Shown here one piece after another: positions 1-62,048 of a DNA stretch of 62,048 nucleotides (position 1 is the first letter of the stretch; every line of letters starts with the position of its first letter). The notes under the pieces are model-generated. The model was not told where the DNA came from. It saw only the letters and a list, made by a program, of their open reading frames with translations, and made no database searches. Source of the stretch: a virus (taxonomy: Duplodnaviria > Caudoviricetes); the IMG/VR virus record IMGVR_UViG_3300027856_000009, positions 1 through 62,048 of that record. One strand, 5' to 3'. The position numbers and the translations under genes were made by a program.

Positions 1-944
1 TCCAGGTAGACCTGCGTGGTCGTGGGGCTCGCGTGTCCCAGGAACGCCTGAATGTCCTGCAGCCGGACGCCGGCCTCGTCGAGGTCGCGTGCGGCCATGT
101 GGCGGATGGCGTGGATGCGGACGCCTTCCATGTCGACGTCGGCGCGGATGGCCGCGCGCTTCAGGATGTCGTTCATCATCCGGTTGCTGAGCGGCCTGTC
201 GGGATCCAGGTGCTTGGTCAGGTGGCAGGTGCGCGTCGCCGTGAAGACGCCCGCGTCGGGGTGCAGCCCGTGGAGCCGGTCCGCGGCGATCCAGTACGCG
301 CGCATGGCGTCGTAGCAGACCTCGGGCAGCTCGAACGACTGGACCCTGCCGCCCTTCGTCTTGACGGTGTAGGAGCGCGGCCGTGACCGCAGGCTCAGGT
401 CGCGGATCCTGAGCTGAGCGACCTCGGCGCGCCGCCGCCCGGTGAAGGCGAAGAAGATGAGGATCGCCTTGTCGCGCAGGCCGGCTTCGTCGGAAGGGAT
501 GTTGTCGACGATTTCGCGGAAGACCTCCCAGTCCATCGCGGTCGCGCGGGCGTAGGGTGTCGGTTGGATGTCGCTGCGCGGCACGAACTTGAACGGGTTG
601 GAGCTGAGCAGCGCGTCGCCGTCGGTGCCGTCGGGGCGGCACAGGAAGTCGAACAGGCTGCTCACCGCGCTCAGGCGACAGTAGGTCGTCGACTCGCTCA
701 CCCCGTGGTGCTCCAGCAGCCACTTCTTGAACGCGACAGCGTGGGCGACGCGCACCTTCTCCGGTGAGATCCAGTCGAACAGCTCGAAGAATTGCATGAT
801 GCCGCAGCGGTATGCGCGCCGTGTGTTGGCCGGTTTGCCTTCGAGGAAGGCGGTGACCATGAGCACGTATCGCTCGAACCGCTTCCGGTCTCCGTTCCCG
901 AAGTTGCGGATGGTCACGGGGTCCAGGGGGACGATGGCACTCAT
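1..944 (-). CDS. Tyrosine recombinase/integrase (XerC/D-like), 3' end runs off window
   Basis: Manual translation from ATG at 944 (not in ORF track): SAM-like N-domain (NTRRAYR...STTYCRLSAVSSLFDFL), RDKAILIFFAFTGRRRAEVAQL (catalytic R), HAIRH, LGHASPTTTQVY (catalytic H and Y). Confidence 0.95.
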   Translation of the reverse strand, partial: MSAIVPLDPVTIRNFGNGDRKRFERYVLMVTAFLEGKPANTRRAYRCGIMQFFELFDWISPEKVRVAHAVAFKKWLLEHHGVSESTTYCRLSAVSSLFDFLCRPDGTDGDALLSSNPFKFVPRSDIQPTPYARATAMDWEVFREIVDNIPSDEAGLRDKAILIFFAFTGRRRAEVAQLRIRDLSLRSRPRSYTVKTKGGRVQSFELPEVCYDAMRAYWIAADRLHGLHPDAGVFTATRTCHLTKHLDPDRPLSNRMMNDILKRAAIRADVDMEGVRIHAIRHMAARDLDEAGVRLQDIQAFLGHASPTTTQVYL

Positions 945-963
945 TGATCGGATTCTAGCGCGG

Positions 964-1008
964 TTGACGCCGAACCGCTTGTCCGACAAGATGCAACACT
1001 GTCAGACA
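964..1008 (+). promoter_or_regulatory. Sigma70-like promoter overlapped by two TGTCnGACA operators, divergent from integrase
   Basis: TTGACG(964-969)-17nt-CAAGAT(987-992); palindromes CTTGTCCGACAAG 978-990 and CTGTCAGACAG 999-1009. Confidence 0.6.
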
Positions 1009-1024
1009 GCCAGCCGGAGAAACC

Positions 1025-1231
1025 ATGAAGATCGCTGAACTATTGAACGGCGCGTCGAAGCGGAAGAAGAAGGTCGAGGTCCGCGTGCCGGCGAAGCTCC
1101 AGGCGAAGCTGGGGACGACCGCGAAGGGCACCGTCTTGCGGATCGTGCCGAAGGGGTCGATCACGTGGGTCGAGGTGAAGATCGGCAGGAAGACTTACAA
1201 CTTCAGGCCGCAGGATCTGAGCCCCGCGTGA
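1025..1231 (+). CDS. Small basic SH3/KOW-like hypothetical protein
   Basis: GGAG RBS; GTVLRIVP...WVEVKIG...FRPQDL beta-barrel pattern. Confidence 0.65.
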   Translation: MKIAELLNGASKRKKKVEVRVPAKLQAKLGTTAKGTVLRIVPKGSITWVEVKIGRKTYNFRPQDLSPA

Positions 1232-1572
1232 CCTGGAGTCTCGACAACGTCGAGGACCGGGCGCAGCTCTACGACGACTTCGAGATCCCCCCGCGTCCGG
1301 TTCGTGAGGCGCTGGTGTTCGGTGACTCGGCCAAGCTCGTGTTCGTCCCGGAGTACCATTCGGCGGGTGCGTCCGGCGAGCGGATGTGGGTCACCGTTAC
1401 GAAGGTCACGGAGGGTCGCTACGAGGGGGAACTGGCGAACGATCCCGTCGTCGTCACGGACCTGCAGCGCGGTGCCCTGGTGACGTTCGGCCCGGAGCAT
1501 GTCTGCAGCATCGAGGAGAGCGACACCCTTGCTTCGGTCTTCGCGCGTGAGGAGCGCGGTGGCGAAAACTGA
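1228..1572 (+). CDS. DUF2314/YegJ-like protein
   Basis: GTGA overlap with upstream stop; motif ERMWVTV...YEGELANDP. Confidence 0.65.
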   Translation: MTWSLDNVEDRAQLYDDFEIPPRPVREALVFGDSAKLVFVPEYHSAGASGERMWVTVTKVTEGRYEGELANDPVVVTDLQRGALVTFGPEHVCSIEESDTLASVFAREERGGEN

Positions 1573-1903
1573 TTCGCTGACCGTCACGGTCTGCACCTGG
1601 GAGCCGCAGCACACCCTCGATCTCATCGAGCTTCAGCAGGCGGCGGTGCGGGACGGCACCATCAAGAAGCTCGTGAAGAAGCACGGCCGGGGCACCCCCG
1701 CTCTTCGGGCTGCGATGGCGAAGGCGAAGCTCGTCTCGGTGAAGATGTCCCCGCGGGGCGAGCCGGTTTGCCCGGAGTGCGCGGCGCTGATGGAGTCGGT
1801 CGTGGCTCGCGGCGGCATCACCGACCGCGCCGAGGCCGTTCGCGATGTGGTACAGGATTTCGACAAGGCGATCGAGCGCACCAGGAAGGCGCGGAACTCG
1901 TGA
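1559..1903 (+). CDS. Hypothetical protein with CPEC motif
   Basis: GAGGAG RBS, GTG start, coupled to neighbours. Confidence 0.6.
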   Translation: MAKTDSLTVTVCTWEPQHTLDLIELQQAAVRDGTIKKLVKKHGRGTPALRAAMAKAKLVSVKMSPRGEPVCPECAALMESVVARGGITDRAEAVRDVVQDFDKAIERTRKARNS

Positions 1904-2035
1904 AGCGTCGTCAGTTCAGGCGACTGTGGTCCACGATGATCCGTCGCTGCCACAGCCCGGACGACAAGTCGTATCGCTGGTACGGCGCTCGCGGGATCGT
2001 CGTCTGCCCCGAATGGAGAACTAGCTTCGACGCCG
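1900..2035 (+). pseudogene. N-terminal fragment of phage HNH-type endonuclease
   Basis: WSTMIRRCHSPDDKSYRWYGARGIVVCPEWRTSF matches the WxxMxxRC...YGxRGIxVC pattern; the downstream HNH core is missing. Confidence 0.6.
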
Positions 2036-2050
2036 GGGCTTCAGGGCGAC

Positions 2051-2233
2051 GTGTTGCGCTTGGTGCGGGAGAGAGGGGAGGTTCGTCCCCCGGAGGTCGC
2101 GGAGGCGCTGGGCAGGGCGGTTCCAACCGTGAATGCTACCCTCCACAACCTGATGAAGGCTGGGCGTCTCAAACGGGTGCGTCGCGGCGTATATGCCCCC
2201 GTAGTTGAACTGGACACAACGTCCCCCTCCTAA
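2051..2233 (+). CDS. Winged-helix DNA-binding domain (possibly a fragment)
   Basis: RPPEVAEALG...TVNATLHNLMKAGRLKRVRRGVY. Confidence 0.6.
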   Translation: MLRLVRERGEVRPPEVAEALGRAVPTVNATLHNLMKAGRLKRVRRGVYAPVVELDTTSPS

Positions 2234-2297
2234 GGGGAAGATGGGGATTCGATTTCTCCCGGGGGTGCTTGGTGAGGAGAGAGGCGACAAAGGACAG

Positions 2298-2519
2298 ATG
2301 CGAAAAACCATCAGCTCGATGATCGATACCGTGGCCAATGCGCCTCGCGTGCAGCGTATCCGGGGGCGCCTGTTCTTCTACCGGGTTCGGGCGCTGGTCC
2401 CCCTCGTGAGCCTGGAACAGCGGCTCGTGGACTACCTCATCGAGAGGATCGACGAGCGCCTGGACGACGCTGACGTGGAACTCTTCGAGGGCCCGGAGCC
2501 GCCGGACTACAAGCACTAG
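2298..2519 (+). CDS. Hypothetical protein
   Basis: AAGGA RBS, ATG, typical codon usage. Confidence 0.55.
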   Translation: MRKTISSMIDTVANAPRVQRIRGRLFFYRVRALVPLVSLEQRLVDYLIERIDERLDDADVELFEGPEPPDYKH

Positions 2520-3949
2520 ACGAGGTAGAGCTTGCGCTTGATGCCGGTCTCGCGGAGCTGACGGGCCTGCCAGTCGGTCAGCTGATGGATCGGCGTCTGT
2601 CCCGGCGTTTCGTGGATGATGATGTTGCCGTCCGACTCTTCCTGGCAGGGGACAACGAACATGTCGATGTTCTTCGCACTTTTCGCGTGCTGGTTGCCCA
2701 GCGGATTCTTGTAGGCGAGCCCGACGACGACCGGCTTGCTGCTCCCCGTACCCGGGTTCGGTGGGTCGAGCGGACGGAAGTCGCTGATGTCCGCGTCGAC
2801 TACCGGAACGCCCCACGCGAATCGCGGCAGCTCGTGCATCTTGGTGGCGAAGACGACAGCCACGCGCCGGTTCATCTTGGCCAGCTCGTAGAGCATCTCG
2901 GGCTTGTTGTGACCGGAGTAGCTGAACGTCAGGTCGTACTCGACGTCGGCTTCTCCCTCGGGGTCGCGCCCAGGGATCTTCGTGTAGTCGTAGAACCACA
3001 TGTCCGGGTAGAGCCGGAAGATGTCGGGGAAGAACAGCTCCCACGGGATATCGCTGAAGACGTTGAGCCGCGTGAACGGCCAGATGTTCGAGCGCCGGTA
3101 GTGTCGCCCCACCGCGTCGATGAGCACCCGGCAGAAGGCCAACGGCTCCTTGATGAGCGCGCTGGTCTTGGCGAACTTGACCACGTAGTTGTACCGGTCG
3201 ACGTTGTTCTGTCCGCTGTACACGAGGCAGCTCGCGCCGCACTCGGCAGTCTTGCGGAAGCAGACGGTCCCCGAGGTTTTGAGCTGGAACTTTTTCGCCT
3301 CGCGCCGGGCGATCGGATCGTCGAACGCGGTGGCGGCCAGCTTGGCGTCGTAGGCCAGCGCATGAGGGGCCAGCGCGAGCCCCCAGGCCTCAGGCGGCGC
3401 CGCGCCTTCCAGCTGCTTGGCTAGGTAGCGAGGCACCTCGACGTCCAGCTTCTTCTTCATCTTGGCGTTCTGGGCGAGGAGAGCTTCGACCATCCCCTTC
3501 GGCGTCTGCCAGACACCCACGTCGATGTCGTGCCCCGCTTTCATCGTCTTGGATGACGGGAAGTGCGGCACGAGAGCAGCGTGCGCTGCGATGAGCCCCG
3601 GGTCCCGGTTGTCGGTGTGGTTCTCGAACACCTCCAACTGTCCTGTTTTCTTGTCGCGCTCCCACTTCAGCTTCCGCTTGGGGTAGCGCGCCAGCACCTG
3701 TTCGAGCGTGATCGGCGACAGCTTCGCCTTCGCGAGCGCACGGTACGGGTCTTCACGCATCTTGGCGTGGGAGCGCGGCCGCGCGTTTGCTGCCAAAGGA
3801 ACGCCGCTCTCCTCCAACCACTCCTCGGGCGCGTCGAACCAGACGTTCCCCAGCTTGAGGGACGCGGCGTATTCCAGAGCCTGGGCGCCGCTCGTGTCGA
3901 CGACGTCGATGAGCCCCTCTCGCCGGCCGATGATGGCGTAGGTCGTCAC
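2516..3949 (-). CDS. Phage GP88-family protein (Cys-rich, radical-SAM-like fold) with N-terminal extension
   Basis: C-x6-C-x3-C, RLNVFSDIPWE, FYDYTK, YDLTFSYSG, VAVVF, DADISDFRPLDP, VVGLAYK. Confidence 0.7.
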   Translation of the reverse strand: MTTYAIIGRREGLIDVVDTSGAQALEYAASLKLGNVWFDAPEEWLEESGVPLAANARPRSHAKMREDPYRALAKAKLSPITLEQVLARYPKRKLKWERDKKTGQLEVFENHTDNRDPGLIAAHAALVPHFPSSKTMKAGHDIDVGVWQTPKGMVEALLAQNAKMKKKLDVEVPRYLAKQLEGAAPPEAWGLALAPHALAYDAKLAATAFDDPIARREAKKFQLKTSGTVCFRKTAECGASCLVYSGQNNVDRYNYVVKFAKTSALIKEPLAFCRVLIDAVGRHYRRSNIWPFTRLNVFSDIPWELFFPDIFRLYPDMWFYDYTKIPGRDPEGEADVEYDLTFSYSGHNKPEMLYELAKMNRRVAVVFATKMHELPRFAWGVPVVDADISDFRPLDPPNPGTGSSKPVVVGLAYKNPLGNQHAKSAKNIDMFVVPCQEESDGNIIIHETPGQTPIHQLTDWQARQLRETGIKRKLYLV

Positions 3950-3995
3950 CCGCCGAGCCTAGCACGGAGGGCGAGAAAGTGCGTCGATGGCTCTC

Positions 3996-4024
3996 TTGAC
4001 ACCGGACGTGTCAGACAACAGCAT
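3996..4024 (+). promoter_or_regulatory. Promoter with TGTCAGACA operator in the spacer
   Basis: TTGACA 3996-4001; operator 4009-4017; divergent intergenic region. Confidence 0.55.
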
Positions 4025-4042
4025 AGTCCCGATGGGACAAGA

Positions 4043-4252
4043 GTGAAGGTAGAGCACGCCATCAAGGTCGCGGCCGAGCTGGTTCCGAGTCTCAAGGGCC
4101 GCGACGCCGTAGCTGTCCACGTCCTCGTCCAGCTCGCGAAGCGGGTCCGCCGTGCGCGAAGGCCCCTCCGGCAGCTCGCCGACGCCATCGCGCCCGAGGC
4201 CTCAGGGCTGAACCAAGAGCCGCTGTTCGGCGACGAGCCGGAGCCGGGGTAG
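4043..4252 (+). CDS. Hypothetical protein
   Basis: GTG start downstream of promoter; C-terminal part of ORF 3563..4252. Confidence 0.55.
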   Translation: MKVEHAIKVAAELVPSLKGRDAVAVHVLVQLAKRVRRARRPLRQLADAIAPEASGLNQEPLFGDEPEPG

Positions 4253-4261
4253 ACTGGGCGC

Positions 4262-4552
4262 GTGTCCCGTCGCCGAGAGGCTATGTGTCGTCTGGGGGCA
4301 GCCCCGCTGTGCCCCGGCTGTCGAGCGCCGCTGCCGCAGCTGAGCCCGTACCAGGACCCGGTGTGTATCCCCTGCGCGACGAAGAGCGCGCTGGCCCGTG
4401 TCGGCGACGTGGAACGCGAGATTGCCGTGATCCAGACCGATCGGCCGAGCAGTGGCTCGTACCGAGACGCGTGCGCTGCCATGCAGGATGACGTGAACGC
4501 CGCCCTCGAAGACTGGCCGATGGGCAACGGCATCGTGGGGCATCGGTACTGA
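4262..4552 (+). CDS. Zinc-finger protein (CPGC...CIPC)
   Basis: Two CxxC pairs; TAGACT-N6-GTG leaderless arrangement. Confidence 0.55.
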   Translation: MSRRREAMCRLGAAPLCPGCRAPLPQLSPYQDPVCIPCATKSALARVGDVEREIAVIQTDRPSSGSYRDACAAMQDDVNAALEDWPMGNGIVGHRY

Positions 4553-4600
4553 TTACCTGTCTGACAGCCTGACTGGCTACACTCGTTCCCGGAGGCAGAC

Positions 4601-4957
4601 ATGGAAGAGTTCCTGCTGAAATGGGGCGCGGCGATCGGCATTTTCATCATCACGGGTGTGCTGATGGAGGCGCTCAACAAGACGATCGGTGCGGAGGCTG
4701 GCGACAAGGGGTTCAGGGGCGTCTGGTATGTCTGGCGCCGCGTCTTCATCGTCGTGGTCGGTGCCGCCCTGGGGATCGGCGGAGCGGTCGCTGGGCTGTC
4801 GAGCCCGATCGGCGACGGTGTCATCTACGGCGGTATCGACGGTGTCGTCGCGGCATGGAGCGCGAGCGGGACTTACGACCTGGTCCTGGGTAGCCTACGA
4901 GCACGCGTGCGTCACAAGCTCGCGAAGAACGGCAGCGGGGGCGACGACAAGAAGTGA
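4601..4957 (+). CDS. Holin-like multi-TM membrane protein
   Basis: GGAGG RBS; about 3 hydrophobic helices; basic/charged C-terminus; 118 aa. Confidence 0.55.
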   Translation: MEEFLLKWGAAIGIFIITGVLMEALNKTIGAEAGDKGFRGVWYVWRRVFIVVVGAALGIGGAVAGLSSPIGDGVIYGGIDGVVAAWSASGTYDLVLGSLRARVRHKLAKNGSGGDDKK

Positions 4958-5310
4958 CCTGGTGGCAGAAGACCTGGGCGTGGCTCAAGAAGTGGGGCTC
5001 CTGGCTCCTCGGCGGCATCGTGACGGTGCTGCTCGGGGTGCTCACGCTCGGCTGGTACGTCCGGCGTCAGAACCGTCAGATCGGCCAGCTCAAGGACCAG
5101 GTCGCGGTGGCCGACGCGATGAAGGAGATCACGCGCCTCCGCGCGCTGCGCGAGGGTGTCGCCGAGCGCGTCGGTGAAAAGGACCAGGCCATCGAGGAGG
5201 TCGACCGCGACCTGGCGGCGAACCAGCGCCGCATCGTCGAGGCGCATGAAGGTGGGAAAGGGCTCTCAGATGAGGAAGTTGCTGCCGAGTTCGTGCGCCT
5301 GGGGTTCTGA
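4954..5310 (+). CDS. N-terminally anchored coiled-coil protein (Rz/i-spanin-like)
   Basis: Single TM then heptad coiled coil; follows holin-like gene with GTGA overlap. Confidence 0.5.
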   Translation: MTWWQKTWAWLKKWGSWLLGGIVTVLLGVLTLGWYVRRQNRQIGQLKDQVAVADAMKEITRLRALREGVAERVGEKDQAIEEVDRDLAANQRRIVEAHEGGKGLSDEEVAAEFVRLGF

Positions 5311-5812
5311 CGACCGGGGCGGCGCCTGGGCGGTCATCATGCTGGTCGGCGTTCTGTCGGCGAACTGCTCCGCGTCGGCCCAGGATGCGCTTCCCAACCT
5401 CCCCGACGTGACGGTTCCTTGCGCACCCGACGTCACAGAGAATCGCCGCCAGGTCGTCGAGCAGGATGGCCAGTCCGGCGTCTGGTTCCACATCGAGGTC
5501 GCGCGTTGCATGCTCGGCCGGCTGGCCGCGTTGCCGCTCTACGCGCAGCGCGTGTCGCTCCTCGAAGATCGCCTGCGACTCGGGGACGAGCGCACGGTAC
5601 TACTGCGCCGACAGGCGGAGCTGGCTGAGGCGGAAGCCGAAGAGGCAGCAGGGGCGCTGGAGGCGGCCACACGTCTCGCGCGAACGGCCACCGAATCGGC
5701 GCAGCGGGAGCGTGATCTCCGCTGGCTCTGGTTCGGGATCGGAGTCGTCATCGTGGTGGCCTTGGAGGCCTTGGCCATCTGGGCCCTCAGTGAAGTACGG
5801 ATCGTCATATGA
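5270..5812 (+). CDS. Exported coiled-coil protein with C-terminal TM (spanin-like)
   Basis: Signal-like segment ending ASA-QD, coiled coil, C-terminal TM; overlaps upstream gene; start uncertain. Confidence 0.45.
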   Translation: MRKLLPSSCAWGSDDRGGAWAVIMLVGVLSANCSASAQDALPNLPDVTVPCAPDVTENRRQVVEQDGQSGVWFHIEVARCMLGRLAALPLYAQRVSLLEDRLRLGDERTVLLRRQAELAEAEAEEAAGALEAATRLARTATESAQRERDLRWLWFGIGVVIVVALEALAIWALSEVRIVI

Positions 5813-6150
5813 GCGATGAAGAGGAAGAAGCTGAGGCGACCCAAGAGCCCCCGAAGAAGGGGAAGGCGAAGACCTGGGTCGAGTCGCTGACGGTGAAGCA
5901 GCGACGACGCGGCTCGCGACCATCCACGAGTTCGGGCTCAACGAGAGCCGGGCGCGCGCGGCAGCGGCCGAGGTGCAGAGGTGTAGCCCCCCTCGGAGAG
6001 CAGCGGGGCGGCGATCACGATGCGCTCCGCGCCCACCACCAGTCTGGTATCTCGGGATACCAGACTAGCGAGCGGTCCGTAGGAGCGCCCACATGTGGGA
6101 CAAAACCGCGGGGAGTGTGCGCGGGGGCGGACGCAGACTCCTCCGCGTAG
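5809..6150 (+). CDS. Hypothetical protein, 3' part doubtful
   Basis: ATGA overlap; acidic/basic N-terminus looks coding, later part looks out of frame. Confidence 0.35.
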   Translation: MSDEEEEAEATQEPPKKGKAKTWVESLTVKQRRRGSRPSTSSGSTRAGRARQRPRCRGVAPLGEQRGGDHDALRAHHQSGISGYQTSERSVGAPTCGTKPRGVCAGADADSSA

Positions 6151-6165
6151 GCACCCACATGTGGG
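6088..6165. repeat. Two copies of palindrome CCCACATGTGGG within about 30-bp imperfect direct repeats
   Basis: 6088-6099 and 6154-6165, each preceded by CGTAGG and followed by ACA...CGGGGAG. Confidence 0.8.
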
Positions 6166-6496
6166 ACAGGCCCACGGGGAGCGGTATTTGCTGAAATGGA
6201 GGCGGGGGTCCTCCGGTACCGCGCGCAGCAGCTCCGACGCCTTGCGACCGGCGAATCCTGGGTGCGACGGCAGTCAGCCGCGGCGCAGAGCGCCTCTCTG
6301 GGGGCTCCGCCCCCAGCCCCCCGCCGAACGAACTTGCGGCCCGTGAGGGTCCAGCGTAACTTGTCAGACAGGCGACAAACTCCGCGTGACGCCCTCGTAG
6401 GTTCGTCACGCCTTGGAGGCCGGTCTTGCAGTTGTCGCTGCAATGCCGGCCGCCTCACTATCTGGGGGTCGATCTTGGCTCTCAGTGTCGTCGTGC

Positions 6497-6703
6497 TCAG
6501 GTTCGCCTAAGAGCTGCGCTCCTCCCCATGTACCAGAGGAGCCCGAAGCCGATGAGTCCGACGGCGGCGATGCCGACGATCTTCGACGGCCCCTCATTCG
6601 CGCCCAAGCCCGAGCAGCCGCAGCCAGCGAGGCCGCCACAGCCGCAGCCGCCCTGCAAGGGGTAGCGCGCCGACCGCATGCCGTTGATACGTGTGTAGCT
6701 CAC
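6497..6703 (-). CDS. Small membrane protein with MSY leader and GCGC/GLG motifs
   Basis: (M)SYTRING...GCGCGGLAGCGCSGLG, C-terminal TM and basic tail. Confidence 0.7.
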   Translation of the reverse strand: MSYTRINGMRSARYPLQGGCGCGGLAGCGCSGLGANEGPSKIVGIAAVGLIGFGLLWYMGRSAALRRT

Positions 6704-6825
6704 CGGAAGCCCCCGCCCAGAGACAAGACCTGTGGTGCCTTCTTGTTCCACCACCAGAATTGCACGCCCAGGAGCCCGATGGGCCCGATGGTGGCGTACT
6801 TCCAGTTGCGACTGACTTGGTTCAT
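6700..6825 (-). CDS. 41-aa membrane microprotein
   Basis: Manual translation MNQVSRNWKYATIGPIGLLGVQFWWWNKKAPQVLSLGGGFR; AAGGAG RBS; GTGA overlap with next gene. Confidence 0.55.
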   Translation of the reverse strand: MNQVSRNWKYATIGPIGLLGVQFWWWNKKAPQVLSLGGGFR

Positions 6826-6863
6826 GTCCGGCTGCTCCTTCTGCCGAATGGTACTCTCACGCG

Positions 6864-7541
6864 GTGGGATGGCTCAAGGCGGCGTTGGGATTGGCGGCCA
6901 CCGCGGTGGTGAAGGACGCGGTGATGAAGCCGCGGCAGATCGGTGCCGTCGCCCGCTCCTACTGCGATCGGACTGGAAAGCCCCTGCTGCTCCTCTCGGA
7001 ACCTACCGTTGTGAGCAAGCTCATCGGCGCACCCGTGAAAGCCGATGTCTCCCTGGTTGGTGCGGGCCCTCTGCGCGTCCCAGACAAGACCTTTGGCGCG
7101 GTACTCGCGGTCGGTGTGCTGGAACGGGAGAAGCGTCCCGACTTGGCCTTGCAGGAGTGGCGCCGGGTGGCTGACGCCGTCTTCGTGGTCGTGCCGCCCT
7201 GGTGGTCGCCGATGACGTGGCTCGACCCCGGCAACCAGTGGTACATCGAGCCGTCCCTGAAGCGTGCCGCGCCGCTCTGGAACGACCGCCAACGCGTCTA
7301 CTTGCTCCAGGTGTCAGACAACGGCTATGGTAGGCGCTCATGGAGCCCGACGACTTCCCCGAGCCCGATCCCGATCCCGCCGCGCCCGAGCCCGCCGGAC
7401 ACCAACTCCCTCCCCGTCCCGGACCTGAGGTCCGAGAACACCGGAGCCTCGGTGCTGCCCTCCTCGGCAACACATCTCGTGACAATCGAGGGGGAGTTGC
7501 CGGACTACGACGATCTGGTGAACCAGCCTTTCGGGTCGTAG
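6864..7541 (+). CDS. Degenerate class I SAM-methyltransferase-like protein
   Basis: LRVPDKTFGAVLAVGVLE...DLALQEWRRVA pattern; SAM-binding motif I not evident; Pro-rich C-terminus overlaps next gene. Confidence 0.45.
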   Translation: MGWLKAALGLAATAVVKDAVMKPRQIGAVARSYCDRTGKPLLLLSEPTVVSKLIGAPVKADVSLVGAGPLRVPDKTFGAVLAVGVLEREKRPDLALQEWRRVADAVFVVVPPWWSPMTWLDPGNQWYIEPSLKRAAPLWNDRQRVYLLQVSDNGYGRRSWSPTTSPSPIPIPPRPSPPDTNSLPVPDLRSENTGASVLPSSATHLVTIEGELPDYDDLVNQPFGS

Positions 7542-7936
7542 ACCTCTGCCTGTCCGACACAGGGCAGGTCCACGCGAAGGTCATCCACGAGCTGCCGGAG
7601 AAGGTCTACAGACAGGCCACCGCGCTTCGTTTCGCCCAGTACGAGGCGAAAAAAGTCGATCGCGGCGAGTCGGTCTACGTGGTGATCCATCCGCGAGGCC
7701 GCTTTGTCGGCGTCGTCGCGTCGGGCACTGGGCGCCGGGTTCCGCCCCGCGTCGCGGTCCGCGCGAAGCGGATGGTGCGGGAGCTGCTGCCCGACCTCGT
7801 GCCGAAGCGGAGTCGCCGACGGCGAACAAGCAAAAAGCCCGCTCGGGCCAACGCTCGGGCCAACACCGCGGTGCGGAAGCGCCGCACCAGCCGCGTCCCT
7901 GTGAAGGGCCGCAAGCGCGCTCGTGGCGGCCGGTAG
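7340..7936 (+). CDS. Hypothetical protein with acidic N-terminus and Arg/Lys-rich tail
   Basis: Tail RRRRTSKKPARANARANTAVRKRRTSR; operator 7312-7320 upstream. Confidence 0.65.
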   Translation: MEPDDFPEPDPDPAAPEPAGHQLPPRPGPEVREHRSLGAALLGNTSRDNRGGVAGLRRSGEPAFRVVDLCLSDTGQVHAKVIHELPEKVYRQATALRFAQYEAKKVDRGESVYVVIHPRGRFVGVVASGTGRRVPPRVAVRAKRMVRELLPDLVPKRSRRRRTSKKPARANARANTAVRKRRTSRVPVKGRKRARGGR

Positions 7937-7968
7937 GCGCTCGGGCCGGAACAGGGTACTCTAGGCCC

Positions 7969-8574
7969 ATGATTCCGCAGCTGCCGCCATACATGCCGAC
8001 GGAGTACCTCCCCGGCTCCTACGGGCGCTACCGACAGTACCCTCGGTCGGTGCGTGCGCAGATCCCCGGAACAGGCTACGACGTCGGCCGCATGCGGTGG
8101 GCGGAGCAGCGGCTGAACCTGACGGGCAACCAGCGACAGTCCTACGGGAACTACGCCAACGTCCCGCTGCGCGGGCTCGGGGACAGCGGCGACGGCCTGG
8201 GTTTGGCCATACCGCCAGAGATGATGCGGACTGCCATGAGGACGACGGCCGCCAGGCCGATGCTGCTCACGCTCACGCTTCCTCCTCCCGGGTCTGGTGA
8301 CCAGGGCGGCGGTGATGAGGACGTGGCGTCGCAGATCGCGCGGGCGGCTGCGGAGGCCGAAGCGGCCGCGGCGGCGGCCTTCGCGACGGATGTCGTGGAG
8401 CAGCCCGTGGACGTTCCGCTCGTCGAGGAGGAGGAGGGTTTCTTCGACAAGAAGGTTGGTCCCGTGCCTGTTTGGGCCCTGGGGCTCGGCGGCATCGCGG
8501 TCGTTGGCGGCGGAGCCTTTTGGCTCATGCGCCGGAAGAAGCCCCGCAAGAACCGCCGCAGGAGGCGACGATGA
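7969..8574 (+). CDS. Putative virion membrane protein (LRGLG, C-terminal TM, KNRRRRR tail)
   Basis: Tyr/Arg-rich N-terminus, LRGLG and DGLG, TM, RKNRRRRRR. Confidence 0.75.
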   Translation: MIPQLPPYMPTEYLPGSYGRYRQYPRSVRAQIPGTGYDVGRMRWAEQRLNLTGNQRQSYGNYANVPLRGLGDSGDGLGLAIPPEMMRTAMRTTAARPMLLTLTLPPPGSGDQGGGDEDVASQIARAAAEAEAAAAAAFATDVVEQPVDVPLVEEEEGFFDKKVGPVPVWALGLGGIAVVGGGAFWLMRRKKPRKNRRRRRR

Positions 8575-9071
8575 GCTACTCACTCGGCGCACCGCAGATT
8601 CTCACCGCCGCCCAGGCCAACCGCGACATGGGCTGGACGAAGGCCAAGCTCCACAGCTACTGGGACGCGCGGGCGAAGGCGTGCCAGCAGTTCGCCGACG
8701 AGGGGGAGTGCCTGGCCCAGGTGGCTCGTCACGTTCCCGTCACAATCGGCGGCATCGGCATGGGCGACACCGCCAGCGACGTATCGTCGGCGATCAACGT
8801 CGTCGCGGGCCTCCTCGCCAACCCGGACGCGACGCTCCGTGCGCGTGGCCCGGCGCTCGTCCAGGCGGTGGACACCCACCTCCTCGACCCCCTCATGGAC
8901 CGGATGGGGCAGAAGCTCGCCCCCTACGTCCTCAAGTACGTGCTGCCGCCGCTCTCGATCCTCTACGTCCTGAGCGGTCTCAGCGCCTTCTACTCCCATC
9001 AGACGGCCACCAAGGGCCGCGTGAAGTCGAATCGGCGCCGTCGCAGGCGCCGCCGTACGAGCCGCCGCTGA
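8571..9071 (+). CDS. Putative virion membrane protein (MSYSLG leader, SN-polyArg tail)
   Basis: ATGA overlap; MSYSLG, IGGIGMG, TM, KSNRRRRRRRRTSRR. Confidence 0.8.
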   Translation: MSYSLGAPQILTAAQANRDMGWTKAKLHSYWDARAKACQQFADEGECLAQVARHVPVTIGGIGMGDTASDVSSAINVVAGLLANPDATLRARGPALVQAVDTHLLDPLMDRMGQKLAPYVLKYVLPPLSILYVLSGLSAFYSHQTATKGRVKSNRRRRRRRRTSRR

Positions 9072-9116
9072 TTGCTGCGGACACACTTCTCAATACGCAG
9101 AATCGGGCTGGGCACC

Positions 9117-9686
9117 ATGGGCATTTCCAAGCGAGACCTCTTCAATATGAACGATCGGCAGGCCACTGCCGGCAAGCAGATGTGGCGACGCACGCAGCAG
9201 CGTGGCCGCATGGTTCAGAGCAGCTTCGACGCCGAGGAAATGGCGCCGAAGACGTGGATCCTCTTCGCCAATCCGAAGGGCGAGGAAATCTGCACCATCG
9301 AGTGCGAGCTGATGGTCGTCGCGCGCGCGTCCGACGCCAGCGAGGGCGTTCTCATGCTCCTCGCGATGTGCCCGAAGTGTGAGAACCACATCCACGTCCG
9401 CGAGGACAACAAGACGATGCACCTGGAGATGCGCCCGTACAAGAAGTGCCCGGCGTTCCTCCAGGTCAACTGGCGGTTCCACAGCCGCAACGTGCTTTGT
9501 CGCCCCTTCTCGGAGAACGATCTCATTCCGGTGATCTCCTCCCCCGAGACCTGGACGTGCGACTACTGCAAGGACTGGCGGGTGAAGGTGTTCGACGGCG
9601 TGGCCAAGCGTGACCGCAGCAAGTCGCTGAACACCGTCTACGTCCACGCGCGCGCGGCCGCCGGTGCCGGCAGCATCGAGTTCTAG
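9117..9686 (+). CDS. Zn-binding hypothetical protein
   Basis: CPKC and CDYC pairs. Confidence 0.7.
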   Translation: MGISKRDLFNMNDRQATAGKQMWRRTQQRGRMVQSSFDAEEMAPKTWILFANPKGEEICTIECELMVVARASDASEGVLMLLAMCPKCENHIHVREDNKTMHLEMRPYKKCPAFLQVNWRFHSRNVLCRPFSENDLIPVISSPETWTCDYCKDWRVKVFDGVAKRDRSKSLNTVYVHARAAAGAGSIEF

Positions 9687-10040
9687 GTGTCGTACCACCT
9701 CTCAGGCGCTCCGCCGCGCCGTCCCCATCGGCCGGCACCCATGCCGTACCCGATGTACCCGCTTGCGATCGCGCCTCCGCCCCCAGAGCGGCAGGGGATG
9801 GACCCGCTGTTGAAAGCGCTGGCCGTCGCCTTGGCGATCGCGGTGGTGCTCTACCTCATCGACCGGATGACGCGCGAGCGCGCCGACGCGGAGCCCGTCA
9901 AGCCCAACCCCGGCAAGAAGATGAGCACGCGCGACATGGCGAAGAAGCTCTACGAGCGCCTGGAGAAGAACGGCGACGTGAACGACACGACCATGCGGTC
10001 GCTTGCGCAGCTCGGGCGAAGGAGGAGCACGACGACATGA
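9687..10040 (+). CDS. Small membrane protein (MSYHLSG leader)
   Basis: Pro-rich N-terminus, single TM, KPNPGKK. Confidence 0.7.
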   Translation: MSYHLSGAPPRRPHRPAPMPYPMYPLAIAPPPPERQGMDPLLKALAVALAIAVVLYLIDRMTRERADAEPVKPNPGKKMSTRDMAKKLYERLEKNGDVNDTTMRSLAQLGRRRSTTT

Positions 10041-10119
10041 CTATCACCCATGTGAACCTGGAGAACGGGAGCACGACGACATGACTATCACCCATGTGAA
10101 CCTGGAGAACGGGAGCACG
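10024..10119 (+). repeat. 44-bp exact tandem duplication bounded by GGAGCACG microhomology
   Basis: Unit 10024-10067 equals 10068-10111, followed by GGAGCACG 10112-10119. Confidence 0.9.
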
Positions 10120-10305
10120 CGCTCGCGGTACCTCGTTGTCGTCGAGAAGGGCGACGAGGAGGAGCTGGCGCGTTTCGAGGTATCCACCGAGGTGGACCTG
10201 GAGCACGCGCTCGCGGTACGATTGGCCGCCCTTTTCGGCGATGTCAACCTCTACCTCTACGACGACCTCGTCGTCGAAGTGCGTCGTAAGGGGGTTGTGG
10301 TTTGA
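10081..10305 (+). CDS. Hypothetical protein
   Basis: MTITHVNLENG... with GGAG RBS in the second repeat copy. Confidence 0.6.
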   Translation: MTITHVNLENGSTRSRYLVVVEKGDEEELARFEVSTEVDLEHALAVRLAALFGDVNLYLYDDLVVEVRRKGVVV

Positions 10306-10517
10306 TGCACGGCCACCCCGTCCCCAACCACCCGGGCTACTACTGGCACCAGGTCGGCGGCTCTGCCGCTCGTCCGACTCTGGCGGCGCGGTGGGGAAGG
10401 CCACGCGCCCGCGGTGCCGGTGACGTCGTGGCGCGCATGACGAGCGCGGTCGGGATCAAGCCCTGCGCCCCCTGCAAGCAGCGCCAGGCGAAGCTCAATC
10501 GCTGGTGGTCGTTTTGA
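10302..10517 (+). CDS. Small phage-type protein with GDxVA...GIKPCxxCxxRQxxLN motif
   Basis: GAGDVVARMTSAVGIKPCAPCKQRQAKLN. Confidence 0.65.
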   Translation: MMHGHPVPNHPGYYWHQVGGSAARPTLAARWGRPRARGAGDVVARMTSAVGIKPCAPCKQRQAKLNRWWSF

Positions 10518-10518
10518 C

Positions 10519-11112
10519 CTAGCGCTTGGCGATTGCGGCTTTCATCACGCCCTGGTGGTCCACCAGGCTCTCTCGGGCGCTGGCGTACCACGTCTTCAGC
10601 TCTGGGCTGAGGCCGGTGAAGCTGTCGAGGCACGTCAGCGTCAGCTCGATACCGGCGAGGATCGCCGACTGCGGATCCTCGGCTGAAGGCGCAGGGACCG
10701 CGGCACTGGTTGTGGCGCTCCCGCCGTGGAGGCCCAGCTGTTCTGCGAGACCATCGCGAAGGCTGACGTAGAACGCCTTGCGCGTGGGGTTCCGGACGAG
10801 CCCAGCGAAGCTGTCGACGGCGGCCAGGGCCTCGCCAATGCCGGTCGCGATTGCTGCCTCTGGGGGAGCTTCGGGGGGCGCCTCCGCGGGCACCTCCGGC
10901 GCGGCTGCCGGCGGGGGGACCTCGACTTCGGGGGCGGGTGCTTCGGCTTCGGCCGGCGGCTCCGTCTCGGCGGTGGGCTTGGCCTCTTCATCGGCGTCTG
11001 GTGTCACAGGCTTCTCCTTCGTCGTCTTCTTACGCGAAGAGGGCGACGATCGCGAGTGCCTCGCCGCAGCTTTGGAGGTCTTTGAGCGCTTCGAGGTCTT
11101 CTTCGTCGCCAT
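10519..11112 (-). CDS. Protein with histone-H1-like basic N-terminus and Pro/Ala/Glu linker
   Basis: MATKKTSKRSKTSK...; two similar helical repeats (LAAVDSFAGL / LTCLDSFTGL). Confidence 0.7.
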   Translation of the reverse strand: MATKKTSKRSKTSKAAARHSRSSPSSRKKTTKEKPVTPDADEEAKPTAETEPPAEAEAPAPEVEVPPPAAAPEVPAEAPPEAPPEAAIATGIGEALAAVDSFAGLVRNPTRKAFYVSLRDGLAEQLGLHGGSATTSAAVPAPSAEDPQSAILAGIELTLTCLDSFTGLSPELKTWYASARESLVDHQGVMKAAIAKR

Positions 11113-11165
11113 GGCTGAATCTTACACCGGACCCCGTTTTGCGACCAGACGTCAGCGCTTGCGGG

Positions 11166-11208
11166 TGTCGGACAGGGCGTGTACTGTCTGACACCCTGAT
11201 GTCAGACA
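11166..11208. promoter_or_regulatory. Triple TGTCnGACA operator at divergent promoter
   Basis: 11166-74, 11185-93 and 11200-08 (the last overlaps the ATG of the glycosyltransferase). Confidence 0.75.
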
Positions 11209-12533
11209 AAACCGAAGAGACGTACCAGGAGCGCACTCCGGACGAGCTGGAGGCGCTGACCCAGGGCTTCCAGCGCACGGGCGTCAACTACGTGGCGCAG
11301 CCGGCGCCAGGCTACGACGTCCACGGCCTCTGGCACTGCTTCGGCTCTCACCAGCGCACCGGGTACGCCGCCCATGGCATCGCACTGCACTGGATGCTCT
11401 CCAAAGTCCTGGGCATCACCACAGAGCTGATCCCTCACCGCCACGTGGACATCGACACCGAGAGGTTCCCCGAGGACCGGTACGACATGCTCTTCGAGTG
11501 GATGAAGTCGGCCGTCGGTTCTCCCCATCTGCTTTTCGCCAGCTACCCGCCTGAAGTGGCGATGCACATGCAGGCCGTCGGCCCCGCGCTGATCCCCTAC
11601 TGCGCGTTCGAGGGCACGCACGTCTCCGAGTTCTGCCGAGACATCTGCAACGGTCCCCTCTTCAGGCAGGTCTGGGTCGTCAGCGAGTTCGTACGCAACG
11701 CCATGCTCGCAGGCGGCGTGGAACCCGAGCGGGTGCTGACGGTGCGGCCGCCGGTTTGCGACGGTCCGTGGACGGTGCCGCCCCGGCGCAACGAGCGGGA
11801 CGGCGGCCCCTTCACCTTCGGCGTGCTCGGCACCTGGCAGAAGCGCAAGGGCATGCTCGATCTCGTTCGCGCGTACTTCGGTGCGTTCACTCGCGAGGAC
11901 GACGTGCAGCTCGTGATTCGCACGAGCCACTTCAGCGGGAATCACACCATCAAGGAGTTCAAGGAGATCCTCACGCAGGAGATCGCCGAGCTGGCGGCCG
12001 AGTTTGGGGACCACCACTTCCCCGCGTCGAAGAAAATGCCGAAGCTCCGCTTCCTGATCGGGACCGCGGCGACCGACCAGGAGATCGTCGACTGGCTGGC
12101 GTCCCTCGACTGCTACGTCAACCCCAGCTACGGCGAGGGGCTCGGTGTCCCGCACGTCTGGGCGAAGGCCAGCGGCATCCCGATGGTCTCGACCGGCTAC
12201 GGCGCCGTCGGTGAGCTTCTCGAAGAGATCGCCGACCACACCGGAAGCCTCGACGCCCGCCCCGACGTTATCGTGCCGCACCGCCTGGAGCAGGTCGACC
12301 AGGAGGTGCTCCGCATCGCCCTTATGTTTGAGGCGTCGAGCGAGTGGGGCGCCTACGACCCCGCCGAGTTTGGAGCAGCGATGCGCAAAGCCTTCGAGGC
12401 CGGCTTCACGTACGACGAGGCCGGGGCCGCCTACGTTCGCAACGCCTTCTCGCTGGACGCCTGCGTTCCCACCGTCAGGAAGGCGCTGACCGAGCTGGTC
12501 GACGCGGAGCAGGTCAAGTCGTGGGGCCTGTGA
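11199..12533 (+). CDS. GT-B glycosyltransferase (GT4-like)
   Basis: TGYAAH, VWVVSEF, WQKRKG, DCYVNPSYGEGLGVP; start MSDK. Confidence 0.85.
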   Translation: MSDKTEETYQERTPDELEALTQGFQRTGVNYVAQPAPGYDVHGLWHCFGSHQRTGYAAHGIALHWMLSKVLGITTELIPHRHVDIDTERFPEDRYDMLFEWMKSAVGSPHLLFASYPPEVAMHMQAVGPALIPYCAFEGTHVSEFCRDICNGPLFRQVWVVSEFVRNAMLAGGVEPERVLTVRPPVCDGPWTVPPRRNERDGGPFTFGVLGTWQKRKGMLDLVRAYFGAFTREDDVQLVIRTSHFSGNHTIKEFKEILTQEIAELAAEFGDHHFPASKKMPKLRFLIGTAATDQEIVDWLASLDCYVNPSYGEGLGVPHVWAKASGIPMVSTGYGAVGELLEEIADHTGSLDARPDVIVPHRLEQVDQEVLRIALMFEASSEWGAYDPAEFGAAMRKAFEAGFTYDEAGAAYVRNAFSLDACVPTVRKALTELVDAEQVKSWGL

Positions 12534-13615
12534 TCGACGTCGTCGGCCACTTCGGGACGACGTTTAGCTACGCGACCGTCGCGTCGAACGTGGCGGCCGC
12601 TCTCCTGGAGCGAGGCCTGCTCGGCAGCGTCGTGAACATGGACCCGGAGTGGCACGACGCTCACGCTGGTCTTCGCAGAGATGGGAGTGGCCAGGGGTCG
12701 CACGTCGCGGTGTTTACCGCGCCGTTCCACTACATCGACGCGTATCCCCAGATGTACGGCGATCGGTCTGCGATCTTCATGAGCCCGAACACCGACCAGC
12801 TGAGCGAAGAGCATGCGAAAACGTGCGCAGCCTTCGGGTTGGCACTCGCGCCTTCGGCCTGGTGTGAGGCGACGGTGCATAGAGCACTCCCCGACATGCC
12901 GGTGGCGGTTCTTCCGCTCGGTGTCGAGCCAGGCTATGCGGCCGAGCGCCCGGAGCGCGTCGCGCGTCTGCTCAGCCGCGTGTGGAATCCTCCTCACGTC
13001 TTGCACTTCAGCACCGACCAGTTCTGGCCTGGGCGCAAGGGCACCTGGGAGCTGCTCTGGGCGTGGAGGCTGCTCGAACGTGACGGGCTTCTGCTCGGCG
13101 CGCGGCTGACTCTGCACGTGCCCCCGGCCCTACAGGCGGACGCCATGTACCGCGTGCGCGATCTCCACCTGGAAGCGTCGGTGAGCGTGGTGACGGGAGC
13201 GACCCGCGGCTCGCCCCACGCTCCTCTGCTGGCGCTGTTGGAAGAGGCAGACCTGGTGCTGGCCCCGTCGCGTTGCGAGGGTTTCGGCATGATGCTGCTG
13301 GCATCCCTCGTCGCTGGCGTTCCCCTGGTCTGCACCTACGTGACGGGGCACGCCGATTTCCTCGCGGAGGCGCGCGGCTGGCTCGGGATCCCGACCGCCC
13401 ACACGGCGCCGCTGGCCGGCGAGGAAGGGGCAGCTCCCCGGGTCGACGGCGGTGCGGTGGCGCAGGCGCTTTCGGTGGCGCTTCGAGCGGAGGCACGGCA
13501 GGCGCTGCTCAGCCCTCTTCTCCGCGACGACATCGCGCGGGACTGGGGCACGTGGAACGAGGCTGCCCCGCTGTGGGCCGAGCGGCTCGAAGAGTGGACG
13601 AAGGAGACGGCATGA
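12530..13615 (+). CDS. GT-B glycosyltransferase (GT4-like)
   Basis: APSAW, LPLGV, GRKG, ADLVLAPSRCEGFGMMLLASLVAGVP. Confidence 0.85.
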   Translation: MIDVVGHFGTTFSYATVASNVAAALLERGLLGSVVNMDPEWHDAHAGLRRDGSGQGSHVAVFTAPFHYIDAYPQMYGDRSAIFMSPNTDQLSEEHAKTCAAFGLALAPSAWCEATVHRALPDMPVAVLPLGVEPGYAAERPERVARLLSRVWNPPHVLHFSTDQFWPGRKGTWELLWAWRLLERDGLLLGARLTLHVPPALQADAMYRVRDLHLEASVSVVTGATRGSPHAPLLALLEEADLVLAPSRCEGFGMMLLASLVAGVPLVCTYVTGHADFLAEARGWLGIPTAHTAPLAGEEGAAPRVDGGAVAQALSVALRAEARQALLSPLLRDDIARDWGTWNEAAPLWAERLEEWTKETA

Positions 13616-13920
13616 GTATGAGCAGAGCGCTGCGCGAGCTGAACGGAGAGGGGCCTGTCGAGGTGATGACGCGCCTCAAGGACTTCAACGTCCAGACGAT
13701 GCAGGACGCGAAGGGGCAGATGATCGACGTGACCGCGGACACGTTGGTTGCGTTCCGGGCCGGCTCCTTTCGCGAGCTGAAGACCGAGGACGGCGAGTCG
13801 ACTGACGTGTGGGAGTTTCGCACGTCGCGTCCTCTCGAAGCGGGTGCCGTCGCTCAGGACAAAATCTACCTCCGCGGCGCCGACATCTTCATGCTGCGAA
13901 CCCCGAGCCTGGCGACCTGA
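13612..13920 (+). CDS. Hypothetical protein
   Basis: AAGGAG RBS, ATGA overlap. Confidence 0.65.
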   Translation: MSMSRALRELNGEGPVEVMTRLKDFNVQTMQDAKGQMIDVTADTLVAFRAGSFRELKTEDGESTDVWEFRTSRPLEAGAVAQDKIYLRGADIFMLRTPSLAT

Positions 13921-14126
13921 TGGCGGAGACGGGCGACCAGAAGCGCGAGGCCTTCACCGTCCGTCTTTCCACGCGGACAACTCGCGCCAACTTCGAGAAG
14001 CTCGTTGCCGTCGCGAAAGCGAAGGGCTGGATGAACTCGAAGGGGAAGCCCAACATCAGCAAGGTTCTGAATCACATCATCGGTCGCTTCTGCGTGCCGA
14101 AGGAGAAGAAGCCAGATGGCGGATGA
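13920..14126 (+). CDS. Ribbon-helix-helix-like small DNA-binding protein
   Basis: FTVRLS strand, helix, then NISKVLNHII. Confidence 0.5.
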   Translation: MAETGDQKREAFTVRLSTRTTRANFEKLVAVAKAKGWMNSKGKPNISKVLNHIIGRFCVPKEKKPDGG

Positions 14127-14622
14127 AGATGTTACGGTCCACCCGGACGTCCCCACGACCGGCGCGATCGTCAAGACCGGGAGCGGCGCAAATGCGCTCG
14201 CGAAGAAGATCGCCGGCAAGCGCCCCCCCGACGAAATGCGCTTCGCCTGCGTAATGTGCGGGTGGGACAAGACGCTGAAGTTCGAGGCGGACGAGCTGGT
14301 CGCACTGGGCGACGACATCACCAACTACAACGGCCCGTGCCCGAAGTGCGAGTCGATGACGTTGGTGCCTCGCGACAAGCTCCTTGGCGACGACTTCAAG
14401 CCCGCCGCCGACCGTGCTCGGGAGTCGCGCCGGGAGGAGTATTCCGAGGCCGCGGACATCATCATCGACAAGGTCACCGACAGGGTCGGCGGCATCATGG
14501 CTGGGTCCACCCTTGCCCAGCCTCCCGAGGAAGAGGTCGTCGGCAAGGCTTCCGATCGCGACGATCTTCCGAGCGTCGAGGGTATCGACCAGAGCGACAT
14601 GAAGCCGCGCGGAGGCGGTTGA
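14116..14622 (+). CDS. Zn-ribbon protein
   Basis: CVMC...CPKC. Confidence 0.7.
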   Translation: MADEDVTVHPDVPTTGAIVKTGSGANALAKKIAGKRPPDEMRFACVMCGWDKTLKFEADELVALGDDITNYNGPCPKCESMTLVPRDKLLGDDFKPAADRARESRREEYSEAADIIIDKVTDRVGGIMAGSTLAQPPEEEVVGKASDRDDLPSVEGIDQSDMKPRGGG

Positions 14623-15308
14623 TGAAGACCGAGACCATTCGGGTCAACGGGGTCGAGATGAACGTGCGTCCCGGGACCTGGGACCACAACATCGTGCGTG
14701 AGGTCATCCAGGGGGACTGCTATCGAGTCTCGGCGTGGACGCCGACGAACCCGGTCGTCATCTTCGACGTCGGCGGTCACATCGGCAGCTTCACAAGGTG
14801 GATGGCGACGCGCTTGCCCAAGGCGAGGGTCTTCACGTTCGAGATGGACGCAGCGAACGGCCAGCTCTGCGAGATGAACTTCGAGGGGCTCCCGAACGTC
14901 AGCCTGTTCAAGGGCGCGCTCGGCCCTCGCACCGGGGAGGTCGTTCGCGGTCCGGTCCACGAGAAGAACACGGGCGGCGGCCACGTGGACTGGCACGCGG
15001 AGAGCACCGAGGAGAACGAGTCGGTGCGATCGGTCGGCGTGGTCGACTTCCTGGCCGACAACGACATCTATTACATCGACTGCTTGAAGCTCGACTGTGA
15101 GGGCAGCGAGTTCTCCATCATCGACGAGATGGTGAAGCTGCCGGGCGGTCTGCGGAAGTGGGTCGGCTCGATACGCGCGGAGCTGCACGCGCTCAAGGGG
15201 AGCCCCGAGTACGACAGGATCGTGGGGCAGCTCGAAGAGGCGTTCCCGTTCGTGACGGTCACGCCCACTCCTTCCAAGCACCAGCACTATCTGTTCGCGT
15301 GGCGATGA
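14622..15308 (+). CDS. FkbM-family methyltransferase
   Basis: IFDVGGHIGSF, FE, LKLDCEGSEFSI. Confidence 0.9.
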   Translation: MKTETIRVNGVEMNVRPGTWDHNIVREVIQGDCYRVSAWTPTNPVVIFDVGGHIGSFTRWMATRLPKARVFTFEMDAANGQLCEMNFEGLPNVSLFKGALGPRTGEVVRGPVHEKNTGGGHVDWHAESTEENESVRSVGVVDFLADNDIYYIDCLKLDCEGSEFSIIDEMVKLPGGLRKWVGSIRAELHALKGSPEYDRIVGQLEEAFPFVTVTPTPSKHQHYLFAWR

Positions 15309-16093
15309 ACCGGGTGCAGATCGAGCGGTTTGCTGAGGCGGGTGCGCGGAGCGCCTACCTCGGCGACGGCCGCCTCGTTGCTCGCGTGCTCGGCAAGTAC
15401 ACGATGGTTCTCGACGGGACCGATCTTTCGCTCACGCCGCATCTCGCGCTCAGCGGGTTCTGGGAGTCCTGGGTGACGTCCTGGGTGATGTCTCAGTCGC
15501 TGACGGGACAGCGCATCATCAACGTCGGCGCCAACTGCGGCTACTTCACGATGCTCTTTGCCGATCTCGTGGGGTCGACGGGTCGTGTCGTTGCGATGGA
15601 GCCTCAGGCACACCTCGCCGCCATGTGCGCCGAGTCGGCCCTCCTCAACGGGTTTCACGATCGCGTGAAGGTGGTTCCGTTTGCAGCCGGCGCTGAGACG
15701 AAGACCGCGACGCTGCACGTTCCCGTGTCGACCAACGCGAGTGCGCAGCTGGAGCGCGCGCCCGACCTGCTGATCGGGGAGATGCGCGAGGAGGAGGTGA
15801 CGGTCGTTCGCGCGGAGTCCGTGATGCCTGACGCGACGTTCGCGTTTGTCGACGCCGAGGGTTACGAGCCCGAAGTGTGGGCGGGGATGACCGAGATGAA
15901 GCAGCTTCGCACGCTCGTGTTGGAGTGGACTCCCGGCCGCTACAGAGACGCCCGTGCGTTTTACGATGCCCTTTGCGCGGCCGGCTTTCGGACGAGCTAC
16001 ATCGACCCACAGAACGGCGAGACACCAGCAACGGGGGCCGACGTGTTCGGGGCCGATCCGGACTACTGGTGCATGCTTGTCCTTCGCCGGTGA
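15305..16093 (+). CDS. FkbM-family methyltransferase
   Basis: GFWE, INVGANCGYFT, VVAMEP, VDAEGYE. Confidence 0.88.
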   Translation: MNRVQIERFAEAGARSAYLGDGRLVARVLGKYTMVLDGTDLSLTPHLALSGFWESWVTSWVMSQSLTGQRIINVGANCGYFTMLFADLVGSTGRVVAMEPQAHLAAMCAESALLNGFHDRVKVVPFAAGAETKTATLHVPVSTNASAQLERAPDLLIGEMREEEVTVVRAESVMPDATFAFVDAEGYEPEVWAGMTEMKQLRTLVLEWTPGRYRDARAFYDALCAAGFRTSYIDPQNGETPATGADVFGADPDYWCMLVLRR

Positions 16094-16096
16094 CCG

Positions 16097-16816
16097 ATGA
16101 CAAAGAAAGAGAACAGCAGCCCCTTCTCCACCAAGCACTTCGTCTGGGTCCATGTGCCCAAGACGGGCGGCACCTGGCTGTACCGGGTCTTGGTCGACAC
16201 GGCTCCGGCTTCGTGGGAGGCGGTCTTCGCTCCCCCGCTCCACGTGTGCTTCCGCGACCTGTCTGACAGGCTTGCTGACGCCGGCGTTCCGGAGCGCTTC
16301 TCCCTCCCCATCCTCGCCGGTGTTCGCAACCCGTGGGACTGGTACGTGTCGCTCTACTTCTTCATGGAGCAGCATTACCACAAGCGGATGGGCGGCTTCC
16401 GCCCGCCCCCCGCGGAGTGGTCGCCTGGCTGTCGTGCCTGGAAGGAGTTCTACACGCGTGGCAACCACGTTGACGGGTTCCGCGAGGCGCTCCCCGTTCT
16501 CCTGTCGAAGATGCACGACGAGGGGAACGAGGCTGTCGTCCCTCCGCAGAGCGTCTTCCTTCGTACGCCGGCGGGGCAGCTCGGAGTGACGCCCGTTCGC
16601 TTCGAGGGGCTCCGTGAGAACATCATCGAAGCGATCGAGGCGACCGGTGCTCAGGTTCCGGATCAGATGCGTCGTCTCCTCACGGGTCGCCAGTCGCTCA
16701 ACGCGTCCACCCACGGGCCGTACCAGGACTACTACAACCCCGAGCTGCGGAAGATGGTTGCCCAGCGCGAGGCGTGGCTGATCGAGACCCTGGGCTACAC
16801 GTTCGAGCAGCCCTGA
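16097..16816 (+). CDS. Sulfotransferase family 2 protein
   Basis: 5'-PSB motif HVPKTGGT; 3'-PB motif RNPWDWYVSLY; RFEGL; YQDYY...LGYTF. Confidence 0.85.
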   Translation: MTKKENSSPFSTKHFVWVHVPKTGGTWLYRVLVDTAPASWEAVFAPPLHVCFRDLSDRLADAGVPERFSLPILAGVRNPWDWYVSLYFFMEQHYHKRMGGFRPPPAEWSPGCRAWKEFYTRGNHVDGFREALPVLLSKMHDEGNEAVVPPQSVFLRTPAGQLGVTPVRFEGLRENIIEAIEATGAQVPDQMRRLLTGRQSLNASTHGPYQDYYNPELRKMVAQREAWLIETLGYTFEQP

Positions 16817-16824
16817 GCGGGTGT

Positions 16825-17790
16825 TCAGGCGAAAGTCGCAGAAAGGCCAGCGGACCCCGTCCACGAGCGCATCAGATTGGCGGCCGTCACGGTGAGGTGG
16901 TTGTCGTAGTCATCGTAAGGTCGGCGCCCACGCAGCGTGACGTAGTTCGACCCGATGACCTGGACCTTTCCGGTCCACCTAGACCGGTTCCGGAACGTGT
17001 CCCCCAGCGCGACATCATCGAAGCCATCGGGCACGCGGTTCAGTCGCGAGACGTGCCCCTCGTAGCGCCCGGCCGCGATCATCCGCTTGGCCTCCGCGAC
17101 CGCCGCCTTCTTGGTCTTGGCCCCCACCACGAAGGGGTCGTCTGCGCGGTTCCTGACGATCCACAGCTTGTCCTCGGTGTCCTGCCCGACGACGACGGAC
17201 TTCCCGGAGATCGTTCCGCTGTACCATGGCGTGCCGAACCCGAAGTTCCTCAGCGACACCTCGGGGACCGGGTGGCGTGCCACGTACTCGTCCACCTCTC
17301 TGGTGGTCATCTCTTCGGCAGAACCGTCCGGCTCTATCCGAAAGAACGTGACGTCGTCGGTGGAGACGACCATCGAGCAGCCGAGCCCCGTGCTGCACAA
17401 CGACAACGGCATCAGAGCGGGCTGCACTGCTGCACCCTCGGGGTCGAAGTCGACTTCGCGCCCGCCACCCTCCCGGAAGAACATGTGCCCCTGGGCGTCC
17501 GCGACAGCCACGAAGAGAGACTTGCCCAGCCGCTTGCTCTCGACCCATCTCGTGGCCCACTCCGCCACGTCTTCGAGCGAGCTGGAGGCCCACGACGCGC
17601 CCCAGTGCCGTTCCTCGGCCGTGGCGAACATGCCGCCCTCGAACCGGCCCATCTCGTTGACGATGGCGAGTTCGACTCCGTCGAACGCTCGGTACAGGGG
17701 AAAGCTGTCCTCGAACTGGGCCACGAGGCCGTGGGGCCCGGTCAGCGACAGGGTGAGGTCCCGGTCGATCAGGATGCGAACCTCGTCCAT
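16825..17790 (-). CDS. Hypothetical protein (321 aa)
   Basis: Start MDEVRILID overlaps upstream stop; typical codon usage. Confidence 0.65.
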   Translation of the reverse strand: MDEVRILIDRDLTLSLTGPHGLVAQFEDSFPLYRAFDGVELAIVNEMGRFEGGMFATAEERHWGASWASSSLEDVAEWATRWVESKRLGKSLFVAVADAQGHMFFREGGGREVDFDPEGAAVQPALMPLSLCSTGLGCSMVVSTDDVTFFRIEPDGSAEEMTTREVDEYVARHPVPEVSLRNFGFGTPWYSGTISGKSVVVGQDTEDKLWIVRNRADDPFVVGAKTKKAAVAEAKRMIAAGRYEGHVSRLNRVPDGFDDVALGDTFRNRSRWTGKVQVIGSNYVTLRGRRPYDDYDNHLTVTAANLMRSWTGSAGLSATFA

Positions 17791-18056
17791 CACGGCGCGA
17801 TCGGCGCGGTCCAGATGTAGTGAGCGGCCCAGGCCGTGACGCCACCGGCGACCGCTCCGAAGATCGGCCTCTTGATGAGTGCGCCGAGGAGTCCGGCGGC
17901 GAGGCCGCCGACGAGGGCGGCTTGGGCACCGGTGTTGATCCCGGCGCTCATCCGCTCTTGCCACGAGGCGTTGTGGGCGGCCTGGTCACACGCCCAGTCC
18001 GTGAGCGTGTCGCCCATGCCCTGGGCCTGAACGTAATAGGGTCCTGCGTAGCTCAC
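17790..18056 (-). CDS. Small membrane protein (MSYAG...QGMG leader)
   Basis: Gly-zipper TM pair. Confidence 0.75.
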   Translation of the reverse strand: MSYAGPYYVQAQGMGDTLTDWACDQAAHNASWQERMSAGINTGAQAALVGGLAAGLLGALIKRPIFGAVAGGVTAWAAHYIWTAPIAP

Positions 18057-18063
18057 CGTTTCC

Positions 18064-18654
18064 TCACAGTACGGCCGGGATGCCCCTCAAGCCACCACCC
18101 TGGATGACGTCATCCACGGCGCCCTGGACGGCCCCTCTGGCGGCGTCACGAGCGAAGAGGCGCCAGCCTAAGTATCCGAGGAGACCACCGCCCGCTGCCC
18201 CCGCCAGGCCGCCCCAGAGGGCCTTGCCGAAGAGGCCCCCCGCGATACCTCCCGCGGCGCCCGTGACGACCCCGGTGAGGATCATGACGGTCGGCGGGAG
18301 GGCGGTACGGATGGTGTCGCGGACGGTACCCTCGATGACCTCCTGGGCGGCACGGGCGCGCTCTTCCATCGAGCGCGAGCCGCCTTCGCACTCTTGCGTC
18401 GTGCGGTTCCAGCGACCGCCACCGGCGACGCAGTGCATGTCCACGTCTGCCGGGTCGAAGCCGAGCCCCCGGTAGGGGTCGCGGCCGTAGCGGGCGATGT
18501 CGGGTCGGCCTGTCGTCCAGCTCCCGTGCTCGATGTATGGGGCGTACGGGAGCCCTGCCTCGATGAGGGGCTGCAGCGACGGGAGGCGCCCGGTGCGGGT
18601 CGTCTGGAACGCGATCTGCCCGGGGATCAACTTGGTGCCGAGTGCGTAGCTCAT
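18064..18654 (-). CDS. Membrane protein (MSYALG leader, YRGLG)
   Basis: Gly-rich TM hairpin near C-terminus. Confidence 0.75.
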   Translation of the reverse strand: MSYALGTKLIPGQIAFQTTRTGRLPSLQPLIEAGLPYAPYIEHGSWTTGRPDIARYGRDPYRGLGFDPADVDMHCVAGGGRWNRTTQECEGGSRSMEERARAAQEVIEGTVRDTIRTALPPTVMILTGVVTGAAGGIAGGLFGKALWGGLAGAAGGGLLGYLGWRLFARDAARGAVQGAVDDVIQGGGLRGIPAVL

Positions 18655-18938
18655 CGTCGCTTCCTACTCGTTCTGCGCCGCCGCTTCCGCCGCCGCTTCC
18701 TGTTGACCCGAATACGAACGTCCGGCTCGCGCCGATAGGTCGTCCACGAGCCTCGTGGCGCCTTCCAGATGAGGAGGCCGAAGAGGCCGATCATGGCCAC
18801 GCCGATGATCAGCGCGTTGCGCGACTCCTCGGCCGTCGGCGGCGTTGTTCGGATGTAGGTCGGCGGCGGCCGGTAGTACGGGTCGTAGCGCCGCCCGGTG
18901 AGGTCGATTTCGACGGTTCCGATTCCTGCGTAGCTCAT
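18651..18938 (-). CDS. Small membrane protein (MSYAGIG leader, VNRKRRRKRRRRTSRKRR tail)
   Basis: ATGA overlaps; TM then Asn-polyArg tail. Confidence 0.75.
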   Translation of the reverse strand: MSYAGIGTVEIDLTGRRYDPYYRPPPTYIRTTPPTAEESRNALIIGVAMIGLFGLLIWKAPRGSWTTYRREPDVRIRVNRKRRRKRRRRTSRKRR

Positions 18939-19261
18939 CGTGTCAGCCTCCAGACGCCGTACCCAGCACCGGCCACCGTAGTCGCCGCGATCCCCCACAT
19001 CCACCATGGCCAGCACCGGGGTCCCATGAACATGCCGATGCAACTGCGGTCGCCGGTAGAGACGGCATCGCTTTGCTGCTGTGGGAGCCCGGCTCCCGGG
19101 AGGCAGACGGGCCTTGTGGCTGACGTCTGCCCCATCACGAGCCGCTCTCCAGGCGGGCAGCTGTAGCACCGTGACGGGGCCGGGATCGTTCCGCACTCAA
19201 GCTCTGCCGTGTTGAACGTCGGCGTCGACGAGGAGAGGGTTCTGCCGAGTGCGTAGCTCAT
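18935..19261 (-). CDS. Small Cys-rich membrane protein (MSYALG leader)
   Basis: 6 Cys, C-terminal TM. Confidence 0.72.
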   Translation of the reverse strand: MSYALGRTLSSSTPTFNTAELECGTIPAPSRCYSCPPGERLVMGQTSATRPVCLPGAGLPQQQSDAVSTGDRSCIGMFMGPRCWPWWMWGIAATTVAGAGYGVWRLTR

Positions 19262-19389
19262 CAAATACCCACTATCCAGGTTTTGTTGTGGTCCCACCAG
19301 CTCCCGGTGTCCGGCACGAGCGTGCCGCCGGGACCAGTCCGGTAGACGGTGACGGCGCCGAGAGATGCGTATGGGATGGCGTAGCTCAC
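19261..19389 (-). CDS. 42-aa MSY-leader microprotein
   Basis: (M)SYAIPYASLG...WWDHNKTWIVGI; translationally coupled. Confidence 0.6.
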   Translation of the reverse strand: MSYAIPYASLGAVTVYRTGPGGTLVPDTGSWWDHNKTWIVGI

Positions 19390-19451
19390 TCGATGTCCGT
19401 CATGAAGCCGCAGAGCAGCGCTTCGAGCAAACGGAGGCAGAAGCACCTCAC
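19386..19451 (-). CDS. Possible 21-aa micropeptide
   Basis: (M)RCFCLRLLEALLCGFMTDIE with GTGA overlaps at both ends. Confidence 0.4.
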   Translation of the reverse strand: MRCFCLRLLEALLCGFMTDIE

Positions 19452-20095
19452 GGGCTTTCCCATCCCATCAGGACGTTGTGCCGGTTCCTGATGACGTGCT
19501 TGATGGCACCGGCGAGCGTGGTGAACTCGCGGACCGGCGCGTCCCAGCTCGCGGGCACGGCGCGAAACCTGGTGCCGGCGTCGTAGACGGTGCCCATCGG
19601 CGACTTCAGTAGCGGTGCGTCTTTGGTGGGCTTCCTGCGCTCGGCCCCAACGTGAACCGCCCCACGGTCGATGATCACGTGGCGGTAGCCCCCCGGCATC
19701 TTGACCCAGTCCTCGTATCTGGCCACAGCCTTCACCGTCGGACGCCCACGCTTGCGCTTCCGGGCCGTCGTGCGTCGCTTGCCGGCGTTGCGTCGGACCC
19801 GCCGCCGACGGTTGCCCAGGATCTTGGTGACCGGTGCGACACGCTTGCCGCCCAGGATGTCGCCCAGGATGGCCCCGACGGTGACGCCGACGCCGAAGCC
19901 GATCGCGGCGACCATGAATTGCGTTTGAACGTACTGGCGGACGTCGAAGGTCGGCACCGCGACCCAGCCCCGCCGACGCTGGAGCGGGGAGACGATCTGG
20001 TGGACCGCGCTGGTGGCCACGTCGTCCGGGAGGGCGGGGGTAGCGGTACCCCCGTTCTCTGGGCTAGGCTCAGCTCCGAAGGCCGTGTACGACAC
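19448..20095 (-). CDS. Membrane protein (MSYTAFG leader, internal GNRRRRVRRN basic tract)
   Basis: TM followed by Asn-bounded Arg tract. Confidence 0.75.
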   Translation of the reverse strand: MSYTAFGAEPSPENGGTATPALPDDVATSAVHQIVSPLQRRRGWVAVPTFDVRQYVQTQFMVAAIGFGVGVTVGAILGDILGGKRVAPVTKILGNRRRRVRRNAGKRRTTARKRKRGRPTVKAVARYEDWVKMPGGYRHVIIDRGAVHVGAERRKPTKDAPLLKSPMGTVYDAGTRFRAVPASWDAPVREFTTLAGAIKHVIRNRHNVLMGWESP

Positions 20096-20145
20096 GGGCT
20101 GAGCATACGCGATTCTGCGACTTCAGCCCACAGGCCAGACACAGG

Positions 20146-20982
20146 TTGTCCACACCCATGCGTGACCACGAGGACCACTACTCGCAGCCGTCGACCTTCT
20201 CGCGGCTGACGACGCAGCCCCACTACCCTGTCGGACACGTCCTGCTGCAGAACATGGGCGCCTTCACTCCCCTGGGGATTCACGATCCGATTGCTCAGCA
20301 GCTCGGGAAGGGGTCCTTTGGGACCGCCTACGAGGTCTCCCTGCACGGCAAGAGCGTCCTGAAGCTCACCCGGGACCCCACCGAGGTCCAGGCGGCCTGC
20401 CTGCTCCTCGGGAAGACCCCCGAGCGCATCGTCAAGATCCACGGCGTGTGGGCGATGAAGGGCACCTTCTCGCGGGGGCTCCGCGGCTGGTACGCCATCC
20501 ACCGCGCCTACCTCACGCCGCTGAGCAAGCGCGACATGCGGCTCGTGGACGCCATCTTCCACGTCTACGACGACACGTCGCTCGACCTCGTCATCCCGCG
20601 GCGTCGGAACCACGCGATGCTCGACAAGTGGCGCGGCTACCTTCGTGAGGAGCTGCAGGCTCCGGAGGGCGGCGTACCGGTCGACGAGGAGGGTATGCGC
20701 ATCGCTTCGTTCGGCGGCCGGAAGGCGGTCACGCGGACGATGGACTTGCTCGTCAAGATCGGCAAGGGCGTCAACGAGATGCACTCGATCGGGGTCGACT
20801 GGGAGGACATTCACAGCGGCAACATCATGCGCAACGCCGAGGGGCGCATCGTCATCGCTGACATTGGCTGGGGACTCGTCCACGAAGAGTTCGACGAGGA
20901 CGTAGCTTTCCTGACCCCGAAGAACGCCCAGGCCTATGCAGCGCCTCGACCCGGGGCTGCAGACACGGCCGCCGAGGCCTAG
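20146..20982 (+). CDS. Protein kinase-fold enzyme (Ser/Thr kinase-like)
   Basis: LGKGSFGTAY Gly-loop, VLKLT (catalytic Lys), EDIHSGNIM catalytic loop, IADIG (DFG equivalent). Confidence 0.85.
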   Translation: MSTPMRDHEDHYSQPSTFSRLTTQPHYPVGHVLLQNMGAFTPLGIHDPIAQQLGKGSFGTAYEVSLHGKSVLKLTRDPTEVQAACLLLGKTPERIVKIHGVWAMKGTFSRGLRGWYAIHRAYLTPLSKRDMRLVDAIFHVYDDTSLDLVIPRRRNHAMLDKWRGYLREELQAPEGGVPVDEEGMRIASFGGRKAVTRTMDLLVKIGKGVNEMHSIGVDWEDIHSGNIMRNAEGRIVIADIGWGLVHEEFDEDVAFLTPKNAQAYAAPRPGAADTAAEA

Positions 20983-21024
20983 TCCCGACGCCTCAGGAGC
21001 ACGTGGGTGCGTGAGTAGTCGGTG

Positions 21025-21807
21025 TCAGTGCGAAGATGGCATCGGAGAGGCCCTGAGCGAGTCAGCGAGCGGCGCCTTCTCGTCCCGCGCATCGAGCAGC
21101 TTGGCGAGCCGCGCGAGCGCGCCGTGGGCCCAGTAGAGCCGCGGCGCCGTCACCATCCCGATGCCGGCCAGCTCCTCGGAGTCGACCTCGTCGATCTCGT
21201 AGAGTTTGTGCAAGACCGCGTGGCGCCCGTCGTCCAGGTAGCACTCGCGAACGTGCGCGACCTCGTCGGCGGCCTTCTGGTTAGGCTCCATGGGCCAGTC
21301 CTCGTCCTTGCCGAGGAAGCGCGTCTCCATCGCGCGGAGGTCGTCGGCGGCGACCCCTTGGTCCCACACCTCGGTGATGTCGTGGAAGCGACCGCCCATG
21401 CCGATCGAGGCCTTCTCCCGGAAGTAGTGGTCGTGCGCGTACTTTCGGTTGCCCATCCAGCGCACGCGCGCCTCGGGGTTGGCGGGTCCGTAGCGGAAGA
21501 CGACAGGGTCGATGTCGCCGTCGACGAGGAGCCCCTTGTGGTGGAGCGCGATGATCTCGGTCCACATGTTGCTGTCCCAGCCCCCGTCCTTGTGACGCTG
21601 CTGGATGAGCCAGCGATCCTCGCTCGACTTTTTGATCTCGTGTTTCGAGTAGGCCCTCGTCGCGAGCTTGCTCATGTTCATGCGGTGCTTGTCGCGAGCA
21701 TCCATCACGGCCACGCCGCCGCACTCGCAGTCCTGGAACTCGACGTCGGGCCAGAGCGACACGAGGGTGTAGCCGTCGCCGTTGCACTTCTCGCACTTCT
21801 TGCTCAT
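21025..21807 (-). CDS. Phage-type hypothetical protein with N-terminal CxxC
   Basis: CEKCNG...CECGG; 260 aa. Confidence 0.7.
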   Translation of the reverse strand: MSKKCEKCNGDGYTLVSLWPDVEFQDCECGGVAVMDARDKHRMNMSKLATRAYSKHEIKKSSEDRWLIQQRHKDGGWDSNMWTEIIALHHKGLLVDGDIDPVVFRYGPANPEARVRWMGNRKYAHDHYFREKASIGMGGRFHDITEVWDQGVAADDLRAMETRFLGKDEDWPMEPNQKAADEVAHVRECYLDDGRHAVLHKLYEIDEVDSEELAGIGMVTAPRLYWAHGALARLAKLLDARDEKAPLADSLRASPMPSSH

Positions 21808-24800
21808 CAGACCAGCTCCATCTGGGTGCCCACCGCGACCTGGCCGGGCATCGCGATGCCGACCCGGTACTCTTTCTCTTCCACGAGCCCCGCCTCGGCA
21901 ATGGTGAACCGGCTCTCGCCTGCTTCTTCGCCGCGGATTTCACACGGCATCGACACCCACAGCTCGTCCTTCGGTCGGGTGCAGGCGACGTAGAAGAGCC
22001 GGCGCTCCTCGTTCAGGTCGGACCGCGAGCCGGGGAAGAACCCACTGGCGACGTGGATGAGGTAGACGACCTGCCACTCCATGCCCTTGGCCTTGTGGAC
22101 GGTCGAGATGGTGACGGCGTTCCGCTTGCGGGCGTTCGCAGCACGGTGGCGATCGATCGCGTCGATCGCGTCGATCATGGCGTCCACGGTCTCGTAGTTG
22201 CGGGCGAAGGCGACCACCTCGTTGAGGTTGTCGACGGCCTTGCTGTCCTCGCCCTCGTCGACGTTGCGCGAGAGCCACTCGTCGAGCTTCACGTCCTTGC
22301 GCACGAGGTTGAGCAGGTCGGCGGGGCCGAGCCCTCTCGTGCGCCAGACCTCGACGAGACGGGCCCAGCCCACCGCGTTGCGGGCCTGGTAGGCGCTGGT
22401 GCGCTGCGCCGTGGCTTTCACCGCCGGCACCCAGTCCCCGTTCTTGGCGCCGTGCTCGACGACTTGCTTGACGAACGCGCGCCCGATGCTCCGGCTCGGG
22501 TACATCAGCGCGTCGCCGATGGTGTCGGCGGTGGCGCGGCTTCCGATGGCGCGGAGGTAGCCGAGCAGGATCTTCGTCTCCTTCATCGTGAAGAACGACT
22601 GCCCCGACACGAGCTTGTACGGGACGCCGCGCGTGGCAAGGGACATCTCGATCGCGCGAGTCATGAAGTTCATGCGCATGAGGACGGCTTGCTCGTCCCA
22701 GCGCACTCCCTGTTTGTTGTGGGCGACGATGTTGTTGGCGACTGCGTCGGCCTCGTCTTCAGGGCTCTCGAACGTGTGGTAGCCGACGTAGGAGTGGACC
22801 TGTCGTTCGCTGGTCATGTCGGCGGCGACGCCCATGTCGTCGGTGATGACGGTGGAGGCGGGCATGTGGCCCATGATGCGGTTGGCGAGGTCGACGATCT
22901 CGATGCCGCTGCGGTAGTTGCGGTGCATGATGACCGTCTTGGCGCCGGGCCACTGTTCCTCGAAGCCGAGCATCTTCTCGGGACGGCTGCCGCGGAACCC
23001 AAAAATGGCCTGCGCGGGATCTCCGACCACCATGTAGTTCCGGTGCTTGTGGACCAGCGCCTCGGCGATGGCGGCCTGCGCTTCGTTTTCGTCCTGGCAG
23101 TTGTGGATCAGCATCCCGTCTGCGTAGAAGGCGTGCGTGCCGGAAACCCCGATGTCGTAGACCCATGGTTCGTTGGGAATCCACGGCTCGGCCTTGAGGA
23201 CAACGGCATCCGAGGGGCACCCCTCTCCCAGGGCTCGGCAGATGTCCTGTTCGATCATCTGGTCGGTCAACGTGTAGCTCTCAGCGTTGCTGTAGCGAAG
23301 CAGCAGCCATCCGCGGTCACGGAGTAGCAGCTCTTTGCGCAAGTCTGCTTCCCTCCGGGACGGGCTGTTGTGGCTGTTACCGTCCAGCTCGATTCCCACG
23401 CGACGCTCCGGGTCTGCGATGTCGAGCTTGTAGCTGCGTGGGTACCCGCTCCATCCCAGCGGGACCGTGATGTTGTGCTGCCAGCAGCTGTTCAGCTTGG
23501 CGAGCAGCGCTTCCTCGGCAGGGGCCACGTGGCCGTTACCTCCGCGGGTGGGAGGTCCACTACTTCCGCGTTGGTTGGTACCGCACGTTCCGTCAGCGTT
23601 GCGCTGTGAGATGAGGGCGCCCAGAATCTCTCGGCCTCGGACTCCGATCTTGTACTTGTTCAGGTACGCGAGGTTGGCCTCCGCGCCCGTCTCGTGCTGC
23701 ACGTGGTCGCCGGGGCGCAATTCGCCCGCCGGAACCCAGCCCCGGTTGACCGTCCACACAGGGTGGTCGTCGGTGCAGACGAGGTATCGGGTGCAGATGT
23801 TGTTGGCACGTGTCCAGCTGTTGCTTCTGTACGGTGTCAGAGAGCCGTCTTTGTTGCGGCTGGCTCGCTTTGTGACGATGCGGACCATGGGCTTTGTTAC
23901 CGGCTTTTGCGCCCAGCTGATGATGGGGCGCGCCACCGTTCCGGTTGACGGGGACCACGTCGTAACGTCGCCCCCGCACTTCTCCGCCACAAGGTCTCGG
24001 ATCGCTCGCTGCGTGCCGTCTGCCATCAGGACGGGGGTGTCCCCCACGACGCACTCGTCCTGGAGCACGTGGCTCCAGCGCTCGCCCCAGCGCTCGCGGA
24101 TGTCCTTTTTCGCGAGCAGCATCGCGGCCTGATAAATCATGTCGTCGAAGGTGACGAACGTGACCGGCATCCCGTTGTACTCGACGCCGGTGTGCTCGCG
24201 GATCTTCTCGGTCGCGAAGTAGGCCTCGATGATCATCGCCGCGTCGAGCGCCTCGCCCTGCGCGAGGTCTTCGGCGATCCGCACCATGCGACCGTCGAGC
24301 CGCCCGAGTCGGCGGAGTGTCTCCGTCGTGCCGAGGAGGTTGTTCTTCACCTGTCCCGCGAAGGCTTTCGCGATGCGCTTCTCGGGTTCGAGGTGGAGCG
24401 CCTTGTAGGCCTTGGTGATCGCCTTCAGGTAGAGCAGCCCCGAGGTGTCGATAGTCTTCTCGTCGTGGGGGTCGCCCTCTGCCTTGAAGATGCGGAGCCC
24501 GATGCTGTGGAAGGTCTTGGCACACTGCCCGGCGTCGTAGCCCGGGAGCCGCTTCTCGATGCGCCGCTTCATCTGCTGGGCGGCGCTCTTCGAGAAGCTG
24601 ATCATCAGGATGCGCTTCGGCTGCACGTGCTTCTTGCGCACGAGGTGGACGACACGCTCGACGAGCGCGGTGGTCTTGCCGGCACCGGCAACGGCGCCGA
24701 CGCGGAGCGGCCCACTGCCGTGGGCGACCACGAGCTGCTGCTCGGGGTTGAGGTCGGGAACGTCGCTCACGCCATCACCGCGGGAGGTCTTCTCGGCGTA

Positions 24801-24809
24801 GCGGCTCAC
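21807..24809 (-). CDS. UvrD/PcrA/Rep-family SF1 helicase containing an intein
   Basis: AVAGAGKTT, ISFSKSAA, TFHSIG, DE/CQD split by intein, VGDPAQAIFGFRG, NYRS, STVHKAKGMEW, EERRLFYVACTR. Confidence 0.95.
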   Translation of the reverse strand: MSRYAEKTSRGDGVSDVPDLNPEQQLVVAHGSGPLRVGAVAGAGKTTALVERVVHLVRKKHVQPKRILMISFSKSAAQQMKRRIEKRLPGYDAGQCAKTFHSIGLRIFKAEGDPHDEKTIDTSGLLYLKAITKAYKALHLEPEKRIAKAFAGQVKNNLLGTTETLRRLGRLDGRMVRIAEDLAQGEALDAAMIIEAYFATEKIREHTGVEYNGMPVTFVTFDDMIYQAAMLLAKKDIRERWGERWSHVLQDECVVGDTPVLMADGTQRAIRDLVAEKCGGDVTTWSPSTGTVARPIISWAQKPVTKPMVRIVTKRASRNKDGSLTPYRSNSWTRANNICTRYLVCTDDHPVWTVNRGWVPAGELRPGDHVQHETGAEANLAYLNKYKIGVRGREILGALISQRNADGTCGTNQRGSSGPPTRGGNGHVAPAEEALLAKLNSCWQHNITVPLGWSGYPRSYKLDIADPERRVGIELDGNSHNSPSRREADLRKELLLRDRGWLLLRYSNAESYTLTDQMIEQDICRALGEGCPSDAVVLKAEPWIPNEPWVYDIGVSGTHAFYADGMLIHNCQDENEAQAAIAEALVHKHRNYMVVGDPAQAIFGFRGSRPEKMLGFEEQWPGAKTVIMHRNYRSGIEIVDLANRIMGHMPASTVITDDMGVAADMTSERQVHSYVGYHTFESPEDEADAVANNIVAHNKQGVRWDEQAVLMRMNFMTRAIEMSLATRGVPYKLVSGQSFFTMKETKILLGYLRAIGSRATADTIGDALMYPSRSIGRAFVKQVVEHGAKNGDWVPAVKATAQRTSAYQARNAVGWARLVEVWRTRGLGPADLLNLVRKDVKLDEWLSRNVDEGEDSKAVDNLNEVVAFARNYETVDAMIDAIDAIDRHRAANARKRNAVTISTVHKAKGMEWQVVYLIHVASGFFPGSRSDLNEERRLFYVACTRPKDELWVSMPCEIRGEEAGESRFTIAEAGLVEEKEYRVGIAMPGQVAVGTQMELV
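23100..24053 (-). mobile_element. Intein (318 aa) with Vsr/DUF559-type endonuclease
   Basis: Starts CVVGDT, block B CTDDHPVW, ends VYDIGV...LIHN followed by Cys; internal LDIA...IELDGNSH...DLRKELLLRDRGWLLLRYSN. Confidence 0.9.
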
Positions 24810-25450
24810 ACGATCTCCGGGTGGAAGAAGGGCAGCACGTAGACGACCGTCGGACGCCGGCTGCTGCGACGCGGACGGGACCCGTTAGTCATGATGAGGT
24901 CGGACTTCAGCAGGTCGTTGACCTGCTTGCGCACCTGGCTCGGGGTCAGGCTGGACGCCAGCTGAATCTCATTGACGGTCGCGCCCCCCTCTTCACGGGC
25001 GCCGATGCTTTGGTAGACGAGGTCGCGCGGCGAGAGGGGGATGTTGGCCGGGTCCTCCAGCTCCCAGATCGCGACCGGGCGGCGGTGGCTGCCGGTCTGC
25101 TCCCAGCCGCGTCGGCGCCAAATCTTTTCGCGGAAGATGACGCCTATCCAGCGGGGGTCGACCGCGTTGAGGTCTTCGTCGTATCCGCGAGCGCGCATCT
25201 CGGAGAAGACCTCGACGCTGGTGATGCGACCGCGCAGCTTGGTCAGCTCGATGGCGATCTCGCGCCCCGTCTCGCAGAGCGAACCTCGGTGGGCTTCGAG
25301 GTTGTCGAGCGCGGCGTCACGCCCCGCCGTCTCGATGTCCGGCGGCCCCGGCGACCCGATCTTTCGCTGGGGCGTGAGCCGCGGCGGGAATCGGTGTCGC
25401 GGAGGGAACAGGTCGCCCTGCCGGTCGTCGGCGCCGGCCATCCTCACCAC
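24806..25450 (-). CDS. Hypothetical protein with C-terminal winged HTH
   Basis: GATVNEIQLASSLTPSQVRKQVNDLLKSDLI. Confidence 0.65.
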   Translation of the reverse strand: MVRMAGADDRQGDLFPPRHRFPPRLTPQRKIGSPGPPDIETAGRDAALDNLEAHRGSLCETGREIAIELTKLRGRITSVEVFSEMRARGYDEDLNAVDPRWIGVIFREKIWRRRGWEQTGSHRRPVAIWELEDPANIPLSPRDLVYQSIGAREEGGATVNEIQLASSLTPSQVRKQVNDLLKSDLIMTNGSRPRRSSRRPTVVYVLPFFHPEIV

Positions 25451-25833
25451 CTGATGTCGAGCTGGTTGCTCACGCCGAAGTCCAGCGGGTCAGCGCGGAA
25501 CATGATGACGGTGCCGATGTTCGTGATGTCGATGTCGTTGCGGGCGAGCACCTCCAGCACCTCCTTCTTCTTGGGTTCGCACCGGGTGATGCTGTACTTG
25601 GAGGGGTCTTTCCGGGAGATGATGTCGCCGCTCTCCTCGTCGACGTCGGCCACCTCTTCCCACTCGACCGGGATGCAGACCCAGATGGGCTTGCGGCGCG
25701 CGGTCTTCTTCTCCTCGGGAGCCGCTTCTGCGGTCTCGGTCTCCTTGCTCTCCTCGGTCTTCTCCTCGGACTCGGCCCCCTTGGATTCTGCGGATCCGTC
25801 GCTCTCGTTGCTCTCGGTAGTCACGTCGTTCAT
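25444..25833 (-). CDS. Hypothetical protein, acidic N-terminus
   Basis: GGAGG RBS. Confidence 0.7.
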   Translation of the reverse strand: MNDVTTESNESDGSAESKGAESEEKTEESKETETAEAAPEEKKTARRKPIWVCIPVEWEEVADVDEESGDIISRKDPSKYSITRCEPKKKEVLEVLARNDIDITNIGTVIMFRADPLDFGVSNQLDIRW

Positions 25834-25873
25834 GTGTTCCTCCCGCGCCCAGCGGCTCTAGTAGAGTGTGTCG

Positions 25874-25901
25874 AAGGTACCTGTCTGACAACCCTCGTCA
25901 A
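25874..25901 (-). promoter_or_regulatory. Promoter TTGACG-16-TACCTT with operator in the spacer
   Basis: Operator 25882-25890; same architecture as the 28812-28840 promoter. Confidence 0.6.
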
Positions 25902-26065
25902 CCCAAAAAGTTTGGGTCGGCGGAGCGGTGTGCCAGGTACAGGAAAGCGGCCCCGCTCAGGGCCACAGAGAAGGCGCCGGCCCAGTCGCCGAAGACCAGG
26001 GCGCCGATGCTCCAGCCGACGCTCACGAGCGTCATCAGGAGCCAGAACCGAACGAGGTTTCTCAC
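25898..26065 (-). CDS. Small two-TM membrane protein
   Basis: GTGA overlap; hydrophobic. Confidence 0.55.
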   Translation of the reverse strand: MRNLVRFWLLMTLVSVGWSIGALVFGDWAGAFSVALSGAAFLYLAHRSADPNFLG

Positions 26066-26727
26066 CGCTTGCGCAGCGCGGTCTGGATGATGCCGAGGAT
26101 CTCGTTGAGCAAGTCCTCGGGCCCGGTGTAGGTGAAGACCGCGTCGCACTCCCGGCAGCGGATCTCGAACTCGTCGTCGCTATCGTGGTTGGTGTGGTTG
26201 GTGTCGCGCCCGTGGTCTTCCCACATCTTCCAGACGACGCCGCGGAACCCGCTGTCGAGGGCCCGGTCGGCGAGGAGCATGACCTCGACCCGCAGCATCG
26301 CATGGTGCAGCACGGACGGGGACACGTCGGCCGCGATGGCCGCCTGCAGCGCGGACTTGAAGCCTGCCTGGGCCGCGACGTCCCACCCGTCGGTCTCGGG
26401 GTTCCCGGTCTGCCAGTTGATGTTCATCGCGGCGCAGGCTCGCTCGAACAGCTCGGGGGTCCCGTGCTCCTCGATGATCGTCAGGAGGGCACCGGCCTTG
26501 TTCTGCCACATGCGGGATCGGAACTCGACGGTTTGCGCGTCCGTGTGTCGCTCGGGGAGCTTCCGCATGATGACGCGGCAGACGGCGACCATGAGGTTGC
26601 GGTTGGCCTCGGGCACCTCCTCCCAGGGCTTGGCGCTTGCCTCGCGCGTCTCGTACCCGAACGACGGCGCGAGTGCTTCGTAGGTCTCGTGGAACTGGCG
26701 AGCCAGGTCTTCGGCGGCATCACTCAT
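26062..26727 (-). CDS. Phage-type hypothetical protein
   Basis: LARQFHETYEALAP...WEEVPEANRNLM pattern. Confidence 0.65.
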   Translation of the reverse strand: MSDAAEDLARQFHETYEALAPSFGYETREASAKPWEEVPEANRNLMVAVCRVIMRKLPERHTDAQTVEFRSRMWQNKAGALLTIIEEHGTPELFERACAAMNINWQTGNPETDGWDVAAQAGFKSALQAAIAADVSPSVLHHAMLRVEVMLLADRALDSGFRGVVWKMWEDHGRDTNHTNHDSDDEFEIRCRECDAVFTYTGPEDLLNEILGIIQTALRKR

Positions 26728-26974
26728 CGACGTCAACGATCCAGACCGGGGTGTTCTCACCCACCCATGCGCCGACCACGTTGAACTCCATGTACTCGGT
26801 CGCCTCTTCGTGAGACAGCCCCTGTTCGCACAGGATCGCGACGGCCTTCGAGTAGCTGTAGGCGACCAGCGTGGGCTGGCTGCAGCGTCGCGCGACACCG
26901 ATGATGGCGTCGTCGAACCCGTCCGCGAAGAGGGCGGCGGGGTTGTCCTCCATGAGTGTTTCGCGGATGCCCAT
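26720..26974 (-). CDS. Conserved phage-type hypothetical protein
   Basis: ADGFDDAIIG...EEATEYMEFNVVGAWVGENTP. Confidence 0.75.
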   Translation of the reverse strand: MGIRETLMEDNPAALFADGFDDAIIGVARRCSQPTLVAYSYSKAVAILCEQGLSHEEATEYMEFNVVGAWVGENTPVWIVDVDE

Positions 26975-27255
26975 CAGTTGCCCGCCGTCGTGAAGCGGGC
27001 GATCTCGGAGTCGGCGATGCGCCACGGGTCAGAGCCCCCGCCCTTGCCGAACTTCACGGCCTTGATCTTCTTCTCGTAGATCCACTTCTTGAGCGTCGAG
27101 CGTCCGATGCTCAGTCGCTCGGCGACCTCCGAGAGCTTGCAGTAGCGCTCGGACGGGTTGGGGGTTGGGGGCGCAGTTTCGGCCGCCTCGACCTCTACGG
27201 TGAAGCCGTGGTTGCAGTTGGGGCAGGTCACGTCGACCTCGTCAGTCTCGGTCAT
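26974..27255 (-). CDS. Excisionase-like HTH protein with N-terminal CxxC
   Basis: CPNC; LSEVAERLSIGRSTLKKWIYEKKIKAVK...WRIADSEI. Confidence 0.8.
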   Translation of the reverse strand: MTETDEVDVTCPNCNHGFTVEVEAAETAPPTPNPSERYCKLSEVAERLSIGRSTLKKWIYEKKIKAVKFGKGGGSDPWRIADSEIARFTTAGN

Positions 27256-27351
27256 GGGCTCTCTTTCTTGGTGCGGATGGGCGGGAGTTTGGTGTGGTGC
27301 CTGCGGCACTCGCCATCGGGGATCGGGTCGAGCCCGTTATCTTCAGGGGGC

Positions 27352-27891
27352 TCATCGGTTCCGTCCCATCCCGAGCCGCTCCATCGCCTTTAGGCGCTTC
27401 ATCGCCTTCGTGTATCCGACGAACGACTTCTCGCAGGCGCGAAGCTGGGTCACGAGGTTGGTGCGCACGTCGTCGAGTAGCTCGTACCCCGGGACGTGGC
27501 CGAGGTGCTCCTCACTGGTGACGCCCACGAGCGCAGCGAACTGACGGAACGCCTTGACGTACGCGGTGAAGTCCCAGCGCAGAACCGACCGCGGGCCGGG
27601 GCGCTTCATCTTCCAGTCGGTTACGCGGTCGATCGCGTTGCCAGCATCGGCCGCGAGGGTGCGCACGTCGGGTTGGTGGCACAGCTCCAGCACTCCGATG
27701 ACCGTGTGGGCCGCGGGGATCACCTCGCGCAGCGCGCGCCACGCCAGATCGGCCTCGCTCGGGGTGGCGACTACGTCGGCGTCACCCTGGCCGCCGTACG
27801 GCGGGGTGGGCAGCCAGTCGGGAGCTGCGTCTTCCTCGGCGCCCATGCTGGCACGGCGGTCTTTGAACGGGTTGCGGTGGCGTCTGGCCAT
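27352..27891 (-). CDS. Hypothetical protein with RRHRNP N-terminus
   Basis: Preceded by TTGACA-16-TAGACT-N6-ATG. Confidence 0.7.
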   Translation of the reverse strand: MARRHRNPFKDRRASMGAEEDAAPDWLPTPPYGGQGDADVVATPSEADLAWRALREVIPAAHTVIGVLELCHQPDVRTLAADAGNAIDRVTDWKMKRPGPRSVLRWDFTAYVKAFRQFAALVGVTSEEHLGHVPGYELLDDVRTNLVTQLRACEKSFVGYTKAMKRLKAMERLGMGRNR

Positions 27892-28221
27892 GGCCGCAGT
27901 CTAACATCAGCTCATAGCGTGTCAACCCGTATTTCAGATAAGAGACATTATCGGAAGTAACTCAGACCGTGGGGAAGGCGCTCGCGCGCAGTTCGGGGCC
28001 CATGTTCCACCGGGTCCCTTAGTTCCGTCATCAGCCTGGGCTCCCTTCTTCTTCGCCGAGCGCCGCGCGCAGGTCGTTCGCGCAGTTGACGAGGATGTGC
28101 CACGCGCCGGGACCCTCCTCGTGCGGGTTGTTCTGCCAATCCTCGGCGAGCTGGAGAAGCTGGGCGCGCTGGGCGCGCAACCGATCGACTTCCGCGAGCA
28201 GTGCGAGACCGAACGCGGTGC

Positions 28222-28491
28222 TCAGGCCTCGCTCGGCCGCGAGGTCTTCGCGGATTGCTTCTGTGCGGCCTCAGCCTTGGCCTCGATGTCGTCGCAGTAG
28301 TGAGCGAGGTACAGCATCGCCGCATGGTCGGCGCTCTGCGCGCTGAAGCTGAACTCGCGCGTCGGCCCGAGCACTGCCCAGTGGCCTGGCGCAGGATGCC
28401 TCTGTGTCGGTTCGTTGGGGCCGAGCACCTCGATGCCACGCACGAGGCGCTGCAGCCGCAGAATCCACCGCCCCTGTCCGACGCTGCTCAT
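28222..28491 (-). CDS. Hypothetical protein
   Basis: ATGA overlap with upstream gene. Confidence 0.5.
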   Translation of the reverse strand: MSSVGQGRWILRLQRLVRGIEVLGPNEPTQRHPAPGHWAVLGPTREFSFSAQSADHAAMLYLAHYCDDIEAKAEAAQKQSAKTSRPSEA

Positions 28492-28802
28492 GTTGTCTTC
28501 GCGTCGAGGTTGTCGCGCATCTTCTTGAACTTTGCCCACACCTTGCTGCACGGATCGCTCCGGACGATGGTGCTCACGTCGCCGCCCTTGTAGAGCTTGT
28601 CGAAGAGCTGGAGCATGGCGTTCACCTCCTCGTCGCGGAAGGAGTTGGAGGCGCGGTACTTGTTCTTGGAATCGTCGGCAGTGGTCACCCGGGGCTCCTC
28701 GCTGCAGTTGGGACACGGTTCGTTGCTCGTAGCGTGAAGCAGCTCCACCGTCACCCACCGCTTGCCGCCGCAGGTGCGGCAGGGCTCGTTCTCGCCCGCC
28801 AT
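28488..28802 (-). CDS. Zn-finger hypothetical protein
   Basis: CRTCGG...CPNC. Confidence 0.65.
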   Translation of the reverse strand: MAGENEPCRTCGGKRWVTVELLHATSNEPCPNCSEEPRVTTADDSKNKYRASNSFRDEEVNAMLQLFDKLYKGGDVSTIVRSDPCSKVWAKFKKMRDNLDAKTT

Positions 28803-28811
28803 TGTGCGTCG

Positions 28812-28840
28812 AAGGTAGTCCTTGTCAGACAACCGGTCAA
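28812..28840 (-). promoter_or_regulatory. Promoter TTGACC-17-TACCTT with operator TTGTCTGACAA in the spacer
   Basis: Operator 28822-28832 in a divergent intergenic region. Confidence 0.65.
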
Positions 28841-28873
28841 GCGCTAGTGTTTCGGCCTCTTGGGAGGAGACGG

Positions 28874-29374
28874 ATGGCGAACCTGTACGAGCTGATGGGC
28901 GACTACGCAGCCCTGCAAGACGCGATCGACGCGGGTGCGTCGGACGAGGAGATCGGTGCCCTCATCGCGACGATGGATGACGCAAAGGGCACGCTCAAGA
29001 CGAAGGTCGACAACGTATGCCGCGTCCTCAGGAACATCGCCGGCAAGGTTACGGCGGTGAAGAACGAGGAGAAGCGCCTCGGGGCACGCCGCAAGGCGTT
29101 GGAGAACAACAAGGAGCGCCTGCGGAGCTGGGTGCGCGAGTCGATGGACGTGCTCGACGTCCCGAAGATCAAGACCGACCTCAACAACGTGACGCTCGGG
29201 GACGCCGGGGACACGGTGACGATCCTCGACATCAACAAGGTGCCCGACGAGTACAAGACGAAGCAGGACCCGAAGCCGCTCAAGAAGGCGATCCTCAAGG
29301 CGTACGAGGACGACGGTGAGATCATCCCCGGCACCGACATCGTCAAGGGCGTGCGCCCGCTGACCATCCTGTGA
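28874..29374 (+). CDS. Siphovirus Gp157-family protein
   Basis: MANLYEL...KVDN...KNEEKRLGARRKALENNKERLR...VPDEY...IPG; GGAGGAG RBS. Confidence 0.85.
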   Translation: MANLYELMGDYAALQDAIDAGASDEEIGALIATMDDAKGTLKTKVDNVCRVLRNIAGKVTAVKNEEKRLGARRKALENNKERLRSWVRESMDVLDVPKIKTDLNNVTLGDAGDTVTILDINKVPDEYKTKQDPKPLKKAILKAYEDDGEIIPGTDIVKGVRPLTIL

Positions 29375-29607
29375 GCGCTCAGCGCCCCTGGAGTCAGTAG
29401 AGGAGCGCGAGGCCGCCGCTGATGGTCACGCTGACGGCCACCGACGTCTTCAGTTCACCGTCGAGCTGTGCGAACGACTCGCGCAAGTCGAGCAGCGCGA
29501 GGACGAAGCAGCCGCCGAGAACATGCGACTGCGAGGCGCGCTGAGAGAGCTTCGAGATTCCATCGACGTAATCCTGCGTCGAGAGTAACCGTGTATGGAA
29601 CTGCGAT

Positions 29608-30363
29608 ATGACCAACCAACATGGAGACCGCCAAATGTCTATTCGAGTAAGCGAGGCCCGTACTGCTACGGGGCGCCATTATCCGTTGACCCGCATCGGA
29701 CCGTTCGTCCGATCCGTCCGCAAGGACCGGAACCTACCGCAATGGAAAGTTGCCAAAGAGTGGGCCGCGCTCGGAGGCAACATCCGAGACACGCAGTCGA
29801 TCGTCTCCGAAGTGGAGACGAGCAAGAGCACGCCGGACGAAGACCTGCTGCTTGTAATCGCGCAGTGGGTGGGCGGTAACGCGCCGTTGTACACCCTCCC
29901 CGGCGAGCGCCCGCCGAAGAAGGTCACGCTCGCCGTGCTCATGGAGTGGCGCGACAAGGATCTCGCCGAGCGCAAGGCGTGGGCCGTGGAAGGTCGGAAG
30001 CGCGGCGCGCGAAAGAGCGGCGCGCGGCGGACCGCCAACGCGAGGAAGGAAGCCGAGAAGCGGCGCAAGCTGACTGCTATTCGTACGGCTGCGACTCAGC
30101 AAGCGCTGCGAGAGGCGAACATGGCGCAGCCCGATCCCGTCGTTCAGCGAATCGTCAACAACCTGCACGGCGAGGGTGAGGAGGTCGAGACCGCCGCACG
30201 GGAGCCCGGTGCCCGGAGCAAGATCGCGGTGACGAGCCGTGACAGCGACCTGGAAGAGATGCGCGCGATGGTGCGCGTCACCGACGTGCTGACGCCGCTC
30301 TCCAACGAATCGCGAGCGAAGGTTCTGTCGTGGGCCGCGCGCGTGCTCGGAGTCGAGCTGTGA
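29608..30363 (+). CDS. XRE-type HTH transcription regulator with long C-terminal extension
   Basis: IGPFVRSVRKDRNLPQWKVAK...IVSEVETSKSTP; start could be 29635. Confidence 0.65.
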   Translation: MTNQHGDRQMSIRVSEARTATGRHYPLTRIGPFVRSVRKDRNLPQWKVAKEWAALGGNIRDTQSIVSEVETSKSTPDEDLLLVIAQWVGGNAPLYTLPGERPPKKVTLAVLMEWRDKDLAERKAWAVEGRKRGARKSGARRTANARKEAEKRRKLTAIRTAATQQALREANMAQPDPVVQRIVNNLHGEGEEVETAAREPGARSKIAVTSRDSDLEEMRAMVRVTDVLTPLSNESRAKVLSWAARVLGVEL

Positions 30364-30514
30364 CCGAACCAGGGGGAGAAGTCCGACTGCACGACGGTGT
30401 CGAAATCACCTCGCTGGACCAGTACCTGGAGCTGCTTGGGCTCCCGGATCCCTGGGTGCCCGCGTCTTGATTTCGCGAGCCGTGGTGGGTTCTTGAGGAG
30501 TGTGTAGGCCACAG

Positions 30515-31222
30515 CTAGTACCAGCTGGGGATCCGCGTACGGATCTTCACTCCTCGCTTGCCGCGCGCCATGATGCGCTTCTTCGCGTCGGTCTTCGAGC
30601 TGGCCTTGACCAGTCCGTAGCGCCCCTCGCTGTCCTCCCAGAAGAACTCCTTGAGCTTCTTCTTGGCGATGGCAGCGCGGCGTTCGGCCAGGTGGCGCTT
30701 CTTCGCGGCGCTGGGCTTCCGGCTCGTGCGCCGCGCAGGCTTCTTGGCGGCCTTCTTCGTGGTGCGGCGCTTTGGCTTCTTCGGCCAGCCATGCTTCTCG
30801 CGAGCCCCCTCCTTCTTCAGCTCCGCCGCAAGCCACGGATCGTCCTTGGCGATCTCGCGAAGCGCCTTGTCGACCTCCTTGTCGAGCTGCGCCGCGCTCA
30901 GCCGCTTCGGCTTCGGCTTCATGACGCCGATGGCCTTCCCTCCGGCGCTGGGCGTCTTCGGCCCGATGCCCTTGCCCATCGAGCGCACGAGGTCTTCCGA
31001 GAGGACCGCGGGGACGCCCAGGTCACGAGCCTTGCTGACCTTTGTCCTCCCGGGACGGGTGCCGATGATGAGCAGGTCGGTGGTGAGCTGCACGCCCCCC
31101 TGCACGTTGATGCCGCGCTTGCCGAACGCGGCCACGACCTTCTTCCGCGGGGCCACTGTCGTACCCGTGAGCACGACGTTGTTGATGCGGTACTTCTTGC
31201 CGGCGATGGTCAGCGTGGCCAC
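30515..31222 (-). CDS. BRCT-domain protein with Lys/Arg-rich histone-like region
   Basis: VVLTGT...VQLTTDLLIIG..PGRTKVSKARDLGVP (LigA-type BRCT); KKAAKKPARRTSRK. Confidence 0.75.
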   Translation of the reverse strand: MATLTIAGKKYRINNVVLTGTTVAPRKKVVAAFGKRGINVQGGVQLTTDLLIIGTRPGRTKVSKARDLGVPAVLSEDLVRSMGKGIGPKTPSAGGKAIGVMKPKPKRLSAAQLDKEVDKALREIAKDDPWLAAELKKEGAREKHGWPKKPKRRTTKKAAKKPARRTSRKPSAAKKRHLAERRAAIAKKKLKEFFWEDSEGRYGLVKASSKTDAKKRIMARGKRGVKIRTRIPSWY

Positions 31223-31224
31223 GA

Positions 31225-31698
31225 CTACCGCCGCTGCAGGAACTGGTCGATCGCGTAGCCGGCGACGGCGCCACCGAGCGCACCGAGCATCCGGTTCTTG
31301 ACGAGCAGCGCGCCAGCGACGGCGCCACCACCGACGGCCAGGGCCATCCGCGGTACGCGCTGGGCCTCGCGGGTCATCTGCTCACCGACCTCGACGGCAG
31401 CCTGGTCCAGGTCCCTGACCGCCGCCTCGGCGGCGCTCCGGTCCTCCTGGAAGAGCTGGCGTGGGCGACCGCTGGGATCGACGTCGACCATGACGTTCTC
31501 GGAGCCGGGCGGGCTCACGATGTAGGCGCGCGCGCCGAGCCGGCGGTGGGCCATGATCATGGCGTCCATGGCGCCGGCCATGGTCTCGTAGGTGTTCGGG
31601 CCCGGGTCGCGGGTCTGCCCCTGGACGACCAGCTCGAAGAAGATGGGCTCGTCGCCGTTGCCGTTGCCGTTTGTCCCGAGGGACCGGTGGTAGGTCAT
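31225..31698 (-). CDS. Membrane protein (MTYHRSLG leader, NGNGNG)
   Basis: AGGAG RBS; Gly-zipper TM pair at C-terminus. Confidence 0.75.
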   Translation of the reverse strand: MTYHRSLGTNGNGNGDEPIFFELVVQGQTRDPGPNTYETMAGAMDAMIMAHRRLGARAYIVSPPGSENVMVDVDPSGRPRQLFQEDRSAAEAAVRDLDQAAVEVGEQMTREAQRVPRMALAVGGGAVAGALLVKNRMLGALGGAVAGYAIDQFLQRR

Positions 31699-31748
31699 GG
31701 ATGCTCTCCTGGTAGTCCAGGCGCCCCGTAGCCCCGCCAGGGTAGCAC

Positions 31749-31904
31749 TCAGAGGGCGCAGGGCTCCAGCCGGTTGACAGCGGGGGGCTTGCTCCAGCCG
31801 GCTTCGAGATCGATGACGAGGTGGTCGTCGCCCAGCTCCTCGGCTTCCTCGGCCGCGACCTTCAGCGCCTCCCGATAGTCTTGGCAGAGAACGGTGCTCC
31901 TCAC
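31749..31904 (-). CDS. Small hypothetical protein
   Basis: GTGA overlap with upstream microprotein. Confidence 0.45.
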   Translation of the reverse strand: MRSTVLCQDYREALKVAAEEAEELGDDHLVIDLEAGWSKPPAVNRLEPCAL

Positions 31905-32038
31905 TCGTGCCCCTGGGCGCCACGGCACGGCCCGTCGCAGAACACGCAGCACTCGCAGTGATGCTTCTGGCACTTCTGGCACTTCACCGGGAGCTTCGTT
32001 TCCTGTGTCGGCTCGTCGTCGCGCTCGGTCTCCGACAT
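31901..32038 (-). CDS. 45-aa Cys-rich microprotein
   Basis: Manual translation MSETERDDEPTQETKLPVKCQKCQKHHCECCVFCDGPCRGAQGHE; TACGAT-N6-ATG. Confidence 0.6.
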   Translation of the reverse strand: MSETERDDEPTQETKLPVKCQKCQKHHCECCVFCDGPCRGAQGHE

Positions 32039-32109
32039 GGCGGGATCGTATCACGATAGTGCGTCGAAACTACTTGTCTGACAACGCGCCGATGCGTATG
32101 GTCTTCGGC

Positions 32110-32532
32110 ATGTTCGAGCGTGGCCAACTCGTGATGGTGCGCCTGCGAGCGCGCGACAAACCGGTGAAGGCAGAGGTAGTGCTCGACGTTGGTGACGAGA
32201 CCGTGCTGGTGGACCCCTACGGCGACCCCACGCGGTTCGCACGGGTCCCCCGACGCGCCGTCACGAACGGGGTGCAGCAGGAGCCCCCGCGCGCCAAGAA
32301 GACACCCGTGTTCACGCCGCACGAACTACCGTCCGTGACCGCCCTGAGCTGCATGGAGACCGACCACGGGTGGTGTGCTACGCAGGTCCAGGCGCGGAAG
32401 CTGACGAAGGCGGAGGTGATCGCCGGGGTCTGGACCCTGTGCGGTACCTGGGCCGAGTCGCGGACGCTGCCGCTGAAGCGTGAACCCACCTGCCCCGAGT
32501 GCCGGGCGCAGCTGAAGATGGAGCCGACGTGA
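32110..32532 (+). CDS. SH3-like plus Zn-finger hypothetical protein
   Basis: FERGQLVMV...; TLCG...PTCPEC; operator 32074-32084 upstream. Confidence 0.6.
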   Translation: MFERGQLVMVRLRARDKPVKAEVVLDVGDETVLVDPYGDPTRFARVPRRAVTNGVQQEPPRAKKTPVFTPHELPSVTALSCMETDHGWCATQVQARKLTKAEVIAGVWTLCGTWAESRTLPLKREPTCPECRAQLKMEPT

Positions 32533-32852
32533 CTGCCGCCACCAAGATGTACCAGTTCGAGCGCAAAGACCTCGTCGAGGCACTGCGTGAGACGGTGGGT
32601 GCCGAGCCCACGGTCTGGGAGTGCGAGTGCGACTGCAACGGGCAGTTTGCGTTCGTCCGTGACGACCGCGCGCTCTGGTTCGCGTCGGCGCTCAACATCC
32701 ATCCGACGATCAACATCGTGGGGATGCAGAACGAGGTCGAGCTGACGACCTTTCTGATGTTGCTGGCCATCAGCCTCAACGAGGAGACGATGGTCCCGCT
32801 CGCCGCCGCGGTGCGTGCTGCGTGGGAGCAGAAGGAGCAGACCCCCTCCTAG
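32529..32852 (+). CDS. Hypothetical protein
   Basis: GTGA overlap. Confidence 0.55.
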   Translation: MTAATKMYQFERKDLVEALRETVGAEPTVWECECDCNGQFAFVRDDRALWFASALNIHPTINIVGMQNEVELTTFLMLLAISLNEETMVPLAAAVRAAWEQKEQTPS

Positions 32853-35416
32853 AGCGGGTCGTACCAGGAGTCGAGCGCGTCTGCGGTGACCTCTTCTTCG
32901 GCACGGTTCGGCTCCAGCCGCTCGACCTCTTCGCCGTAGACGTCGACCCAGTCGCCATCCTCGTCGAGGTCGTCGTCGGACTCGCCGTAGATGGAGTTGG
33001 GCTCCATGTGGCGGTCGAACTCCCGGTTGCCGGTGAGGGGGAACGCGCCGGGGTTCTCGAACACCTCGTCGGCCTCGGGATCGTCGAACGTCATCGCGGC
33101 GCCCTCTTCGCTCCCGAGGTCTTCGTTGTCGAACGCCTCGCCCACGAGCGCCGAAGCGTCGTCGAGGATGTCGGAGAGCCCGCAGATGAATCCGGCGGCC
33201 ATTCCGATCATCTCGCCGAAGACGAGCATGGACGCCATCTCGGAGGACAGGTCGACACCGTCGATGGCGCCGGCCGCTGTGACTGACTTTTCCATGAGGA
33301 GCATGGCGAGTTTGGCGTCGATGGTTCCTGCGCCGTCTAGGTAGACGATCTTGCAGGTGTTCGTCTGGCTGAGCCGGTGAATACGGTCCTCGGCCTGCAC
33401 CTGGTCCGCAGGGCGCCAGAGGCGCTCGAAGAAGACCATGTCCTGGCTACGCGTGAGCGTGGTCCCCGTCGCGATGTGGATCGAGTAGAGGATGACGTCG
33501 AGGTCGCCCCGTACCTGGAAGTCGTCGATGGCCTTCTGGCGTGCCGTCTTGGACATGCCACCCATCACCTTCCCGTAGCGGATGGGGCGGGGGATCGAGG
33601 GGAGCTTGGCGTTGACGCGGCCGCCTTTCTGGCCACGCTCTCGTCGCTTCACGATTTCGTGGTTCTCGTTGATCGCGTCGAGCGCGCTGGCGATTGCCGT
33701 GAACGCCTGCTTGTGGACGCCCATGACGACGAGGGGGCGCTGTGTCGAGGTAAAGAACTCGACGATGTAGTTGGTCGTCGCAGCCGCCTTCCCGACGGCG
33801 CTGATCTGCCGAAGCCGCGTCAGCTCCGTCAGGGCCGCTGCGCGCTGCGCTCTTGCGACCGCCTGGGCGCCGCCGTTGCGCTGCACCCACGCCATGAAGT
33901 TGGCGGCAGCCTCCGCGTACATCTTGCGGAACTTCGGGGACAGCGAGACCTCGCGCGTCGAGCGCTCTTTCGGGGGCAGCTCCGTGAGCACCTCCGCTTT
34001 CGTGTGGCGGACCATGAAGATGTTCTTGATGCGCGCGTGCAGCTCCTGCACGTTCGTGCGCCCGTTGGCGTTGAAGCCGAAGCGCCCCTTGTGGCCGCCG
34101 CAGTAGCGTTTCCAGAAGTTGAGCTGGGCGTACGGGCCGCCCCAAATCTGGTTGTCGATGAAGTAGAGGAGCGGGTACAGCTCTTTCGTTCGGTTCAGGA
34201 TGGGGGTGCCGGTCAGCAAGATCGGACGACCGCCCGGCGGCATGCCGAAGCGCAGGTCGTGGAACGCCTTGGTGCGCCGCGAGGTCTTGCCCGGACCCAT
34301 CTGGATTTCGGTCTTCCGCGACTCCTTGTTGAAGCGCGTCTGGAACGTCTTGAGATAGTGCGCTTCGTCGGCGATGACGGTCTTGTTCTGGCGCGCGAGC
34401 AGCCACTCGATGTGGCTGTGCAAGATGTCGTAGTTGATGACGATGACGTCGGCACGGCGCGCTATCTCGTCGACCATTTCGGGGCGCCCGCCCTCGATCT
34501 CGGCGACCGTAAGCTCGGGCCTGAACTTCGAGTACTCTTTGCCCCAGTTGACCTTCAGGAGCGCGGGGACGACGGCGACGGCCGGGGGGACCGTGCAGAC
34601 GATGGCGGTGAGCGTCTTGCCGAGTCCCATCTCGTCAGCGACCAGGCCACCGCCCCAGTGCAACTGTGCCTCCTCGACCTCCGCATGCCCGACCAAGAAG
34701 GTCTGCCCGTCGGCACTCTCGAAGCCGTAGCGCGAGCCTCCCGTGTGCTTGTCCTTGCCGATCCAGAACACGCGCCCTTGCGCCCCCTCGTCGGGCCCGG
34801 AGATGATGCGGACCTCTGTGCCCTTCCCGAACGCCTGGCCCGGCGCCGTCGGTGGCCCGATGGATGCGGACTTCGGGCGCATGATGAAGTCGATCGACTC
34901 CATCTGGAACGGGTACGGCCAAGCCTTGCCGGTCTCCGGGTTGATGGGAATGTCCGGCATGTAGTCGCCGGTGAGCACCTCTTCGGGCGGTACCACGCCG
35001 CCCGTCTCCTCGATCTCGTGCGCGATCTGTTTGGCCTTCTTGCGCCTCTCGGCCGAGACCTTCTTGCCGCTCATGGTCTCGATCTCGGCGAAGCTGAAGA
35101 AGACGCAGTTGCTCTTCTTCTTCTTGCCGAGCCCGACCCGCTGCTTACCGGGGTCGACCCACTGCACCTTCATCTTCTTGCCGCCCGGGATCGTGACGAG
35201 GTCGCCGACGCGGATGGCATCGATCTCGGGGCCGATCTCGGCAACCTCGCCCGTCTCTTCGGTCGGGTGGCCGACGGGGGGAGTCTCGGGGATCTCCTGT
35301 TCGAGCAGCGGCATCGACGGAAGGGGGAACAGGTTTCCGTCGTCGGCCGCTGCCTGCGGGAGTCCCGTCTCGAAGAGCGCTTCGAGGTCGGTCTCATCGG
35401 CTGGGTTCATGCGCAC
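32849..35416 (-). CDS. SNF2/SWI2-family helicase (HARP-like) with acidic tail
   Basis: ADEMGLGKT, DEAHYLK, LLTGTP, QAEDRIHR. Confidence 0.93.
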   Translation of the reverse strand: MRMNPADETDLEALFETGLPQAAADDGNLFPLPSMPLLEQEIPETPPVGHPTEETGEVAEIGPEIDAIRVGDLVTIPGGKKMKVQWVDPGKQRVGLGKKKKSNCVFFSFAEIETMSGKKVSAERRKKAKQIAHEIEETGGVVPPEEVLTGDYMPDIPINPETGKAWPYPFQMESIDFIMRPKSASIGPPTAPGQAFGKGTEVRIISGPDEGAQGRVFWIGKDKHTGGSRYGFESADGQTFLVGHAEVEEAQLHWGGGLVADEMGLGKTLTAIVCTVPPAVAVVPALLKVNWGKEYSKFRPELTVAEIEGGRPEMVDEIARRADVIVINYDILHSHIEWLLARQNKTVIADEAHYLKTFQTRFNKESRKTEIQMGPGKTSRRTKAFHDLRFGMPPGGRPILLTGTPILNRTKELYPLLYFIDNQIWGGPYAQLNFWKRYCGGHKGRFGFNANGRTNVQELHARIKNIFMVRHTKAEVLTELPPKERSTREVSLSPKFRKMYAEAAANFMAWVQRNGGAQAVARAQRAAALTELTRLRQISAVGKAAATTNYIVEFFTSTQRPLVVMGVHKQAFTAIASALDAINENHEIVKRRERGQKGGRVNAKLPSIPRPIRYGKVMGGMSKTARQKAIDDFQVRGDLDVILYSIHIATGTTLTRSQDMVFFERLWRPADQVQAEDRIHRLSQTNTCKIVYLDGAGTIDAKLAMLLMEKSVTAAGAIDGVDLSSEMASMLVFGEMIGMAAGFICGLSDILDDASALVGEAFDNEDLGSEEGAAMTFDDPEADEVFENPGAFPLTGNREFDRHMEPNSIYGESDDDLDEDGDWVDVYGEEVERLEPNRAEEEVTADALDSWYDPL

Positions 35417-35418
35417 GG

Positions 35419-36660
35419 CTACTTGTCCTTCACGATGCGGTAACGTCCCGGCTTCTTCTTGCTGTCGACGGTCTCGTACTCGCTGCCCTTGACGAGTCGG
35501 TCAGCGACCTCCTTCGAGAACAGGCGAGAGGTGCCCGTGGAGACGTCGAGGACGCAGACCTTGCCTTCGCGTTCGCGGATCTTCCGCTTGCGGTCTTCGA
35601 CCGTCAGCATCTGGCGCGTGATGCACATCTGGTCGCCGAAGACGCCCGAGATGATGTTCACGACCTGACGCAGGTCGCGCTGGTTGAAGTAGCGCCAGTA
35701 CATCGCCTCAGTCTTGGCCAGCGCGTAGCTCCACGCGCCCTTCTCACCCTCGCGACCGAAGAAGATGTCCTTGTTCTCCCACGCGAGGTCGTTGAACTCC
35801 TGGCTGTAGGGAACGTGAACGCGCATCGCGTGCTCTCCGACAGCCATGACCCGCTTGCGCCGAGCCTGCGTGTCCCACTGCTCGACCTGGTAGTCCGCGG
35901 GCACGTGCTCGAAGACGATGCCCTTCTTCGCGCTCGCCTTCTTCGTCGCCTTCCGCTGCGCTTGGATGTACTTGACCATCTTGGCGCCGTAGAACTCGGT
36001 CATCCGGTTGGCGGCGCCAGGCAGGCCGACGGCACGCGCGAACCGCTGAACGGACGCTACGACCATCCACTTCGGGTCGACCTTCTGGGCAGAGACGACG
36101 TCGCCGTCGAACCCGAACGAGACCGCGCGGCTCGCGTACCAGATGCCGTTCGAGACCATCGTGCGCCGCAGGTCGATGTCGTGACGCCAGGGGGCGTTCG
36201 GGTCGTCGGCGTTGCCGCCCTTCTTCTCCCAGTAGTCGCGCAGAGAGCCGGGGCGTAGCGGCTTCGTCTTGGTGACGATCTCGCCGCCTTGCGCCTTCGT
36301 GCCGTCAGGCAGCTCCTCGCCCTTCTTGAAGATGCGCTCGATGTAGGGCTTGCCCGTCGACGGGTTGAGGATCGGCTCCAGCCACCGCATGGGTTCGATG
36401 AGGGGCGCCTCGCGCATCGCCGCCGCGGCGGCCTCGGGATCGAAGTCACGCTCCATCTGCTGCCAGACGCGCGCGTGGCCGGAGCCGCCGACGTACTTGT
36501 CGTCGCAGATGGGCCCCCACCCGCGCTCCAGGCTCACCGGGTCACGCAGGGGTCGCCCGCAGATGGCGCAGCCCATCCTGAGGAGCTGGGTCGAGATGTC
36601 CTTCTCGTAGCCCTCCGCGTTGCGGGCCAGCTCGTCGGCCAGGTGGTAGTGCAGAGCCAT
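35419..36660 (-). CDS. DUF6011-type Zn-finger protein
   Basis: CAICGRPLRDPVSLERGWGPIC. Confidence 0.75.
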   Translation of the reverse strand: MALHYHLADELARNAEGYEKDISTQLLRMGCAICGRPLRDPVSLERGWGPICDDKYVGGSGHARVWQQMERDFDPEAAAAAMREAPLIEPMRWLEPILNPSTGKPYIERIFKKGEELPDGTKAQGGEIVTKTKPLRPGSLRDYWEKKGGNADDPNAPWRHDIDLRRTMVSNGIWYASRAVSFGFDGDVVSAQKVDPKWMVVASVQRFARAVGLPGAANRMTEFYGAKMVKYIQAQRKATKKASAKKGIVFEHVPADYQVEQWDTQARRKRVMAVGEHAMRVHVPYSQEFNDLAWENKDIFFGREGEKGAWSYALAKTEAMYWRYFNQRDLRQVVNIISGVFGDQMCITRQMLTVEDRKRKIREREGKVCVLDVSTGTSRLFSKEVADRLVKGSEYETVDSKKKPGRYRIVKDK

Positions 36661-36672
36661 CAGGAGGCCACC

Positions 36673-36933
36673 TTACTCCGGAGCGTGCGAGAGGGCTACG
36701 ATTGCGCGTGCTACGGCCTCGGGCACCTGGTCGTCAGCAAGCCCCCGCCCCCCGTAGCAGGGCAGACGTGCAGCGACGAAGCAGCGCGTCAGGGTGTCGA
36801 CTGTCTGGTCGGGGTTGAGGCTGTGGTTCAGGAGCGCCATTGCGGCGTTCCGGGCGCGCTCGTGGGCGACCTCTTCCCCGAGGTACCCGCTCCACGCCTC
36901 CGCGATGGCGTGGTAGATGCGGATGGCCATCAT
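36673..36933 (-). CDS. Hypothetical protein
   Basis: GGAG RBS; 86 aa. Confidence 0.55.
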   Translation of the reverse strand: MMAIRIYHAIAEAWSGYLGEEVAHERARNAAMALLNHSLNPDQTVDTLTRCFVAARLPCYGGRGLADDQVPEAVARAIVALSHAPE

Positions 36934-37096
36934 CGGTTGCTCCAGATCGACGGGTCTCGGTGCGGCCGGCGGCCCAGTCGAGCACGAACGCCATCATCGT
37001 CTCGTAGAGGTCGTGAAGCTGGATCGTGAAGTTGCGCCACACCTGCTTGCGAGCTTCCTGGTACTCCCTGCGCAGACTGTGCGTACTTCCGCGGCA

Positions 37097-38170
37097 TCAG
37101 AACAGCTCTTGCTGCGCGCGATCGAAGCGGCAGCGGTAGCGCTCGTCGGGCCCGTACTTGCCGAGGTACTCCAGGCGCCCCGAGGCCACCTTCTTGTCGA
37201 GGAACGCCTGTCCCTCATCGCCGACCGCGCGCGCGTGCCAGTCCGCGGAGCCGTATGCCTGCATCAGCTCGCACCAGAGGTCGAGGACGCGGCTCCCCGC
37301 GCCGCGCTGCTTCTCCTTCGCGATGATGAAGTAGAGGACGCCGAGCGCGCCCTCGTCCGTCCGCATGATGTAGCCGCTCGCGTAGGCGTCCCCCTGGCGT
37401 TCGATCCCGTGAGCGTCCATGCGGGTGGAGCCGGTGATGGGATCGATGCGCTGCCCCATGCCCCCGGTGGCGCCGATCTCGATGATGGCGGTGTTGTCCT
37501 TCCCCCGCGCCTTCTCGACCGTGATGGTGTACTCGATGCCTTCGTGCGGTTGGTCCCACTCGACGGGTCCGACGTCGACAAGGAGGGGCGCGAACGGGGG
37601 CTCCTGGATGTTGAAGAGGTCTTCGACCGACGGCAGCGTTCCGCCGAAGCGTCGGAGTGCTTCGAGCTGCTCCATATGCATGTCGAAGGCGCGCTTGATG
37701 TCGGGGGGCGGACGCCCGCTCGCGTGCCACTCCGCAAACTCCAGCGGCATCTCAGCGGCGACCATGTTGAGGGCGATGCGGCGCACCTCTTCGTGCGCAC
37801 GCTCCAGCTCCCGCTGCTTCGCCTGCTTCGCTTTCTGCTCGCCGCGCTTCGTGCGCGCGCCCTCCAGTCGCTCCAGGACGGTGGCGTCGTCGGTGGCCCG
37901 CGCGGACTTGATGAGGAGGTTGGTGGCCGCCTCGATGAGCGACGTGGTGCGGACGTTGCTCCAGCGACCGCCGCCGTACTTCTTCTGTCGCTGCAGCCGC
38001 TGCTTGCTGAAGTGGTAGCGCTCGCCGCTCGGCATCAGGAAGTTGCCGTAGTGGTCCTCGCGGTAGCCCTTCGCACGCAGCCACGCCTGGATGACGCGCC
38101 TGGCGTTCTTGCCTGTGATCTTCTTCCGATCCCAGGCCGCGAGGATCGCGTTGGCGACCTCGGGGTTCAC
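37097..38170 (-). CDS. Protein with C-terminal GNAT-like acetyltransferase domain
   Basis: Starts (M)NPEVANA; YFIIAKEKQRGAGSRVL motif A; EGQAFL. Confidence 0.6.
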   Translation of the reverse strand: MNPEVANAILAAWDRKKITGKNARRVIQAWLRAKGYREDHYGNFLMPSGERYHFSKQRLQRQKKYGGGRWSNVRTTSLIEAATNLLIKSARATDDATVLERLEGARTKRGEQKAKQAKQRELERAHEEVRRIALNMVAAEMPLEFAEWHASGRPPPDIKRAFDMHMEQLEALRRFGGTLPSVEDLFNIQEPPFAPLLVDVGPVEWDQPHEGIEYTITVEKARGKDNTAIIEIGATGGMGQRIDPITGSTRMDAHGIERQGDAYASGYIMRTDEGALGVLYFIIAKEKQRGAGSRVLDLWCELMQAYGSADWHARAVGDEGQAFLDKKVASGRLEYLGKYGPDERYRCRFDRAQQELF

Positions 38171-39186
38171 GCTGTCCCCCTCCCCGACAGGCACACCTCT
38201 TCGGGAACCGACCGCCATGCGCCGTCCTGGTCCCGGTAGAAGGCCGCTTCGCAGAGGCTCAGCGCGCCCTGAACCATCAGCTCGGGACGCTCGAACGAGG
38301 GGGCCGTGAGCAGCCGCGTCGGGAAGTTCGGGAACGGCTTCACAGGGTCGCCGAACAGGTCCACCCACGACTCGACGAGCGACTCGATCTGCCGCTCAAT
38401 GAAGAGGTCGCGCGCCCACTCGACATCGTCCTGCTCCAGGATGCACTCCGGGAACAGAAACTCTGCCTCCGAGAAAATGCGGACACGCTCGGGGTCGTCT
38501 GCCGGGACCCACATGGACTCCTGGCGGAACGACCCCATCAACTGCGCGTAGAGGTGCGTCAGCTGCAAGGCGGCTTCTGTGTCGTACTGAGTGCCGCACT
38601 CGGCAATTGCTTTGAGCTGCTCCTCCACGGCGACAGCAATCTCCTCCTCAAACTGCCCCTGCAGTTCTTCGGGGCTCATGTCCTCCCACTCCTCCTCGTC
38701 AATCCCGAGCGAGTCCGGGTCGGACACGAGCAGTTCCGCCTCCTTGTACGACGGCTCCAGATCATGCACGCGGAACGCCATCCCCTTCGCTACCGACGCC
38801 ACGTAGTTGAGACGGAAGGCGACGGCCGGGTTGCTTCTGGCCTTCTCGTGATGCTCAGCAAACACATTGCAGGGCGTCGTGAATAGGTACTCGTTGTCGC
38901 CCGCAATCCGGTCGCGAGCGAAGATCATGCTGCTCTCGTCGCCCCACCGCTCCTCCGCTTCCGAGGCGGGCATGAGGGAGCCGCCATCGCGCATGATCTG
39001 CAGCAGCTCATCGCCGCCGCTGAGGGTGGTGAGGACATGGAAGATCAACGGGTCCTTCATGTCGAACGGGAGCTGCCGGTGGCGTACGACGTCGGCGTAG
39101 TCCGGCCTGAATCCAGACACGTCCGGCTCATGGGGCCACCTGATACCAATCCGCTCGACCATGCCGTTTCCCACCTCGGGGTTCAC
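38167..39186 (-). CDS. Acidic hypothetical protein
   Basis: Starts (M)NPEVGNG; GTGA overlaps. Confidence 0.7.
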   Translation of the reverse strand: MNPEVGNGMVERIGIRWPHEPDVSGFRPDYADVVRHRQLPFDMKDPLIFHVLTTLSGGDELLQIMRDGGSLMPASEAEERWGDESSMIFARDRIAGDNEYLFTTPCNVFAEHHEKARSNPAVAFRLNYVASVAKGMAFRVHDLEPSYKEAELLVSDPDSLGIDEEEWEDMSPEELQGQFEEEIAVAVEEQLKAIAECGTQYDTEAALQLTHLYAQLMGSFRQESMWVPADDPERVRIFSEAEFLFPECILEQDDVEWARDLFIERQIESLVESWVDLFGDPVKPFPNFPTRLLTAPSFERPELMVQGALSLCEAAFYRDQDGAWRSVPEEVCLSGRGTA

Positions 39187-39812
39187 CGGAGACCCGCCAT
39201 CTGCTGGTTGTCCTGAGGGACGAAGGCGAGGAGGTTGACCTTGTCGAGCAGTTCGTAGATTTCCCTCTGGTGCGGCGCGAGCGTCGCGTACGGCAGGTTC
39301 GCGAGCCACCCGGCCTGCATCACGGTGAGCACGTAGCCGTCGTCGTCGTCGGTGCCGTGTTGGTCTTCGCCGATGAGCGTGTTGAGCGTCATCTCCAGGT
39401 CGGAGCCCTTGGGCACGGCGAGCGAGACGGTCCGGGCCGACGGGTCCCACGGCGGCGGCGGCTTCATGAGGTCCGCGCGCAGGCGCTGACCGCCCTTGTC
39501 GTACTCCTCCTCCGCCTCCCAATCGTCGAAGATCGCGATTTCGGGCTCGTCGTCCGTGAAGCTCCACCGCGTCGGGTCCAGAACGCCGCCGTCGGCAAGC
39601 TCGACCCAGCCGTGCTGGATGAAGGGGTTGTTCCTGTAGTCGCGCCAGTATCCGTGGGGGTCTACCGGCCCGCGGTAGTGCCCGTAAACGGCCTCGCCGC
39701 CGTCAACCAGCGACGCAGCGGCGACGGCGACCTCGTGGCAGCGACCGGGCCACGTGTCGGCGGGCCCCACAATGTCTTCGAGGTCTTCGATGTCGAGGTG
39801 GTAGCTCTTCAT
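39183..39812 (-). CDS. Transglutaminase-like/papain-fold Cys peptidase candidate
   Basis: GRCHEVA (Cys), QHGWVE (His), VLDPT (Asp) in canonical order. Confidence 0.55.
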   Translation of the reverse strand: MKSYHLDIEDLEDIVGPADTWPGRCHEVAVAAASLVDGGEAVYGHYRGPVDPHGYWRDYRNNPFIQHGWVELADGGVLDPTRWSFTDDEPEIAIFDDWEAEEEYDKGGQRLRADLMKPPPPWDPSARTVSLAVPKGSDLEMTLNTLIGEDQHGTDDDDGYVLTVMQAGWLANLPYATLAPHQREIYELLDKVNLLAFVPQDNQQMAGLR

Positions 39813-41233
39813 GCGCGCACTTCCTCGCCCTGCTCCCGGATCGCGTCGGCGACGTGCCAACCGTACTCCAGGTTTGCCCACCCCTGGACAGCGAGCTTCT
39901 GGTGGATGTCCATGTCGGCAGGGCGCCACTCGGGAGCCATGACCTCGGCGATCTCATCGGGCAGATCGACCGTCACGAGGCGCCCCGTGAACCCCACGTC
40001 GGCGAGAAAGTTGCGAAACCCGTCGACCGCCTGCGCGGGCGCCACCGCCATCGGGAAGCTGCTCATCGGCATCACGCCGTTGGCCTTCGCTTCGAGGTAC
40101 GGGTAGCGGAGCTTCGAGGTGCTGACGGCCTCTCGCTCGAAAATCTCCTGGGCCTCCTCGGGACCGAGCCCGCGGTAGTAGACGCGGCCGCGGTCCTTCA
40201 CCTCACGCTTGAGCTGCGTCACGCGCGTCAGCCGACTCGCGACGCCGGGGCCGTGCAGCTCAGGAGCCTGCGGACTGCCGAGCGGCCAGACGTTCATGTC
40301 GAGGTAGTACATCCACTCGGAGTCGCCGGTGAGTTGCTCGAACGCGCTGATCGCACCCTCCCTGTAGAACGTCCCGGTCGTCATGCTCCAGACGTCGGTG
40401 TCGTAGACGAACGTCGGCGGCTGCTGTCCCTTCCTCATGTTGGGCTTGAGCGAGCGCAGCACCGCGCCGACGTCCGCGACCATCACGAAGGGCCCGAAGT
40501 TGGTGGCTGGGATCTGACCCACCGCCAGCGACGGGAACAGCAGCCCTCCGCACGAGTTGATGTGCGCCGCGTTGTCCGCCCAGCTGCCCTGGCGCGTCAC
40601 GTTGTCCATCGAGCCCATGGCATGCGTGACGACGAAGTAGTCGCTCCGTCCCCAGGCCGCGACCTCTCCCCCCGCCTCGTAACCTTCGAGCGGGCCGATC
40701 AACTCGCAGAAGTCGACGCCAGGACTGTTGAGCGCGTGCGCCGCGTCGACGATGGGTTCGGGGAGCAGCCACGGCGGGCGCTTGCCCCCGTCCTGCATGC
40801 GCCCCTTCTTGGCCGAGTAGTAGTCGTGGGGCCACGGGTAGCCGGGCTCGGGGATGAAGGTCGCGGCGAAGTCCTCGTAGGGCTCGCCCCAGCCCAGGAC
40901 GTGGCCGCCGAGGTTCGGCATCTTCATCACGAACTCGGTGACGCTGGCAGGTCCACGGTCCCAGCTGAAGCCGTCGAAGCCCTCGATTCCAGCCTCGCGT
41001 AACGCGTACTGTACGTACTCCCACTGGAAGGGCAGTCGACCGGTCTCGTACTCCCCGTCGATGAGGCCGAGCGCGACGGCACGGCGGAGCTTCTCTGGCT
41101 CCATTACCCACGCCCACCGCACGGAGTTGTCGCTGGTCTCCCAGGCGTACACGTCCTTCACGTAGCCGCGGGGGAAGAGCGCCTTGCCGAAGCGGAGCAT
41201 CGTGTCCCCGAGCTGCTTCAGCTCCGGGCGCAT
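39809..41233 (-). CDS. Hypothetical protein resembling a large-polyvalent-protein domain
   Basis: VVTH...GGLLFPSLAV...NFG...VYDTDVWS...YLEAK pattern recalled from polyvalent proteins; unverified. Confidence 0.45.
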   Translation of the reverse strand: MRPELKQLGDTMLRFGKALFPRGYVKDVYAWETSDNSVRWAWVMEPEKLRRAVALGLIDGEYETGRLPFQWEYVQYALREAGIEGFDGFSWDRGPASVTEFVMKMPNLGGHVLGWGEPYEDFAATFIPEPGYPWPHDYYSAKKGRMQDGGKRPPWLLPEPIVDAAHALNSPGVDFCELIGPLEGYEAGGEVAAWGRSDYFVVTHAMGSMDNVTRQGSWADNAAHINSCGGLLFPSLAVGQIPATNFGPFVMVADVGAVLRSLKPNMRKGQQPPTFVYDTDVWSMTTGTFYREGAISAFEQLTGDSEWMYYLDMNVWPLGSPQAPELHGPGVASRLTRVTQLKREVKDRGRVYYRGLGPEEAQEIFEREAVSTSKLRYPYLEAKANGVMPMSSFPMAVAPAQAVDGFRNFLADVGFTGRLVTVDLPDEIAEVMAPEWRPADMDIHQKLAVQGWANLEYGWHVADAIREQGEEVRA

Positions 41234-43038
41234 CAGTTCATCGCCTCGTCTTGGAGGAGGTCTTCGGGCCAGTCATTGCTCTCGCCACGCTTTTCGCCCA
41301 TCCCCCGCCAGAGTTCCGAGGCTGAGTGGTAGCCCATCCCCGACATGTTTGAGCGGTCGATGTGAAGTAGCTGCCAGGCGTTGTTGCGAAGCGTCAACCC
41401 GTCCATGTCGGTGAAGTCGAACGAGACGTTCTGCGCCCTGCTGCCTTCGATGACAGCGTCGGTGAAGTCGCACCCGCTGAAGTCCACGTTCGCCAGCACG
41501 CACCGGTCGAAGTGCGCCTCGACGAAGCTGCAGTCGTTGAAGCTGTTTCCCTCGAAACGGGAGTCACGAAACAGTGCGTCCTCAAAAGAGCAGTCCTTGA
41601 TGCCCGAGCCGTCGGGCGTCCACCATGCGCCGGTCGCTACGCCCTCGTCCAAGACGGTGTTGTTGAAACTCGCCTTGTCAAAGGAGCAGTCGAAGAACTC
41701 CATGAGAGAGCAGCTCTGAAACGTCGTTTCCTCGAACCTGACGCCTTCCCACCCGTCACCACCTACGTTGCACTTCACAAAATGAGCGCCGCGGAAGTCC
41801 GCCTGGTCGAACGGCACGTCTTCCCACGCCCACTCGTCGGTGAAGTCGATGTCTCTGATGGTGTGCCCCTTGAACTGGATGGTCTGGTTCGGCATCGCGA
41901 CCATGAGGAGCCCGAGTGGGTCGGCGTCGAAGTATTCGTTGATGAACGCCTGGGCGTAGACCCGGTACTTCTCAGCCGGCATCTCGTTCTGCTTGCCACG
42001 GATCTGTACGAACTGCCCGAACTTGGTCAGCCCCGACCGGATGAAGTCGGCGGGGCGATCCCATACGTCGCGCGCGCCCAGCGGAACCGGCTCGATGACA
42101 GTGTCGGCAACGTCCTGGTCAAAGCCCCATGGCGCCGCCTCCCCCACGGCAGCGTCAAGCGCCTGAGTACCTTTGATCCAGCCCTCGGACTTGATGTTGG
42201 GGCGCCACTCGATCGTCGTGTGCGGCTTCCCCTTCGGGTCACGGAGCGAGTAGATGCGTACCTCGCCGTGCTGAACCTGCTCGCAGTACCCGCCGACGCA
42301 GTGGCCCATCACGTCGCCCTCGGCTTCGAGTTGCTCGCGCGACGTCAGGTCTTGAATCGTGTAGCCGTCGTCGAACTCCATGACGACTACGCCCTGCGGA
42401 ACACCGCTGCCGTAGTCGACCTCGAAGTCCTCGACGGCGGCGAGCGCGGTCGCGAGGTCCGTCTTGTTGAGGTCGACCTTCTCCTGTTCGGCCCACATGC
42501 CGATGACGGGCGCCTTCTTCTGGAGCGCCGCGACGGCGTCGTAGTAGTCCTGCGGCGTCACCTCGTTGTAGAAGTCCGCGCGGTCTGCCCACTCCCCATG
42601 GCGCTTCCCTGGGCCGTATTTCTTGTAGCTCTTGGCGACCGACTTATCGAGGCGTCCTAGCTCGCGCGCGACCCAGGGGATGACCACGTCGTGTGCGTGC
42701 CGCTCAGGAAGTGTCCCCTCCAAGAAGCCCGACATGATCGTCAGGATGGAGTCGTACTCGCGCCAGCCCTGGGGCGACAGCTCTTGCTGCGCGCCGCCGG
42801 GAACCACATCAAACCCACGCAAGGCCTGGTCCGCGCGGGAAATCCCGGCTGGCGATGGATACAGCTTGCGCAACGGGGTGTCGAACCGGCGCTGGTACTC
42901 CGAGACAGCGGAGTCGCGGCCGGTCAGGAGGAGTGCGACGGTGCCCACGTCAGGGATGATGCCTCTCCGGGGCGTGTCCTTGTACGCCTTGATGACGTGC
43001 TTCATCCGGCCGATCGGCTTGTTGGGTACGAGCGTCAT
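41233..43038 (-). CDS. PcfJ-like domain plus pentapeptide-repeat protein
   Basis: LEAEGDVMGHCVGGY...IYSLRD...TIE...QIRGKQN; C-terminal xxFxx pentapeptide repeats. Confidence 0.8.
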   Translation of the reverse strand: MTLVPNKPIGRMKHVIKAYKDTPRRGIIPDVGTVALLLTGRDSAVSEYQRRFDTPLRKLYPSPAGISRADQALRGFDVVPGGAQQELSPQGWREYDSILTIMSGFLEGTLPERHAHDVVIPWVARELGRLDKSVAKSYKKYGPGKRHGEWADRADFYNEVTPQDYYDAVAALQKKAPVIGMWAEQEKVDLNKTDLATALAAVEDFEVDYGSGVPQGVVVMEFDDGYTIQDLTSREQLEAEGDVMGHCVGGYCEQVQHGEVRIYSLRDPKGKPHTTIEWRPNIKSEGWIKGTQALDAAVGEAAPWGFDQDVADTVIEPVPLGARDVWDRPADFIRSGLTKFGQFVQIRGKQNEMPAEKYRVYAQAFINEYFDADPLGLLMVAMPNQTIQFKGHTIRDIDFTDEWAWEDVPFDQADFRGAHFVKCNVGGDGWEGVRFEETTFQSCSLMEFFDCSFDKASFNNTVLDEGVATGAWWTPDGSGIKDCSFEDALFRDSRFEGNSFNDCSFVEAHFDRCVLANVDFSGCDFTDAVIEGSRAQNVSFDFTDMDGLTLRNNAWQLLHIDRSNMSGMGYHSASELWRGMGEKRGESNDWPEDLLQDEAMN

Positions 43039-43742
43039 TCGAGGTCGTCTTCCGTGAGCCCGAGCCGCTTCATGTCCGAGGCGCCGCGGACGATGACCCA
43101 CAGGTCAGGTTCACCCGCGAGGTAGGCGCCGTAGGCCCGGTGGTTCCCGTCCCGCAGCTGGGCCGTGATCTTCCCGAGGTCACCCAGGTTCTGCTCGACC
43201 GCCTCGTCCGCGCGCTCGGTCATGTCGGCACGAATGGTGTCGGCGTCGTCATCGTCCGCCGCGTAGGTCTCGATGTAGTCGTCGGGGTTGGCGATGTACT
43301 CGTCCAGCTCCTCGTCCCCCGCCGTGAACGGGCGGGTCATCCCGTGCGACGCGAACAGCTCCTCGCGAGCCAACGCATGCAGCGACTCCTCGACGTCGTC
43401 TAGCGTGACGTCGCTGAGTAGTACCGGAGGCGCGTTGATGAGCGGCTTGTCGCCGGAGCCAATCAGCTCGGCGAACGCGAGGACTTTCCCGGGCTCGAAC
43501 GGGTTCCCGGGGGCAGCGTGGATCTGGTCCCAGTCGAGCTTCATCATGCGGCCCTCGGTGCCGACCCAGCGGACCTTCCGCCCGTTGTAGATGGCCCCGG
43601 GGTCAACGTCGTCCTCTTCGGGCAGCCAGCCCTCCTCCTGCATGCGGATCAGCAGGTCGTAGTCGGGCGACACGGAAGCGAACGCCTCACCCGCGTCGAA
43701 GAGGGGGTCACCGGCGTCTGGATTCTCGACCAGACGGGTCAC
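43035..43742 (-). CDS. ParB/Srx-like domain protein
   Basis: PPVLL...LRDGNHRAYGA. Confidence 0.6.
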   Translation of the reverse strand: MTRLVENPDAGDPLFDAGEAFASVSPDYDLLIRMQEEGWLPEEDDVDPGAIYNGRKVRWVGTEGRMMKLDWDQIHAAPGNPFEPGKVLAFAELIGSGDKPLINAPPVLLSDVTLDDVEESLHALAREELFASHGMTRPFTAGDEELDEYIANPDDYIETYAADDDDADTIRADMTERADEAVEQNLGDLGKITAQLRDGNHRAYGAYLAGEPDLWVIVRGASDMKRLGLTEDDLE

Positions 43743-44338
43743 CCGAGCAGGCCTTCTTGCTGCTCTCGGTGTTCGTCACGCAGATCATCCCAGCTCTTGC
43801 CGACCGAGGTCTGGCGAACGTAGTCGGTCTGCGCGTACGCGCTCCGCTCGTGCTCGGTGTCCCGGTAGATTCCCTTCGGCCCGTAGCGCAGCATCGCGGT
43901 CAGAAAGTTGGTCGCCTTCGTCGCGACGCCGAGGACCCAGCCGATTCCCCAGACAGCGAAGAACTCGCCGACGTCGATCCCCGCCAGCAACGCGGCCAGC
44001 GTCGCCGTCAACAGCCCCGCGAGGAACGACCACGCGAGCGCGTCCTCCCACTGCTTGATGTGGACGAACTCGTGGCGCTCGGTGCGGTTGTCGACCTCGG
44101 GCGTCTCGTCGTAGGCGTGCGGGTGGTAGAGGATCGCGCGGCCGAGCGTGGTGCTGTAGCCCCAGAACTTCGCGGCCCACTTCCGTGTCCGCGTCGTGAG
44201 AACGCCCGCGCCCTGGAACCTCAGCGACTTCCACTCCGCCATGAAGAGGAGGCAGAGCAGGATGAGCCAGACGTAGCCGAGCACGACTGCGGGCAGCGCG
44301 AACGCGAACAGGACCCAGCCCTGCGGATTGTTCTTCAT
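43739..44338 (-). CDS. Membrane-bound zincin metallopeptidase candidate
   Basis: TTLGRAI, HEFVH, EHERSAY; TM segments. Confidence 0.7.
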   Translation of the reverse strand: MKNNPQGWVLFAFALPAVVLGYVWLILLCLLFMAEWKSLRFQGAGVLTTRTRKWAAKFWGYSTTLGRAILYHPHAYDETPEVDNRTERHEFVHIKQWEDALAWSFLAGLLTATLAALLAGIDVGEFFAVWGIGWVLGVATKATNFLTAMLRYGPKGIYRDTEHERSAYAQTDYVRQTSVGKSWDDLRDEHREQQEGLLG

Positions 44339-45483
44339 CGTCGCCTCCTCCTTCGGTTCGGGAGCACGCGCGGACGTGAGCGCCCGGCGTCTTCGATCTC
44401 GAACGCTGCCATGTCGTAGATGGCCCGTGCCACTCGTCGCTGGTTCGTGTCGTCGAGGCGCGGCCACATCTCGCGGACCGACGTGCTGTGCTGCCGTGCC
44501 CACTCCAACAACACCCGGCCAGTCGGGCCTTCCTCGTCACTGAGGCGCAGGCGTAGCTCCAGGAGCGTAAACTCATCGGCCAGCTGGTCGACAGCCTCGG
44601 TGAGCCGCGCCGCGACCTCGTGGGGAAGGTTGTAATAGGCACCCCACTGCTCGGGGGTCCACGCCTCGTCTTCCTGGCCCCTGATTTGAAACCCGTCGAT
44701 GGGGGGGGAGGAGAACTCTACGCCCATCAGCTCGGCGATGTTCTCGGTGCAGAGTTGCAGGTCTTGGAGCTGCTGATTGTCGCGGTCCTGCGCCCGGAGC
44801 CCCTCATCCATCGCGTGGGCCAGCTCGTGACGCAGCACCGATTCGAGCGTCCTGAAGAGCGCGTCGGGCTTGTAGGGCTGGTTGAACTTGACGCGCATGA
44901 CGATCTGATAGCCCTGCACAGACGTCCACATACAGGCTCCGGCCAGCTCATCCGGGTCGATGCTCTTCGCGTCGCGCCGAGTCATCCCCAGCGCGCGAAA
45001 CGCCTCGCGTTCCACGGCGCGACGCTTTGTCGCGGACAGCTGAACGACTTCAAAGTCGGAACCCAAATAGCCCGTCCCAACAACCCGGCTGCCGCTCTGG
45101 GAGGGCGAGTACCCCGGAGCGTTCGGATCGACCAGGGTGAGCGACACCTTGGCGTGGGGAGCGCGAGGCTTGATGCTAGGCACCTTGTAGGTGCCGACGG
45201 TCACGGCGACGCTGTCACGCAGCATCCGCTTCTGGACCTCCGGCGGCAGCATCCGCACGCTGTCGCGCTTGTACTGCGACACCGGCCGAGGGACGATTCT
45301 GACCGTCGGACCGGACGACACCTGCTCTCCGAAAATCGCCGCCAGGAGTTCGTCCTCGCCGCTCGGAGCGACGCTCTCGAACGCCCCCCTGACCGCCCGC
45401 ATCATGCGAGCGACCAGTGGCTCGGGCAGCTCGATGCCGCCGGTGCGCCGCCCCTTCCGGCGAGTCGTCCTGCGCCGAGCCAT
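44335..45483 (-). CDS. Zincin metallopeptidase candidate with Arg-rich termini
   Basis: LRHELAHAMD...YYNLPHEVAAR; MARRRTTRRK and LPNRRRRRR ends. Confidence 0.7.
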   Translation of the reverse strand: MARRRTTRRKGRRTGGIELPEPLVARMMRAVRGAFESVAPSGEDELLAAIFGEQVSSGPTVRIVPRPVSQYKRDSVRMLPPEVQKRMLRDSVAVTVGTYKVPSIKPRAPHAKVSLTLVDPNAPGYSPSQSGSRVVGTGYLGSDFEVVQLSATKRRAVEREAFRALGMTRRDAKSIDPDELAGACMWTSVQGYQIVMRVKFNQPYKPDALFRTLESVLRHELAHAMDEGLRAQDRDNQQLQDLQLCTENIAELMGVEFSSPPIDGFQIRGQEDEAWTPEQWGAYYNLPHEVAARLTEAVDQLADEFTLLELRLRLSDEEGPTGRVLLEWARQHSTSVREMWPRLDDTNQRRVARAIYDMAAFEIEDAGRSRPRVLPNRRRRRR

Positions 45484-45487
45484 CGTC

Positions 45488-46144
45488 TCAGCGCCTGCGT
45501 CGCCTGCGATTCTTCTTCGGCGCCTTCTTCCTGCGCGTCAGCCACCAGCCGAGTCCGACGAGTCCGACGACGCCGACCCCGGTCGCGATCCAGATGGCGT
45601 AGTTGGTCTCCGCGTAGGGGTTGCGGATGTCGGTGGGGAGCGGCGCCGCTTGCTGAACCTGTCGGACGCTCTGGACGGCCGCCCGCTTGGCCGCGAGGAG
45701 AGCGGGGGGAAGCTCCGCGGGCGGCGCGGGAGCGCCTCCGGCGAACTCCCTTGCATGCGCGGACGTCTCCTCGGCAGTGAAGGTCATGTCGGTGGGACGC
45801 GCCGCAAGCTCCATCGCCGCCTGCACCTCGGCGAGCTGCTCCTCCACCTGGCCCCGTCGGTCCCCGTCGGGGTTCTCTCGGAGGTAGCGAATGTATCGGT
45901 ACGACGCGTCCCGAAAGCGGCCGAGCCGCTGCATCGTCAGGCCGATGATGACCAGCATGTTGGCCGTCGGCAGCAGGATGAACGCCTCATCGTAGCGCCG
46001 GTTGGCCGTCGCGTAGTCCCCCGCACGGAAGGCCGCGTTGCCCTCGTCGACGCGCTGCTGCGCCAGGGCGCGCACCCCCTCGTCCGCGGTCTCGACCGCG
46101 TGGCGACGGCGCTCCAGCTCCAAGATTCCGAGTGCGTAGCTCAT
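45488..46144 (-). CDS. TPR-containing membrane protein (MSYALG leader, KN-polyArg tail)
   Basis: GNAAFRAGDYATA...YDEAF TPR helices; C-terminal TM; KKNRRRRRR. Confidence 0.8.
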   Translation of the reverse strand: MSYALGILELERRRHAVETADEGVRALAQQRVDEGNAAFRAGDYATANRRYDEAFILLPTANMLVIIGLTMQRLGRFRDASYRYIRYLRENPDGDRRGQVEEQLAEVQAAMELAARPTDMTFTAEETSAHAREFAGGAPAPPAELPPALLAAKRAAVQSVRQVQQAAPLPTDIRNPYAETNYAIWIATGVGVVGLVGLGWWLTRRKKAPKKNRRRRRR

Positions 46145-46158
46145 GGTGCTCCAGGGTA

Positions 46159-46362
46159 TCAGAGGAACAGGTCGTCGATGGCGTGGCTCAGCGCCGACCC
46201 GAACGATCGACCGCTGCGACCGACCCCGCCACCGCTCCGCTTGCCCTTCTCCCGGATGATGACCACCCAGCCATCGTCGCGGTTCCAAGACAGCTCGGCC
46301 CGGTAGTCCTTCTCCTTGACGAGGGTCGCCAGGTCTTTGAGGTTGGTGGTGAGGTTCGCCAT
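46159..46362 (-). CDS. Hypothetical protein
   Basis: GAGGAG RBS. Confidence 0.6.
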   Translation of the reverse strand: MANLTTNLKDLATLVKEKDYRAELSWNRDDGWVVIIREKGKRSGGGVGRSGRSFGSALSHAIDDLFL

Positions 46363-46372
46363 CGTCTTCTCC

Positions 46373-47479
46373 TCAGGCCGCAGCGGCCTGGCGAGCCCGG
46401 TTCACGGCCAGCGTCTGGTGCTTGCCCGGCCCGAGCGAGTCGTTCCAGCCGACCGTCCCGTTGCTCCGGTGGCGGACGCTGTACGCCTGGGGCAGCAGCA
46501 GGTCCATGAGCGGCGCGAGCTTCGCGCTGCTGCTGTTCTCGACGTGGTACGTGAAGGTCGTCAGCTCCAGGTGACCGTCGTCCCCCACCAGCTTGCGCAT
46601 CTCCTGCGCGAGGTACTCGGACGCCTCCTGCATGTTCTTGAAGCCGCTCAGGAACTTGCTGTTCCAGTTGCCCTCGGTGTCGACCTCGAAGGTGGTGCTG
46701 CCGATGAGCGGAAGGATCCACGCCATGTCGGCGCACATCGCGTCGATCTGGCTCTTGCTCGGCCGCGGCCAGCACGTCGCGACGCACTCGATGCCGCGGG
46801 AGTGGAAGAGGTCCGCGACCGCCTTCAGGTCGTCGCTGTCCCAGCGCAGGGCCCACGGCACCTGGCTCGACTGCGTGTTCGACTTGTTGATCATCAGCGC
46901 GGCGCGACTGACCTGCATCCGCACGAGGTGGTCGGCGAACTCGGGCTTCTTGACGTCGTGGACCGGGTCGTCGATCCACGCTCCGACGATGACGCCCTCG
47001 GGGATGGCCTTCTGCTCCAGCCACGCGCCCGAGTAGTCGTTGCCCTTGTTGCCGCCGTGCGACAGCTCCTCGGGGATGAGCCACTCGGAGGACCAGAAGC
47101 GGATCTCCTTGCAGCCCTCCTCCACGGCCTGGTCGAAGGCCTTGTCGAGCGCCTCCTCGGGTGTATGGCCGGGCCACGTCTGGTCGTAGGCCGCGAGCCC
47201 GCAACCGATCTCCGTGACGCCCGTGTCGGGCGGGTCCGTCGGGTCGACCGGGATCAGCTCCCAGCTGTCCTTGATGGCCGTCCACGTCTCGGGGCCGCAC
47301 TTGCCGTCGGAGGTCAGCGCGTTGGCCGTCTGCCAGTCGGCCAGCTTGGTGACCGTCTCCGGCCCCCAGATCCCGTCCTCGGTCGCGCCGACGGTCTTCT
47401 GGATGAGCTTGATCTCGCTCTCGCAGTAGCCCTGCTTCTTGTTGTACGCGATCGCGTCGTTGATCTCGTCGTGCGTCAT
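46373..47479 (-). CDS. Putative endolysin: peptidoglycan-binding domain plus glycoside-hydrolase-like barrel
   Basis: IQKTVG..EDGIWGPET...WQ...L.SDGKCGPETW; later FEVDTEG and LLPQAY. Confidence 0.75.
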   Translation of the reverse strand: MTHDEINDAIAYNKKQGYCESEIKLIQKTVGATEDGIWGPETVTKLADWQTANALTSDGKCGPETWTAIKDSWELIPVDPTDPPDTGVTEIGCGLAAYDQTWPGHTPEEALDKAFDQAVEEGCKEIRFWSSEWLIPEELSHGGNKGNDYSGAWLEQKAIPEGVIVGAWIDDPVHDVKKPEFADHLVRMQVSRAALMINKSNTQSSQVPWALRWDSDDLKAVADLFHSRGIECVATCWPRPSKSQIDAMCADMAWILPLIGSTTFEVDTEGNWNSKFLSGFKNMQEASEYLAQEMRKLVGDDGHLELTTFTYHVENSSSAKLAPLMDLLLPQAYSVRHRSNGTVGWNDSLGPGKHQTLAVNRARQAAAA

Positions 47480-47706
47480 CAGACCGCTCCCCGCCAGACA
47501 CGCCGGCCCGTGTAGGTCTTCGTGGTGATGCCGTACCAGAGGCCAAGCCCGATGAGCCCGGTTGCGCCGATCGCCAGAGCCATCTTGAGCCCGCCGGCCG
47601 GAGCGGGTCCCGCGGTCTCCTCGACGGTCTCGGCGATCACCTCCTCGGTGGTGCCGAACCCGTGGAGCATCGTGCGGTGTTGCCGCCTGTAACTACGTCG
47701 TCGCAT
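47479..47706 (-). CDS. Small membrane protein (RRRSY...LHGFG leader)
   Basis: GAGGAG RBS; single TM. Confidence 0.7.
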   Translation of the reverse strand: MRRRSYRRQHRTMLHGFGTTEEVIAETVEETAGPAPAGGLKMALAIGATGLIGLGLWYGITTKTYTGRRVWRGAV

Positions 47707-47715
47707 CGTCTCTCC

Positions 47716-48135
47716 TCACACCCACCGGAACCCGAGGGTCCACATCAGAAACTCGCCTGCCTGCCGGGCCACGTGATCGATGCTCGACTGGGCCGCGAGC
47801 GTGATCAGGAATACGTGGAGCGCGGCCAGGTCGGCGAAGCGCACCTCGTACGAGTCTCTGCTCAGGCCATCCTCGCTCTGGCGCGCGGCGACCCCGATGC
47901 GCTTGGGGTCGAGCATCGGGTGTGCGCACGAGGCCTGCACGGTCGCGACCGCCTCGATGACCGCGAATACCGTGCCCACCTCCTCGGCGTCCTCGAAGAG
48001 GACGGTGTAGACCCACGGCGGCGGCACGACAGCACGGGCGCCGTCCTCGTCTGCATAACGCCAGACATGGCGCACGAACGTCGCGTAGTCCGGGACGATG
48101 CCCATCGGCACATCGAAGCGAGCTGCAGCCTTCAT
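47716..48135 (-). CDS. Hypothetical protein
   Basis: ATGA overlap. Confidence 0.65.
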   Translation of the reverse strand: MKAAARFDVPMGIVPDYATFVRHVWRYADEDGARAVVPPPWVYTVLFEDAEEVGTVFAVIEAVATVQASCAHPMLDPKRIGVAARQSEDGLSRDSYEVRFADLAALHVFLITLAAQSSIDHVARQAGEFLMWTLGFRWV

Positions 48136-48347
48136 CGGGCTCGTGCTTCCTGTCGTAGACGCACGATCTCGTGGTTGCGTGCGTTGTAGATGATGGTGGT
48201 GAGGCCGAGCAGCGCGAGTACCGGACCGGCGTAGGGATGCCCCTGGTCATTGAGCGCGAGGCCGCCCCAGATCATGAGCGGCCCGATGAAGAAGACGTCG
48301 AGCAGGCGGACGGGCTGGGACTTGACCTCGGGGTCCATGGTCACCAC
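48132..48347 (-). CDS. Small two-TM membrane protein
   Basis: KSQPVRLLDVFFIGPLMIWGG...TTIIYN. Confidence 0.7.
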   Translation of the reverse strand: MVTMDPEVKSQPVRLLDVFFIGPLMIWGGLALNDQGHPYAGPVLALLGLTTIIYNARNHEIVRLRQEARAR

Positions 48348-48673
48348 TTCGGGTAGATGCTCTTCACGTCGAGCTTCCCGTGTACGCGAGCATCTTCGAG
48401 CTTGCCCTTGTCGTCGTACTCGACGAAGGCAATCACCTGGCCCTCCTCGGTCATCGTGACCGTCTGAGCCTGGCCCGCGAAATACTCCTCGGGGTCACCC
48501 GGAAGGAGCATGTAGCCGCGCTTCATGTCGGCCTTGGCGCGTCTGTTCATCTCGTTCATCGCCCGCATGGCCGAGCCCAACCGAGCGTACTCGCGCACCT
48601 CCACGTCCTCGATGACACCGGTGGCACCCCAATGCAGCGCGTTGCGCGTCACTACGAATTGCTTGGCCATCAT
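48341..48673 (-). CDS. Hypothetical protein
   Basis: GGAGG RBS. Confidence 0.6.
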   Translation of the reverse strand: MMAKQFVVTRNALHWGATGVIEDVEVREYARLGSAMRAMNEMNRRAKADMKRGYMLLPGDPEEYFAGQAQTVTMTEEGQVIAFVEYDDKGKLEDARVHGKLDVKSIYPKW

Positions 48674-49239
48674 CCCTCCGGCGGCTGCCGCACCTTCAGC
48701 ATCACGTTGTAGGCCCGCATGACCTCCTGGAACTTCAGCTGCGCCTGCGCCTTCTGCGCTGACGTCGCGCTCGGCGGCAACCGGTCCGGGTGCCACTCCA
48801 TCGCGAGCTTGCGATAGGCCTTCTTAATCTGCTCGACGGTCGCGTCCTGCTTCACGCCGAGCACCTTCCAAGGGGGAGCCCCGGGCGGGCGTTGACGCTG
48901 CGGCTGCGGGCGGGCGCCCTGCGTCGGTGCAGTGCGGCGTGCGGCACCTTTCCCGAGGCGGGCGATCTTCTCCTTGGTGGCCAGCCAGAAGAACTTGAAG
49001 CAGTTGCGGCAGAGCCCGAATCCGTTGTCGGGATGCACCATCTCGATGTCGCCGAGCGCAAACTGGTTGCCGCAGCCCACACACGCGAACGCCTGGCGCT
49101 TGTACTCCTCCGAGAGTACTTCGACCTGCCCCGCCCGCAAGCCGGCCACGAAGCCAGACGCTTTGTGGAAGAGGCTGTCGACCGCCATGTCGACGGCTTC
49201 CTCCATGAAGTCGAGCCCGGCCGTCGGCCGCTTCGCCAT
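48670..49239 (-). CDS. J-domain (DnaJ-like) protein with Zn finger
   Basis: CVGC...CRNC; PWKVLGV...IKKAYRKLAMEWHPD...FQEVMRAY. Confidence 0.88.
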   Translation of the reverse strand: MAKRPTAGLDFMEEAVDMAVDSLFHKASGFVAGLRAGQVEVLSEEYKRQAFACVGCGNQFALGDIEMVHPDNGFGLCRNCFKFFWLATKEKIARLGKGAARRTAPTQGARPQPQRQRPPGAPPWKVLGVKQDATVEQIKKAYRKLAMEWHPDRLPPSATSAQKAQAQLKFQEVMRAYNVMLKVRQPPEG

Positions 49240-49532
49240 CAGGGCGCCTCCAGCTCCCGTGCGAGAGCAATGATGAGGAGGTCGATGTCCTCGTCCGCGC
49301 CCACTGCCAGCTCGGGAACCAGGTGACCCTCGTCCTGGCGGTAGGGGGTATCTCCGAAGATGCCCCTCATCTGGTCCGCAAACGCAACCGCGTCCCGGAA
49401 GTGTTCGAGCATGAGCTTCGCGTTGCCGCGCCGCGCCGCCCCAAGAGCTAGCTGAGCGGCCTTCCTCATCCGCTTGTTGAGGCTCTTGATTTGACGGGTC
49501 GCCCGCCTGTCGTCTTTCTGTGTCCAGGCCAT
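49239..49532 (-). CDS. Hypothetical protein
   Basis: MAWTQKDD; translationally coupled. Confidence 0.6.
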   Translation of the reverse strand: MAWTQKDDRRATRQIKSLNKRMRKAAQLALGAARRGNAKLMLEHFRDAVAFADQMRGIFGDTPYRQDEGHLVPELAVGADEDIDLLIIALARELEAP

Positions 49533-49831
49533 CACAGCACTCCAATCACGCCCGTCAGCTGGGCATAGCTTGCGCCTCCGGGCACTCCCCCGCTCCACGT
49601 GCCGCTGAGCGTATCGTACGTACCAGGCGGAAGGGGGACCCGCTCGTAGCCGATGTGGTGCGAGTAGTTCATGGGCATGCCGACGTTGAAGCCGGGTCCC
49701 CAGCCGTAGGGGGAGTACACGGCGCCCGGCGGCGAGAAGCGCTGCGAGTACGGGTCGACGGCCTGCGCGAAGAGCTGCGTCGAGGTCATCGGGGGAAGCG
49801 GTCCCATTCCGAGTGCGCGGTGGTAGCTCAC
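49532..49831 (-). CDS. Tyr/Pro/Gly-rich protein (MSYHRALGMG leader)
   Basis: GTGA overlap; leader similar to 31225..31698. Confidence 0.65.
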   Translation of the reverse strand: MSYHRALGMGPLPPMTSTQLFAQAVDPYSQRFSPPGAVYSPYGWGPGFNVGMPMNYSHHIGYERVPLPPGTYDTLSGTWSGGVPGGASYAQLTGVIGVL

Positions 49832-50076
49832 GGGAGGTCGTCCAGGTCGATGTCTCGGGAAGGCTTGCTGAGCACCCAGCCCCAGTCGTCGACGGCGTTG
49901 TCGTCGATGGGAATCGTCGCGTCGGCACCGCACTCGCGGCAGTGGCAGCGGACCTGCCAGCTGTGCTCGCCACCGTACTGGACGTGGAGGTCGTGCGGGT
50001 TGATCTCGTGGCTCTCCCCCGTCACGGGACAGACCGTCTCGTCGTCGTACGCGTACTCGGGCCAGTCTCTCGCCAT
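49828..50076 (-). CDS. Zn-ribbon small protein
   Basis: CP...H...CRECG. Confidence 0.65.
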   Translation of the reverse strand: MARDWPEYAYDDETVCPVTGESHEINPHDLHVQYGGEHSWQVRCHCRECGADATIPIDDNAVDDWGWVLSKPSRDIDLDDLP

Positions 50077-50144
50077 GCTACAGCTCCACCGTGATCTTCA
50101 TGCCGCTCGCGGCGATGTCCTCTTGATCGTCATTCGCGCTGGCA

Positions 50145-51110
50145 TCAGGCCACCTCCTCCAGTTTCACTTCGATACCGTGGCGGCGGAGCGCGTCCTCGA
50201 CCTTGTAGATCGTCCGGCCACCCTGGCCGTAGCGGCGCGGCACCACGGGCCACTCGCCGTCCCAGTCGATGAGTACGACCTCGCGGCCCTTGCGGCCGAG
50301 CGCCCGGCCATCGGTCATCGCCGCGCACAGCTCCGCCCGGATGTCGAGCGCCTCGCCGTAGGCCAGGTAGATGCCGGGGGGCATTCGCTTCAAGCGTCGA
50401 CGCGCACCGCTGGGCAGCCGCTGGGGTAACTCGGCCTCGCGAGCGGCGTTGATGGAGAATCGGACGCGCTTCACGACCGACGAGGAGGCGGAGAGAGCGC
50501 CTTCGTCGACCTCGACAGTCTCGACCACCTCCACCGGGGGAGCGGGGGGCGATTCTGCGACTGCTAGGGGCAGAACCGGCTCGGGCGCCGGAGACAGGTA
50601 CTCGATGCCCGCAGTGGGCAGGAGGGGCTCGACGGCGACCGGCTCGGGCTCGGGGGCGCAGACGGGGAGGCAGCGGCGCCGCATCTCAGCCGCGGTGATG
50701 CGCGTCAGCTCGGTGAGCCGCGACACCGCGATCATGTGCTTGCGCTCCAGCTCGCGCTCGTCGGCCTTGTGCCACTTCAGCGGCGGCGTGGCGAGGTCGC
50801 CGAGCAGTTCGGGCGCATCGACGAAGCCCTCCGACGCCAGGGCGTCCGCTGCAGCCTCACGCACCCGGCGGGCGTCGGGCAGCTGGTCGATGTCGAAGCC
50901 CAGCTCGTTCGCCAGCTCGATGAGCGACGGGGGGTAGCCGATCTCGTCGATGTTGCAGACGAAGAAGGTGCCGTCGTCGTAGCCGTAGATGCGGTCGTGC
51001 CACTGCATCCGGCGCCCCACGTACTGCAGGATGACGCTGTTGGTCGGCCGATCCGTCTTCTGGCGGATTTCGGAGCGGTACAAGATTCGTTGGCGCGGTT
51101 GTCGGGGCAT
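50145..51110 (-). CDS. Hypothetical protein (321 aa)
   Basis: Long ORF with typical codon usage. Confidence 0.7.
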   Translation of the reverse strand: MPRQPRQRILYRSEIRQKTDRPTNSVILQYVGRRMQWHDRIYGYDDGTFFVCNIDEIGYPPSLIELANELGFDIDQLPDARRVREAAADALASEGFVDAPELLGDLATPPLKWHKADERELERKHMIAVSRLTELTRITAAEMRRRCLPVCAPEPEPVAVEPLLPTAGIEYLSPAPEPVLPLAVAESPPAPPVEVVETVEVDEGALSASSSVVKRVRFSINAAREAELPQRLPSGARRRLKRMPPGIYLAYGEALDIRAELCAAMTDGRALGRKGREVVLIDWDGEWPVVPRRYGQGGRTIYKVEDALRRHGIEVKLEEVA

Positions 51111-51121
51111 GGTGTTCCGGG

Positions 51122-51239
51122 TCGGGCCACGGAAGCGAGGTCGGCACCCTCCGCTACGGGCTGGGCGCCTGGGAGGGACCTCGTCACTTGGGTGGAGTCG
51201 GATCCTCCAAAGGGGACCGGCCCCGCTTCCGTGGCCCGA
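51122..51239. ncRNA. Structured intergenic element closed by a 16-bp perfect inverted repeat
   Basis: 51122-51137 pairs with 51224-51239; internal stems 51147-52/51172-77 and 51193-97/51205-09. Confidence 0.55.
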
Positions 51240-51250
51240 AAGGCTATGAC

Positions 51251-51943
51251 CTACCTCTTCAAATGGTCAATGATCTTGTCCATCTCCGTTTCGTTAGCGA
51301 GCCAACCGCTGATCTCGACCTCGAAGAGACGGAGGTCGAAACTCGGCGGCCGAAGGACGACCGCCGTAGCCTGAATGGTGTCGCCGGGCTGCGCGTACGC
51401 GGCAAAGTTCTCGTTGGGCATCCTCGGGGTAATGGACCCGGTGCCCTGGTGGATGCTGCCCTGTCCTGCGCGCGGCGCCGTGCCGCCCGCGGTCTGCGGA
51501 TTCACGAGGTCGATGGGCACACCGGTGCCAGGCAGGTTCGTCTGGAAGTCGGTGAGCCCGCGGTTCCCGAGGTTGAACTTGAAGCCGAGGTAGGTCTTCG
51601 ACCTCGACTCGGGCACCGCCACGATGTCCTCGATCCCAATCCCCGAGTGCTGGTAGGCGCTGAACTTCACCTCACGGAGGATGATCCCCTGGTGGGTCGG
51701 CGCCTGGATAGTGGCGATGGGGACATCCCGCGGGAAGGGCGGGAGCCCCGCGGCCTGGATGGGACGCGGGTACGTGGAGAAGAACTGCCGCTGGAAGAAG
51801 AGGCGCGTGCGGCCGGGAAGCGAAAAGGTGAAGCCGTTGACGATCCGAACCGCCACCGGCGTCTTACTCGGACGCGGATACCCCTGCGGCAGCGGCGACC
51901 GCTGCGTCGGAGAGGTGTTGCCGCGTCCGTCGTGGCGTCCCAT
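51251..51943 (-). CDS. Beta-rich putative structural (capsid-associated) protein
   Basis: 230 aa with alternating beta patterns; in the capsid cluster. Confidence 0.5.
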   Translation of the reverse strand: MGRHDGRGNTSPTQRSPLPQGYPRPSKTPVAVRIVNGFTFSLPGRTRLFFQRQFFSTYPRPIQAAGLPPFPRDVPIATIQAPTHQGIILREVKFSAYQHSGIGIEDIVAVPESRSKTYLGFKFNLGNRGLTDFQTNLPGTGVPIDLVNPQTAGGTAPRAGQGSIHQGTGSITPRMPNENFAAYAQPGDTIQATAVVLRPPSFDLRLFEVEISGWLANETEMDKIIDHLKR

Positions 51944-52221
51944 CAGCCCTTCACCACCTTGACGATCATGGCGTAGGGACGGTCCTTCTCGCGACCGTTT
52001 TCGTCCTCGGTGACGCTGAACCGCACGGGCACGAGGTGGCCCCCGTGCTTGCGGCTGTACCCCAAGGACCGCTGGGCCCAGATGCTGAAAATCATGAGCC
52101 GGTCGTGCTTCGCTTTGCGCGCGTTGATGTACCTCTCCAGCGCACGCTCCGCCGGACGGAGCAGGCGGTGGCGGCTGATCACCCGCCCCCTGCCGCTCGT
52201 CATGAGAAGAAAGTGCTGCAC
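51943..52221 (-). CDS. Small basic hypothetical protein
   Basis: Coupled within the operon. Confidence 0.55.
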   Translation of the reverse strand: MQHFLLMTSGRGRVISRHRLLRPAERALERYINARKAKHDRLMIFSIWAQRSLGYSRKHGGHLVPVRFSVTEDENGREKDRPYAMIVKVVKG

Positions 52222-52226
52222 GGTGC

Positions 52227-53153
52227 CTAAACCGCGGGGCTCTGGGCCTGAAGGATTTTGTAGCCGAGCATGGTGAAGTAGAGCGTACCGCCGATCGAGA
52301 CCGACACGCGGCCGATCTCGCCAGCCTGCGTCGGATCGGGCTGCGGCACCTGACCACCCTCGGCGAAGCCGTTGGCGAGCAGCGGGTAGTTGACCTCGGC
52401 GAAGCCCAGGTCCCGCGTCAGCGTCGCCGAGAAGCGCATCGTCGAGCCACGCTCGAAGAAGTCGCTCACCGGGAGGTAGAGCGGACGGTCGAACTCGCTG
52501 AAGAGGTAGCGCGACGGGATCGGCACCTGGTTCTGACGCAGGCGATCGGTGCCCTCGTCGGCGATCTCGAACAGGAAGTCGATCAGGCCGGGGCGGAGGG
52601 TCTGCACCGTCTGCGCGCCCGCGATGGTCTGAGGACCCATCGAGCCGCCGATGTACGCACCGGCGAACGGGTCGGCGGTTGACGCCACAGGGCGCCAGCG
52701 CCCCGTCAGCGGCGTGATGACCTCGGTACCCACCGGAGGGTCGTTCGGACGCCCGCTGTTCTGGTCACCGTACGGACCGAGCGAGTACGTCTTCATCAGG
52801 AAGGCGCTCAGGTAAGTCGTGCAGACGAACGGCCCGTCCATCGACACCTGCTTGGTGTCGCTGAGCCGCTGACCGGCGACCGTGGTCGCGGGCGCGGTCG
52901 GACCGGGGATGTTGATCTGGAAGGTCTGGAAGTAGGGCACCCGCTTGCCGGGGATGTCCTCGATGTACCGGATGCGCGCGGCGGCCTTCTTCAGGGCCTT
53001 GCGGAGCTTGCTCAGCTCGATCTTGTCGTCGGCCTGCTCACCGGCCATCGCCTTGTAGCGACGCAGGAGAGCTTCCATCTGCGCCTCGACGCGCTCGGTC
53101 CGGCTCGCCATCTTGCGGAGGTATTCGGCCATCCGCGGATCATCGTTCGCCAT
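52227..53153 (-). CDS. Putative minor/second capsid protein (N-terminal coiled coil plus beta-rich domain)
   Basis: GGAGG RBS; RVPYFQTF...DGPFVC...LYFTMLGYKI pattern. Confidence 0.5.
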   Translation of the reverse strand: MANDDPRMAEYLRKMASRTERVEAQMEALLRRYKAMAGEQADDKIELSKLRKALKKAAARIRYIEDIPGKRVPYFQTFQINIPGPTAPATTVAGQRLSDTKQVSMDGPFVCTTYLSAFLMKTYSLGPYGDQNSGRPNDPPVGTEVITPLTGRWRPVASTADPFAGAYIGGSMGPQTIAGAQTVQTLRPGLIDFLFEIADEGTDRLRQNQVPIPSRYLFSEFDRPLYLPVSDFFERGSTMRFSATLTRDLGFAEVNYPLLANGFAEGGQVPQPDPTQAGEIGRVSVSIGGTLYFTMLGYKILQAQSPAV

Positions 53154-53201
53154 CTGTCAACCTCCCGGACCTGCGTCCCCTACCCGGCTCCTCGCCACTC
53201 A

Positions 53202-53362
53202 GGGATGGGCAAACCGCTCGTACCCCGAAGGGCACGGTCAATCCCACTCTTGACTCACGTCAATCGCGGCCTCTCACGCGGAACTTGGCTCCGTATCAGA
53301 GGCCGCGAGACGAGCACCGGGGGAGGGGCTGGTGCTCGCCACGCGACCCGGGTCAAACCCGG
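53202..53362 (-). ncRNA. Multi-hairpin structured RNA element downstream of the putative MCP
   Basis: Five consecutive stems including cUUCGg (53219-36) and GUGA (53250-63) tetraloops, an 11-bp stem 53264-74/53298-308 and an 8-bp stem 53311-18/53331-38. Confidence 0.6.
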
Positions 53363-53373
53363 AAGCTGGGGTC

Positions 53374-54171
53374 CTAGAGGACGTCCCTGCTGTGAATACC
53401 GTCGATCAAGTACTTGATATCTTTGGCGATATCGTCGGACCCGGGAACGGTGAGACCATCGGTGCCCTGGACACCGCTGGTGATGACGGAAGCGGGGTCG
53501 AGATCAGACACCTGACCGTTGAGCTGCTCGATGAGTGAGGCGCCCACCGTCTGCCCGATGTTCGATGCGATCGCCACGACCTGGAAACCCTGCCGCGGCG
53601 GCACGAGAATCGGACGGGCCAGGCGCATGAGCGCGGCCGAGGTCGGGACGCCGTTGTTGGCGCGCGGGAGGCGCGTGTCGGCGAAGAAGCCGTCGAGACC
53701 ACCGGCCGCGGGGGTGTACGCGGTGAAGGTGGTGAGCTGCGGCTTGTCACCCGCGATGAACTGCCAGAAGAGCTGGTTCTCCGCCTGGTGGTAGAGCTTG
53801 TGTACCCTCTGGATGCGATCCGCCGTGACGGTCCCGATGGCACCGGCGACGTTCGCGATCTGCGGCTGGCTGCCGATCGGCTGCTGCGCCGCGGCCGCGT
53901 TCGCACGGGGGCTCTCCGCGTTGAAGCGGAAGTAGGTCCAGACGCGCACCGCGAGGGTGACAAAAGTCTGGTCGCTGGGAAAAAATCCCCCAGTTGTTAA
54001 ATTGGAAACCGCGACGTCGGCTCCCTGGCGCACGAAGAGCTGCGAGCGGGACTGGACCGCTCCGAAGACACCGACGTTGCCGGCGCGCAGGTCTCCCGCT
54101 CCATCTATGCGGATGAGGGAGTCGTAGAAGGGCTGGTGAACGCGCTCGCGCGTTCCGACGATCTTGGGCAT
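53374..54171 (-). CDS. Putative major capsid protein (single jelly-roll-like)
   Basis: 265 aa, beta-rich; N-terminal QPFYDS and C-terminal YLIDG..SRDVL recalled as typical of tailless-virus capsid proteins (unverified); flanked by structured UTRs. Confidence 0.5.
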   Translation of the reverse strand: MPKIVGTRERVHQPFYDSLIRIDGAGDLRAGNVGVFGAVQSRSQLFVRQGADVAVSNLTTGGFFPSDQTFVTLAVRVWTYFRFNAESPRANAAAAQQPIGSQPQIANVAGAIGTVTADRIQRVHKLYHQAENQLFWQFIAGDKPQLTTFTAYTPAAGGLDGFFADTRLPRANNGVPTSAALMRLARPILVPPRQGFQVVAIASNIGQTVGASLIEQLNGQVSDLDPASVITSGVQGTDGLTVPGSDDIAKDIKYLIDGIHSRDVL

Positions 54172-54185
54172 GTTACTGATCTCTC

Positions 54186-54347
54186 CCCTGGGGCTCCATC
54201 ATGGTTTCTTCCCCCAGGATCTTCGCAGTCGCCGCTATCAACTGCATCCCCGCTGATCGATGGACAGTCTCTCAGATTGAAACTGCCCCCGCAACCCGAA
54301 ACCTCCCAGCGGTAGGAGACTTTCACCCGTCAGCTATCGGGTTGCGG
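54186..54347 (-). promoter_or_regulatory. Structured 5' leader of the putative MCP gene
   Basis: 11-bp stem 54289-99/54337-47; 9-bp stem 54263-71/54279-87 whose G-U pairs form only on the minus strand; CCTGGGG/CCCCAGG stem next to the RBS. Confidence 0.5.
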
Positions 54348-54373
54348 AGTGACTTTGTTCTGTGCTCCTGGAG

Positions 54374-55090
54374 CTACCTCATCCCTGCGAAGAGGTGACG
54401 AGAGAACATCCCGCCTGTGTATCCGAGGCCGCTCGTGGCCGTGGTGTTCTCGGCGACCGCCGCGTGCGTCAGGAGATGGCGGGGGGGACGTCCTCGCGGA
54501 CCCGCCTCGGGGGTCGGTGCCGACGCGATGACCTGCGGCAGTATCAGCGCGGGATGATCCAGGACGACTCGCTCCATCTCGCCCGGCCTCATCGGCATGG
54601 GCGCGGTGCCAGGAAGCGGCGCTGGAGCAGACGGAGGCCACGGCGCAACACCGGGATCGCCGACCACCTGACAGGCCGGGTCCGCCCGACACGCGGCATC
54701 GTCAGCAGCGCGCTGGGCTGCCATCTCCGCCTGAGCTGCGGGGCTCGCAGTGGCGGTCATCGCCAGAGCCATGAACTCCCCCATCATCGGGGCGAGCACC
54801 GGCATGCACTCCGGCGGCGGCTCGGAGCCAATCAAGTCAACGAAACAGCGCTTTCGGTCTCCGGCGCCCGAACAGTGGCGCATGTACATGGCCCGAAGCG
54901 TCGCGATGTCCATTCCCGGAGGGATATCGGCTGCGTCCTTCGGCAGGGCGTCCCACTGGGCGGCGCACTGGGCGTCCTCGACGGGAACGCCGTTGCCGTT
55001 GGCGCCGTTCTCACTGCTCTTCTTCCAGAGCCACCAGGCCCCGACGCCCGCGGCGCCGACAAGCAGCCAGTTCATTGGGGTCATCTTCAT
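54374..55090 (-). CDS. Membrane-anchored protein with C-terminal RHLFAGM tag
   Basis: N-terminal TM, Cys pairs, ends GLGYTGGMFSRHLFAGMR. Confidence 0.8.
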   Translation of the reverse strand: MKMTPMNWLLVGAAGVGAWWLWKKSSENGANGNGVPVEDAQCAAQWDALPKDAADIPPGMDIATLRAMYMRHCSGAGDRKRCFVDLIGSEPPPECMPVLAPMMGEFMALAMTATASPAAQAEMAAQRAADDAACRADPACQVVGDPGVAPWPPSAPAPLPGTAPMPMRPGEMERVVLDHPALILPQVIASAPTPEAGPRGRPPRHLLTHAAVAENTTATSGLGYTGGMFSRHLFAGMR

Positions 55091-55363
55091 GTCATCCCCG
55101 CGAAGAGGTGTCGGGCGTAGATACCGCCCGCGTAGCCCATGCCATCAGGCGTGGACCGCACGACATCGACCATCTCGCCCGGCGCCATGTCGGGCGGCAC
55201 GGGCACGGGCGGCACGGGCACGGGCACGGGCGGCACGGGCACGATCGCCGCGCCGTTACCGTTGCCGTTGCCGTTGCCGTTCTGGCTCTGCTTGTAGAGC
55301 CACCAGGCCCCGACGCCCGCAGCGCCGACAAGCAACCAGTTCATTGGGGACATCTTCATGTCA
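55027..55363. repeat. 68-bp near-identical direct repeat encoding duplicated N-terminal TM anchors
   Basis: 55027-55094 vs 55296-55363, 3 mismatches. Confidence 0.85.
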
Positions 55364-55368
55364 GCCAC
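55087..55368 (-). CDS. Small membrane protein with (NG)n, (PV)n and RHLFAGM tag
   Basis: Ends GMGYAGGIYARHLFAGMT. Confidence 0.8.
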   Translation of the reverse strand: MADMKMSPMNWLLVGAAGVGAWWLYKQSQNGNGNGNGNGAAIVPVPPVPVPVPPVPVPPDMAPGEMVDVVRSTPDGMGYAGGIYARHLFAGMT

Positions 55369-56203
55369 CCATCATCCCGGAGAAGAGATGCCGGGCGTAG
55401 ATGCCGCCCGCGTGACCACGATCACCGCGCGAGCCGGCGAAGCGCTCCGTCACCCGCCGGACCTGCGGGAAGTTGGTGGCCGGGAGAGCCCAGCCGGTGG
55501 GGATGACGGTGGAGACGGGCTCGACCCGGTCCATCGTCGCCTCGACCGCGGCCTGATCGGCGGGGTCGCCGAGCGAGCCGAGCATCGACTGCGAGTAGTA
55601 CGCGGAGAGCCCGTCGCCGGACTCCTCGGCCGACTCCGCGGCGGGGGCGACGACGTCGACCATCTCACCCGGCGCCATGTCCAGGGGAGCGGTGCCGGGG
55701 AGCGGTGCCACACCGTTCCCGTTCCCGTTCCCGTTGGTCAGCGCTGCCGCCGCGCGACCTCCGCCGAGCATCGGGGTGTCGCGAAGGTAGGCCTCGGCCG
55801 CCGCGAGTCCCATCCCGAGCACGATGGCCCCGGAGTTCTTCGCGAGCATGCCGCCCTTCATCGAGCGGGCGCCCGCGAAGACGGCCGGGATGCCGACCGC
55901 CGCGGCGATCAGCTTCCCGGTCTTGGGGTCGGTGGTCCCCCAGTCCTCCATCGCCACCATGTTGCCCAGGTAGCGCGCGGCCATGAAACCGGCCGTCGCA
56001 CCGAGTACCGGCACGACAACCGTCTTCACGAGGTCGGCACCGAAGACGTTGCGACGCAACCTCCGGCGACGACTGCTACGCCGCTTGCTGCTGCGCCGAC
56101 GCCGACGCCGATTGGCGACCACGTACCTGGGGTTGCGCGTGGACCGCCTCCGCCGGCTGCTCCGGCGGCGGCTGGTCCTACGACTGCGACGACGACGTGC
56201 CAT
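55361..56203 (-). CDS. Arg-rich (protamine-like) N-terminus plus membrane domain plus RHLFSGM tag
   Basis: MARRRRSRRTSRR...RNPRYVVANRRR...RRNVFGADL; ends GHAGGIYARHLFSGMMGG. Confidence 0.85.
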   Translation of the reverse strand: MARRRRSRRTSRRRSSRRRRSTRNPRYVVANRRRRRRSSKRRSSRRRRLRRNVFGADLVKTVVVPVLGATAGFMAARYLGNMVAMEDWGTTDPKTGKLIAAAVGIPAVFAGARSMKGGMLAKNSGAIVLGMGLAAAEAYLRDTPMLGGGRAAAALTNGNGNGNGVAPLPGTAPLDMAPGEMVDVVAPAAESAEESGDGLSAYYSQSMLGSLGDPADQAAVEATMDRVEPVSTVIPTGWALPATNFPQVRRVTERFAGSRGDRGHAGGIYARHLFSGMMGG

Positions 56204-56237
56204 GGGTTCTCCTCAGAAGGTTCTCAGCGCGGAGCGC

Positions 56238-59003
56238 CTAGAACATCCCCGCGAAGAGGTGCCGAGCGTAGAGGCCACCGGCGTAGCCCTTGCCCTCGGG
56301 GGTCACCAGGCTGGTCGGGACCGGACGCGCGTAGGGCATCGTGCGGTTGACCGGCAGCGCCAGGTCGGTGGGGGTGTGGATGGACGCGAAGGGAGGCTGC
56401 TCCCGGGCGTACATCTTCTTGAGGCGCTGGTCCTCTTCCGCGCCGAGACCGGCAGCGGCGTAGAGGGTTCCCATGCCCGCGGCGGCTTCCATGACCTGAC
56501 CGGTGCCGGCGGCGGCCTCCATCACGTCCATGAGGCCGTCGACGCCCGCCATGTTGGCGGGATCGACACCCTCGGCGTACCCCGCGGTGGCGTACTCGGT
56601 ACCGAGGCCCGCGGCGGCGTAGAGCGTGTTGCCCAGGCCGCTGAGGGGCTGGTCGACATACTCACCGAAGCCGGGGGTCTCGACGTACGCGCCGAGGCCG
56701 TTGAGAGGCGAACTGACGTACTCGCCCAGGCCGTTGAGAGGCGAACTGACGTACTCGCCCATGCCGTTGAGCGGCGAGCTGACGTACTCGCCGAACCCAC
56801 CGCTGAGGTAGGCCGCGGCGTCACCGGTCACGCGGCCGAGCAGCCGGTCGGTGAGCGCGAGGCCCATGCCGGTGATCAGCGCACCCTGGTTGTCCTTGAT
56901 CACCTTCACCTTGGTCGAGAGACCGAGAGTGGCGATGATGCCGAGCACGTTCGCGGCGATCTTCGTGTTCTCCGCGTCGGCGGCCGGCTTGTCCTTGTCG
57001 AGGATGCCCCGGATCGCCTCGATGTTCGCGAGACCGTTCGAGAGGAAGCGGGCCGCGACGAAGCCTGCGGTGCCACCGATGACCGGCGTCACCACGTCCT
57101 TCATCAGGTCGGCGCCGAAGAACTGGTTGCGACGCAACCTCCTCCGCCTGCCACGACGCCGGTTCGCGACCACGTACCTGGGGTTGCGCCGCGTCCTACG
57201 GCGCCTGCTGTTCCTGCGCATGCTCGTCCTCCGGTTCTTCGACACGCGACGCCGCGGGTGCCTCTTGCGCTCCGCGTAGCCAGAAGTCTTGGCCCTGCGG
57301 TGCGAATCCTTGGCCGCCCCACCGAAGCGATACTTGCGCACGTACGCGCGCTCGCTGACGCTGGCGGGAATGAGCACGGGGTAGCCCGTGAGCCTCTTGC
57401 GACGCCCCTTCTTGTCGGGGCGCCCCTTGCTCTTGGGGCCGTACTCCACGACCTGATAGAGACGTCCGCGCGCCCGGCCCATCCGGTACTTCCCGCGTCC
57501 GCCGTACTTCACCTTCGAGGCAGCCAGCATGTTGCGACTCAGCCTCCTCCTGCTCCGCCTGCGGCGGCTGCCGCGACGGCTCGTGCGACGCGACCTGCGC
57601 CGACGGTTCCTGTAGAGCCCAGGCCTGCTCCTGCGACGCCTGCTGCTCCGACGCCTGCTGCTCCGACGCCGACGCCGGTTGGCCGTCATGCGACGAGCGC
57701 GAGTCCCGCGGTGGCTTGCACCGATCGCGCGCGAGCGGCGACCGCCCTTGCGCGAGGTCCGGCGCTTCGAGAGCCGTCCGCGCCCCTTGGCGATCGGGTA
57801 GCTGAGGATGGAGGGACGTCCCGAGCGATGCTTCGAGGAGCGCCGCACGCGAGCGACGGCCGGCATGTACCCCTTGCTCAGATACTTGTCGACGTATTCG
57901 CGACCCGTGCGCCTGACGCGCCGCCGACCCATGTAGTAGCCGCTCGACGCCCGGCGCCTGCTGCCACGACGCGAGCTGCGCCTCCGACGCGCCTTGCCGC
58001 GCGACGTACGCCTCTTGGGTGCCGTTCCGGCCCGACGCGAGCGGGCCGCCTTGCTCGTCCGCTTCTTGTACGCCGCGACACCGCGGCGAGCCTCCGAGCG
58101 AGTCACGCGGAGCTTGGTCCCCTTGACCCGACGCGTCGAGCGCCTCTTCCGCCACCCCTTCAGAGCTGCGGCGCGCCGCGAAGCCTTCGTCGACCGACGC
58201 TTGCTCCCGCGCCTGCTGGTGCGCGCCTTGCCCTTGCCCGACGCCCGACGACGCTTCGCCCAGCCCTTCTTCGCGGCCGCGCTACGCGACGCCTTCGTCA
58301 TGCGACGCTTGCCTCCGCGTTTGCTGGTGCGCTTGGAGGACCTCCTCTTCTTCTTGCCGAAGGTGCGCTCCCAGCCACCGCGATAGGCCGCGCTGTTGCG
58401 CCTCACGCGACGACGCCCACGGCGGCTCGTCCGGCGACGGCCGCTGCGCCTCCGCCTGCTGGTCCGCTTGCTCGTCCGCCTCCGCCTGTTGGCCGTGGGC
58501 CTCCGACGACGCGTGCCGCTGCGCTTGGTGTTGCGCTTCGGCTTACGCCGACGGCCAGGGGACGAGACCTTGACGCCCCGAGACCCCGCCCGCTCCGAAA
58601 CGGCGCTTCCGCTCCGTCCGCGAGGGTTGGACCGCATGGCGCGACGCAGGGCTCCGATGTTGTAGGCCATTCCGCTCCTCCTGTTACTCAGCAGCTTCTT
58701 GCTGACGGGACGTGTAAGGATCGTGCCCTTGTCGTCCACGGGATAGAGACGAGCGTCCGACTTCGGATGTCGCTTCTTCCAGCCCAGCGCCTGCTTCAAC
58801 GATTTGTACTTTGGACTCGCGTGCCGATGCCGCTGTCCGCGCCCCTCGACCCACTGAAGAGGGTTCTCGGACACCCGGCGCCGACGGCGCCCGCTCGGGT
58901 TCACCACCGTGAGGTGCGAGACCCCCGGATTGGGCTCCATGCCTGGAGAGCGCTCGTAGGCTCGCGCCTTCGTCGTGTCGCTCGATTTGTAGACCAGTGC
59001 CAT
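56238..59003 (-). CDS. 921-aa Arg-rich core-like polyprotein
   Basis: About 500 aa of Arg/Ser/Lys-rich blocks separated by Asn; membrane domain paralogous to 55361..56203; G[LMF]G repeats; ends GYAGGLYARHLFAGMF. Confidence 0.85.
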   Translation of the reverse strand: MALVYKSSDTTKARAYERSPGMEPNPGVSHLTVVNPSGRRRRRVSENPLQWVEGRGQRHRHASPKYKSLKQALGWKKRHPKSDARLYPVDDKGTILTRPVSKKLLSNRRSGMAYNIGALRRAMRSNPRGRSGSAVSERAGSRGVKVSSPGRRRKPKRNTKRSGTRRRRPTANRRRRTSKRTSRRRRSGRRRTSRRGRRRVRRNSAAYRGGWERTFGKKKRRSSKRTSKRGGKRRMTKASRSAAAKKGWAKRRRASGKGKARTSRRGSKRRSTKASRRAAALKGWRKRRSTRRVKGTKLRVTRSEARRGVAAYKKRTSKAARSRRAGTAPKRRTSRGKARRRRSSRRGSRRRASSGYYMGRRRVRRTGREYVDKYLSKGYMPAVARVRRSSKHRSGRPSILSYPIAKGRGRLSKRRTSRKGGRRSRAIGASHRGTRARRMTANRRRRRSSRRRSSRRRRSRPGLYRNRRRRSRRTSRRGSRRRRSRRRLSRNMLAASKVKYGGRGKYRMGRARGRLYQVVEYGPKSKGRPDKKGRRKRLTGYPVLIPASVSERAYVRKYRFGGAAKDSHRRAKTSGYAERKRHPRRRVSKNRRTSMRRNSRRRRTRRNPRYVVANRRRGRRRRLRRNQFFGADLMKDVVTPVIGGTAGFVAARFLSNGLANIEAIRGILDKDKPAADAENTKIAANVLGIIATLGLSTKVKVIKDNQGALITGMGLALTDRLLGRVTGDAAAYLSGGFGEYVSSPLNGMGEYVSSPLNGLGEYVSSPLNGLGAYVETPGFGEYVDQPLSGLGNTLYAAAGLGTEYATAGYAEGVDPANMAGVDGLMDVMEAAAGTGQVMEAAAGMGTLYAAAGLGAEEDQRLKKMYAREQPPFASIHTPTDLALPVNRTMPYARPVPTSLVTPEGKGYAGGLYARHLFAGMF
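56696..56792 (-). repeat. 33-bp tandem repeat (EYVSSPLNG[LM]G x3)
   Basis: Two near-exact copies plus one variant. Confidence 0.85.
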
Positions 59004-59188
59004 GCACGCAACTCACCTGTTCGACCCGCCCGTAGCGATGGGGGAAACAGGGTTGCGGCGCCCTGGGTCTTCGAGAGGGAGATTAGGCAGAGACCCGTGG
59101 TCACGTCAAGCCGGAAATGGATTCCGCGAGCGACCCTAAAAGAAGGAAGGTTCTATTGGTCGGTCGCGGAATGCGATTCTGGCCGGTC

Positions 59189-59677
59189 TCAGGTCTTCGG
59201 CTCAACACCGCCGCCCACTGCCGCCGGCATGAGCGAATCGGCACTTCGAGGGCGCGTAGCGGAACGCGGAAGCGAGCGCTCGATGGACGCCATCCGCCTG
59301 TTCATCTGCTCGATGGCTTCGCGCATCTTCTGGGTCTCGTCGCGGTCCGACCACCACTTCGGGCGGAGATTTTCGTCGAGCGCTTTCGGTCCCAGGTGGA
59401 TCGCGTGAAGCTCGTCGGTCTGGTCGGCAATCCTGATCACACGCTCGCTCAGGGTGGCCAGGACAGTCGACACGCTGCCGAGCGCAGTCGTGATGTTGGC
59501 GAGCGAGGTGGCTACCTCGCCCATCACCGCCTCGGCCGTCTTCGGCGCGCCGTCGCGCTTGTCGGCCTGCGTCTTCTGCCACTGAATGATCTTCCCGACG
59601 AACTGGAAGGTCAGGAAGAGCACGGCCAGGACGAACATGCCCCACGCTGGAATCTCGGCCCCGTCGATACCACTCAT
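59189..59677 (-). CDS. Single-TM coiled-coil membrane protein
   Basis: MSGIDG..., TM, heptads; ATGA overlap. Confidence 0.65.
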   Translation of the reverse strand: MSGIDGAEIPAWGMFVLAVLFLTFQFVGKIIQWQKTQADKRDGAPKTAEAVMGEVATSLANITTALGSVSTVLATLSERVIRIADQTDELHAIHLGPKALDENLRPKWWSDRDETQKMREAIEQMNRRMASIERSLPRSATRPRSADSLMPAAVGGGVEPKT

Positions 59678-60444
59678 CCGTCGATCCCGTCCTTCAGCAC
59701 GCGCAGCTTGCCGCCGGCCATCGCGCCGAGGAATCCCGACGAACCGTCCGGCTGCTTCTGCGGCGAATACAGCAGAAGAAGATTCCCCGACGGAGAGCTG
59801 AAAAGATAGCAACCCCGAGGGTTTACCTCGTACGTCTCACCGTCATCATCGCGGCGGATGAAGACGCCCAGGCAGTAGCCCAGGAGCGCGATCGCCTTCG
59901 GACGCGCGACCGGCAGGCGCTGGCCACGGGCCGAGCTGCGGCGCTGACGACCGACGCGGCTCCGCGGCGCCTCCGCCGCCGGCTCGTAGAAACGCACCCC
60001 TTTCGCGACGGGGTAGGGCTTGTCATCGCCGGCATCGTGGAGGTGCTTGTAGTCCTCGTCGGTGCCATCGGACTTCCACTTGTCGGTCCGGTACATGACC
60101 CCCAAGGCGTCCCCCACCCGCACCCACTCGGTCGGGACATCGTGGTCCAGCTCGGCCACGCGGATGGGGGTCTTGTCGTGGAAGATCTCGTAGCGATCCA
60201 TGGCCGCGTCGAGCGCGTTGCCGCGGACCGCATCGGGGTCGATGTCGTCGCCGAAGCGCGTGTCCATCGAGGCACCACGGAGGCGGCTCGCGCGGTTTGG
60301 CGTCATGCCGTCGGCAGCTGTCGAATCGACCAGGCGTTCGGCCAAGGTCATCGGCCGCCGCCAATGTCGGGGGGCTGAGCGCGACGGAGGCGCGCTGTTG
60401 GGCTCCAGAAGGGGACGGGATGTACGGCGGCGACGGATCTTCAC
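59674..60444 (-). CDS. Hypothetical structural-module protein with RRRRTSR N-terminus
   Basis: GTGA overlap; EPNS and TPNR motifs. Confidence 0.65.
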   Translation of the reverse strand: MKIRRRRTSRPLLEPNSAPPSRSAPRHWRRPMTLAERLVDSTAADGMTPNRASRLRGASMDTRFGDDIDPDAVRGNALDAAMDRYEIFHDKTPIRVAELDHDVPTEWVRVGDALGVMYRTDKWKSDGTDEDYKHLHDAGDDKPYPVAKGVRFYEPAAEAPRSRVGRQRRSSARGQRLPVARPKAIALLGYCLGVFIRRDDDGETYEVNPRGCYLFSSPSGNLLLLYSPQKQPDGSSGFLGAMAGGKLRVLKDGIDG

Positions 60445-60782
60445 TTCTTGTCCTTCCACCAGAACCAGCCAGTAGCCACGGCGACGCCGACAGCGAACAT
60501 GAGCCACCCGTTGCCCGTGACGCCGGTGGAGCGGCCCGCGTCGTCACCGTTGTCGCCGAGAGCGCCCGACCGGCGCCTCACCTCGCCGCGCGCGAGGTGG
60601 TCGTAGCCTATGAGGCGCGCGTTGGAGGGGAGCGCCTTCACGCCGGTGCTCGGGGCCGCACCGATAGCGGAATCGCCGGAGGAGCTGTGCGGCAGGGGGT
60701 CGTCGCCGACGCTGACGGGAGTGGGCGTTCGATAGACGCCCCACGCGTTGCGATCCCAGTCCCAGACAGAGTAGAGGGCCAT
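60441..60782 (-). CDS. Small membrane protein (GALG, C-terminal TM)
   Basis: MALYSVWDW...; GAGGA RBS. Confidence 0.75.
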   Translation of the reverse strand: MALYSVWDWDRNAWGVYRTPTPVSVGDDPLPHSSSGDSAIGAAPSTGVKALPSNARLIGYDHLARGEVRRRSGALGDNGDDAGRSTGVTGNGWLMFAVGVAVATGWFWWKDKK

Positions 60783-60817
60783 CTTAGATTCCTCAGTTCA
60801 GACGCCCACGCTCAAGG

Positions 60818-61189
60818 CTACCACGCAGACAGCAGGGGGAGCATTCCTGGATGCAGCGGATCGGGCAAGTCGCCGGCCGCAAACCACCCGGCGCGATCGT
60901 TCTCCCAGTTGAGACGCGGGCGGAACTCGCGAGGCACACTCCCGACGAAGTGGTGGAAAACACGCTTCTTCTCGTGCTGGGTGCCAGCCGGCTCCAGGCG
61001 CATCGGACCGCCGTACCGCGTCTCCTCGCGAAACTCACGCACCGCGGCCTGGAGCGGGTTCTCGCCCCGGTCCAGTCGACCCGCCGGGCAGGCCCACAGG
61101 CCCGACTTCGGCACCTCACGACTGCGCCTGAGCAAGAGGATGCGGCCCGTCGTGTTCGCGACGACGGTGATGCCTGCTGCCGACCGCAT
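60818..61189 (-). CDS. NUDIX hydrolase
   Basis: Nudix box GRLDRGENPLQAAVREFREET. Confidence 0.9.
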   Translation of the reverse strand: MRSAAGITVVANTTGRILLLRRSREVPKSGLWACPAGRLDRGENPLQAAVREFREETRYGGPMRLEPAGTQHEKKRVFHHFVGSVPREFRPRLNWENDRAGWFAAGDLPDPLHPGMLPLLSAW

Positions 61190-61191
61190 GC

Positions 61192-62048
61192 CTACCGCCG
61201 GTTCGCGGCGAGCCTGCGCGACGTCCTACGCTTCGTGCCACGGCGCGTCCCGCGCCGCTTGCGCTTGGCCTTCTCGACCTTCGGCCAGGAGGGGCCGCCG
61301 CAGCTGCGCCAGAAGTTCGCTCCGTAGAGCCGGATGATGGCGCTGCGGATCGCAAGGTAGTCGGCGCGGCGCTTCACGCGGCCCATGCGTAGGTAGCGGA
61401 TGGCCTGGAGCGCCTGCCACTTGTCGCGCTCGCGCGATGACCCCGGCGGTCCCTTGACGGGGAAGCGCTTGCCAGGCAGCGCGAAGCTCGACGGGGGCAT
61501 CCGCTTGCGGGACGCGGCGCTGAGCGCCTTGTAGCGACGACCCGGGTTCGCAGCTGCGTAGGCCTGGACACCGCCGACGATTTTCGGGTTGCGGGACAGA
61601 CGGCGACGAACGGCCGAACGCTCGGTCCACTTCATCTGCTTCGTCCGCAGGCTGTACTGCCTGGCGAGGCTCTTGGCGGTGCGCTTCGCCTCGGCCTGGG
61701 AGTAGAAGAGCTGGCTCCCATTGGGCGACTCGACGTACCAGTTGCGCGGCATCGAGATCGTCAGGTGATCGCGTGGGCCGTAGTAGATCCTCTTGTTCCA
61801 GTTGGACGGCTTGTTCCGCTCCCGGTCCCAGTCGCGAGGCGTGTTCACGTACCGCACGTCGGCGGCGGTGGTGCGACGGCGGGCGTTGCGACTGACCCTG
61901 CGGCGCGACGTCCGACGCGACCGGCGACGACGCGTGCTGCGACGACGCTTCCTGCGGTTCGCACGCACGGGCGCCGGGGCACCCTTCGCGGTGAACCAGA
62001 AGATGCCCGCCGCGACCGCGACGACAGATCCCCAGCCGACGACCATCG
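61192..62048 (-). CDS. Arg-rich membrane-anchored protein, 5' end outside window
   Basis: TM, ANRRKRRR...RRTSRR, SRNP, LSAASRKRMPPSSFALPGKRFPV phage motif; ends AANRR. Confidence 0.75.
   Translation of the reverse strand, partial: MVVGWGSVVAVAAGIFWFTAKGAPAPVRANRRKRRRSTRRRRSRRTSRRRVSRNARRRTTAADVRYVNTPRDWDRERNKPSNWNKRIYYGPRDHLTISMPRNWYVESPNGSQLFYSQAEAKRTAKSLARQYSLRTKQMKWTERSAVRRRLSRNPKIVGGVQAYAAANPGRRYKALSAASRKRMPPSSFALPGKRFPVKGPPGSSRERDKWQALQAIRYLRMGRVKRRADYLAIRSAIIRLYGANFWRSCGGPSWPKVEKAKRKRRGTRRGTKRRTSRRLAANRR

What the first reader, a model, noticed from the sequence alone, without database searches (positions are those of the whole stretch)
51251..54171. Three adjacent beta-rich proteins as possible single jelly-roll capsid genes in a large integrase-bearing genome without tail genes
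Seen: 265, 308 and 230-aa beta-rich ORFs, many membrane proteins, and no recognisable terminase, portal, HK97 or tail gene in 62 kb. Known: single jelly-roll membrane viruses such as P23-77 and SH1 use two capsid proteins and have much smaller genomes. Inference: an unusually large temperate member of such a lineage.
Basis: inference. Interest (0 to 1): 0.75.

Follow-up and report, generated by a model that had tools for sequence, protein, structure and literature searches.

The report
Conserved jelly-roll capsid-like gene triad
Three neighbouring genes of unknown family are the shared signature of a group of large uncultured bacterial viruses that show none of the usual phage head, tail or DNA-packaging genes, and one of the three is predicted to fold like the shell proteins of membrane-containing icosahedral viruses.

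The parts
53374..54171 (-). Gene A, 265 aa. Most conserved protein of the genome, with a conserved core and two indel-rich variable loops. Candidate major shell protein; fold unresolved.
   Evidence: GC3 0.83. No Pfam or PHROG family. 81% identical to G001, the highest of all window proteins. 268 homologs, all unnamed or 'hypothetical'. Alignment A1. AF2 pLDDT 47.8.
52227..53153 (-). Gene B, 308 aa. N-terminal helix (residues 6-58) plus a C-terminal eight-stranded jelly roll (70-301). Candidate capsomer or spike protein.
   Evidence: GC3 0.90. AF2 pLDDT 83.5, pTM 0.72. Fold matches. 50 representative clusters. Four relatives carry two tandem domains.
51943..52221 (-). 92-aa basic ORF between B and C. 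Absent at this place in G001, where C starts 18 nt after B.
   Evidence: GC3 0.89. G001 gene coordinates. No family.
51251..51943 (-). Gene C, 230 aa. Third member of the conserved triad. Fold not modelled.
   Evidence: GC3 0.87. jackhmmer finds a C-like ORF shortly downstream of B in all 24 distant loci L046-L069. Alignment A5. No family.
56238..59003 (-). 921-aa protein, 29% Arg+Lys, with RRRRSRR-type runs, hydrophobic segments and the C-terminal motif YAGGLYARHLFAGMF. Candidate DNA-condensing, membrane-associated core protein.
   Evidence: Translation. Composition. Homolog of 904 aa just upstream of A in G001. A 746-887 aa ORF sits at the same place in the 8 distant loci examined. tblastn similarity detected in 7 of 24 distant loci.
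54374..56203 (-). Three smaller paralogs (238, 93 and 280 aa) that share the same C-terminal GG(I/M)(Y/F)(A/S)RHLF(A/S)GM motif. The 280-aa one has an Arg-rich N-terminus and a transmembrane segment.
   Evidence: Translations. C-termini and TM segment 58-76. G001 homolog of 247 aa.
59674..60782 (-). 277-aa and 113-aa module genes conserved in G001. The 277-aa one is also conserved in the distant subclade.
   Evidence: tblastn to G001 at 46% and 60% identity. G001 homolog detected in 11 of 24 distant loci and in G005.
50145..51110 (-). 321-aa gene directly downstream of C, conserved in G001. Function unknown.
   Evidence: GC3 0.89. 39% identity to G001 69573-70421. No family.
46373..49545 (-). 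Downstream end of the module: a DnaJ-domain protein (within 48670-49545; true start probably internal), small membrane ORFs, and a lysin with a peptidoglycan-binding domain (46373-47479).
   Evidence: DnaJ 1.2e-15 and PG_binding_1 5.8e-08. TM segments. The same DnaJ and lysin neighbours occur in G001 and in distant loci.
3..989 (-). Tyrosine integrase, cut by the window end.
   Evidence: Phage_integrase 3.7e-20. phrog_1 8.4e-33. The ORF runs off the end.

Best explanation
A, B and C are virion shell proteins (capsomer and vertex or spike components) of a previously undescribed lineage of large bacterial viruses. The window is a fragment, about 45%, of one such genome.

Proposed mechanism:
1. 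The late module first encodes a set of membrane-anchored proteins with polybasic tails, plus a roughly 900-aa protamine-like Arg/Ser-rich protein. These condense the DNA on or inside a lipid-protein core.
2. A (the most conserved protein, with variable surface loops), B (a jelly roll on a long N-terminal helix) and C then form the outer icosahedral shell over that core.
3. No packaging motor of either known type is encoded. The genome would therefore be enclosed by condensation and co-assembly, as described for the archaeal virus SPV1, rather than pumped into a preformed head.
4. The DnaJ-domain protein, lysin and holin/spanin-like genes that follow serve assembly and release.

Shown:
- The genes are real.
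- A-B-C synteny holds across a deep clade.
- A and B are the best-conserved genes and almost the only genes shared across that clade.
- B's predicted jelly-roll fold.
- The absence of HMM-detectable hallmark genes in complete genomes.

Inferred:
- The virion role of each protein.
- The membrane.
- DNA condensation by the Arg-rich proteins.
- The lack of a motor.
For: 1. Real genes with no known family.

2. The relatives are large genomes. B has 9 viral loci at 62-71% identity and A has 18 at 33-81%, mostly on contigs of 111-298 kb. A B-subfamily profile found 37 loci. G001, G004, G005, G006 and G007 are records with direct terminal repeats, 100% complete by CheckV, of 136-179 kb.

3. Synteny. 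In 24 distant loci, A lies just upstream of B in 24 of 24 (B detected by tblastn in 22 of 24). A C-like ORF follows B in 24 of 24.

4. Hallmark-like conservation. Between the window and G001, A (81%) and B (71%) are the most conserved proteins, against 26-63% for other alignments over 100 aa. Between complete G001 and G005, BLASTP at 1e-5 finds only six shared proteins: A, B, the 261-aa module protein, two glycosyltransferases and a phosphatase. phmmer adds the first module gene.

5. Fold of B. pLDDT 83.5; helix 6-58 plus eight strands. Best solved neighbours of residues about 62-307:
. The top Foldseek rows are the same kinds of capsid proteins, but with E >= 4.5e-3.

6. Four of four two-domain relatives carry two complete B domains in tandem (i-Evalues 1e-22 to 1e-32 against a profile built without them). 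This is the architecture of double jelly-roll capsid proteins.

7. No rival morphogenesis module was found.
- Pfam on 293 G001 ORFs and PHROGs on 149 gave no terminase, portal, capsid or tail protein. A relaxed PHROG scan of 30 large unknown ORFs gave nothing structural.
- The same negative result holds for 137 G005 ORFs and 145 ORFs of 8 distant loci.
- Seven hallmark Pfam families searched in six frames were found in 0 of 5 complete genomes each.

8. [quoted passage not shown] Among its nine function-assigned ORFs, none is an ATPase.
Against: - No experimental or expression data exist. No RNA run holds the stretch.
- A long N-terminal coiled-coil-like helix followed by a jelly roll also fits a fibre or spike.
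- C was not folded.
- A, B and C show no profile similarity to one another (probability under 1%).
- Absence of terminase, portal and HK97 capsid rests on sequence profiles only; no other protein of these genomes was folded.
- Atlas clusters of A and C carry 'Uroviricota' labels on the few members with a record.
- Much of the other gene content (Gam/Gp157, GP88, DUF3310, endolysins) is common in tailed phages.
- The strict hydropathy scan finds few transmembrane segments in the window part of the module.
Confidence: 0.45

Rival explanations
1. The clade consists of tailed phages (Caudoviricetes) whose terminase, portal and HK97-fold capsid genes are too divergent for Pfam and PHROG profiles. 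On this reading A, B and C are accessory virion proteins, such as decoration, fibre or baseplate proteins, which often contain jelly-roll-like sandwiches.
For: - Genome size and much gene content are typical of large tailed phages: Gam/Sipho_Gp157, GP88, DUF3310, MoxR+VWA, thymidylate synthase, endolysins.
- Atlas clusters of A and C are labelled mostly 'Viruses, commonest Uroviricota'.
- The triad sits just before the lysis genes, which is where tail fibres often lie.
Against: - Terminase large subunits are normally the easiest phage proteins to detect (established knowledge). Yet none was found among 293 G001 ORFs (Pfam), 149 G001 ORFs (PHROGs) or 137 G005 ORFs, nor in six-frame searches of three terminase, two portal and one HK97 capsid family in 5 complete genomes, 0 of 5 each.
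- The six largest unknown G001 ORFs have no PDB sequence relative.
- The genes shared by the two subclades are A, B and their module neighbours, not any candidate head gene.
Confidence: 0.2
2. The virus is non-tailed, but B is not a shell protein. Instead it is a coiled-coil-stalked receptor-binding spike with a jelly-roll head, comparable to PRD1 P5 or an adenovirus fibre knob (a recalled analogy). The shell would be built by A alone or by proteins not yet recognised.
For: - B has a 53-residue N-terminal helix at pLDDT 86-95 in front of the sandwich. Residues 1-60 match only coiled coils, and profile hits to PDB sequences are coiled coils.
- A is more conserved than B (81% against 71%).
- B varies a good deal in length across relatives (198-376 aa).
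Against: - Trimeric fibre heads (TNF/C1q-like, adenovirus knob) are not among the 50 listed matches, whereas shell proteins of SPV1, SH1, HHIV-2, P23-77, PRD1 and PBCV-1 are. A family not listed is not excluded, however.
- Tandem duplication of the B domain in four relatives is the known route to double jelly-roll shell proteins.
- B is one of only six proteins shared between G001 and G005, whereas receptor-binding proteins usually turn over fastest (established knowledge).
Confidence: 0.15
3. The elements are not viruses but large circular mobile elements of plasmid type. On this reading A, B and C have a non-virion role, for instance as secreted or surface proteins.
For: - 'Direct terminal repeats' on an assembled contig are also what a circular replicon gives (established knowledge).
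- G001 carries ParB-like genes, PcfJ, DUF932, ART-PolyVal and an AEP primase, which are frequent on conjugative elements.
- No virion hallmark was detected by sequence.
Against: - A has no match in 72,556 plasmid records.
- No conjugation genes appeared in the Pfam scans of G001 or G005.
- Lysis genes (amidase, M23, SLT, PG-binding, holin- and spanin-like) and phage-type genes are present.
- The records are in IMG/VR with CheckV completeness estimates.
- B's fold neighbours are mostly capsid proteins.
Confidence: 0.1

Closest known systems
Portogloboviridae (Sulfolobus polyhedral virus 1, SPV1)
   Same: - SPV1 has two single jelly-roll shell proteins (VP4 hexamers, VP10 pentamers), an inner lipid layer with sub-capsomer proteins, and a nucleoprotein core.
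- Among its few assignable genes are a glycosyltransferase and a methyltransferase, and no ATPase is listed (ICTV profile PMC8459092, read whole).
- The present clade likewise has a jelly-roll protein, basic and membrane proteins next to it, conserved glycosyltransferases and no detectable packaging ATPase.
   Different: - SPV1 infects hyperthermophilic archaea and has a 20-kb circular genome. These genomes are 136-179 kb, carry peptidoglycan-directed lysins and turn up in bacterial MAG bins.
- There is no sequence similarity to any PDB chain.
- Which SPV1 protein the matched chains represent was not checked.
- The basic proteins here are long, Arg/Ser-rich and partly membrane-anchored.
P23-77, SH1, HHIV-2 and HCIV-1 group (viruses with two vertical single jelly-roll capsid proteins; Helvetiavirae in the abstract of PMC8328091, seen in the listing)
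   Same: - The capsid-like genes are adjacent.
- Membrane proteins lie in the same module.
   Different: - No FtsK/HerA- or A32-type ATPase was found, although most members of that realm share one (abstract of PMC8328091, listing).
- There is no sequence similarity.
- The genome is about 5-10 times larger than the roughly 17-31 kb recalled for those viruses (recalled, from no call).
- There are three conserved genes rather than two, and the folds of A and C are unknown.
Double jelly-roll capsid proteins (PRD1 P3, PM2 P2, PBCV-1 Vp54, vaccinia D13)
   Same: - Four B relatives carry two tandem domains.
- The nearest Pfam-named Atlas clusters to A are the P2_N/P2_C and P3_C families, at scores of 0.75-0.76. 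This is a lead only, below the tool's 0.9 mark.
   Different: - The window's B has one domain.
- No Pfam match of A, B or C to these families at E <= 0.01.
- No A32-like ATPase.
- The genomic context of the tandem-domain relatives could not be fetched. They sit on contigs of at most 11 kb.
Large tailed phages (Caudoviricetes)
   Same: Genome size; terminal repeats; integrase; Gam/Gp157; GP88; helicases; nucleotide-metabolism genes; endolysins.
   Different: None of the three defining morphogenesis genes is detectable in complete genomes.

Membership tests
P23-77/SH1-type viruses (two vertical single jelly-roll capsid proteins) | Two adjacent genes for single jelly-roll major capsid proteins | tested here: inconclusive
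   [not shown]
P23-77/SH1-type viruses (two vertical single jelly-roll capsid proteins) | FtsK/HerA- or A32-type packaging ATPase encoded with the capsid genes | tested here: not met
   Pox_A32 was found in 0 of 5 complete relatives. FtsK_SpoIIIE gave 2 of 5, both below the cut-off (16 and 14.8 bits against 24) and both inside helicase genes. No such family was found among the 74 window ORFs or 293 G001 ORFs.
P23-77/SH1-type viruses (two vertical single jelly-roll capsid proteins) | Sequence relationship to VP16/VP17 or VP4/VP7 | tested here: not met
   The profile of A gave 0 PDB sequences at E <= 10. The profile of B gave only coiled-coil or antibody chains at E 0.8-5.8.
P23-77/SH1-type viruses (two vertical single jelly-roll capsid proteins) | Internal lipid membrane in the virion | not testable with these tools
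   Only indirect evidence: membrane-anchored, polybasic-tailed proteins in the same module.
Portogloboviridae (SPV1-like) | Single jelly-roll shell proteins homologous to VP4/VP10 | tested here: inconclusive
   [not shown]
Portogloboviridae (SPV1-like) | Roughly 20-kb circular genome in hyperthermophilic archaea | tested here: not met
   Relatives are 136-179 kb, carry peptidoglycan-binding and amidase lysins, and occur in bacterial MAG bins, 4 of 9 of them Planctomycetota.
Caudoviricetes (tailed phages) | Large terminase subunit | tested here: not met
   Terminase_6N, TerL_ATPase and Terminase_3 were each found in 0 of 5 complete genomes. No terminase family was found in hmmscan of G001, G005 or the window. 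This is a sequence-profile test only.
Caudoviricetes (tailed phages) | Portal protein | tested here: not met
   Phage_portal and SPP1_portal were each found in 0 of 5. The one PHROG labelled 'portal protein' that matched in the window did so through a NUDIX domain (Pfam NUDIX 9.2e-20). This is a sequence-profile test only.
Caudoviricetes (tailed phages) | HK97-fold major capsid protein | tested here: inconclusive
   Phage_capsid was found in 0 of 5, and no capsid family appeared in any hmmscan. The fold can escape sequence profiles, and only A and B were modelled.
Double jelly-roll capsid viruses (PRD1/PM2-like) | Capsid protein with two jelly rolls in one chain | tested here: not met
   The window's B has a single domain. 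Two-domain forms exist only in 4 distant relatives of unknown context.

The most novel reading that the evidence does not exclude
A-B-C mark a lineage of large (about 95-180 kb) bacterial viruses, possibly of Planctomycetota and other phyla, that is separate from all described virus groups. Its members would build a membrane-containing icosahedral particle from single jelly-roll proteins without any packaging ATPase, condensing their DNA with membrane-anchored protamine-like proteins. The B family would contain both single and tandem-double jelly-roll forms, and so capture the step from single to double jelly-roll capsid proteins.
Probability: 0.3. Interest if true: 0.9.

Novelty: new variant of a known kind. 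Interest (0 to 1): 0.78.

Why it matters
Large viruses of bacteria are so far known only as tailed phages. A 2026 review (passages seen) places large genomes in only two realms, and its only examples from prokaryote hosts are jumbo and mega phages. From recall, the known jelly-roll, membrane-containing viruses of bacteria and archaea have genomes under about 50 kb.

A clade of 136-179 kb bacterial virus genomes whose only shared core is a jelly-roll-containing gene triad, with no terminase, portal, HK97 capsid or A32/FtsK ATPase, would be one of two things. It could be a second, independent route to large virions in bacteria. Or it could be a group of tailed phages whose head genes lie beyond current profile detection. 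Either result is useful for virus discovery pipelines, which rely on those hallmarks.

The tandem-domain relatives of B offer a concrete test case for how double jelly-roll capsid proteins arose. The arginine-rich, membrane-anchored proteins suggest a way of packing DNA that can be tested.

Tried and rejected
- Complex prediction with A, C (residues 28-230) and B (60-308, the scored partner): verdict 'no answer', score 0.00. This is no evidence either way.
- The look-up of sequencing runs for RNA: no RNA holder listed; one DNA-type run held 0.22 of the words.
- Context of the tandem-domain B relatives: no locus found in viral contigs or in metagenome contigs.
- Short B relative P0126: no viral locus.
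- Alignments A2 and A6 were too diverse for the search for related loci, so sub-alignment A4 was used instead.
- BFVD search with B: one unnamed hit at E 6.7e-4; the rest are weak and many are CRESS-virus capsid proteins.
- Atlas leads for A (P2_N/P2_C/P3_C at 0.75-0.76) and for C (DUF6143 at 0.87): not confirmed by Pfam scans.
- Pfam scan of the 51 B-family members: only coiled-coil noise.
- Profile-profile comparison among A, B and C: probability under 1%.
- Walker-A motif scan of G001: only helicases, the MoxR-type ATPase, an exonuclease-like ORF and one doubtful overlapping ORF.
- PHROG hits of the G001 M23 peptidase to families labelled 'minor head protein' or 'tape measure': these are matches to the M23 domain, not evidence of a tail (Pfam Peptidase_M23 2e-24).
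- Literature: six searches surfaced no description of this clade. This does not show that none exists. Supplementary files were not consulted.
- P0158, a 1783-aa repeat protein in the B search, matched only a 46-residue stretch. It was dropped from the alignment as spurious.
Full report
**What is at the coordinates**

The window is 66% GC, so long spurious ORFs abound. Codon-position GC separates real frames from these. Three minus-strand genes stand out:

| Gene | Coordinates | Length | GC3 |
|---|---|---|---|
| A | 53374-54171 | 265 aa | 0.83 |
| B | 52227-53153 | 308 aa | 0.90 |
| C | 51251-51943 | 230 aa | 0.87 |

The longer 368-aa reading of the third ORF is not coding upstream of about 51950. 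A separate 92-aa ORF (51943-52221) fills that gap.

None of the three matches any family in Pfam or PHROGs. None has a tblastn match in 50,697 GenBank phage records. A has no match in 72,556 plasmid records.

**What the window is**

The window is an IMG/VR virus record, linear and estimated 45% complete. Its lack of terminase, portal, capsid and tail families (0 of 74 ORFs in Pfam) therefore proves little by itself. In PHROGs, the only 'portal' label was matched by a NUDIX hydrolase through its NUDIX domain, and a 'head and packaging' category sits on an endolysin family.

Recognisable genes in the window include:
- a tyrosine integrase cut by the window end;
- GP88;
- two GT4 glycosyltransferases and an FkbM-type methyltransferase;
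- a UvrD helicase with an inserted endonuclease- and intein-like segment;
- an SNF2 helicase;
- Gam/Gp157;
- a PcfJ/pentapeptide protein;
- a DnaJ-domain protein;
- a lysin with a peptidoglycan-binding domain;
- NUDIX;
- holin- and spanin-like small membrane ORFs.

**Relatives**

B has 9 viral-contig loci at 62-71% identity. A has 18 at 33-81%. Most lie on contigs of 111-298 kb. G001 and G004 (160 and 162 kb) have direct terminal repeats and are rated 100% complete, as are G005-G007 (136-179 kb).

By tblastn, window positions 47.7-61.2 kb (minus strand) are collinear with G001 57.7-72.3 kb. The window ends inside the module and lacks the part that corresponds to G001 44.7-57.7 kb.

A has 268 homologs in the large protein collection. 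The best 120 are 69-94% identical, and none is named beyond 'hypothetical'.

A profile of A found 9 loci in MAGs. By record titles, four are Planctomycetota (Phycisphaeraceae, Planctomycetota, two Pirellulales). The others are labelled Deltaproteobacteria, Acidobacteriota, Pseudomonadota, Saccharibacteria and Pseudomonadales. Binning of viral contigs is unreliable, so the host is only hinted at.

**The triad is a conserved signature**

A profile of a B subfamily found 37 viral loci. In the 24 loci of the distant subclade:
- A sits directly upstream of B in 24 of 24, with B itself seen by tblastn in 22 of 24;
- jackhmmer started from C finds a C-like ORF shortly downstream of B in 24 of 24;
- a 746-887 aa ORF precedes A in the 8 loci I gene-called, and similarity to the window's 921-aa arginine-rich protein was detectable in 7 of 24;
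- a DnaJ-domain ORF follows within a few kb in 10 of 24.

Conservation ranks A and B at the top:
- Between the window and G001, A (81%) and B (71%) are the most conserved proteins. Other alignments over 100 aa reach 26-63%.
- Between the complete genomes G001 and G005, BLASTP at 1e-5 finds only six shared proteins: A, B, a 261/209-aa module protein, two glycosyltransferases and a dual-specificity phosphatase. phmmer adds the first module gene, 775/842 aa.

Genes that alone persist across otherwise unrelated genomes are, in virus evolution, typically the capsid genes. That last step is inference.

**Folds**

*Gene B.* The representative search gave 50 clusters, and a 51-row alignment gave a good model: pLDDT 83.5, pTM 0.72, helix 6-58 and eight strands between residues 70 and 301. 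Foldseek against the PDB found nothing at E <= 1e-3. Its top rows were SGIV, vaccinia D13, PBCV-1, papillomavirus L1 and HHIV-2 capsid proteins.

|---|---|---|
| SPV1 6oj0_T | 8.4 | rmsd 3.9, 139 residues aligned of 178 |
| PBCV-1 capsid chain | 7.8 | |
| peptidylglycine monooxygenase | 7.7 | non-viral enzyme |
| HCIV-1 | 6.7 | |
| EhV-201 | 6.5 | |
| STIV A223 | 6.5 | |
| P23-77 VP17 | 6.4 | |

BFVD gave one unnamed hit at E 6.7e-4 and many weak CRESS-virus capsid rows.

*Tandem forms.* Four relatives (P0139, P0145, P0155, P0163) contain two complete B domains in tandem. Against a profile built without them, each domain covers nearly the whole profile, with i-Evalues of 1e-22 to 1e-32. They lie on unnamed contigs of at most 11 kb, and their context could not be retrieved.

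*Relationships among the three.* A, B and C show no profile-profile similarity to each other. Profiles of A and B find no meaningful PDB sequence.

*Atlas feature search.* It places A and C in unnamed viral clusters. The nearest Pfam-named clusters are PM2 P2 and PRD1 P3 families for A (0.75-0.76) and DUF6143 for C (0.87). All are below the tool's level of trust and unconfirmed by Pfam.

**Is another morphogenesis module hidden elsewhere?**

I scanned G001 as follows:
- Pfam on 149 GC3-supported ORFs;
- PHROGs on the same 149;
- Pfam on 144 further ORFs covering the gaps;
- relaxed PHROGs (E <= 0.5) on 30 large unknown ORFs.

These gave no terminase, portal, capsid, tail, FtsK/A32 ATPase or DNA polymerase family. 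The only 'head' or 'tail' labels came from the M23 peptidase domain.

The distant subclade gave the same result. Pfam on 137 ORFs of complete G005 found none, although two collagen-repeat proteins, an SLT, an amidase, DnaB and AAA ATPases are present. PHROGs on 145 ORFs around the triad in 8 distant loci also found none.

Six-frame searches in five complete genomes gave 0 of 5 for each of Terminase_6N, TerL_ATPase, Terminase_3, Phage_portal, SPP1_portal, Phage_capsid and Pox_A32. The controls in known genomes rang. FtsK_SpoIIIE gave two sub-threshold hits (16 and 14.8 bits; cut-off 24). One lies in a 953-aa ORF with helicase motifs, judged by eye. The other lies in a DnaB helicase (DnaB_C 1.3e-84).

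The six largest unknown G001 ORFs have no PDB sequence relative.

All of this is sequence-level evidence. Divergent HK97, portal or terminase folds are not excluded.

**The surrounding module**

Upstream of A the window encodes four paralogs (238, 93, 280 and 921 aa) that end in a shared GG(I/L/M)(Y/F)(A/S)RHLF(A/S)GM motif. The 921-aa protein is 29% Arg+Lys, with long RRRRSRR-type runs and hydrophobic segments. The 280-aa protein has an Arg-rich N-terminus and a transmembrane segment.

In G001, the part of the module that the window lacks encodes at least seven proteins whose C-terminal hydrophobic segment is followed by a polybasic tail of the type KKPVTSNRRRR. It also encodes a 775-aa coiled-coil-rich protein.

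Membrane-anchored polybasic tails and a protamine-like protein next to jelly-roll genes fit a particle in which DNA is condensed against an inner membrane-protein layer. That is how the ICTV profile describes SPV1: shell proteins VP4 and VP10 with jelly-roll folds, sub-capsomer proteins and an inner lipid layer, a nucleoprotein core, and no ATPase among its assignable genes (whole text read). This parallel is inference. No membrane or DNA binding was tested.

**Verdict**

- A jelly-roll capsid-like protein and the absence of tailed-phage hallmarks hold up, and they extend to complete genomes.
- The proposed kinship with P23-77 and SH1 fails the ATPase test and has no sequence support.
- Two of the three folds remain unknown.

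I give about 45% to A-B-C being shell proteins of a new lineage of large, probably membrane-containing bacterial viruses. The alternatives are:
- about 20% for tailed phages with undetectable head genes;
- about 15% for B being a spike rather than a shell protein;
- about 10% for a non-viral element.

Six literature searches found no description of such a clade. The complex prediction and the RNA-run search gave no usable answer.

Noticed in passing
window 21807-24809 (-): The UvrD-type helicase is 1000 aa and carries an internal segment matching DUF559/MTES_1575 endonuclease and intein-splicing profiles (residues about 343-570). The G001 homolog is 669 aa without this segment. In G001 the SNF2 helicase instead carries Hint/LAGLIDADG/intein matches.
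   Followed up: no
window 2195-2268 (+): tRNA-Arg (anticodon CCT), lying between the integrase and the GP88-like gene.
   Followed up: no
G001 65853-67690 (L031:8853-10690): In G001, a PAPS-reductase/DUF3440 gene and a ParB-like gene are inserted between A and B. In the window and in the distant subclade A and B are adjacent, so this looks like a mobile two-gene cassette.
   Followed up: partly
window 10851-16093 (+); G001 80392-84456; G005 108807-113160: Two GT4 glycosyltransferases, with methyltransferases nearby, are among the very few genes shared by the two subclades. They may glycosylate virion proteins; this was not tested.
   Followed up: no
G001 146795-147091 (L035:13795-14091) and G005 110171-110596 (L089:15171-15593): ORFs matching the Acb2/Tad1 hairpin domain. 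These are candidate anti-CBASS/Thoeris sponges.
   Followed up: no
window 41233-43101 (-): A 622-aa protein combining a PcfJ-like domain with pentapeptide repeats. G001 has similar proteins, one of 802 aa.
   Followed up: no
window 48670-49545 (-); G001 71362-71955; distant loci: A DnaJ-domain protein is kept a few kb downstream of the triad across the clade: in 10 of 24 distant loci by tblastn, and twice in G005.
   Followed up: partly
window as a whole against G001: Gene order outside the late module is heavily rearranged between the window and G001. For example, the window's integrase/GP88 end corresponds to G001 140-144 kb, next to genes found at 73-88 kb in G001.
   Followed up: no
G005 34836-35873 and 39334-41163 (L085:15839-16873, L086:1337-3163): Two collagen-triple-helix repeat proteins (345 and 609 aa) in the distant complete genome. 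They could be fibres.
   Followed up: no
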